Position numbers and translations under genes: made by a program
Notes under the pieces: model-generated
What the model was told of the DNA's origin: nothing
What the model saw: the letters and a program-made list of their open reading frames with translations, nothing else
Database searches by the model: none
In this document: positions 1 through 26,113 of the stretch, piece after piece
Numbering within the stretch: position 1 is the first letter of the stretch
How the letters are laid out: each line of letters opens with the position of its first letter
IMG/VR virus record: IMGVR_UViG_2534681901_000004
Span: 1 to 26,113 of that record
DNA length: 26,113 nucleotides
Strand: one strand, 5' to 3'
Source: a virus

Positions 1-351
1 TTGTCTGACGAGCCCGCTGTCAGCCCGGAGGACGCCCTCGAGGTTGCCCAACGCGCCCTCGCAAAAGTTCAGGACCTCGAGGAGTGCGTCGCGAAACTCG
101 AAGCGTTGCACGAGGATTCCATCGACGAGGCCGCCGACTACGACGATCGCGACGCGGCCGTGATCGAACACCTCGAGCCAGGGGAGCCGGTCAAGGTCAC
201 CCGACTCCACAAGCTGTACCGTCGTCACACCGATATTCGGGCTGACGATACGCTCAAGAAACGGGTCCGCGGTCTCGTCGCGGGTCCGGACTTCCGGATC
301 GCGCGTGCCGGCGAGATCCTCTACGATCCCGATGGAGGTGAGCAGCGGTGA
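1..351 (+). CDS. Hypothetical protein, N-terminal coiled coil plus possible C-terminal winged helix; may be 5'-truncated
   Basis: TTG at window position 1 may not be the real start. Acidic haloarchaeal composition; heptad-like ALEVAQRALAKVQDLEECVAKLEAL; GTGA overlap with the next gene at 348-351. Confidence 0.7.
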   Translation: MSDEPAVSPEDALEVAQRALAKVQDLEECVAKLEALHEDSIDEAADYDDRDAAVIEHLEPGEPVKVTRLHKLYRRHTDIRADDTLKKRVRGLVAGPDFRIARAGEILYDPDGGEQR

Positions 352-944
352 CTGACGACTACGCCGACGCCCGGCACGCCGACGAGTCGCTCGACGAGGA
401 CGCGGCCAACGACGTCGCCTTCCGGAAACTCATCTACGGCCTCGCCGGTGACGAGATCGACCCGACCGAGTGCGGACCTGTCGAGGCCGCCCAGCGCGCC
501 GTCGATCGCGTCGAGGGTCTCGAGGAAGAGAACGAGCAGCTCCGCCAGCGCGTGGTCGAACTTCGCGACCAGGTCAACAAGATGAACCAGGCGGCCGATC
601 TGTACCAGTCGGTTGCCCGGAAGAGCGCCGCGAAGCGCGACCAGCAGGCCGCGATCGTGCTGAAGCACGCGGCGAGAGTCACCGGCGGAGCGACTGGTCG
701 CGAAGAGTACGACGGCGGTCGCATTCAGGACGTCCTCGAGGCTGCCGATGTCGATATCCACCGGACGAACACCTACGACGTCATGGAGAAGGCCGAGGAG
801 TTGGTCGGTGACAAGAGCATCTGCCGGTTCCAGAAAGAGTCTCGCTCGAGTTCACAGAACACGCGTCTGATCGTCAAGTCGCCGACCGAACTCCCGGAGA
901 CGGTTGCCGGCGTCCGGATCCACGAGGGGGTGTTGTCGGGGTGA
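348..944 (+). CDS. Coiled-coil protein with probable C-terminal winged-helix DNA-binding domain (candidate initiator/loader)
   Basis: SD GGAGGTGA at 334-341 before GTG 348; coiled coil RVEGLEEENEQLRQRVVELRDQVNKM; helix-helix-wing pattern GRIQDVLEAADVDIHRTNTYDVMEKAEEL...CRFQKE..NTRLIV. Function is inferred from its position before the MCM gene. Confidence 0.75.
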   Translation: MTDDYADARHADESLDEDAANDVAFRKLIYGLAGDEIDPTECGPVEAAQRAVDRVEGLEEENEQLRQRVVELRDQVNKMNQAADLYQSVARKSAAKRDQQAAIVLKHAARVTGGATGREEYDGGRIQDVLEAADVDIHRTNTYDVMEKAEELVGDKSICRFQKESRSSSQNTRLIVKSPTELPETVAGVRIHEGVLSG

Positions 945-1200
945 ACACCTGTTGCAGAGGTGTTGCGGTTACACAACACCTCATGAGGGGGCCCCCGCCC
1001 CCAGGACCGTTCTGAGTACAAGGACGGTTGAATTGGGAGAAAATCCCCTGAAGTAATTCAAGAAAGCAAATGTCGATTAGTCAACGGTACGCTCGCACAT
1101 CGCTCGCATCGCTCGCAGTCGAACGACGCAACACCGCTCGTTCGGTGTTGTGTAGTCTACACACCTCCACAACTCTGGTCCAACAGAGGTGGATCGCATA
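945..1200. other. Candidate replication origin / regulatory region upstream of MCM
   Basis: Inverted repeats GAGGTGTTG 957-965/CAACACCTC 974-982 and CAACACCG 1129-1136/CGGTGTTG 1143-1150; palindromes CCTCATGAGG 979-988 and TGTGTAG-T-CTACACA 1149-1163; A-rich tract ~1030-1085; three CGCTCGCA direct repeats. Confidence 0.5.
1090..1117 (+). repeat. Three direct copies of CGCTCGCA (iteron-like)
   Basis: CGCTCGCA at 1090-1097, 1101-1108 and 1110-1117; a partial CGCTCG at 1135-1140. Confidence 0.85.
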
Positions 1201-3303
1201 ATGTCGGCCTCGTCAGACGCTGCAAACGCGGAACTCGTGGATTCGTTCCAGGAGTTCTTCCGCGACTACTACGACGATGAGATCCGGACGCTTGCCCAGC
1301 ACTATCCGAACGAGCAGCGGTCCCTCGAGGTCGACTGGGAGGACCTCTTCCGGTTCGATCCCGATCTCGCGGATGACTACCTCGGCCAGCCGGAACAGCT
1401 CCAGCGGTACGCCGAAGAAGCGCTCCGGCTGTACGACCTCCCGATCGACGTCTCGCTCGGGAACGCACACGTCCGCGTGTACAATCTGAACGGGACTGAC
1501 TCGTTCTACCCGGGGTGGTTCTCCCCGACAAAGCGACACAAGAAGACTCCCCTCCTCACGGTCGAAGGGCAGGTCGAGAAGGCCACCGACGTCGACCCGA
1601 AGATCGAGGAAGCCGCCTTCGAGTGCCAGCTCTGTGGATCGCTCACCCGAGTCCCGCAGTCGGGGACGAGCGACGACTTCCAGGAACCCCACGAGTGTCA
1701 GGGCTGCGAGCGACAGGGACCGTTCCGCATCAACTTCGACCAGTCGGAGTTCGTCGACGCGCAACTGCTCCGACTCGCCGAGCCTCCGGAAGTGATCGGC
1801 GGTGGCGACGGGACCAAGATCGACATCGCCGTAGAAGACGATCTCTGCGATCAGGCCGAACCTGGCGACCGCGTCAGCGTCACCGGCCGCCTCCGGCTGC
1901 AGCAGGAGGGGTCAAACAACAAGAAGAGCGCCCGGTTCAAGCCCTACCTCGAGGGTCACCACATCGAGATCTCCGACACCGACTTCGAGGACCTCGAGAT
2001 CACCGAGGAGGACAAGCAAGAGATCGAGGCGATCGCGAACGGAGAGTACGGCCCTCTGTTCGAGGTCGTCCTCGCCAGTATCGCACCCGACCTCACCGGG
2101 GAGAAATACGAACTCATCAAGGAGGGCATCTTCCTGATGCTGATCGGCGGCGCGACCGTCGAACTCGATAACGGCCGCGAGGTCCGGGGCGTCTTCCACA
2201 TGCTCCTGATCGGCGACGCCTCAACCGGGAAGTCGACGCTGCTCCGCGAGGCGAAACAGATCGCGCCGCGGTCGGTCTTCGCGAACGGCAAGGGCGCGAC
2301 CGAGGCCGGGATGACCGCCACCGCGAAGCAGGACGACTGGGCGGACGGCGAGTGGACGCTCGACGCCGGCGCACTCGTCCAGGCGAACAACGGCCTCGCG
2401 TGCATCGACGAGATCGACAAGGTCCGCGAAGACGTCCAGGACTCGATGCACGGCGCGATGGCCGACATGAAGGTCGACGTCAACAAGGCCGGGATCAACA
2501 CGACGCTCCCGTCGGAGACGTCGGTGTTCGCCGGCGGGAACCCGAAACACGACCGGTGGGACGACTACGTCGCCGACAGCGAGCAGATCGACCTGAGCGA
2601 GACGCTCCTCTCCCGGTTCGCGCTCATCTTCAAGCTGCAGGACAAGCCCGACGAAGAGACGGACCGAGAGAAGGCCGAACACGTCCTCGAGACGAAAGAG
2701 GCGGCGAAAGCCAAACGCGCCGGCGAGGCGGACGGCACCGATGACGACGATCGCGTGATCGACCACGACCTCCTGCGGAAGTACGTCGCCTATGTGCGAC
2801 AGCTCCCCGACCCGCGCTTCCGGACCGAGGAGATGCGGAACAAACTCCGGGACGCCTACGTCCGGATGCGGGGCGTCAACGGCTACGACGAGGACGCGCC
2901 GGTACCGATCACGCTGCGGAAGCTTCAGGATATGCACCGGATCGCCGAGGCGAGCGCCCGGGCCCGCCTCTCGCAGTGGATCGAAGAGGAGGACATCATG
3001 CGCGCGAAGCGCCTCGTCGGCGAGTCCCTCCAGGACTACGGAATGAACGAGGACGGCGAGTTCGACGCCGACATCGTCGAGGCGAACTCCTCGAAGCCCC
3101 AGCGCGACCGAGTCAAGAACGTCAAGGCCGTCATCCGAGAGCTGCAAGCCGGCAAAGCCGGTGGCGTCCCCTACGAAGACGTCTTCGAGAAACTCGAGGA
3201 GATGGGCATCTCCCAGGAGAAGGCGAAACACGAGATCGAGAAGCTCAAACGGAAAGGCGACGCCTACGAGCCGAAGACGAACAAGGAGGTGCGGGTGACG
3301 TAG
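1201..3303 (+). CDS. mcm: MCM replicative helicase (700 aa from ATG 1201), no intein
   Basis: Zn finger CQLC...CQGC; Walker A GDASTGKS; Walker B IDEIDK; PS1 hairpin NKAGI; sensor-1 GGNP; Arg finger SRF; sensor-2 ITLRKL; C-terminal winged helix KAKHEIEKLKRKGDAYEP. ATG 1201 is preferred over GTG 1189. Confidence 0.97.
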   Translation: MSASSDAANAELVDSFQEFFRDYYDDEIRTLAQHYPNEQRSLEVDWEDLFRFDPDLADDYLGQPEQLQRYAEEALRLYDLPIDVSLGNAHVRVYNLNGTDSFYPGWFSPTKRHKKTPLLTVEGQVEKATDVDPKIEEAAFECQLCGSLTRVPQSGTSDDFQEPHECQGCERQGPFRINFDQSEFVDAQLLRLAEPPEVIGGGDGTKIDIAVEDDLCDQAEPGDRVSVTGRLRLQQEGSNNKKSARFKPYLEGHHIEISDTDFEDLEITEEDKQEIEAIANGEYGPLFEVVLASIAPDLTGEKYELIKEGIFLMLIGGATVELDNGREVRGVFHMLLIGDASTGKSTLLREAKQIAPRSVFANGKGATEAGMTATAKQDDWADGEWTLDAGALVQANNGLACIDEIDKVREDVQDSMHGAMADMKVDVNKAGINTTLPSETSVFAGGNPKHDRWDDYVADSEQIDLSETLLSRFALIFKLQDKPDEETDREKAEHVLETKEAAKAKRAGEADGTDDDDRVIDHDLLRKYVAYVRQLPDPRFRTEEMRNKLRDAYVRMRGVNGYDEDAPVPITLRKLQDMHRIAEASARARLSQWIEEEDIMRAKRLVGESLQDYGMNEDGEFDADIVEANSSKPQRDRVKNVKAVIRELQAGKAGGVPYEDVFEKLEEMGISQEKAKHEIEKLKRKGDAYEPKTNKEVRVT

Positions 3304-3726
3304 ATGGCCCGCTCCTCTACCACCCAGACGGAAGCAGAGCGGCGCAAGCGCTCGAAGGAAGTCTACGAAGCGCTCGTCCGTGCCGTCGACTACAACTCGG
3401 GTCGCAAACAGCCGCCGCTCGCGAAGAAGACGTCGGTCATCGGCACGCTCCACGGCGCCGGCTACGGCCGCTTCGGCCTCGAGGAACTCGACAAGGCGAT
3501 CACGGCCGCCTGTCGCAACGGCGATCTCTTCCGGGCCAAGGACGCCGACGGCGACGTTCGGCTGGGGATCAACGACGCTGAGAAACTGCTCGAGAAGGTC
3601 GAGTCGAACCTCTCGTGTTGCAACAATCCTCGAGGCGACATCATCGAACTGGCGAACAGGCAACTGGGGAAGCTGGGACACGGCCACTACACGAAGCAGT
3701 CCGCGGAGCGTGATCGCGATGACTGA
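3304..3726 (+). CDS. Hypothetical protein, possible winged-helix fold
   Basis: Abuts the MCM stop; GGGTGA SD-like site just upstream; helix-helix-hairpin pattern LEELDKAITAACRNGDLFRAKDADGDVRLG. Confidence 0.7.
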   Translation: MARSSTTQTEAERRKRSKEVYEALVRAVDYNSGRKQPPLAKKTSVIGTLHGAGYGRFGLEELDKAITAACRNGDLFRAKDADGDVRLGINDAEKLLEKVESNLSCCNNPRGDIIELANRQLGKLGHGHYTKQSAERDRDD

Positions 3727-3931
3727 CGCCGGGACTGAGCAGAGGGTCGAACTCCATCCTGTCCCCGGTGAGTCGACTGTCTGGGTGACAGGACACGTCG
3801 AAAGTGGCTTCGGGCGCTTTCAGCATATCGACGGGCACCGAATCGCAGAGGGATACGTACAGACGGGCACTGATCAGTCGGTCTCACAGTCTGAGAACTC
3901 TACGCGAAGCGGAGGGGGTGACGACTCGTGA
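3719..3931 (+). CDS. Small hypothetical protein (70 aa)
   Basis: ATG 3719 overlaps the end of the previous gene and its stop overlaps the GTG of the next gene. It is the C-terminal part of track ORF 3380..3931. Confidence 0.55.
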   Translation: MTDAGTEQRVELHPVPGESTVWVTGHVESGFGRFQHIDGHRIAEGYVQTGTDQSVSQSENSTRSGGGDDS

Positions 3932-4158
3932 CGACCGGCTACGTGGTCGATCTCGACAACGGTCACGACAGCTACTGCGTCGAGAGCCTCGTCGGCGTCA
4001 CCTACTGCGGCGAGACGTTCGACCCGACGGCCGTCGATCGCGAACTCTACGCGATCGATCGCGGCGAGGACCACCCGCATAATTATTTTTGCTTCGACTG
4101 CTCAAAGGCCGACTCGCGAAAGGTCCGTAGTTTGGCCCGGGGTGAGACCGATGCCTGA
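3928..4158 (+). CDS. Small Cys/His protein, probable zinc binder
   Basis: SD-like GGGGGTGA upstream; GHDSYC...TYCG...YFCFDC; overlaps both neighbours. Confidence 0.7.
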   Translation: MTTGYVVDLDNGHDSYCVESLVGVTYCGETFDPTAVDRELYAIDRGEDHPHNYFCFDCSKADSRKVRSLARGETDA

Positions 4159-4384
4159 CCAACAGTCTCGCCCCTTCAAAGATCTCTCGCCGAGCGCCAA
4201 GCTTGTCTACAAGGTGCTTGAGTACGAGGGCAAACTCACTCAACAGGAACTCCGCGAGGAAACACTCCTCTCCCAGCGGACGATCTACAATTCCATCCGT
4301 GACCTTGAAGAGATCAGCGCGATCGATAGTCACCCTTGCCGAGAGGATCTTCGCAAAACGGTCTACTATATGGACAATAGATGA
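4151..4384 (+). CDS. Small winged-helix transcriptional regulator (haloarchaeal MarR/TrmB-like), 77 aa
   Basis: DLSPSAKLVYKVLEYEGKLTQQELREETLLSQRTIYNSIRDLEE matches the common haloarchaeal LPPSAKLV..VL...LTQ..L.EET.L..RTV pattern; GGGTGA SD before ATG 4151. Confidence 0.85.
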   Translation: MPDQQSRPFKDLSPSAKLVYKVLEYEGKLTQQELREETLLSQRTIYNSIRDLEEISAIDSHPCREDLRKTVYYMDNR

Positions 4385-4444
4385 TGATGGGAATATACTT
4401 CTCACCGTAAGATAATAGGCATTGAACAATAATTTGCCTATAAG

Positions 4445-5620
4445 ATGGAGAGCGGTTCTGAAAGGAATATTTCTATAGATCAGTCAGAAGAAAGGTGGGA
4501 TGTATTTTATGAAGAATTGTGTAGAAGGATTGATCATCAAATATCTGAGAACGCGAGGTTAGAAGATCAGGCGTTGTTCATTTTGCGGATAATCTTAGCG
4601 ACGATTGGACTTATTTTGACAGCCTTCTCAGTGGTAGCTTCCACAGGGAATGTTAACTCAGTATACTCGACTATTGATTCTACAGACATATATGACATTT
4701 CGAGCGGGATTGTAACCACATTACCTTATTTTAGTGATAGCCAAAGTGAGTTAGTAGCTGCTATTTTGGTCATCATTTTCATAGGCTATCTCATTAGATG
4801 TGTATTCTACCTGTTTATTCAGGTTCCGAGACATTCATATCAGGTTCTCCAACCAACTGTTTTGGAACCATCATCCGCCGCTCCAAAAATGGAAGTATAT
4901 TATAAAGAGGGTGTGGAAATGGTTAATATAAAACATTCTATCATAGAGGAGTACTCAGAATTGGCAGAATCTAATCAGAACAAAATTGAGTCTACCCGGT
5001 CCAGTTGGAAGGACTGCTATCAAGCTATCCGTAAAGGAACTATTAGCTTCGGGATTACCTTTATATTTCTAATTGCGATAGCAGTAATTCAGAATGCAAA
5101 TGTCACGCTCGTCCTACTTTTATTGTTTATTTGGTTCAATACAAGGAACATGGAGATATCTGATATAAGAGACCGAATAGAAGACCTATACATATATAAT
5201 GTCAAGATAGATGGGTCAACTGTTTTATTGCTCATAACAGCATATTTCCAATCATATGGTACTCCCACTCCTGTTCTTATGCGAAGGCACTGGCAATTCC
5301 TTTATTTGATTACTATAATTTCAACTAGTTTTGCTATTGTCTTCTATACTCGAGATATGGATTATGAACGAATAGAGCGGTATGCTAAGAGGTCGTATGT
5401 GATATCTGCGACCATCTTACTAGTGACTCTTGTTCTTAGTCTTGGAACTAGCCTTGAATATCAGCAAGATATTAGCCATATTGGTAATTTCTTAATCCTA
5501 TCGTTCGTAGTATTTATGCTTGAGTCTATCCTGACGATCATGATGGTGCCTATTTGGAAGGGGAACGAGTTTCTTTCCGAAAAAGTGTCTGAGATGACTG
5601 TTCCAGAATTCTCCAATTGA
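4445..5620 (+). CDS. AT-rich polytopic membrane protein (~8 TM); candidate defence or superinfection-exclusion moron
   Basis: About 8 hydrophobic segments by eye; GC 20/60 at 4501-4560 and 21/60 at 5221-5280 versus 37/60 at 2401-2460. The CDS is well supported; its function is inferred. Confidence 0.85.
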   Translation: MESGSERNISIDQSEERWDVFYEELCRRIDHQISENARLEDQALFILRIILATIGLILTAFSVVASTGNVNSVYSTIDSTDIYDISSGIVTTLPYFSDSQSELVAAILVIIFIGYLIRCVFYLFIQVPRHSYQVLQPTVLEPSSAAPKMEVYYKEGVEMVNIKHSIIEEYSELAESNQNKIESTRSSWKDCYQAIRKGTISFGITFIFLIAIAVIQNANVTLVLLLLFIWFNTRNMEISDIRDRIEDLYIYNVKIDGSTVLLLITAYFQSYGTPTPVLMRRHWQFLYLITIISTSFAIVFYTRDMDYERIERYAKRSYVISATILLVTLVLSLGTSLEYQQDISHIGNFLILSFVVFMLESILTIMMVPIWKGNEFLSEKVSEMTVPEFSN

Positions 5621-5729
5621 CTCCCTAGCTTGAAACAAAATGTCCCTAAGACACCGATATGCTTCCCAATTTGACACCCCCTGAACGAGAGGGCTGCAGA
5701 GAAGTAGAAGAAACTGCTACTTTCTCGCA

Positions 5730-5735
5730 TTTTAA
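5730..5735 (+). promoter_or_regulatory. Candidate archaeal TATA box (TTTTAA) for the downstream operon
   Basis: Fits the haloarchaeal TTTWWW consensus in an intergenic region; implies a start site near 5757-5762 and an ~88-nt leader to ATG 5848. Confidence 0.4.
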
Positions 5736-5847
5736 CCCCTACTACCAGTATATCTGATAGCAACGGTTGTCTCCTATCGCTCCCCGATCGAGGCAACGAC
5801 GACGTCGGGGGGTGGCCGACAGCCATCGGCTTCTCCGAGCGATCACC

Positions 5848-6390
5848 ATGTCCACCACAGCCCACACCATCGACGAGGTCCAGGGCCGCGACGAACCCGA
5901 CCGCGTCTTCCGACGCTACGTGTTCAACAACCCCGAGACATGCTCTAACTGCTTCTGTCGCATCAAGAGCGACCACCGACGCATCGCCTCCGGGACGGAA
6001 GGCCGCGACCTCGAGCCGAAGGTCACTCGGGCCGTGTCGGTCCGGGCCCACAAGACCGGTCCGGGCGAGATCGGCCCCGAAGGCCCACTCGAGGGCACTC
6101 GGCAGGTCGACAACACGGCGATCGCGAAGTACCCCGTCCGAACGGTCTGTGAGGACTGCGGGTCGATCGCTGGCCGGGCTGACTCGGATCCGCTGAGCCG
6201 TCGAAAGGCGCTCGCTCGTGCTGAAACACTCGCTGATCGACTCGCGGAGATCGGCGAACCGGTCCAACTGGATCTCCTGAAACACCTCGTGGGATACCTC
6301 AAGTCGCAAGAGGATCTCTCGAGCTACGACACGGAGTGTTTCGAGGCCGCGACCACGATCGCTGTTCGCGAGGCCCGCGATCGACGATGA
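5848..6390 (+). CDS. Hypothetical protein with two CxxC pairs (probable zinc binder), 180 aa
   Basis: CSNC and CEDC; CACCATG start context at 5844-5850; ATGA overlap with the next gene. Confidence 0.8.
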   Translation: MSTTAHTIDEVQGRDEPDRVFRRYVFNNPETCSNCFCRIKSDHRRIASGTEGRDLEPKVTRAVSVRAHKTGPGEIGPEGPLEGTRQVDNTAIAKYPVRTVCEDCGSIAGRADSDPLSRRKALARAETLADRLAEIGEPVQLDLLKHLVGYLKSQEDLSSYDTECFEAATTIAVREARDRR

Positions 6391-6575
6391 CCGTCCACCC
6401 GATCGAACCGGGGCTGCCCGTCGAGGTCCGCTTCGCCGGCCGTCGCCTCGAGGGCGTCGTCGACGAAGTCCGCTGGACGCCGACCTGGAACAACCCGCGC
6501 TCGGAGATCGTCGTCGACGCCGACGGCACGACGATCACGACGGGCCGGGCGAGCATCCAACCACTCACCAACTGA
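6387..6575 (+). CDS. Small beta-rich protein (62 aa), SH3/KOW-like pattern
   Basis: IEPGLPVEVRFAGRRLEGVVDEV resembles a G..V.V.....G.V..V small beta-barrel; ATGA overlap at 6387-6390. Confidence 0.65.
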   Translation: MTVHPIEPGLPVEVRFAGRRLEGVVDEVRWTPTWNNPRSEIVVDADGTTITTGRASIQPLTN

Positions 6576-6582
6576 TCCACCC

Positions 6583-6963
6583 ATGGAACCGAAAGATCCC
6601 GACGCACCGATCGATCCGTATAGCGAGTACGCCCTTTACGACGTCATCAACGGCGACCTCCCCGCCGGCGAGTCCACCGAGTACGAAGGTCTCCACCTTA
6701 TCTCGGGTGGCCCCAGCATCACCGTGCAACCGGACGGCCACGCCGGCTCGGTCGACACGATCGATCCCGGGGACTACGACGACGTCCTCGAGCTGGTCGA
6801 CGACCTGAACCGGCTGGTCCTCGAGTGGCGCGAACTATCGATCAACGGCACCGATGAGGACCTCATCGAGTGGGCCGGACCGTGGGTAACCTCGGACGAG
6901 TCGAAGGCCGACGACGACCACTGGCTCGTCGTTCCGGAGGACGTTCCTGAGGCCGGCGTCTGA
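6583..6963 (+). CDS. Acidic hypothetical protein (126 aa)
   Basis: Genome-typical codon usage and D/E richness; in operon context. Confidence 0.75.
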   Translation: MEPKDPDAPIDPYSEYALYDVINGDLPAGESTEYEGLHLISGGPSITVQPDGHAGSVDTIDPGDYDDVLELVDDLNRLVLEWRELSINGTDEDLIEWAGPWVTSDESKADDDHWLVVPEDVPEAGV

Positions 6964-6974
6964 CGGATCCTCCC

Positions 6975-7143
6975 CGATGACGTCCGGCGTCGCCCCCACC
7001 CCGTCGGACTGAGGGCCTTGTCATCGCTCCCGCCCGCTCCGGGACGGAGGCACCCGCCGACTACCAGACGTCCACGGGCCGTCCCGACCCGCGCCGGGAT
7101 CAGGCCGGGAAGGCCTCTCGCTGACACACCCGAGACCCGGCGC
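6975..7143 (+). ncRNA. Candidate structured RNA (leader or attenuator) ahead of the lysis/packaging operon
   Basis: Nested stems 6975-6981/7020-7026 and 6982-6989/7002-7009; three-way junction 7091-7098/7136-7143 enclosing 7103-7106/7112-7115 and 7116-7120/7131-7135. Folded by eye only. Confidence 0.35.
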
Positions 7144-7166
7144 ACCCCTTTTCATACTGACACACC

Positions 7167-7487
7167 ATGCCAGACGATCCAACCCAACTGAGCCGGCTAC
7201 TCCGACTCTTTCGACAGGCCGGCGCACCATCCGAGGACAGTACCGACCGCGACGGAGCGTTCAGCTACCACGCCGAATCTCATGCCGCCGGCCTCGGCAT
7301 CGGTCTCGGTGCGATCGCCACCGCGACCGGAAACTATCGCTATGTCGGCGGTTTGCTTGCCGCCGCGTTCGGGCTCAACCGTGGCCCAACACTCTCGAGT
7401 AGCAATATCACTGGCGACGTCCGCCAGGAACCGCACTACTTCATCGGCGGGCTCGCGCTCGGACTCGTCCTCGGGGCGGTCGTCTAG
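7167..7487 (+). CDS. Small Gly-rich membrane protein (candidate lysis or virion membrane protein)
   Basis: Hydrophobic segments AAGLGIGLGAIATATG, YVGGLLAAAFGL and YFIGGLALGLVLGAVV; upstream of terS. Confidence 0.75.
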   Translation: MPDDPTQLSRLLRLFRQAGAPSEDSTDRDGAFSYHAESHAAGLGIGLGAIATATGNYRYVGGLLAAAFGLNRGPTLSSSNITGDVRQEPHYFIGGLALGLVLGAVV

Positions 7488-7491
7488 CTCC

Positions 7492-7776
7492 ATGAGCGAT
7501 GCCATGGCAACGAGACAACACAAATCAACGACCCGCGAATCGATCCGGGAGTGCAACGAAGCCGTTTCGAGGCGATTCCACGTGACGCTCGCCGTTTACA
7601 AGACAATCAAGGCGACAACGCAGCTGATCGGCGTCGTCGGTGGCATCCTCGCGATGCAACAGGGCGCCGACCCGATGACATCGCTGACGATCATCGGCGC
7701 GATCCTCGTCGGGCCGGAGATCCTCGAGTACACGATCGCGAACGAGCCGCCTCGAGACCACGACCGCAAGGACTGA
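7492..7776 (+). CDS. Small two-TM membrane protein, holin-like topology (94 aa; alternative start 7504)
   Basis: TM segments QLIGVVGGILAMQQ and LTIIGAILVGPEIL; charged C-terminus RDHDRKD; directly before terS. The holin role is inference. Confidence 0.7.
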   Translation: MSDAMATRQHKSTTRESIRECNEAVSRRFHVTLAVYKTIKATTQLIGVVGGILAMQQGADPMTSLTIIGAILVGPEILEYTIANEPPRDHDRKD

Positions 7777-7820
7777 ACACCCCATGAGCCGCTCGGATCT
7801 CTACAACACCCCATGAGCCG
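7776..7820 (+). repeat. Perfect 16-bp direct repeat AACACCCCATGAGCCG
   Basis: Copies at 7776-7791 and 7805-7820 (29-nt period), between the membrane gene and terS. Confidence 0.95.
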
Positions 7821-7823
7821 ACG

Positions 7824-8369
7824 ATGACGAAGGATCCAGAAGACACCAAGTTCGGCCGCTGCGAGGCCACGTCGAAGTCGACCGGCCAGCGCTGCGGCCG
7901 GGCGGCCACCGGCCCGCACGGGAAGTGCGACATCCACGGCGGCAAGTCGAATACGGGCGAGGAGAACGGCAACTTCAAACACGGCCTGTTCTCCGATCAC
8001 CTCTCCGAGCGCGATCGCCAGACGATCACCGCCCTCGAGGGGATGGACGATGACGAGAAACTGGACGAGATCATCAACTGGCGACTCGCCCGACTCCGGC
8101 GCTACCTGCGGGAGATGTCCGAGGAAGAGGAGATGTCCTTCTGGGACGCCTTCAGATCGATCATCAACCGCACGGGGACGATCGAGGACTCCGAGATCCG
8201 GGAGCTGGCGAAGATGCTCGACAAGAACAACCGGTCCGTCCAGGCGGAGATCGACCTCGTCCGGAAGCTGATCAAGGACCGAAACAAGATCGCCGAGGGA
8301 GAGGACGTCAACGTCAACGCCGGCGACGCATGGCGGAACGCGCTCGCGAACGCGGGTGGTGACTCATGA
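7824..8369 (+). CDS. terS: Terminase small subunit with N-terminal HGGxSTG-type Cys/His domain
   Basis: CEATSKSTGQRC...KCDIHGGKS plus NGNFKHGLFS; helical C-terminus; ATGA overlap with terL. Confidence 0.8.
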   Translation: MTKDPEDTKFGRCEATSKSTGQRCGRAATGPHGKCDIHGGKSNTGEENGNFKHGLFSDHLSERDRQTITALEGMDDDEKLDEIINWRLARLRRYLREMSEEEEMSFWDAFRSIINRTGTIEDSEIRELAKMLDKNNRSVQAEIDLVRKLIKDRNKIAEGEDVNVNAGDAWRNALANAGGDS

Positions 8370-9988
8370 GTTCGAGCGCCGATGTCGTCGACCCGCAGAA
8401 TCTCGACATCACGCGGTACACGCAGGGCGATGACCGCTACGTCCGGTACGCCGAAGAGATCCTCGGCCTCGAGCTCGCCGACACCCAGAAGCGGATCCTC
8501 CGTGCGGTCGCCAAACACCGCCGACTGATCGTCATGTCGGCCAACGGCGTCGGGAAGAGCTACACGGCGACGGCGCTGAAACACGGCTTCCTCGAGACGA
8601 ACCTCGACTCGACGGCGCTCGGGACGTCCGGGTCCTACTCGCAGTTCGAGGACGCCGTCTGGCGGCCACTGAAGAAGCTCCACAAGGAGGCCAAGCAGCG
8701 CCTCGGACTCCCCGGAGAGACCTACGACGGCGGCCAGCCCCGCCTCGAGATCGATGACGACTGGTTCGCGAAGATCGTCTCCCCGCGGGATCCCGGCGAC
8801 CTCGAGGGTCGGCACGCGGCGGACGTCCTGGTCGTGATCGAGGAAGCCGACAAGAAGTACATCACCGCGGAACACTTCGATAGCGCCGGGTCGTCAGTTA
8901 CCGACGGGAGCGACCGGATGCTCGCGGTCTGCAACCCGCCACGGGACGAGACGAACGTCGTCGCCGAGAAGCTCGAGTCGAACCGCTGGCACGTCATCCA
9001 GTTCTCCAGCTTCGAGTCTCACAACGTGCTCGTCGACGCCGGCGAGCTCGACGCCGATCACATCCCGGGGCTGGTCGACCTCCCGACGATCGCCGAGGAC
9101 TGGGAGGACTGGAACAGCGAACCGTGGCCCGAAGCACCGACGCACTGGGACGGCGACTACCCCGGCGTCGCGATGCTGAACGACCGCGTCGAGGCCGGTG
9201 ACCTTGAGCGCGAGGACGTCATCGAGATCCTCCGGCCAGGGTTCGATGAGGCGCGGCAGGCCCACGATCGTCGCGAGGATCTCGACGAGCGCTGGTACCG
9301 GCGCCGCGCCGGGATCATCCCGCCAGCGGGAGCCGAGAAGAACCGCCCGTTCGATCTCGACGCAGTCGACTCGAGCTACGTCCCGCCGAACAAGTTCCGT
9401 GCGACGGGCCCGCGCTGCGGGACTGGGGTCGACGTCGCCCGCAGCGGCGACCGCACGGTCCAGATCGACGAGCGGAAAGACCAGCTCGACGTCGCCTACT
9501 CGGAACCCGGCACCGATCACACGGTCCAGTTCAACACGATCTGGGACAACCTCGACGAGGAACCGAACGCCACGATCTCGATCGACGCGATCGGGGAAGG
9601 CTCAGGCAAGGCCGACGACACGGCCGCCCGGTATCCAGATGTCGACCGGTTCAAGGCCGGCGAAGAAGCCGCCCAGAGTGACGAGTACAAGGATCGCTGG
9701 ACCGAGGGGCTGTGCGAACTCGGGAACTGGCTCGAGGCCGGCGGGACGTTTTCCGACTCTCGGCTCCGACGCGAACTGCAGATCGCCGCGCGGACCCTCA
9801 CACTCGAGGAGAACTACTACGCGAGCCGCGGGGACGAGGTCTACGTCGCCGATCCGAAATCGAAGGTCGAGGACCGCCTCGGCCACTCTCCAGACCACCT
9901 CGACGCGGCGATCATGGCGGTCCTCGCGTCGAAGGGCGTGATCCCCGAGGATGAGGACGACACCACCAGCGGTACCGGAACGTGGTAA
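8366..9988 (+). CDS. terL: Terminase large subunit
   Basis: Walker A SANGVGKS; Walker B VLVVIEEA; motif CNPP; RNase H-like GVDVARSGDRTV; C-terminal SPDHLDA. Confidence 0.95.
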   Translation: MSSSADVVDPQNLDITRYTQGDDRYVRYAEEILGLELADTQKRILRAVAKHRRLIVMSANGVGKSYTATALKHGFLETNLDSTALGTSGSYSQFEDAVWRPLKKLHKEAKQRLGLPGETYDGGQPRLEIDDDWFAKIVSPRDPGDLEGRHAADVLVVIEEADKKYITAEHFDSAGSSVTDGSDRMLAVCNPPRDETNVVAEKLESNRWHVIQFSSFESHNVLVDAGELDADHIPGLVDLPTIAEDWEDWNSEPWPEAPTHWDGDYPGVAMLNDRVEAGDLEREDVIEILRPGFDEARQAHDRREDLDERWYRRRAGIIPPAGAEKNRPFDLDAVDSSYVPPNKFRATGPRCGTGVDVARSGDRTVQIDERKDQLDVAYSEPGTDHTVQFNTIWDNLDEEPNATISIDAIGEGSGKADDTAARYPDVDRFKAGEEAAQSDEYKDRWTEGLCELGNWLEAGGTFSDSRLRRELQIAARTLTLEENYYASRGDEVYVADPKSKVEDRLGHSPDHLDAAIMAVLASKGVIPEDEDDTTSGTGTW

Positions 9989-9991
9989 CCC

Positions 9992-11455
9992 ATGACTGAC
10001 ACTTCTACAACAGACGAGACGGACGACTCCGCCGGCGGCGGCCGGGAGGCCGAACTGGTCGCACAAGACGATGGGCTCTCGGCCCGGCAGGAGTTTCAGA
10101 TGCGGTTCGCACTCGCCCAGGCGCTGGGTGAGAATATCCCCGGCGACGAGGACTACTACGAGGTCTTCAGCTGGGACAAGAACCCGACCGTCGAGGACTT
10201 CTTCGCCCTCGCGCTGCGGAACCCCTACGCCTATGCTGTCACGTTCCTGCCGCCGTCGACGACCTGGCGCAACCCGCCGCAGATCGACGATAGGGACGAG
10301 CCCCCAGAGGGCGCCGACCAGACACAGTTCGAGGCCGACGTCCAGGAACTCGTCGACGATCACCAACTGTGGCACTACGCGAAACGAGCCGACAAGCTCG
10401 CCGGTATCGGGAAGTTCGGCGTACTCGTCCTCGAGTTCGACGACGTCGACGATCCCGACGGCTTCTCGAGCCCAGTCGAGGCCGGCGCCGAACTGACGGG
10501 ACTCCGTCCGTTCTCAAGAGCGTCGGTTACAGATGTCGCAGTCGGTGGGCCTGGCTCTGGGCGCTGGGGTGACCCGGTCGAGTATACGCTCGACCTCTCG
10601 GACGAGAACGAGTACGAGACCGTGATCCAGCATCAGGGAGACGAGACGGTCGACGTCCACTGGCAGCGGGTAATCCACATCCCGTCGGACGAGCTTCTGG
10701 ACGACGAGCTTCGAGGCATCCCGCGGCAGAAGCCGGTCTACAACAACTTGGTCGACATCGAGAAGACGCTCGGCGCCGCCGGCCAACTCGTCTACCGAGC
10801 CGCTGCGTGGGGTATCCACATCAACATCTCCGAGGACTTCAACCTCGAGGACGACGGTGACGAACTCCGCGAACACCTCCAGCGCTGGCAGCACGGCCTC
10901 GAGAACGTCCTTCGGACCCACGGCGCCGACGACGTCAAGAGCCTCGGCGGCGAGGACATCGACCCGCAGCCGGTCATCGACCCGAACATCGAGGCGGTCA
11001 GTGCCCAGACGGGCCTCCCCCAGTCCGTCCTGAAGGGCAACGAGACCGGCGAGCGGGCCACCACGCAGGACCTCAAGGAGTGGTACGGGAAGATAGCCGA
11101 ACGGCGCAACGAGTTCGTCGAGCCGCAGATCGTCCGTGCGACCATCGACCAGCTGCAGGACATCGGCACGATCGCCGAGCCGCAGGGCGCTGGTTACGAG
11201 GTGAAGTGGCAGCCGCTGGCCGAGATGTCCGAGTCGGACCAGGCAGAGATCCGCAAGACTCGGGCCGAGGTCCTCGAGACGTGGCTGCAGGTCGCGCCCG
11301 GCGTCCTCACCCCCAAGCAGCAGCTGGAGTTCATCGAGGACGGCGATCTCCCGTCCGAACTCGAGGACGCCGACCTCCCGGAACTGGACGAAGCTGATCC
11401 GGAGGTCGCGGCACAGTTCGAGTCCGCGTTCGGTTCCGCGGAGGCTGATGACTGA
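9992..11455 (+). CDS. Portal protein (DUF1073-type)
   Basis: Follows terL; 487 aa; motifs GIGKFGVLVL, VHWQRVIH, SAQTGLPQSVLKGNETG and DLKEWYGKIAERRNEFVEP. Confidence 0.9.
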   Translation: MTDTSTTDETDDSAGGGREAELVAQDDGLSARQEFQMRFALAQALGENIPGDEDYYEVFSWDKNPTVEDFFALALRNPYAYAVTFLPPSTTWRNPPQIDDRDEPPEGADQTQFEADVQELVDDHQLWHYAKRADKLAGIGKFGVLVLEFDDVDDPDGFSSPVEAGAELTGLRPFSRASVTDVAVGGPGSGRWGDPVEYTLDLSDENEYETVIQHQGDETVDVHWQRVIHIPSDELLDDELRGIPRQKPVYNNLVDIEKTLGAAGQLVYRAAAWGIHINISEDFNLEDDGDELREHLQRWQHGLENVLRTHGADDVKSLGGEDIDPQPVIDPNIEAVSAQTGLPQSVLKGNETGERATTQDLKEWYGKIAERRNEFVEPQIVRATIDQLQDIGTIAEPQGAGYEVKWQPLAEMSESDQAEIRKTRAEVLETWLQVAPGVLTPKQQLEFIEDGDLPSELEDADLPELDEADPEVAAQFESAFGSAEADD

Positions 11456-11458
11456 GAC

Positions 11459-12562
11459 ATGAGCAGCGCTGCTTCCCTATCCGGCGACCGGCACCACCTC
11501 CATGCCCAGCAGCAGGATCCGACTAAGACGAAGACGATCCGGCAGACGTACGCTCGCCGACTCCGCGGGGCGTTCGGTCGGATCAACAGTACGATCCGCG
11601 ACGCCGTCATCGAGGAGGACATCTTCGGCCTTCGCGACGACGATCTCTCTGACGAGCAGGTCGAGGAGCTGCTCGACACGTTCGCGTCCGCGGATCGCGA
11701 CGTCGAGCTACGGGCGGTCGATGAGCCACCGGACCTCAGCACGGTTCTGCCGAGCGAGCGCATCGAGCGCTTCCGGGAGTGGCTCCAGACCGCTCAGGAA
11801 TCGGAGGTCCTCGAGGTCATCGATCGAGACGAGAACGTCTGGGTACGCCGGGCGTACGAGCGCGGCCTCGAGGACGCCGACACGAACCTTCGCCAAGCTG
11901 GCCTCGATATCGAGTCGACCGATTCCAAGGCGGCCCGGGAGTTGGTCGAGATGCCGGTTCACGAGCGGAAGCTGCAGGTCCTATTCAGTCGGAACTATGC
12001 CGAACTCGAGGGCATCACCAACGCGGTCGCCCAGCAGGTCACCCGCGAACTAGCCGACGGGATCGCGGCCGGCGAGAACCCGACGAAGATGGCGCGCCGG
12101 ATCACCGATCGGGTCAACAAGATCGGGAAGACGCGGGCAACAGTTCTTGCGAGGACCGAGACGATCAACGCCCACACGCAGTCGACGATCGAGCGCTACC
12201 GGCAGCAGGGTATCAACTCAGTTGGCCTCGAGCCAGAGGTGCAGGTCCAGACCGCCGGCGACCAGCGCGTTTGCGATCGGTGTGCCTCGGTCGCCCAGCG
12301 CGGCCCCTGGACGCTCGACGAGTTCGAGGGCTCGGAGAACCAGCCGCCGATCCATCCGCAGTGTCGCTGCGCGGTGATCCCGATCGTGAACGAGGCCGCC
12401 GCAGCGGCGCTCGAGGCACACCCCCACGAGTTCGTCGCGATGTACCGTACTGGTGCGTTCGTCGACGAGTCGCGTGAGCGCTACGAGGCGCTCGCAGCGA
12501 CGGACGTCGACGGCGCTCAGGAACTGGTCGCCCACTTCTCACCAACCCAGGCAGCAGCTTGA
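11459..12562 (+). CDS. SPP1 gp7 / Mu F-like head morphogenesis protein
   Basis: ARTETINAH; TAGDQRVCDRC; PPIHPQCRC; located after the portal. Confidence 0.92.
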   Translation: MSSAASLSGDRHHLHAQQQDPTKTKTIRQTYARRLRGAFGRINSTIRDAVIEEDIFGLRDDDLSDEQVEELLDTFASADRDVELRAVDEPPDLSTVLPSERIERFREWLQTAQESEVLEVIDRDENVWVRRAYERGLEDADTNLRQAGLDIESTDSKAARELVEMPVHERKLQVLFSRNYAELEGITNAVAQQVTRELADGIAAGENPTKMARRITDRVNKIGKTRATVLARTETINAHTQSTIERYRQQGINSVGLEPEVQVQTAGDQRVCDRCASVAQRGPWTLDEFEGSENQPPIHPQCRCAVIPIVNEAAAAALEAHPHEFVAMYRTGAFVDESRERYEALAATDVDGAQELVAHFSPTQAAA

Positions 12563-12636
12563 TCCCGGGCCCGATGACCCCCGTACGACACCCACCACGC
12601 GAGCGGTGAGGGGCGAGGTCCTGGGCCGATGCAACC

Positions 12637-14298
12637 ATGAAGAACAACGATACGCATGACCTGCGGGTGTCGGCCCGAACGGCTCGGCTAACCGCAGGTC
12701 AAGACGACGATGATGAGCCGCCGTGGCGCTTCAGCGGCATCGCGGTCGCTGCTGGGGATATCCTCCACATGGACGACGGGACGCGGGTCCTGATGACTGC
12801 GGAGGAGCTCCAGAAGGCAGCCGAGTCTCAGGCTGGCGAACCGCTCACAACCGACCATCCCGAAGACGACGACGGCCGTCCGGTATACCCGCCGCCGACC
12901 GAGGAAACGGTCGGGAAGGTCCCGAAGGCAGGTTGGATCGAGGAAGCGGATGCAGTCGGCTACGAAGCGACGACCCACGATCGGGATATCGCCGACGGAG
13001 TTCGTGGCGGGACGTACGAGGTCTCTGTCCACCCACGATTCCAGGTCGAGCCGTACGATGATCCCGAGGCCGACGTCAAGGCGTCGAACATCAAGTTCCT
13101 CGACCTCTCCGTGGTCTCGAAGGGCGACAGTCCATCGAACACCGCGGAGTGGGGCCCGAACGAGGCGCTGGCGTCGTTCACGCATTCCACAGACTTCCGC
13201 GACCAGCTGACCGCTGCCTACGATGACGGTGCCGCGGACGATGACACCGAGAGCCTGGTCGAACGACTGGCTCGGAAGTTCGGTATCATCGGCGATCGCG
13301 GTGACCGGCGTGGCTTCATCCGTGTAGAGCCGCAGACCAGCGACGGCGAAGCGATCCGCGTCGCTGAAGCCGGCTTCGAAGACGCTCGCTGGATGGCGTG
13401 CGCTCACCTCGAGGGTACCGAGTACCCGGACATCGGTCCAGGACTTAGCCCTTCGATTGGCGAGGCTGACGCAGTCTCGGCCGGCGAACTCCTCACCGAT
13501 CAGGCGATCGATCTGGACGAGCCGCTCGAGGAGGATGCCGACGTCTACGTCGCGCTTCACTACGCGAGCGAGGACGGCGAGATGCTGGACCTCATCACGA
13601 GCGCGGACGGTGGCTACTTCTACGACTCGGCGTTCGTCGGTGTGGCTCCAGCAGAAGCGGACGTCACGGCCGGCACCGGCGGTGGACAGAAGCCTGGTAC
13701 GCAAACGATGGGGGCGGAATCCTCTGTGGACGACTCTCCTACGACAGACATGGACGACAACACCCGAGAGCAGTACATCACGTTCCTGACCGCCAACGCG
13801 GACTTCGATAAGGAGTCCCTCGAGGCGATGGACGACAACGTACTCGAACAGACGTACGAACTCGCCGCCGAGGACGCCGCCAGTAACGGTGGCAGCGACG
13901 GCGGTAGCAACGACGACCCGGACAACGGCGGCGACGGCAAGACGCTCGGAGAGATGACGCCTGCCGAGGCGAAGGTCGCCCTCGAGGAGCAGGGGTTCGT
14001 CACCGAGGACAACGCCGGCGATCTCGTCGCCCAGGCCCAGGAAGAAGCCACGAAGGGGCAGAAGGTCGACGAGATCATCGCCCACTCCGACCAGTACGAC
14101 GAGGACGACCGCGAGGACCTCATGGCCTCCGCGGACGCGCTCGTCGATCGAGAACACGATCACGTCGCCGGCGACGGCGGCATGGGGCTTCCCGGAGCGG
14201 CTGGCATCACAGCGTCCGCTTCGCCGGCGGCGGGCGGCGCCGAAGACAACAGCGAGGAAGACCCCGACGAGTACGGCACCGGGGTCGCGGAGAACTGA
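12637..14298 (+). CDS. Prohead protease/scaffold fusion (DUF2213-like N-terminus) with an internal Ig-like insertion
   Basis: N-terminal PLTTDHP, VGKV, EVSV and DLSVV pattern of HK97/assemblin-fold proteases; extremely acidic helical C-terminal scaffold; position before decoration protein and MCP. Confidence 0.8.
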   Translation: MKNNDTHDLRVSARTARLTAGQDDDDEPPWRFSGIAVAAGDILHMDDGTRVLMTAEELQKAAESQAGEPLTTDHPEDDDGRPVYPPPTEETVGKVPKAGWIEEADAVGYEATTHDRDIADGVRGGTYEVSVHPRFQVEPYDDPEADVKASNIKFLDLSVVSKGDSPSNTAEWGPNEALASFTHSTDFRDQLTAAYDDGAADDDTESLVERLARKFGIIGDRGDRRGFIRVEPQTSDGEAIRVAEAGFEDARWMACAHLEGTEYPDIGPGLSPSIGEADAVSAGELLTDQAIDLDEPLEEDADVYVALHYASEDGEMLDLITSADGGYFYDSAFVGVAPAEADVTAGTGGGQKPGTQTMGAESSVDDSPTTDMDDNTREQYITFLTANADFDKESLEAMDDNVLEQTYELAAEDAASNGGSDGGSNDDPDNGGDGKTLGEMTPAEAKVALEEQGFVTEDNAGDLVAQAQEEATKGQKVDEIIAHSDQYDEDDREDLMASADALVDREHDHVAGDGGMGLPGAAGITASASPAAGGAEDNSEEDPDEYGTGVAEN

Positions 14299-14303
14299 GG
14301 TGA
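14297..14303 (+). promoter_or_regulatory. Shine-Dalgarno GAGGTGA (also 14799-14805, and AAGGTGAT 15962-15969) at head-gene junctions
   Basis: Each overlaps the upstream stop and sits 5-6 nt before the next ATG (14309, 14812, 15975). Confidence 0.8.
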
Positions 14304-14308
14304 GATAG

Positions 14309-14800
14309 ATGACGCAACTCAACACGCAGACGTCGGTTCTCGCACAGACCAACGACGCCGAAGACTACGACGATGACAACGCGCTCGAGCAACTCGAGCC
14401 CGGTCAGGGCGTCGTTCGTGGGGCTGGCGGCTACGCGGTCGCCGGCGCCGACTCGAAGACCAAGCGCGTCGTTCGCGAACAGCGAAACCCTGGCAGCCGC
14501 GGGGTAGGAACGAACCAGAGCCCGCTGGAGATCACCTACCCGGCGGGCTCGAACGTCGAGACGATCGGCTTTCAGAGCCACGACGAGGCCCGACTGCTCG
14601 TCGCCTACGCCGACGTCGACGGCGACGGCACCGACGACACCTACACCGAGGGCGCCGACCTCGGCTGGAACGCCAACGGCTACCTCGAGGTCATCAGCGG
14701 CGGCTCGCCGACTGAGGCGGTCGCGACGATCGCGGACGAGGACGGTGTGACGATGAGCAGCGGCGACGACCCGACCCACGTTCTCGTGGAGTTCTACTGA
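14309..14800 (+). CDS. Head decoration/cement protein
   Basis: 163-aa beta-rich protein between scaffold and MCP, the usual position; strong SD; DVDGDGTDD motif. Confidence 0.65.
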   Translation: MTQLNTQTSVLAQTNDAEDYDDDNALEQLEPGQGVVRGAGGYAVAGADSKTKRVVREQRNPGSRGVGTNQSPLEITYPAGSNVETIGFQSHDEARLLVAYADVDGDGTDDTYTEGADLGWNANGYLEVISGGSPTEAVATIADEDGVTMSSGDDPTHVLVEFY

Positions 14801-14811
14801 GGTGAGCATTC

Positions 14812-15963
14812 ATGGCAACTACTGATAGCGTTACGCAGCACGACCCGCAGATGGCCGAAGAGTTCGAGGGGGCGTCGCGCCTCCACGAAACGGCGCTGTT
14901 CAACCCGGTCAGAAAACAGCGTGAACAGGCGTGGAAGCAGATCCGCGCCCAGTCCCCGCTCGGTCCGGACATGTGGGACGATCTCGACCAGGCGATCGGG
15001 ATCAAGCAGCCGTCGGCGGAACTGACCGCCGACTCCGCGATGCAGGTCGACTCCTGGCAGGAGTACGCGGAGACCATCCTCGACGACCAGTTCGTCCAGT
15101 CGACGGTCATCGACCAGCTGATCGGCGCTGGCTTCGGCGTCAGCGCGAGCCTCTTCCGCTACGCGTACTTCGACCGCCTCCGCGCCACCCGCCTCGAAGC
15201 CAACCGGAGCATGAACGCGCGGGCCCGCAGCGTCCAAGAGATGCCCGCGAACGCCCTCCACGGCGTCCCGCTCTGGATCCACCACGTCGACTACGAGTTC
15301 GACAGCCGCGAGGTCCAGAACGCGATGCAGTTCGGTGACGACCTCGACACCAGCGTCGGTCAGGAGGCTCGCCGAGCGCTCAACCGCTCGGAGCACGGCC
15401 TCCTCTGGAACGGCGAAGGTCGCGAGATTCCGACCGACCGCGGCACCCTCGCGGCCACGGGTCTCGACTCCGACGCCGATCTCATCCTGCAGGCCAGCGG
15501 ATCGAACGGCTGGGTCAACAGCCCGGAAGAGATCCTCGCCGACTTCAAGGAACTCCACGACACCGTCGAGGATCAGACCGATGTTCAGGATCAGGACGAC
15601 GTCCCGCTGGTCTCCGAGGTCGGCGGCTGGATCTTCGTCCCCCGCGCCCTGTGGGGCGAGGTCGACCGCGAGGACTACGAGACCTCCGCGACCGACGAGC
15701 CGATCATGGAGCGCCTCGAGCGGAAGTACCCGTACCTCAACATCGTCCCGGCGCCGCGCCTGGACGCCGACAGCGCGATCCTGCTGCTGAACGATCCGCG
15801 GTACTTCCAGATGGTCGTCGCCCAGGGCGTCACGAACACGAACTGGGAGGTCGACGGCGGCTTCGGCCTGCGCAACAAGACTCTCTCGAGTCGGACGCCG
15901 TTCGTCCGCCGATCGCCGGACGGCGTGCGCGGCATCGCTCGAATCACCGGTATCAACGCCTAA
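14812..15963 (+). CDS. Major capsid protein, HK97 fold (Linocin M18/encapsulin-like subgroup)
   Basis: 383 aa; VPLWIHHVDYEFDSRE, LDTSVGQEARRALNRSEHGLLWNG and TPFVRRSPDGVRGIARITG; strong SD; gene order. Confidence 0.9.
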   Translation: MATTDSVTQHDPQMAEEFEGASRLHETALFNPVRKQREQAWKQIRAQSPLGPDMWDDLDQAIGIKQPSAELTADSAMQVDSWQEYAETILDDQFVQSTVIDQLIGAGFGVSASLFRYAYFDRLRATRLEANRSMNARARSVQEMPANALHGVPLWIHHVDYEFDSREVQNAMQFGDDLDTSVGQEARRALNRSEHGLLWNGEGREIPTDRGTLAATGLDSDADLILQASGSNGWVNSPEEILADFKELHDTVEDQTDVQDQDDVPLVSEVGGWIFVPRALWGEVDREDYETSATDEPIMERLERKYPYLNIVPAPRLDADSAILLLNDPRYFQMVVAQGVTNTNWEVDGGFGLRNKTLSSRTPFVRRSPDGVRGIARITGINA

Positions 15964-15974
15964 GGTGATCGGAC

Positions 15975-16349
15975 ATGAGCGAGCCAACCGTTCGCGTCCG
16001 GGTCGCCGGCGCACAGTTCCGGTTCGACCGTGAACAGTACACTCGCGGTGACGAGCTCGAGGTCCCCGAACGGATCGTCAGTCGTCATCCGCGGACGCTC
16101 GCGATCGTCGAGGAAGACGTCGACGACGACGGAGGGGCCACCGGTGCCGGGGACGCCACCGGCGAGCTGGCCGTCGACGATCTCGATCCTCACCCGAAGG
16201 ATCTCGACGTCCCAGGGCTGGAAGATCGTATCGCGGATGTCGACGATGTCAGCCTCCTCAAGGCGATCAAGGAGGCCGAGAAGCAGAACGACGATCGTAC
16301 GACCGCGAAGAACGCGATCGACTCGCGACTGAACGAACTCGAGGGGTAA
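15975..16349 (+). CDS. Post-capsid two-domain protein (short beta N-terminal domain plus helical C-terminal domain)
   Basis: YTRGDELEVPE N-terminus; C-terminal LLKAIKEAEKQNDDRTTAKNAIDSRL; SD upstream. Confidence 0.75.
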   Translation: MSEPTVRVRVAGAQFRFDREQYTRGDELEVPERIVSRHPRTLAIVEEDVDDDGGATGAGDATGELAVDDLDPHPKDLDVPGLEDRIADVDDVSLLKAIKEAEKQNDDRTTAKNAIDSRLNELEG

Positions 16350-16352
16350 CGG

Positions 16353-16712
16353 ATGGCCACCGCAACGCCGACGGACGTCCGCCTCGAGATCGACACGAAG
16401 CTGGGCGACGAGAAGATCCAGAAGGTCATCGAGCGCAAGGCGCGCGACATCGATCGCGACGACAACGTCGGCGGCCTCGACGATCCAGATCGGCGCGACC
16501 TCGAGGCCGTGCTGGCGGCGCTGCACATCGCGACGAAACTCGACCGGGCAGCCAGCAGCCAACAGGTCGGGAACGCACAGAAGTCCTACGAGGAGTCGTC
16601 CGTCGACGAACTCCGAGCTGACGCTCGCCGGCTCGGGGCGACGGACGAACTGCTGGGAATCGGTGCGATGAACAAGACCGCGTCGATCAGCGTCCCCGAT
16701 ACGAGGGGCTGA
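16353..16712 (+). CDS. Head-tail adaptor (SPP1 gp15 / HK97 gp6-like)
   Basis: 119 aa, helical; EAVLAALHIA followed by SSQQVGNAQKSY; gene order. Confidence 0.7.
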   Translation: MATATPTDVRLEIDTKLGDEKIQKVIERKARDIDRDDNVGGLDDPDRRDLEAVLAALHIATKLDRAASSQQVGNAQKSYEESSVDELRADARRLGATDELLGIGAMNKTASISVPDTRG

Positions 16713-16720
16713 CCTGACCC

Positions 16721-17167
16721 ATGCTTTCTGGCTTCGAAAACGACGAGGCGGTGTTCTTCGTCGAGCGTCAGGTCGGGTCCGAAGAGGGCCCGTACGGCGA
16801 GACCGAGCCAGTCTACGTGTGGATCCCGCTGTCGCTCGAAGACGACCAGTGGGACTACGTCGACGGCGAGGTCGTCTACGACGAGGCCGACGTCGAGGCC
16901 GCCGAGGTACGGTCCGAGCAGCGCAGTGCCGAGTACATTCGCGAGGTCTACTCGGAATGGCCACAGGAGGTCTATCGGCTGTACGTCGATCCAGTGGACG
17001 TCGGCTCGATCACGGGGGGTAACTACGAACTCGAGATCGAGGCTGACGACCGCGTCGACCTCGTAAGCGTCGACGGTCGGTTCGCGACCCAGCCGCCGAA
17101 CGTCCAGCGGCTCGACTCGGCCGTTCCAGAGTACGTCGAACTCGAAGTGACGAGAGTGGAGGTCTGA
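16721..17167 (+). CDS. Head closure/stopper protein (SPP1 gp16-like)
   Basis: Beta-rich, 148 aa; GPYGETEPVY hairpin and IEADDRV; position between adaptor and HK97 gp10-like gene. Confidence 0.6.
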   Translation: MLSGFENDEAVFFVERQVGSEEGPYGETEPVYVWIPLSLEDDQWDYVDGEVVYDEADVEAAEVRSEQRSAEYIREVYSEWPQEVYRLYVDPVDVGSITGGNYELEIEADDRVDLVSVDGRFATQPPNVQRLDSAVPEYVELEVTRVEV

Positions 17168-17169
17168 CG

Positions 17170-17556
17170 ATGGACGTCAACCTCGACTTCGAGAGCGGCT
17201 TCGCTCCCGAGGACGCCCAGGAGGTGTTCGAGAGCATGGTCGAGAGCGCTGACGACCAGCTCATGGAGCGGATGGAAGAGGCCGAGCAGAACATCCAGAA
17301 AGAGGCCCAGCAGCGCTCCCCCGTCGACACCGGGAACCTCCGGGCCTCGTGGACGGGGCTAACCGAGGCTCGGCGCGGGACGATCATGACCGAGGTCGGC
17401 AACACCACCGACTACGCCGAGTTCGTCGAGAAGGGGACCAGCAAGATGGCCGCGCAACCGATGCTCCGGCCGGCGATGGACCGCGAGCAGATGGCGCTGA
17501 TCCGCGACATCGAGCAGCTGGTCACGAAGATCGCCGCGAAGGAGGGCAACGCATGA
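17170..17556 (+). CDS. HK97 gp10-like tail completion/neck protein
   Basis: SPVDTGNLRASW; YAEFVEKGTSKMAAQPMLRPA. Confidence 0.92.
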   Translation: MDVNLDFESGFAPEDAQEVFESMVESADDQLMERMEEAEQNIQKEAQQRSPVDTGNLRASWTGLTEARRGTIMTEVGNTTDYAEFVEKGTSKMAAQPMLRPAMDREQMALIRDIEQLVTKIAAKEGNA

Positions 17557-17984
17557 CCTACGGCCTACACGATGCCCTGCGGGACACGATCGTCGACCTG
17601 CGGGATCACGACGAACTCGTCACGCACCTCGAGGATACCAGTGCGATCGACGAGGGTTGGCCGAAGGATCCCCAGGAGTACCCGGTCGTCGTCCGTGTCC
17701 AGCCGGTCACGGAGACATCGAACTCTCAGCGAGAGTTCTCGACGATCCAGCGGCAGTTCCGGGTCCAAGTCGCGGTCGTCGCGAAGGACTCCTGGCGCTC
17801 CGACCAGGACGCCCCGACCTACCGGATAGCCGAGATCATGGCGGCGGTCGCCGACCGACTCGACGTCGCCGTCGACGCGCCGGAGCTGCTGCCCAGCGGC
17901 ACCGACTCGAGCGGCTGGACCGAGGTCACCGGCGACCGCCTCGCGCTCACCCAGGACTGGCTGACGATGACCTACACGCGATAA
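17553..17984 (+). CDS. Tail terminator protein (143 aa)
   Basis: ATGA overlap at 17553-17556; EYPVVV and FRVQVAV pattern; gene order. Confidence 0.7.
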   Translation: MTYGLHDALRDTIVDLRDHDELVTHLEDTSAIDEGWPKDPQEYPVVVRVQPVTETSNSQREFSTIQRQFRVQVAVVAKDSWRSDQDAPTYRIAEIMAAVADRLDVAVDAPELLPSGTDSSGWTEVTGDRLALTQDWLTMTYTR

Positions 17985-17986
17985 CG

Positions 17987-18130
17987 ATGCCATCAGGAGA
18001 GATCGCCCGCGGTCCAACCGCGCACGTCGACGCACAGATCACCAACGCCCAGCCCGACGCGGCGTTCGGTCGAGACGACACTGGCCGGGTGACCGGCCGA
18101 CTGGCCATCTACGGCCCCGGGGAACCATAA
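17987..18130 (+). CDS. Small hypothetical protein (47 aa)
   Basis: Fills the gap between terminator and the next gene; TAA-CG-ATG junction as at other tail genes. Confidence 0.55.
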   Translation: MPSGEIARGPTAHVDAQITNAQPDAAFGRDDTGRVTGRLAIYGPGEP

Positions 18131-18131
18131 C

Positions 18132-18446
18132 ATGACGATCAAATCAGCCTACGCCGGCGAGGACATCCCGATCCAGATCGCGTACACGAACGCGGCCGGG
18201 GCGGTCGATCCGGACGACCAGGACACCGACGACACACCCGATGCCGACATCACGATCACCGCCAACAGCGACGGGACCGAAGTGATCTCGGCCCAGGCGA
18301 TGACGCACAACGACGTCGGAGAGTTCGAGTACGTCTGGGACACCGACGCCGACGCGAACGGCGAGGGTACGTACCTGGTTGAGGTCACCGCCGAGTTCAG
18401 TGGCGAAACAAAGATCAACCGATCGCAGATCACGCTCAAGGAGTAA
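18132..18446 (+). CDS. Stand-alone Ig-like beta-sandwich protein (104 aa)
   Basis: GEFEYVWDT...GEGTYLVEVTAEF strand pattern typical of Ig-like domains. Confidence 0.7.
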   Translation: MTIKSAYAGEDIPIQIAYTNAAGAVDPDDQDTDDTPDADITITANSDGTEVISAQAMTHNDVGEFEYVWDTDADANGEGTYLVEVTAEFSGETKINRSQITLKE

Positions 18447-18449
18447 CCT

Positions 18450-18968
18450 ATGGCAGACATCACCAACGATCTCGAAGTCGAGGGTAGTATCGTATCGGTC
18501 GTCCACTGCGACGAGAGTGGCACCGACCCAGTCCGAACCGTACTCGCACTGTGTACCAAAGACGACCTCTCGGTGTCGATCGACGAGTCGGACGACGACT
18601 TCAATCCCGGATCGCAGCGACGCACCAAGCGGATCCGGACGAACAACACGATCGACGTCGAAGTCGCGTCCGCGATCGCGCCGGACCTCGAGTCGCTCGA
18701 GATGATCGGCGTGGCCGACTCCGACGGGAAGATCACGTTCGACAGCTCCGACCGGAAGATCAACGGCGACGAGTACCTTGAGATCGCGTACTTCGCCGAC
18801 GAGCCGGACTTCAGCACGGTCGACATGGAAGCGGACTCCGAGCTCCTCCACCGCTTCGAAGACTGCGAGGTCACGTCGCCGGAGATCGACCCCTCTGCGA
18901 CGCCGCCGACGGCCTCGTGGACGACCTGGGTGGAGGGCGACGCCTGGATCGACTACTCGAGCGCCTAA
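18450..18968 (+). CDS. Major tail (tube) protein
   Basis: 172 aa, beta-rich; long hairpin DDLSVSIDESDDDF...RIRTNNTIDVEV; directly before the chaperone and tape measure. Confidence 0.8.
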   Translation: MADITNDLEVEGSIVSVVHCDESGTDPVRTVLALCTKDDLSVSIDESDDDFNPGSQRRTKRIRTNNTIDVEVASAIAPDLESLEMIGVADSDGKITFDSSDRKINGDEYLEIAYFADEPDFSTVDMEADSELLHRFEDCEVTSPEIDPSATPPTASWTTWVEGDAWIDYSSA

Positions 18969-18979
18969 CTGACTGAGCC

Positions 18980-19471
18980 ATGACTGTCGCCAACGCCAGC
19001 GCCGCGAACGCGGCGCTCGACACGATGCAGGAGCAGGAGCGGGAGCAGCAGCGCGAAACAGCCGAACTCTACGGGAAGGCCCAGCAACTCTTCGACGCCC
19101 GTTCGCGAGACACGTTCACTGTCGAACGCCACGGCGTCGAGATCGAGTTCCTGTATCCCGACCCCGAGACACAGCAGGAGTTCGAAGACCGCCAGCAGGC
19201 CGTTCTCGAGAAGGCTCAGGACGATGCTGATCTTTTCGATCTCCTTGAGGAGGCTCAGGTCGGCATCGAACAGATGGAGGAGACGCTCTCCGAACACGCC
19301 GTCGACCCGTCGTTCAACGACCCCTCCGTCTGGCGCGAGACAGTCGGGTTCACGGAGGACGAAGTCGGCGACCTCTACCAAGATTTTTTGGCGCTTGGCG
19401 AGGGCGAGACGCAGTCTCAGAATCTCGAGATGTTGCAGACTCTCCTATCGGACGGTTCCTCGAGTGGCTGA
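18980..19471 (+). CDS. Tail assembly chaperone (lambda gpG-like)
   Basis: Between tail tube and tape measure; contains slippery site T TTT TTG at 19384-19390. Confidence 0.85.
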   Translation: MTVANASAANAALDTMQEQEREQQRETAELYGKAQQLFDARSRDTFTVERHGVEIEFLYPDPETQQEFEDRQQAVLEKAQDDADLFDLLEEAQVGIEQMEETLSEHAVDPSFNDPSVWRETVGFTEDEVGDLYQDFLALGEGETQSQNLEMLQTLLSDGSSSG

Positions 19472-19599
19472 ACCGCGAGCAACGCTACCGGCCCGAGGAG
19501 TTCTTCGCGATGGACGAGGCGGAGCGGGCCTTCTGGATCACTCGCTATAGCAAGTACCAAGAAGAGCGCCAGAAGCTCGGCGATCAGTTCTCCATCTGA
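19384..19599 (+). CDS. -1 frame extension of the chaperone (gpGT-like; fusion ~206 aa)
   Basis: The -1 frame reads GAWRGRDAVSESRDVADSPIGRFLEWLNREQRYRPEEFFAMDEAERAFWITRYSKYQEERQKLGDQFSI to TGA 19597-19599; absent from the ORF track. Confidence 0.85.
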   Translation, partial: FFGAWRGRDAVSESRDVADSPIGRFLEWLNREQRYRPEEFFAMDEAERAFWITRYSKYQEERQKLGDQFSI

Positions 19600-19623
19600 C
19601 TACTTTTCGACACTACGACAGCC

Positions 19624-21975
19624 ATGCCTACGATATCAACACTCACCGCCGTCCTCGAGCTGGACAAGTCCGACTTCGAGTCGAAACTCGACACCGCAAA
19701 ACGGGACCTCGACGGCTTTGGTTCCCGGGCCCAGCAGACGGGCGAGAAGCTGACAGCTGCCGGGAAGTCGATGACGATGGGGATCACGGCTCCCCTCACT
19801 GCGATGGGCGCGCTCTCGGCTCGGACAGCGGCGAACTTCGACCAGGCGATGCAGCGGTCGATCGCCGTGATGGGCGACGTCGACGAGGCGATGCGCGAGG
19901 ACCTCGAGGAAAGAGCGAGGCAGGTCGCAAACACGACGACTCATAGTGCGAGTCAGGCGGCGGAGAGCTACTACTACCTCGCCAGCGCCGGCCTCGATGC
20001 TGCACAGGCGATGGAAGCGATGCCCCAGGTCGCCGCGTTCGCCGAGGCTGGGAACATGCAGATGGCCGAGGCGACCGATGTCGCGACGAACGTCATGTCG
20101 GCGTACAACTACGAGGCCAGTGAGATGTCCGAAGTGACGGACACGCTCACCGCGACGGTCTCGAACCACAACCAGACGATGCAGGACATGAGTACTGCCA
20201 TGTCCCGCGTCGCGCCGATCGCCTCGTCGCTCGGCGTCTCGATCGAAGAGACATCCGCGGCGATCGGGCAGATGGGCGACGTCGGCATCCAAGGCGAGCG
20301 GGCCGGAACGGCGCTTCGAAACGTCTTGTCTCAGCTCTCCGACGAGGCCTCGCCAGTTACCAAGCGGCTCGAGGAAATGGGCGTCCAGACTCGGGACGCG
20401 GAGGGGAACGTCCTCTCGCTGACACAGATCCTCGAGAACATGGAAGAGGCTGGCGTCGAGGCTGGCGACGCGGCGCGGATCTTCGGGACCGAAGCGGGGC
20501 CGGCGATGGCCGCGCTCATGGAGCAGGGGTCGGACGCGCTCGAGCAGAACACGCAACGTCTTCGCGAAGCCGAAGGCGCGACGACCGACATGGCACAGAC
20601 CCAGCGCGACACGCTCAACGCCGAGATGCAGATCGCGCGCTCGAACCTCGAGGACGTCGGAATCGCGATCGGTTCTCAGCTAATTCCGATGCTCACGACG
20701 GCAACTGGATACATCAAGGGCGCTGCTCAGACGTTCCAGGGGCTGAACGACGGCCAGCAGCGGGCGATCATCGTCGCCGGCGGGCTGGCAGCTGCCCTCG
20801 GCCCAATCCTCATGATGGTCGGACTGCTGGCCCAGTCTGTCGTTGCCCTGTCTGGGGCCTATGGCGTCCTATCGGGGGCGTCCTTAGGCCTCTCGGGGAC
20901 ACTGACGGGAACACTTGTCCCGTCGACGATCGCAGCCCAAGGCGGCCTCACCGGGATGGCCGCCAGCGCCCTCGCCGCACAAGTAAGCATCATGGGTTTG
21001 ACAGCCCCTGTCTGGGCCGTCATTGGTGCTATTGGGTTACTGATAGGTGCAGTCGGCGCTTTTGCCGTCGCCTACCAGCGCAACTGGAAGGGCGTTCGCG
21101 ACTACACGGAGTGGGCGATCGACCCGATCACCGACGGTATCGACTGGTTTGTCGAGAAGCTATTCGGGATCAGTTCCGCCTCCGAAAAGGTCGCAGGCGC
21201 ATTCGGTGATTTCATAGATTGGGTAATTGAAAAGATCAATAGCATACCCAAAATCAACCTCGATAGCGGCGACCTCGGCGATTTCGACACATCGTCTGCG
21301 AAGCCTGGCGATAAGAGTGCCAGCGATGTCATGGGCTCCGAAGACTTCGAGCAGCAGGGCCAACAGGCGGGGCAGGACTTCGGGTCCGGCTTCCAGGAGG
21401 GCCTCGTCGAGGGCCTCGAAACGGAGCAGGTCGATCAGGTCCTCAGCGAGGACCTCGAGGAGATCACCACCGAGATCGAGGACCTCCGATCCGGGATGAC
21501 CACCCAGTCCGAGTGGGAACGGGTCGAGGAACTCGAACAGCAGGCCGAGCAGCTCCGGCAGCAGCGCCAGCAACTCGAGGAGACGGGCGACGTCACTACC
21601 GTCGACCAGGAGTACGTCGCCGAAGCCGCCCGCCGCGACCTCCAGGAAGAGCAGGAGCGTGCGGAGTACATGGAGGACGTCTACAGTCGGCTCGACGAGG
21701 AGGAGCTGGACGCGAACGTCGACACGAATCGCGAGGTCTCGCTCTCCGACGAGGACATCCAGTCGCTGGATGCCGAGACCATCCAGTCGATGACCGAGCA
21801 GGAGGGCGACGATCCGACGAAGAAGATCCTCGAGGAACTGAAACAGCTCCGCAGCGATCTCAACTCGCTCCGGCTGCGCGTCGACCTGGAACACAACTGC
21901 CGTGAGTTCGAGAAGATCATGGAAGACACCGCGGAGGGGGTCTTCGAAGAAGAGATCAACAGCACCGGACCATAG
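19624..21975 (+). CDS. Tail tape measure protein (TP901-type core)
   Basis: MTMGITAPL, SASQAAESYYYLASAG, GIQGERAGTALRN and ARIFGTEA motifs; hydrophobic middle; acidic coiled-coil C-terminus. Confidence 0.95.
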   Translation: MPTISTLTAVLELDKSDFESKLDTAKRDLDGFGSRAQQTGEKLTAAGKSMTMGITAPLTAMGALSARTAANFDQAMQRSIAVMGDVDEAMREDLEERARQVANTTTHSASQAAESYYYLASAGLDAAQAMEAMPQVAAFAEAGNMQMAEATDVATNVMSAYNYEASEMSEVTDTLTATVSNHNQTMQDMSTAMSRVAPIASSLGVSIEETSAAIGQMGDVGIQGERAGTALRNVLSQLSDEASPVTKRLEEMGVQTRDAEGNVLSLTQILENMEEAGVEAGDAARIFGTEAGPAMAALMEQGSDALEQNTQRLREAEGATTDMAQTQRDTLNAEMQIARSNLEDVGIAIGSQLIPMLTTATGYIKGAAQTFQGLNDGQQRAIIVAGGLAAALGPILMMVGLLAQSVVALSGAYGVLSGASLGLSGTLTGTLVPSTIAAQGGLTGMAASALAAQVSIMGLTAPVWAVIGAIGLLIGAVGAFAVAYQRNWKGVRDYTEWAIDPITDGIDWFVEKLFGISSASEKVAGAFGDFIDWVIEKINSIPKINLDSGDLGDFDTSSAKPGDKSASDVMGSEDFEQQGQQAGQDFGSGFQEGLVEGLETEQVDQVLSEDLEEITTEIEDLRSGMTTQSEWERVEELEQQAEQLRQQRQQLEETGDVTTVDQEYVAEAARRDLQEEQERAEYMEDVYSRLDEEELDANVDTNREVSLSDEDIQSLDAETIQSMTEQEGDDPTKKILEELKQLRSDLNSLRLRVDLEHNCREFEKIMEDTAEGVFEEEINSTGP

Positions 21976-21977
21976 CG

Positions 21978-23108
21978 ATGCAACTGCACACACTCGAGTT
22001 CTCCAGCGATCAGGTCGGACAGATCAGCGTCGGGGCCAGCCCCGACACCACCGAACAGACACCGCTCGACGATCGCGGCTCAGCAGAGATGCTCGCAGGG
22101 CCGACCCCGTCGATCTCGTTCGACGTCGCCGTCGACGGACCAGACGGACGGCGCCGTGGCGCCGAACTCGAGCACCTTCTCTCCCAGCCGATGTTCGCCC
22201 CAGTCGCGGTCTCGATCCCATCCCAGCCCGACCTCGAGGGGTACTATGTGGGATCGAGCGTCGATCGCGACGTCGTCCTCTCGCAGGAGGGTGGCGACGA
22301 TCACCACGTCGTGCCGTTGACGCTCTCGCGGGCTGGGACGTCTGGATCGCACTACCGCGCTCTCGAGACGCGACCCGTCGACGACGAGATCGATCACCCA
22401 TATGGCAACGACACGACGCTCCTGGTTGGCCTCCCGGCAGTCGCCAAGCAGGTCCAGTGGTTTGATCCCGAGGGCGAAACGCGCCAGCTCGCGTCACCAA
22501 TCGAGACCCGCAGCGCCGAGGGCGGCGACGTCGAGATCTACGACCTCGCCGACGGCGAAGCTGCGGTTGGGACCGGGTCGCCGGCGCTCGTCTACGCGAT
22601 CGCTCTCGAGGCCGAGGGTGACGTCGACGTCGGTGTTTTCGATACGCAGGGGTCGGGAGACAGGGCCGACTGGGCCCAGATCTTCTCGCCGAAGACCGGC
22701 CTCACCGGCAGCGAGGTCGTGATGTGCAACGGCCTCATCCGGCTGCGCCTCGACGAGCCCAACAGTACCCTCGAGGCCCAGCGCTGGGACGCGACCAACA
22801 CGACTTGGACGACGGTCGGCCTCGAGGCAGACCAACCCTCGACCGTCGAGCTATTCGACGTCGATCTCGAGACGGTCGCGATGGCTCGCGATCGCGCCCA
22901 GTTGACCTTCACCGTCGACGGCTCGCTGTTCGCGCTCGACGCGATCCTCGCTCGCGGCGACAAGGACGTCCTCTTTACCATCCCCCCGAACGAGAGCGGC
23001 CCGATCCCGGCCGACCTCGAGAACTGGCTCTCGCCGGTCGCGAGCTCGAGCGTTGTCGATCCAAACGCCTCGAAGGACCTGGTCGCTCGCTCGGAGGTGC
23101 GTCGATAG
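21978..23108 (+). CDS. Putative distal tail / baseplate-proximal protein
   Basis: 376 aa, beta-rich, immediately after the tape measure; assignment by position only. Confidence 0.55.
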   Translation: MQLHTLEFSSDQVGQISVGASPDTTEQTPLDDRGSAEMLAGPTPSISFDVAVDGPDGRRRGAELEHLLSQPMFAPVAVSIPSQPDLEGYYVGSSVDRDVVLSQEGGDDHHVVPLTLSRAGTSGSHYRALETRPVDDEIDHPYGNDTTLLVGLPAVAKQVQWFDPEGETRQLASPIETRSAEGGDVEIYDLADGEAAVGTGSPALVYAIALEAEGDVDVGVFDTQGSGDRADWAQIFSPKTGLTGSEVVMCNGLIRLRLDEPNSTLEAQRWDATNTTWTTVGLEADQPSTVELFDVDLETVAMARDRAQLTFTVDGSLFALDAILARGDKDVLFTIPPNESGPIPADLENWLSPVASSSVVDPNASKDLVARSEVRR

Positions 23109-25589
23109 ATGCCGATCGTCCACGACTTCGAGACCATTGATACCACGCAATGGAACGGGAATACTGGCGATCTCTCCCGAAACAACGATAGCTGGGCTGT
23201 CACCAACGGGAGCTATGCAGCGAAATATGCCGCGCCGTCGGGGACAACGAAGGTGTGGACGACGACGGAAAACGAGTATGACATCTCCCGCGGCGATCTC
23301 TTCTGGGTCGATATCTACTATCGGGTCGATCAGTACGATATCTATTTTGCCGTGCAGGACGCGAACAACTGGATTCGTGGTGAGTTCGACCAAGGCGGTG
23401 ATGCGATGCGGCTCAAACAGTGCATCGACGGCACTGTCGAAACGCTGGGGGACAGTAGCGTCTCGATCTACGAAACAGGCACCGTCAACCTTCGATTCGA
23501 TTGGCAGTCTGACGGCAAAATTCATTTTGAATACTTTGTCGATGGGAGCAACGAGGGCGGAGTGATCGGTACTGAAAGCATCCCGTGGGATGGAGGCGGC
23601 ATCGGGATCGGAGCCCAAACGAGCAGTTCCCAGGACCAATGGGCGGACTTCTGGCGGATCGAGAACACCATCGACTCTCCGTCCAATCTCTCCGCCGCCG
23701 ACGATCCGATGAATGCTGTGGTCAACCTCTCGTGGACCGATAATTCGGAGTACGAGAGTGAGTTCCGTATCTACCGGGCGACGAGTTCTGGATCGTCAAA
23801 AAGCGACTACACGCAGATCGCGACTGTCGGGGAGAACACGACGAGTTACACCGATACATCGGTCGATGCGGGGACGACCTACTACTACCGGGTTTCGGCC
23901 TACGAGTCCTACGACGGCGAGAGCGCGCTGTCGAACGAGGCTTCAGCGAGTGCCACGCCCGGGCCACCATCGAGCATCTCGGCGACCGTCGACGCCGACG
24001 ATCAGATCACGGTGTCGTTCGATGATGGTGGGGGTGCAGGCAGCTACGAGGTCGAGATGGACCGGAATGGGACAGGGTTCGTGTCTCCGGCTGGGGGTCC
24101 ATCGAGTATTACCGACGACGGTTCGAGCAGCTACTCGGCGACCTATGGACCGGAAAATTCTGGCGGATCGCCGAAAGACTACGGCGCGTCGGTCGGGCTC
24201 GACTCGAGCTTCCAGTTCCGTGTACGGTCGGTTTCGAACGGAGTTACGTCTGACTGGGCCTCGAGCGGGACGGTCTACACGTCGCCGATCCCGCCGTACA
24301 ACCCGAGCGTCTCGAGGCCCAGTGCAACCGAGATCACTTTCGAGTTCGAAAATCGATCGGACATCGTTGATTCTGTTGAGGTCGAATTCCGGGAAGACGA
24401 AGGCTCCGGGTATGGCACATGGAATCAATCGTCTGCTACTCCCGCTACACCCGGAACTACAATCGATGCTCCGGAAGACGCTCGTTTTCAGTTCCGTCTT
24501 CGATCTGTTGGGCCGGACGACAAAACATCCGAGTGGGTCTACGCCGACTACGGCAACGGGGGCAACGTCTACTTCGAGGACGACTTCTCGAGTGGCGACG
24601 CCTCGGCGTGGGATAGCAACTCGATCGGTACAGGCGGCGTCACTAGCACGTTAGCCTCGACGTTCTCGGCGGGGGACAATACACAGAGTCCCGAAACCGG
24701 GGGGTACGCGGTCGAAATGGGAGATACCGGGTGGCTTGTCAAAAACCTCGGTGATCTCTCCGGCGAGTCGGATGTCCACGTCCGGCTGAGGGTTCAGGCA
24801 GCCAGCAACGACGGCGCCTACGAACGCGGTGATCTGTGGTGGTATGACGGCTCTTCGTGGCAGACCCTCGAGCAGTGGGGGTGGCAGCACGACGGGCAGG
24901 GTTGGATGGAGTACCATGCCCTCGTCCCTGACAGTTACCTTTCGACTGACAACCGTGTCCAGATCGGGCGCGATGAGGGCGCCGGTGTCGACTACATCGC
25001 GTTCGACGAGATCGTCGTCAGCGACATCCTGCACGAGTACACTAAACCGGCAGCACCATACGGACTCACACTTGATGCCAGCGTCGAGGGTGAGATTACT
25101 GCCTCGTGGACATCCGACGCTGCTTTCTTGGACAACCAAGACTTCCTGTGGAAAAGGAGCGATGGGTCCTATAACGTTGAATACGGGATTGGTACCGGGG
25201 AATCATATACACTCTCTTCGTTGGATGACGGTGAGCAATACACGATCTACGTAAAATCCGTTGTGAGAGAGGTGCGCAACGGGGAGATGAAATACAATTG
25301 GTGGAGAACAGCAAGCAACGAAGAGAGCGCGGTAACGTTCCTCCCGGCCCCGACGAACCTCACCGTCGACGCGACCTCCGCGACCTCGGTCGACCTCTCG
25401 TGGACAGACAACCATGACTACGGCGACACGCAGGTCCAGTACAAGCCGTCCGACGCCTCGACGTGGACGACGTTTGCGACCGTCTCGCGGGGGACGGGGG
25501 CGGAGTCGATTACGGGACTCTTGAACGGCGAACAGTACGACGCCCGCGTCGTTGCGACCACTGAACACACCACTACGGAGGACGCATAA
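23109..25589 (+). CDS. FN3-repeat tail adhesin (about five FN3 domains plus two lectin/CBM-like beta-sandwich modules)
   Basis: FN3 signatures SPSNLSA..VNLSWTDNS..FRIYR..YYYRVSAY and LPAPTNLTV..VDLSWTDN; jelly-roll-like modules opening HDFE and FEDDFSSG and closing ADFWRIE and AFDEIVV. Confidence 0.85.
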   Translation: MPIVHDFETIDTTQWNGNTGDLSRNNDSWAVTNGSYAAKYAAPSGTTKVWTTTENEYDISRGDLFWVDIYYRVDQYDIYFAVQDANNWIRGEFDQGGDAMRLKQCIDGTVETLGDSSVSIYETGTVNLRFDWQSDGKIHFEYFVDGSNEGGVIGTESIPWDGGGIGIGAQTSSSQDQWADFWRIENTIDSPSNLSAADDPMNAVVNLSWTDNSEYESEFRIYRATSSGSSKSDYTQIATVGENTTSYTDTSVDAGTTYYYRVSAYESYDGESALSNEASASATPGPPSSISATVDADDQITVSFDDGGGAGSYEVEMDRNGTGFVSPAGGPSSITDDGSSSYSATYGPENSGGSPKDYGASVGLDSSFQFRVRSVSNGVTSDWASSGTVYTSPIPPYNPSVSRPSATEITFEFENRSDIVDSVEVEFREDEGSGYGTWNQSSATPATPGTTIDAPEDARFQFRLRSVGPDDKTSEWVYADYGNGGNVYFEDDFSSGDASAWDSNSIGTGGVTSTLASTFSAGDNTQSPETGGYAVEMGDTGWLVKNLGDLSGESDVHVRLRVQAASNDGAYERGDLWWYDGSSWQTLEQWGWQHDGQGWMEYHALVPDSYLSTDNRVQIGRDEGAGVDYIAFDEIVVSDILHEYTKPAAPYGLTLDASVEGEITASWTSDAAFLDNQDFLWKRSDGSYNVEYGIGTGESYTLSSLDDGEQYTIYVKSVVREVRNGEMKYNWWRTASNEESAVTFLPAPTNLTVDATSATSVDLSWTDNHDYGDTQVQYKPSDASTWTTFATVSRGTGAESITGLLNGEQYDARVVATTEHTTTEDA

Positions 25590-25591
25590 CG

Positions 25592-26076
25592 ATGCCTGTC
25601 ACGTTCACTACCGACCTGCCGGACGCGGAGGGACTCGACCTCGATGGCAGCGAGCCTGACGAGATCACTGCCCAGTGGACGCAAGTACTGAACAACGGCG
25701 AGTACCGCCTCGAGGTTCGCGAGAGCGACGCGAACGAGGCCTGGGGCGACTCCGGAACGGCGACGGTCGCCTACGACGCAACGCTCGAGCACACGTTCAC
25801 GGGGATCCTCGACGGTGAGAAGTTCGACGTCCGAATCCGAACCCAGACCGCCCACGTCACCGGCAGCTGGCTCACCGGCGAGGAGATCACGAACCTGCCG
25901 GCGCCGGACGGCCTCACGATCTCCAACGTCGGGGCGACGTCGCTGGACCTCTCGTGGATCGACAACGCAAACTTCCAGGGGAGCTACCAGATCCTCCGGA
26001 AGCGCACCGACTACGACTACGACGGCGGAGACGGCCGACTCGTGGGGACGGTCAGCGACACGGCCGAGAGCTATAC
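25592..26076 (+). CDS. Second FN3-repeat tail protein, 3'-truncated by the contig end
   Basis: Hand translation MPVTFTTDLPDAEGLDLDGSEPDEITAQWTQ...LPAPDGLTISNVGATSLDLSWIDNANFQGSYQILRK...; SD GGAGG at 25577-25581; no stop before the adapter, so it is missing from the ORF track. Confidence 0.9.
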
Positions 26077-26113
26077 CTGTCTCTTATACACATCTCTGAT
26101 GGCGCGAGGGAGG
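26077..26113 (+). other. Untrimmed Nextera (Tn5 mosaic end) sequencing adapter
   Basis: CTGTCTCTTATACACATCT at 26077-26095 followed by CTGATGGCGCGAGGGAGG, the reverse complement of the early Nextera transposome oligo GCCTCCCTCGCGCCATCAGAGATGTGTATAAGAGACAG. Confidence 0.98.

What the first reader, a model, noticed from the sequence alone, without database searches (positions are those of the whole stretch)
4445..5620. AT-rich moron encoding an ~8-TM protein with a PycTM-like N-terminal half: candidate new archaeal antiviral or exclusion effector
Seen: about 33-35% GC in sampled lines versus >60% in flanks, intact 391-aa ORF, inserted between replication and late genes. The first ~215 aa show a helix (RRIDHQISENARLEDQAL), TM1, TM2 ending in a Pro, a cytoplasmic helix (EYSELAESNQNKIE) and TM3; about five more TMs follow. 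Known: Pycsar PycTM and SLATT-type effectors are small TM proteins, and prophage morons often encode defence or exclusion. No cyclase or sensor gene is adjacent. Inference: a stand-alone effector fused to an extra membrane domain.
Basis: partly seen in the sequence, partly recalled or inferred. Interest (0 to 1): 0.7.

Follow-up and report, generated by a model that had tools for sequence, protein, structure and literature searches.

The report
Virus-borne PycTM-like archaeal membrane protein
An AT-rich accessory gene in a salt-loving archaeon's provirus encodes an eight-helix membrane protein whose front half is a distant, cyclase-less relative of the Pycsar antiviral pore protein PycTM. Its relatives travel on unrelated viruses and in defence islands, so it is a testable candidate for a new archaeal virus-exclusion effector.

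Summary
ORF 4445-5620 is an intact 391-aa gene at 38% GC (GC3 0.38), while flanking virus genes have GC3 0.79-0.88.

The window is a provirus about 93% identical to haloarchaeal tailed virus HJTV-4. There, a two-gene cassette (wHTH 4142-4384 plus this gene) replaces HJTV-4 gp6-gp8.

The protein has no Pfam, NCBIfam, PADLOC, PDB or BFVD match. It does belong to a rare, unnamed haloarchaeal family (55 clusters, 7 of 401 genomes). AlphaFold2 gives a confident eight-helix model (pLDDT 90.6).

The N-terminal three-TM module is homologous to short stand-alone haloarchaeal proteins (hhalign 99%). Those in turn match genuine PycTM (93-94%, whole domain, above all but one anomalous shuffle control). 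The direct link is weak (25-48%).

No cyclase is adjacent or anywhere in the genome, so it is not a Pycsar system.

Family members are always AT-rich. They sit in tailed proviruses, a pleolipovirus-like element, integrase elements and tRNA-adjacent islands, often beside TIR, Pycsar or E1-E2 genes, and usually behind a small DNA-binding gene.

Best reading (about 0.45): a stand-alone membrane effector for exclusion or abortive infection. The function is untested, and a GC-normal resident branch of the superfamily tempers the case.

The parts
4445..5620 (+). Intact gene for a 391-aa, ~8-TM membrane protein (P0001); GC 0.377, GC3 0.378
   Evidence: Purifying selection against the N. zhouii copy: pN 0.10, pS 0.82.
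4445..5149 (+). N-terminal module (aa 1-~235): cytoplasmic helix-TM1, acidic outside loop, TM2 with Pro motif, cytoplasmic helix-TM3(-TM4). Carries nearly all family-conserved residues (Q32, R48, N177, E24, R27, Y170, W188, G198). Remote PycTM-like.
   Evidence: hhalign to short forms: 99.2-99.4%. Short forms to PycTM: 93-94%. Direct link: 25-48%. Atlas structural lead: TM 0.59.
5150..5617 (+). C-terminal module (aa ~236-391): four to five further TM helices, poorly conserved (only D256, R316, G334). Specific to the long-form family, with no detectable relatives.
4142..4384 (+). Small winged-helix DNA-binding gene (80 aa from GTG 4142, or from ATG 4151), part of the same cassette; GC3 0.64
   Evidence: HTH_11 3.7e-6, plus TrmB/MarR-type hits. 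Conserved with the membrane gene in N. zhouii.
4385..4444 (+). AT-rich intergenic spacer with a TATA-like element (taagataatagg, ~25-36 bp before the ATG): possible own promoter with a leaderless transcript (inference only)
4128..5724 (.). Cassette that replaces HJTV-4 positions ~4401-5932 (gp6, gp7, gp8-MarR). Flanks align at 92% (3858-4127) and 90% (5725-7193). No flanking direct or inverted repeats.

Best explanation
The ORF is a real gene under purifying selection. It encodes an eight-helix cytoplasmic-membrane protein carried as accessory cargo by an HJTV-4-like tailed provirus of a Natrinema-type haloarchaeon. It arrived as a two-gene AT-rich cassette (small wHTH regulator plus membrane protein) in a variable slot between the replication and packaging modules. 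Its N-terminal three-TM module is a distant, cyclase-independent relative of PycTM. PycTM is the pJV1-SpdB3-type 3TM effector of Pycsar/Pucsar, which assembles into a hexameric channel and causes abortive infection. I infer that this protein likewise oligomerises in the membrane and, when triggered, compromises the membrane or blocks entry. That would protect the lysogen or island carrier against other viruses (superinfection exclusion or abortive infection). The family-specific C-terminal 4-5-helix domain would take the place of the cyclic-nucleotide signal as regulator or sensor. The adjacent small DNA-binding protein and the strongly non-host codon usage would keep expression low. Shown: gene integrity, selection, composition, cassette replacement, fold model, remote homology chain, absence of cyclase, genomic contexts. 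Inferred: oligomerisation, membrane action, antiviral role, and the roles of the C-domain, the wHTH and the AT-richness.
For: (1) Accessory status. The gene is absent from all 50,697 phage records including HJTV-4. The cassette replaces gp6-gp8. GC3 is 0.38 against about 0.85. (2) Real and constrained. pN is 0.10 and pS 0.82 against the N. zhouii copy. The family has 55 clusters with full-length matches. The AF2 model has pLDDT 90.6. (3) PycTM relation. A1 vs short forms gives Prob 99.2-99.4. Short forms vs PycTM give Prob 93-94, E 1e-7 to 3e-7, 138-146 co-linear columns. The reversed control gives 2.8%, and block shuffles reach at most 29-45 against the real score of 55. The direct comparison of the N-half gives 48.5% over 145 columns, against controls of at most 28. 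The atlas structure lead has TM 0.59 to a PycTM-bearing cluster. (4) Known mechanism of the relatives: a hexamer with TM2 lining a ~15 A channel and an abortive-infection phenotype (bioRxiv 10.64898/2026.08.12.744502); pore formation (PMC11224242). (5) Contexts of 15 long-form loci. Tailed proviruses or viruses: window, L001, L064. Pleolipovirus-like element: L061. Integrase elements: L058, L062, L063. tRNA-adjacent islands: L007, L008, L048. Neighbours confirmed by PADLOC: TIR (L062, L063), PycTM plus PycC (L063), E1-E2 (L006). (6) A small DNA-binding gene lies directly upstream in the window, L001, L006, L007, L008, L028, L031 and L045, and is fused in L035. (7) All members are 36-51% GC in 47-66% GC surroundings despite 20-35% protein identity. 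(8) Decayed copies (N. zhouii deletion, G237 with 3 stops) fit a dispensable, possibly costly gene.
Against: No experiment exists, and no defence HMM hits the protein. The direct PycTM profile link is weak (Prob 10-48%), and TM proteins are prone to false profile matches. Two members are solitary genes among housekeeping genes (L057, L059). The superfamily has a GC-normal chromosomal branch present in 15 of 19 genomes of the genus, e.g. L004:904-1740 between host genes, so the module need not be antiviral. Context counts are small, not statistically controlled, and some loci are orthologous. Self-association could not be tested. The trigger is unknown.
Confidence: 0.45

Rival explanations
1. 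Addiction/toxin-antitoxin-like module. The membrane protein is a toxin and the upstream small DNA-binding protein is its antitoxin/repressor. The pair stabilises the provirus or island rather than defending against other viruses.
For: Two-gene cassette with an upstream small DNA-binding gene of interchangeable type (two wHTH kinds). Located on mobile elements. Decayed copies exist. AT-rich codon usage could throttle a toxic product.
Against: Many members lack an adjacent regulator by the HMMs used, and two are solitary among housekeeping genes without a partner. At 391 aa and 8 TM it is far larger than known membrane toxins. No TA family matches.
Confidence: 0.15
2. Ordinary membrane protein without a conflict role, e.g. 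a structural or stress-related membrane component. It is merely hitch-hiking cargo, AT-rich because it circulates in an AT-rich mobile gene pool.
For: A GC-normal resident branch of the superfamily is conserved within the genus. Solitary members lie among housekeeping genes. No defence HMM hits.
Against: The distribution is very patchy (7 of 401 genomes). The gene is carried by two unrelated virus families. It recurs next to TIR/Pycsar/E1-E2 genes. No transporter or enzyme fold appears.
Confidence: 0.15
3. Membrane-bound signalling partner of the wHTH. It would act as a sensor or anti-repressor that tethers or releases the regulator, for example to control lysogeny or element gene expression.
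For: A wHTH lies directly upstream in at least 8 loci, and there is an in-frame wHTH-N-module fusion in L035. The outside loop between TM1 and TM2 could sense signals.
Against: The wHTH types differ between loci and are absent from many. The conserved residues lie in the helix/TM core rather than in a docking surface. Homology points to pore-type effectors.
Confidence: 0.12
4. DNA-transfer or egress pore. By analogy with the Streptomyces plasmid spread proteins after which the pJV1-SpdB3 3TM family is named, or with holins/viroporins, the protein would help the element's own DNA or virions cross the membrane.
For: The PycTM family is described as pJV1-SpdB3-type. The gene is carried by mobile elements and viruses.
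Against: It is absent from the closely related, viable virus HJTV-4. It also occurs solitary in chromosomes. It is not placed with the morphogenesis or putative lysis genes. At 391 aa and 8 TM it is unlike holins.
Confidence: 0.08
5. Canonical Pycsar-type effector activated by a cyclic mononucleotide made elsewhere in the cell.
For: Remote homology to PycTM. One family member shares an island with a real Pycsar pair.
Against: No PF00211 cyclase is in the 99%-complete genome. Only 5 of the 135 genomes with the module have any such cyclase. Real haloarchaeal PycTM genes sit directly beside their cyclase in 6 of 8 cases. In L063 the Pycsar pair has its own PycTM.
Confidence: 0.03

Closest known systems
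PycTM / PucTM (Pfam PF18967; 'pJV1-SpdB3 family 3TM' effectors of Pycsar and Pucsar antiphage systems)
   Same: The N-module has the same order of elements: a cytoplasmic helix running into TM1, TM2 followed by a Pro-containing turn, then a cytoplasmic helix running into TM3. Profile homology exists through short-form intermediates (93-94% then 99%). It is AT-rich and island-borne in haloarchaea like the real PycTM genes.
   Different: No hit to PF18967 or the PADLOC PycTM models. There is no partner cyclase in the locus or genome. The outside loop is about 40 aa longer. There is an additional 4-5-TM C-terminal domain. It is carried by viruses. The trigger is unknown.
SLATT-type 2TM effectors of CBASS-like systems
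   Same: Small helical TM effector concept; stand-alone membrane module in conflict loci.
   Different: No SLATT Pfam family matched the protein or any of 77 relatives at permissive thresholds. There is no SMODS/SLOG partner.
Prophage morons / superinfection-exclusion membrane proteins (e.g. lambda Rex, P22 Sie; recalled from general knowledge)
   Same: An accessory gene of deviating composition in a variable slot of a temperate virus, next to a regulator and dispensable for the virus itself.
   Different: No sequence or fold relation to any of them. Archaeal host. Exclusion phenotype untested.
Short-form haloarchaeal N-module proteins (unnamed; ~215-290 aa; e.g. L004:904-1740 and L003:1402-2229 in the same genome)
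   Same: Clear homology of the whole N-module (Prob 99%, E 2e-19). They share invariant Gln and Asn residues (Q32, N177).
   Different: They lack the C-terminal domain. One branch is GC-normal, chromosomal and conserved within the genus. Others carry other fusions: wHTH in L035 and a C-terminal extension in L034.

Membership tests
PycTM (PF18967 / PADLOC PycTM) | Significant match to the family HMM | tested here: not met
   No PF18967 hit for the protein, its halves or the genome at E<=10. No PADLOC hit at E<=10. Genuine haloarchaeal PycTM score 1e-28.
PycTM (PF18967 / PADLOC PycTM) | 3TM topology: cytoplasmic helix-TM1, TM2 plus Pro turn, cytoplasmic helix-TM3 | tested here: met
   Hydropathy, charge distribution and AF2 helices 11-66, 98-135 and 159-215. 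Co-linear alignment with PycTM.
PycTM (PF18967 / PADLOC PycTM) | Profile-profile homology to the family | tested here: inconclusive
   Direct: Prob 10-48%, above reversed and shuffled controls. Transitive via short forms: 99% and 93-94%. This supports superfamily kinship, not family membership.
Pycsar system | Adjacent pyrimidine/purine cyclase (PycC, class III cyclase fold) | tested here: not met
   No PF00211 in the own genome. The window neighbours are MCM, wHTH and unknowns. Real PycTM are adjacent to a cyclase in 6 of 8 haloarchaeal cases.
Pycsar system | cNMP-triggered oligomeric channel and abortive infection | not testable with these tools
SLATT effectors | Match to a SLATT Pfam model and a SMODS/SLOG-type partner | tested here: not met
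   No SLATT family among hits for the protein or 77 relatives. No such partner in the window.
Prophage moron | Absent from the closest virus genome at the same slot; deviating composition | tested here: met
Prophage moron | Own promoter/terminator and expression in the lysogen | tested here: inconclusive
   A TATA-like element lies 25-36 bp upstream. There is no clear terminator and no expression data.
Transporters (MFS and others) | HMM or fold match to a transporter family | tested here: inconclusive
   No Pfam/NCBIfam hit. Foldseek PDB best E 0.76. VIA best Z 8.9, to generic helical bundles. Atlas MFS rows have TM 0.2-0.4 only.
Type II toxin-antitoxin-like cassette | Small DNA-binding gene immediately upstream of the effector in one operon | tested here: met
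   wHTH at 4142-4384, 60 bp before the ORF. This recurs in at least 8 loci. Toxicity and neutralisation are not testable here.

The most novel reading that the evidence does not exclude
This is a self-contained archaeal antiviral effector family derived from the PycTM/SpdB3 3TM channel fold and freed from cyclic-nucleotide signalling. The added 4-5-helix membrane domain would sense an incoming virus directly, for example genome injection or membrane perturbation, and gate the channel. The family would be traded between unrelated haloarchaeal viruses (tailed and pleolipoviruses) as a superinfection-exclusion weapon. Its AT-rich coding would be kept by selection as an expression throttle.
Probability: 0.25. 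Interest if true: 0.75.

Novelty: new variant of a known kind. Interest (0 to 1): 0.55.

Why it matters
Very little is known about how archaeal proviruses protect their hosts, or about membrane-acting immune effectors in archaea. This gene defines an unnamed family that links the Pycsar 3TM effector fold to a cyclase-free, virus-borne form. It occurs in two unrelated haloarchaeal virus lineages and beside TIR, Pycsar and E1-E2 defence genes.

A member exists in Haloferax gibbonsii, a genetically tractable genus with isolated viruses, so the hypothesis is directly testable.

The family also raises a clean evolutionary question. All members stay near 38-40% GC in 60-66% GC genomes, even though synonymous sites are saturated. 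What maintains that?

Tried and rejected
- Pfam, NCBIfam and PADLOC scans of the protein, its halves and 77 relatives gave no meaningful family.
- A profile search of PDB sequences gave nothing below E 0.005.
- Foldseek against PDB and BFVD gave nothing below E 0.5. VIA-align wide gave only generic helical bundles, Z at most 8.9.
- The atlas search on the C-half gave no usable hit.
- The search for related loci with the 50-sequence alignment failed for lack of conserved stretches.
- With the three closest sequences, it found no relative in IMG/VR and only N. zhouii among genomes.
- The search for homologous proteins with the family profile added nothing.
- There are no flanking repeats suggesting transposition and no tRNA in the window.
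- The C-half is not an internal duplicate of the N-half.
- The guess that the small upstream ORFs in L061/L062 are ribbon-helix-helix proteins found no support in PDB sequence searches.
- The C-terminal extension of L034 looks PD-(D/E)xK-like by eye, but Pfam gave only a weak DUF2130 hit.
- One of 30 column shuffles gave an anomalous 17-column, high-scoring hit that I regard as an artefact.
- Earlier scan notes held nothing on this gene.

Full report
**1. The observation.**
The window holds an uninterrupted ATG-initiated ORF at 4445-5620 on the + strand, encoding 391 aa. GC falls to 0.36-0.38 in 300-bp windows across the gene, against 0.58-0.69 on both sides. The drop is synonymous. GC3 is 0.378, against 0.79-0.88 for the MCM, orf76, terminase and portal genes. 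The same protein written in the virus's own codon usage would have 57% GC rather than 38%. The upstream 80-aa gene (4142-4384) is a winged-helix protein (HTH_11 3.7e-6, plus TrmB/MarR-type hits) with intermediate GC3 (0.64).

**2. Where it sits.**
The window is G000:C50:152924-179036 of a 99%-complete haloarchaeal genome. It is about 93% identical, over 67% of its length, to haloarchaeal tailed virus HJTV-4 of Natrinema thermotolerans. Pairwise blastn shows collinear blocks. Window 3858-4127 matches HJTV-4 4131-4400 (92%), and window 5725-7193 matches 5933-7397 (90%).

Between these blocks, the window's wHTH plus 391-aa gene replace HJTV-4 gp6 (275 aa), gp7 (131 aa) and gp8 (MarR-type wHTH). 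No phage record encodes a relative of the protein. No repeats flank the cassette. A TATA-like element lies 25-36 bp before the ATG. So this is a cassette exchange in a variable slot between the replication and packaging modules, which is moron behaviour.

**3. A second copy, and selection.**
Natrinema zhouii carries the same cassette (wHTH plus gene) in a provirus remnant. That copy is also about 37% GC, but an internal deletion of about 0.4 kb removes TM3-TM7 and shifts the frame. Over the shared 204 codons pN is 0.10 while pS is 0.82 (saturated). The gene has therefore been under strong purifying selection for a long time, yet both copies remain AT-rich.

**4. The family.**
An exhaustive phmmer search of 1.8 billion cluster representatives found 55 hits, mostly 350-420 aa and aligned end to end. 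The two-part architecture is therefore a conserved family and not a one-off fusion.
- None of 50 members has a meaningful Pfam, NCBIfam or PDB-sequence match.
- Conservation is concentrated in the N-half (Q32 invariant; R48 and N177 at or above 96%; E24, R27, Y170, W188, G198). The C-half keeps only D256, R316 and G334.
- In a sample of 401 Halobacteria genomes, full-length members occur in 7, plus one pseudogene with three stops.

**5. Structure.**
AlphaFold2 with the family alignment gives a confident all-helical model (mean pLDDT 90.6, pTM 0.78). The helices are 11-66, 98-135, 159-215, 218-235, 253-271, 277-302, 307-334 and 337-385. Hydropathy and the charge distribution (no Lys/Arg in loop 62-102) give an N-in, C-in topology with about eight TM helices. 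Foldseek against PDB and BFVD and VIA-align against 48,161 chains return only generic long-helix bundles (best E 0.58-0.76; best Z 8.9). No transporter or enzyme fold is recognised.

**6. Relation to PycTM.**
The direct tests fail or are weak:
- No PF18967 or PADLOC PycTM hit, even at E<=10.
- hhalign of the family against 7, 46 or 83 genuine haloarchaeal PycTM gives Prob 10%, 25% and 48%.
- The 48% alignment, however, covers the whole PycTM domain co-linearly (145 columns, score 32.9). It exceeds reversed profiles (about 17), 40 column shuffles (at most 18.6) and 40 block shuffles (at most 28.0 over about 50 columns).

The family profile also detects many shorter haloarchaeal proteins (215-290 aa) that consist of the N-module alone; 135 of 401 genomes have a hit. 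These short forms give a stronger chain:
- They match the family's N-half at Prob 99.2-99.4% (E 2e-19 to 9e-22).
- They match PycTM at Prob 93-94% (E 1.4e-7 to 3.1e-7, 138-146 columns).
- I obtained this both in my script and with the platform's tools.
- The reversed control gives 2.8%. Block shuffles reach at most 29 (15-column blocks) or 45 (30-column blocks), against the real score of 55. One column shuffle gave a 17-column artefact.

An independent lead points the same way. The ESM-Atlas model of residues 12-216 aligns best to a cluster in which 31% of members carry PF18967 (TM 0.59), while all other rows are at or below 0.39. I conclude that the N-module belongs to the same superfamily as PycTM but is not a member of PF18967.

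**7. Not a Pycsar system.**
Genuine haloarchaeal PycTM genes (8 of 301 genomes) lie directly beside a class-III cyclase in 6 of 8 cases. The window's genome has no PF00211 domain at all. Only 5 of the 135 genomes with the N-module have one. In one island (L063) a family member coexists with a complete Pycsar pair that has its own PycTM.

**8. What the relatives do.**
PycTM is reported to disrupt membrane integrity by pore formation (PMC11224242). A 2026 preprint describes PycTM/PucTM as 'pJV1-SpdB3 family 3TM' effectors. It reports a 2.67 A hexameric EcPucTM cylinder with TM2 lining a ~15 A channel, and an MOI-dependent abortive-infection phenotype (10.64898/2026.08.12.744502).

**9. Genomic contexts of the long form (15 loci).**
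| Context | Loci |
|---|---|
| Tailed proviruses or virus contigs | window, L001, L064 |
| Pleolipovirus-like element (HRPV envelope protein, VP3, DUF1424, integrase) | L061 |
| Integrase-bearing elements at one Haloferax-type site | L058, L062 (L062 also carries a TIR gene) |
| Integrase island with TIR_2 immediately downstream, DUF4238 and Pycsar | L063 |
| Island with multi-ubiquitin/E2/E1-JAB, DUF3800, MazE | L006 |
| tRNA-adjacent positions | L007 (tRNA-Ile, 470 bp), L008 and L048 (tRNA-Met beside cca) |
| AT-rich regions, one with a weak HamA-like neighbour and one with a transposase-like neighbour | L051, L052 |
| Solitary AT-rich genes among housekeeping genes | L057, L059 |

PADLOC confirmed the TIR, PycTM, PycC and E1-E2 neighbours. 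All members are 36-51% GC (most 36-44%) in 47-66% GC surroundings.

A small DNA-binding gene lies directly upstream on the same strand in the window, L001, L006, L007, L008 (two copies), L028, L031 and L045, and is fused in frame in L035.

**10. A caveat.**
The superfamily is not purely mobile. A GC-normal short form (L004:904-1740) lies between ordinary host genes 3 kb before the window, and similar hits occur in 15 of 19 genomes of the genus. The same genome also has an AT-rich short form next to tRNA-Met and a DUF7845 gene (L003/L053). The fold alone is thus no proof of an antiviral role.

**11. Interpretation.**
The best-supported reading is a stand-alone, membrane-acting effector that benefits the carrier element, through superinfection exclusion or abortive infection. 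It would work through an oligomeric PycTM-like channel, with the extra C-terminal domain replacing the cyclic-nucleotide trigger. The adjacent regulator and rare codons would keep it quiet.

Rival readings are an addiction (toxin-antitoxin-like) module, a membrane signalling partner of the wHTH, a DNA-transfer or egress pore, or a conflict-neutral membrane protein. A canonical Pycsar role is essentially excluded.

**12. Verdict.**
The finding is a new variant of a known kind: a cyclase-free, virus-borne, extended relative of the PycTM effector fold. It belongs to an unnamed family and is readily testable in haloarchaeal model systems.

Noticed in passing
L053:5007-6632, L048:4807-6567, L054:8030-9643, L006:19650-21131: A ~540-590-aa DUF7845 gene (E 1e-106) recurs directly next to N-module genes and a few hundred bp after tRNA-Met/tRNA-Arg genes beside the cca gene. 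It is possibly the marker (recombinase or replication gene?) of an undescribed tRNA-targeting haloarchaeal island.
   Followed up: partly
L035:1156-2130 and L034:1489-2586: Domain fusions of the short N-module. L035 has a PhiH1-repressor-like wHTH fused in frame in front. L034 has a ~130-aa C-terminal extension with a D...E.K motif that looks PD-(D/E)xK nuclease-like by eye, though Pfam gave only a weak DUF2130 hit.
   Followed up: partly
L004:904-1740 (G000:C50, ~3 kb before window start): A GC-normal 278-aa short-form relative lies between an alpha/beta-hydrolase gene and a diphthine-synthase-like gene. Similar hits occur in 15 of 19 genomes of the genus, indicating a resident chromosomal branch of the superfamily with unknown function.
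   Followed up: partly
L001:14507-15085 (Natrinema zhouii): A 192-aa metallo-beta-lactamase-fold gene annotated with PF23023 (Anti-Pycsar Apyc1) lies 4 kb downstream of the decayed copy of the gene. It may be an ordinary host hydrolase.
   Followed up: no
window 7194-7497, 7777-9967, 15964-15995, 19594-19623 vs HJTV-4: There are other mosaic differences from HJTV-4. The terminase region (window ~7777-9967) has no nucleotide match to HJTV-4 8318-10779. HJTV-4 segments ~16830-18079 and ~21817-24744 (including an HNH endonuclease gene) are missing from the window. The tape-measure gene is only 69% identical.
   Followed up: no
L061:1-12245: A 12-kb metagenomic contig looks like a complete or near-complete pleolipovirus-type provirus (integrase, methylase, DUF1424, VP3, HRPV-type envelope protein). 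It carries a 407-aa family member as cargo between the integrase and structural modules.
   Followed up: partly
G237:C1:788065-788868: A further decayed family copy with two TGA and one TAA stops inside the match. Together with the N. zhouii deletion, this suggests frequent loss.
   Followed up: no
all long-form loci (e.g. window 4445-5620; L047:6983-8110; L050:7001-8185): GC3 stays at 0.35-0.47 in every member, although members are only 20-35% identical and synonymous sites are saturated between the two closest copies. Some are single-gene AT-rich islets between genes of GC3 0.85-0.94. What maintains this composition is unexplained.
   Followed up: partly

Follow-up and report, generated by a model that had tools for sequence, protein, structure and literature searches.

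When the last strand of a domain is missing from the end of one gene and a matching strand opens the next, is the cut real, and do the two proteins rebuild the domain between them? The question is raised by the window, the 26,113-nucleotide stretch of viral DNA analyzed here (positions 1 to 26,113 of IMG/VR record IMGVR_UViG_2534681901_000004), near whose end a sequence-only reading had noticed an FN3 domain that seemed to be divided between two adjacent genes, referred to below as gene 1 and gene 2. We put the probability at roughly 75% that the divided FN3 is joined by strand complementation, the arm protein encoded by gene 1 being clipped to the hub encoded by gene 2 via the first strand of the hub.

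The locus is the tail-tip module of a haloarchaeal provirus that resembles Graaviviridae, and all genes considered lie on the plus strand. The module opens with the gene for the tape measure protein (19624..21975; Pfam PF10145 PhageMin_Tail, E 2.4e-45), which is followed by a 376-aa tail gene (21978..23108) that matches phrog_18406 over its full length (E 1.5e-73) and occupies the same position in HJTV-4 (ORF40) and CGphi46; we infer, from gene order only, that it is the equivalent of a distal-tail or baseplate-tail connector. Gene 1 and gene 2 come next, and this order of tape measure, 376-aa gene, gene 1 and gene 2 is common to HJTV-4, CGphi46 and BJ1.

Gene 1 (23109..25589), delineated by its translation, by Pfam fn3 matches and by the homologues of its C-terminal part, encodes an arm protein of 826 aa in which a jelly-roll head is followed by FN3-type repeats, a second β-rich domain and a final FN3 without strand G. 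In the ESM Atlas model, residues 1–190 align to 3-keto-disaccharide-hydrolase and LamG-like clusters (TM 0.74–0.77), and the structure comparison places a LamG or concanavalin-like jelly-roll at residues 1–189 (23109..23675). The head is likely a glycan-binding, lectin-like domain, a lead that comes from predicted structure only, since Pfam finds no family at E up to 1 in residues 1–194; the same holds for residues 481–660. The second β-rich domain lies at about residues 486–650.

The last domain of gene 1, the proposed socket (25341..25586), consists of strands A–F and an acidic FG tail, ...TEHTTTEDA. With 55.1 bits (E 8.9e-15, residues 747–821) it exceeds the gathering threshold of the Pfam PF00041 fn3 model, which is 25, and since the match spans profile positions 2–73 of 84, with the protein ending 5 residues later, strand G is missing; a complete seven-strand A–G sandwich is not found here within one polypeptide. 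The socket likewise matches positions 6–88 of a profile derived from fused homologues, so that both models agree with the earlier claim that this FN3 stops after strand F. Between relatives, dN/dS of the socket is 0.15–0.60, which indicates purifying selection, with dS near saturation for several pairs.

The window holds the 5' part of gene 2 (25592..26076), which is cut by the contig end, continues on another contig of the same assembly (C51:26-1999) and encodes 907 aa in full; a protein of that length (P0006) is 100% identical to it. The terminal stretch of the window (26077..26113) is a non-biological Nextera transposase adapter, with an exact match to CTGTCTCTTATACACATCT at 26077–26095, and it accounts for the last 12 residues of the gene 2 open frame as read in the window, which are spurious. 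Gene 2 matches phrog_18315 over its full length (E 5e-168) and the HFTV1 baseplate hub (PDB 9h4p_BD) over about 300 residues of the body (E 2.4e-48), and the HFTV1 hub is also its rank 1 Foldseek match (E 4.7e-15). On this evidence from sequence and predicted structure, gene 2 is a conserved baseplate hub of haloarchaeal tailed viruses and a homologue of HFTV1 gp44.

The hub begins with the proposed plug (25592..25627), which, by alignment to the fused-homologue model, comprises an orphan strand G (MPVTFTT) and a linker (DLPDA). In that model the plug aligns to strand G at residues 95–98 (pLDDT about 97), and the AlphaFold2 model of the fused form (pLDDT 93.9) shows the counterpart of gene 2 residues 3–6 as a strand G adjoining strand F at 76–84. 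In the monomer model of gene 2, residues 1–6 are unstructured, with pLDDT below 50. The fn3 match of gene 2 itself begins only at residue 15, and its modelled FN3 at residue 13; this first complete FN3 (25628..25891; Pfam fn3 residues 15–91, model strands E13–E100) is one of two complete FN3 domains that follow the plug and the usual LPD linker. Among 12 split loci M1, T7, L9, P10 and D11 are invariant, and F5, a core position, is mostly aromatic in split loci. The earlier assignment of the N-terminus of gene 2 to an FN3 strand G and linker thus receives support from homology to the fused forms.

At the junction itself, gene 1 ends with ...YDARVVATTEHTTTEDA-TAA, the stop codon lying at 25587–25589, and after two bases gene 2 starts, −1 with respect to the frame of gene 1, with an ATG at 25592 and the N-terminus MPVTFTTDLPDA (TAA-CG-ATG, 25587..25594). 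A Shine-Dalgarno-like GGAGG (25577..25581) lies within the final codons of gene 1 and precedes the gene 2 ATG by 10 nt, which bears out the statement that the junction has a Shine-Dalgarno sequence of its own. The string TAACGATG occurs in the window solely at 17982 and 25587, and the arrangement of a stop, two nucleotides and ATG is seen again at 17167/17170 and 21975/21978. The internal junctions AHVTGSWLTGEEITNLPAP and ESAVTFLPAP are present as the sequence-only reading had quoted them, and its other sequence details, namely the protein ends, the GGAGG and the junction format, were all found as well.

Whether homologues are split at the same point or fused had been proposed as a check, and both forms exist. 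The same cut is present in 13 of the 17 split loci from the collections and genomes searched, and also in the Halorubrum viruses CGphi46 and BJ1, in the induced provirus Humcor1 and in an IMG/VR contig, a search of IMG/VR with either half having yielded three loci. Among database homologues of the C-terminal part of gene 1, which are 465–1013 aa long, 30 of 35 end at the cut, with ...TEHxxTEDx, while their N-termini are diverse and their heads are glycine-rich or of other types; 16 of 18 homologues of gene 2 begin with M-P-x-x-F-T-T. Fused relatives are about as many as split ones, comprising HJTV-4 and 15 further loci: ORF42 of HJTV-4 (1189 aa) reads through the junction as ...TDHATARTGTTTFTTDLPGA..., and two proteins of about 1320–1330 aa (P0055 and P0056) are wholly fused, from head to hub. 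Mapped onto an HMM of the fused forms, gene 1 ends fall at positions 6–88/91 in 12 of 12 cases and gene 2 starts at 93–190, again in 12 of 12, with strand G beginning at position 93. A GGAGG within 24 nt upstream of the start is found in 11 of the 17 split loci, as well as in BJ1 and Humcor1, and in none of the 16 fused loci, whose sequence at the cut site lacks stop, ATG and GGAGG alike. Because many diverged loci are cut at this same place and the halves are collinear with uncut homologues, the split exceeds what chance would give, in line with the initial argument that it is real; judged from sequence, the fission inside the FN3 domain is genuine and evolutionarily maintained.

That the stop is a mistake of sequencing or assembly, or that it arose lately by mutation and inactivated the gene in a provirus undergoing decay, is scarcely credible. 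The window does come from a draft assembly, and its contig runs out into adapter sequence, but its junction is identical in a second assembly (the Logan assembly of run ERR481217, which may share reads with that of the window), dozens of database proteins share the cut, as do two isolated viruses (CGphi46 and BJ1) and the induced Humcor1, and both sides of it are under purifying selection; sequencing error was rejected on the conservation of the cut. It is also very improbable that translation links the two frames, by −1 frameshifting here and by readthrough in the in-frame loci, into a single product like ORF42 of HJTV-4. The −1 frame of gene 2 is indeed common to the window and several other loci, four loci (L006, L018, L027 and L028) have a stop directly followed by an in-frame ATG, and natural fused forms function. 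Against this, the frame relation between the two genes is not conserved among split loci, 0, +1 and +2 all occurring, the 25-nt overlap zone (25565–25589) contains no heptamer of the form X XXY YYZ, and the ATG with its upstream GGAGG is conserved in split loci only. In one locus (G139), moreover, the halves, both of which are kept, are parted exactly at the cut by a gene of about 770 nt for a 256-aa HNH endonuclease. A conserved −1 frameshift was rejected on the varying frames and the missing slippery site, and an intein or trans-splicing on the grounds that no extra sequence lies at the cut and the halves abut within at most 4 profile positions.

A different doubt accepts the fission and concerns what follows from it: the six-stranded FN3 might be stable, or floppy, on its own, any association of the two proteins would use other surfaces, and the start of the hub would be a conserved leader, left over from a fused ancestor or kept for translation initiation. 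We consider this unlikely, although two observations favor it. A truncated-FN3 gene is missing immediately upstream of three of the 17 split-type hubs (L039, L040 and L041); two of these loci have an additional gene in between, and a nearby FN3 protein there carries a C-terminal extension of roughly 50 aa in place of the stop, so the plug may have other partners or not always need one. Part of the conservation, in addition, could be explained by the M-P start and by the E-D codons that carry the GGAGG: in the gene 1 tail (..TED.) and in the M-P of gene 2 it may to some extent reflect translation signals rather than protein contacts. The strand is nevertheless better conserved when detached than when covalently attached: mean pairwise identity over residues 2–11 is 0.71 in split forms, where the next FN3 has 0.47, and 0.37 in fused forms, where it has 0.38, contrasts that are descriptive and not statistical tests because related loci are not independent. 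The conserved positions include F5 and the invariant T7, and the plug codons differ synonymously between loci. The purifying selection on the socket, the placement of the cut at the same profile position in 12 of 12 pairs and the retention of the same truncated end below diverse heads also weigh against an arrangement without complementation.

Strand complementation, the reading that we prefer, would proceed as follows. The adjacent or overlapping stop and start, together with the Shine-Dalgarno sequence in the last codons of gene 1, suggest that the two proteins are made as separate polypeptides by coupled translation. The N-terminal strand of the hub would then insert beside strand F of the last FN3 of gene 1 and complete the sandwich, which would hold the arm in place on the hub; a trimeric hub like that of HFTV1 would give three arms per virion. 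The plug and socket being generic in this scheme, the cut would double as a boundary between modules, where recombination exchanges heads. Both partners that donor-strand complementation calls for can be recognized in the sequences, an Ig-like domain without its last strand as acceptor (30 of 35 homologues) and, as donor, a terminal extension homologous to the missing strand (gene 2 residues 1–11).

The sequence-only reading had regarded one of the partners as exchangeable, and the varying heads of gene 1 homologues fit this part of the claim. Its polarity, a conserved FN3 stalk gene followed by a gene for an exchangeable tip, turned out to be reversed, as gene 2 is the conserved hub (phrog_18315, HFTV1 gp44) and gene 1 the protein with variable heads. 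On the hub tree, which is only a rough guide given recombination within the gene, the split or fused state changes at least 8 times and clusters no more than shuffled labels do; a single ancient fission, vertically inherited, was rejected on this scatter. Socket and plug similarities, furthermore, are discordant between locus classes: class A sockets, from Halorubrum-type loci, are 47–53% identical to that of the window while their hubs are 34–36% identical, and class B sockets are 15–33% identical while their hubs reach 52–79%. A tentative extension, which we hold to be somewhat less probable than its negation, is that the truncated FN3 end (...TEHTTTEDx) and the MPVTFTTDLPD start form a generic plug-and-socket standard of Graaviviridae-like haloarchaeal viruses, such that any socket arm mounts any plug hub, even across the two socket classes that share only 15–33% identity. 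Host range could then evolve by whole-gene swap at the cut, arms from a co-resident provirus could mount in trans, and the joint would be a natural non-covalent counterpart, in multimolar salt, of engineered split-domain tags.

In all isolated relatives the counterparts of gene 1 and gene 2 are annotated as hypothetical, and the paper on Humcor1 reported no detectable baseplate or tail-fibre genes (PMC7911831). Our analysis offers these proteins a testable function, that of a hub with a detachable lectin arm. The matched split and fused forms of one joint constitute a natural experiment on how one detached strand can join two virion proteins and on why fission was often favored, and a generic joint would explain how archaeal tailed viruses shuffle their host-recognition modules. 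The pair is, besides, a possible source of a salt-tolerant protein-docking system for protein engineering. In a literature search we found no paper describing this FN3 split in haloarchaeal viruses and nothing relevant on donor strands with FN3 in phage tails; the closest comparisons are with the fused homologues and with joints of other kinds.

The fused homologues (HJTV-4 ORF42, P0055 and P0056) agree with the split pair in domains and in domain order, with the plug segment as an ordinary covalent strand G, whose sequence is, however, much less conserved than the split plug. In chaperone-usher pili (Pap/Fim), the subunit is an Ig-like fold without its C-terminal G strand, which the N-terminal extension of the next subunit supplies. 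The pilus analogy drawn from the sequence holds for this principle of donor-strand complementation, as a comparison of mechanism with no claim of family membership, and not for the remainder: the proposed joint would involve no periplasmic chaperone or usher, its gene neighborhood consists of tail genes, its assembly is presumably cytoplasmic, and it would link two different virion proteins at one point, whereas a pilus is a polymer of repeated strand exchanges.

Among tailed viruses, the hub gp44 (BPH) of HFTV1 is a trimer (PDB 9h4p, 9h5b and 9h7v) with tail fibres attached to the N-terminus of each subunit, the fibre being a separate trimeric β-helix protein, gp42, held by hydrogen bonds and Mg2+ (PMC12494034). 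That attachment, unlike the joint in the window, was not described as a split FN3, and the alignment covers only the body of the gene 2 hub, the N-terminal FN3 arm and plug being unmatched to the HFTV1 chain. In the Pseudomonas podophage A1002, augmented β-sheets form between fibre dimers and the nozzle-rope protein (PMC13730344); there too, tail appendages are fixed by β-sheet augmentation to the extended N-terminal region of a tail protein, but complete folds are augmented along a rope-like segment, and no domain is cut by gene fission. In the baseplate tripod of the Lactococcus phage Tuc2009, BppU contributes a C-terminal β-hairpin that completes a β-sheet in domain 2 of BppA, and the result is a composite, titin-like Ig domain (PMC4742702). 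The principle proposed here is thus not new, Tuc2009 being a structural precedent for the completion of a β-sandwich between phage-tail proteins, in that case of an accessory carbohydrate-binding baseplate protein by its neighbor in the baseplate. For Tuc2009 no series of fused and split homologues has been described, and its proteins and host domain are others, not homologous as far as compared; its donor is a C-terminal hairpin of two strands, and here the donor would be a single N-terminal strand.

The window is the final 26 kb of C50, a contig in the draft genome of a haloarchaeon, and holds, on the plus strand, a tailed-virus late operon that runs from the tape measure protein (19624–21975, Pfam PF10145) through a 376-aa gene assigned to phrog_18406 to gene 1 (826 aa, 23109–25589), which encodes the arm protein, and gene 2 (from 25592), which encodes the hub. 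Because the window ends in a Nextera transposase adapter (26077–26113, matching at 26077–26095), gene 2 is truncated by the assembly and the last 12 codons of its open frame there are artefactual; the remainder lies on contig C51 (26–1999) of the same assembly, and the full 907-aa product is present at 100% identity in the Logan assembly of ERR481217. The gene 1 product ends in ...YDARVVATTEHTTTEDA, followed by TAA; GGAGG occupies 25577–25581, the stop is followed by CG-ATG, and the gene 2 product begins MPVTFTTDLPDA, with junction formats as the sequence-only reading had described them. That reading also had the last FN3 domain of gene 1 stopping after strand F, in agreement with a Pfam fn3 match that spans residues 747–821 yet covers only profile positions 2–73 of 84. 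The first fn3 match within gene 2 opens at residue 15, leaving residues 1–12 without a domain of their own.

Relatives in which the same region forms one polypeptide are uninterrupted at this site, as in HJTV-4 ORF42 (...TDHATARTGTTTFTTDLPGA...), the downstream part of which is 87.5% identical to gene 2. On a profile built from 15 such fused sequences, gene 1 ends (12 of 12) match positions 6 to 88–91 and gene 2 starts (12 of 12) match positions 92–95 to ~190, with no overlap between the two. In an AlphaFold2 model of one fused form (mean pLDDT 93.9), strand F spans residues 76–84 and strand G residues 95–98, and the break of the split forms maps to the FG turn, between model residues 92 and 93. 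Gene 2 residues 3–6 correspond to strand G of this model, which bears out the earlier remark that the N-terminus of gene 2 looks like the missing last strand; when the gene 2 product is modelled in full (pLDDT 81), its residues 1–6 are unstructured, with pLDDT below 50. By profile alignment and structure prediction, the cut falls within one FN3 domain. Head and hub are completely fused in two database proteins of ~1320–1330 aa (P0055 and P0056), each a single chain that runs from a glycine-rich head of the kind typical for homologues of gene 1 to the C-terminus of the hub. Among other fused forms, the hub gene of an HJTV-4-like provirus (IMGVR_UViG_2914868299_000004, ~4138–4309) shifts frame in the FN3 after the junction, at a site different from the conserved cut, and is either broken or affected by a frameshift error. 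One genome carries three fused-type hub loci on a single contig (G271:C1, at 546218, 606960 and 2653993), two of which score identically, suggesting duplicated or multiple related proviruses.

The same layout is found in Halorubrum virus CGphi46 (...TEHTQTEDN, stop, overlapping ATG, then MPQQFTTDLPDE), in virus BJ1, in the induced provirus Humcor1 and in one IMG/VR contig. The gene 2 N-terminal region is present in 38 of the 401 Halobacteria genomes sampled; homologues are both split at the same point and fused, with 17 split and 16 fused among the loci inspected. A gene with the truncated FN3 lies directly upstream in 13 of the 17 split loci, and this recurrence, together with CGphi46, BJ1 and Humcor1, indicates that the split is real and not a product of chance, as had been argued from the window. 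In a 14th split locus (L038, G139:C7) all that separates the two genes is an HNH endonuclease gene of 256 aa (6153–6923, reverse-complement coordinates), which is inserted exactly at the cut and looks like a homing-type insertion at a module boundary; the start codon of that hub gene is GTG. The socket gene, that with the truncated FN3, is not adjacent to the split-type hub in three loci. Two of these (L039, G259:C5; L041, G252:C19) have an additional gene (172 or 381 aa) before a hub that keeps the usual MP..TT.LPD start, and an FN3 protein, rich in glycine, in which the fn3 match ends at profile position 69–72 and is followed by a ~50-aa C-terminal extension; the third (L040), possibly a remnant, has non-viral genes as its neighbours. 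The ending ...TEHxxTEDx occurs at the same point in 30 of 35 database proteins similar to the last 187 residues of gene 1, which are 465–1013 aa long and unrelated at their N-termini, and M-P-x-x-F-T-T or a near variant starts 16 of 18 gene 2 homologues.

The junction is neither a recoding site nor a product of decay. Gene 2 is in the −1 frame relative to gene 1 in the window, and in frame 0 (ATG directly after the stop, four loci) or +1 in other split loci; the window sequence contains no slippery heptamer in the 25-nt zone where a −1 shift could join the frames. In G139, fusion of the halves by recoding is excluded because the HNH gene is inserted between them. As related loci are not independent, the following contrasts are descriptive: a GGAGG no more than 24 nt from the start is present in 11 of 17 split loci, as well as in BJ1 and Humcor1, versus 0 of 16 fused loci; the truncated FN3 has dN/dS of 0.15–0.60, indicative of purifying selection; and the mean pairwise identity of the detached strand is 0.71 versus 0.47 for its neighbourhood in split forms, the same segment showing no excess in fused forms (0.37 versus 0.38).

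Gene 2 is identified as the baseplate hub by a full-length match to phrog_18315 and by a match of its family profile to chain BD of PDB 9h4p, the baseplate hub of HFTV1, with an E-value of 2.4e-48; the same chain is the top structural match of its model. The HFTV1 hub is a trimer in which every subunit has tail fibres fixed at its N-terminus (PMC12494034). The N-terminal domain of gene 1 is a predicted jelly-roll of the LamG / 3-keto-disaccharide-hydrolase type (TM 0.74–0.77, Atlas model), and its homologues bear other heads, glycine-rich or different, from which we conclude that gene 1 is the exchangeable, probably glycan-binding part of the pair; gene 2, as the hub, is the conserved part. 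The sequence-only reading, which envisaged an exchangeable tip on a conserved FN3 stalk, was right that one partner is exchangeable but reversed the polarity, the FN3-bearing gene 1 being variable. Between the FN3 repeats of gene 1 there is a second β-rich domain (24564–25058, aa ~486–650), conserved in CGphi46 and other homologues, which has no match in Pfam and, judged by eye, may be another jelly-roll.

On a tree of the hub region, from which the plug (the N-terminal strand G and linker of gene 2) was left out and whose reach is limited by mosaicism within genes, the split or fused state changes at least eight times and is clustered no more than shuffled labels. The window socket is 47–70% identical to the sockets of one group (class A), several of which adjoin Halorubrum-type hubs only 34–46% identical to the window hub, and the hubs that are 52–79% identical to the window hub adjoin sockets of a second group (class B), only 15–33% identical to the window socket. 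Judged by these identities, socket and plug similarities are discordant, a pattern that recombination at the cut would fit.

We put the probability of strand completion as the overall explanation at roughly three in four. Under this model, the two products would be made by separate but coupled translation, the N-terminal strand of the hub would insert into and complete the last FN3 of the arm, and the arm would hang from the hub via two further FN3 domains; by extension from the HFTV1 trimer, each hub may carry three arms. What the data establish is the anatomy of the joint, its homology to the fused forms and its conservation. Chaperone-usher pili have the missing-G-strand logic in common with the split FN3 joint, although not the machinery. 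Among solved structures, the principle has its nearest analogue in Tuc2009, whose BppA has an Ig-like domain that is completed by a hairpin of BppU (PMC4742702), and in podophage A1002 fibre dimers are held by β-sheet augmentation (PMC13730344). Rather than a new principle, the split FN3 joint constitutes a well-populated example from archaeal viruses, with natural fused counterparts.
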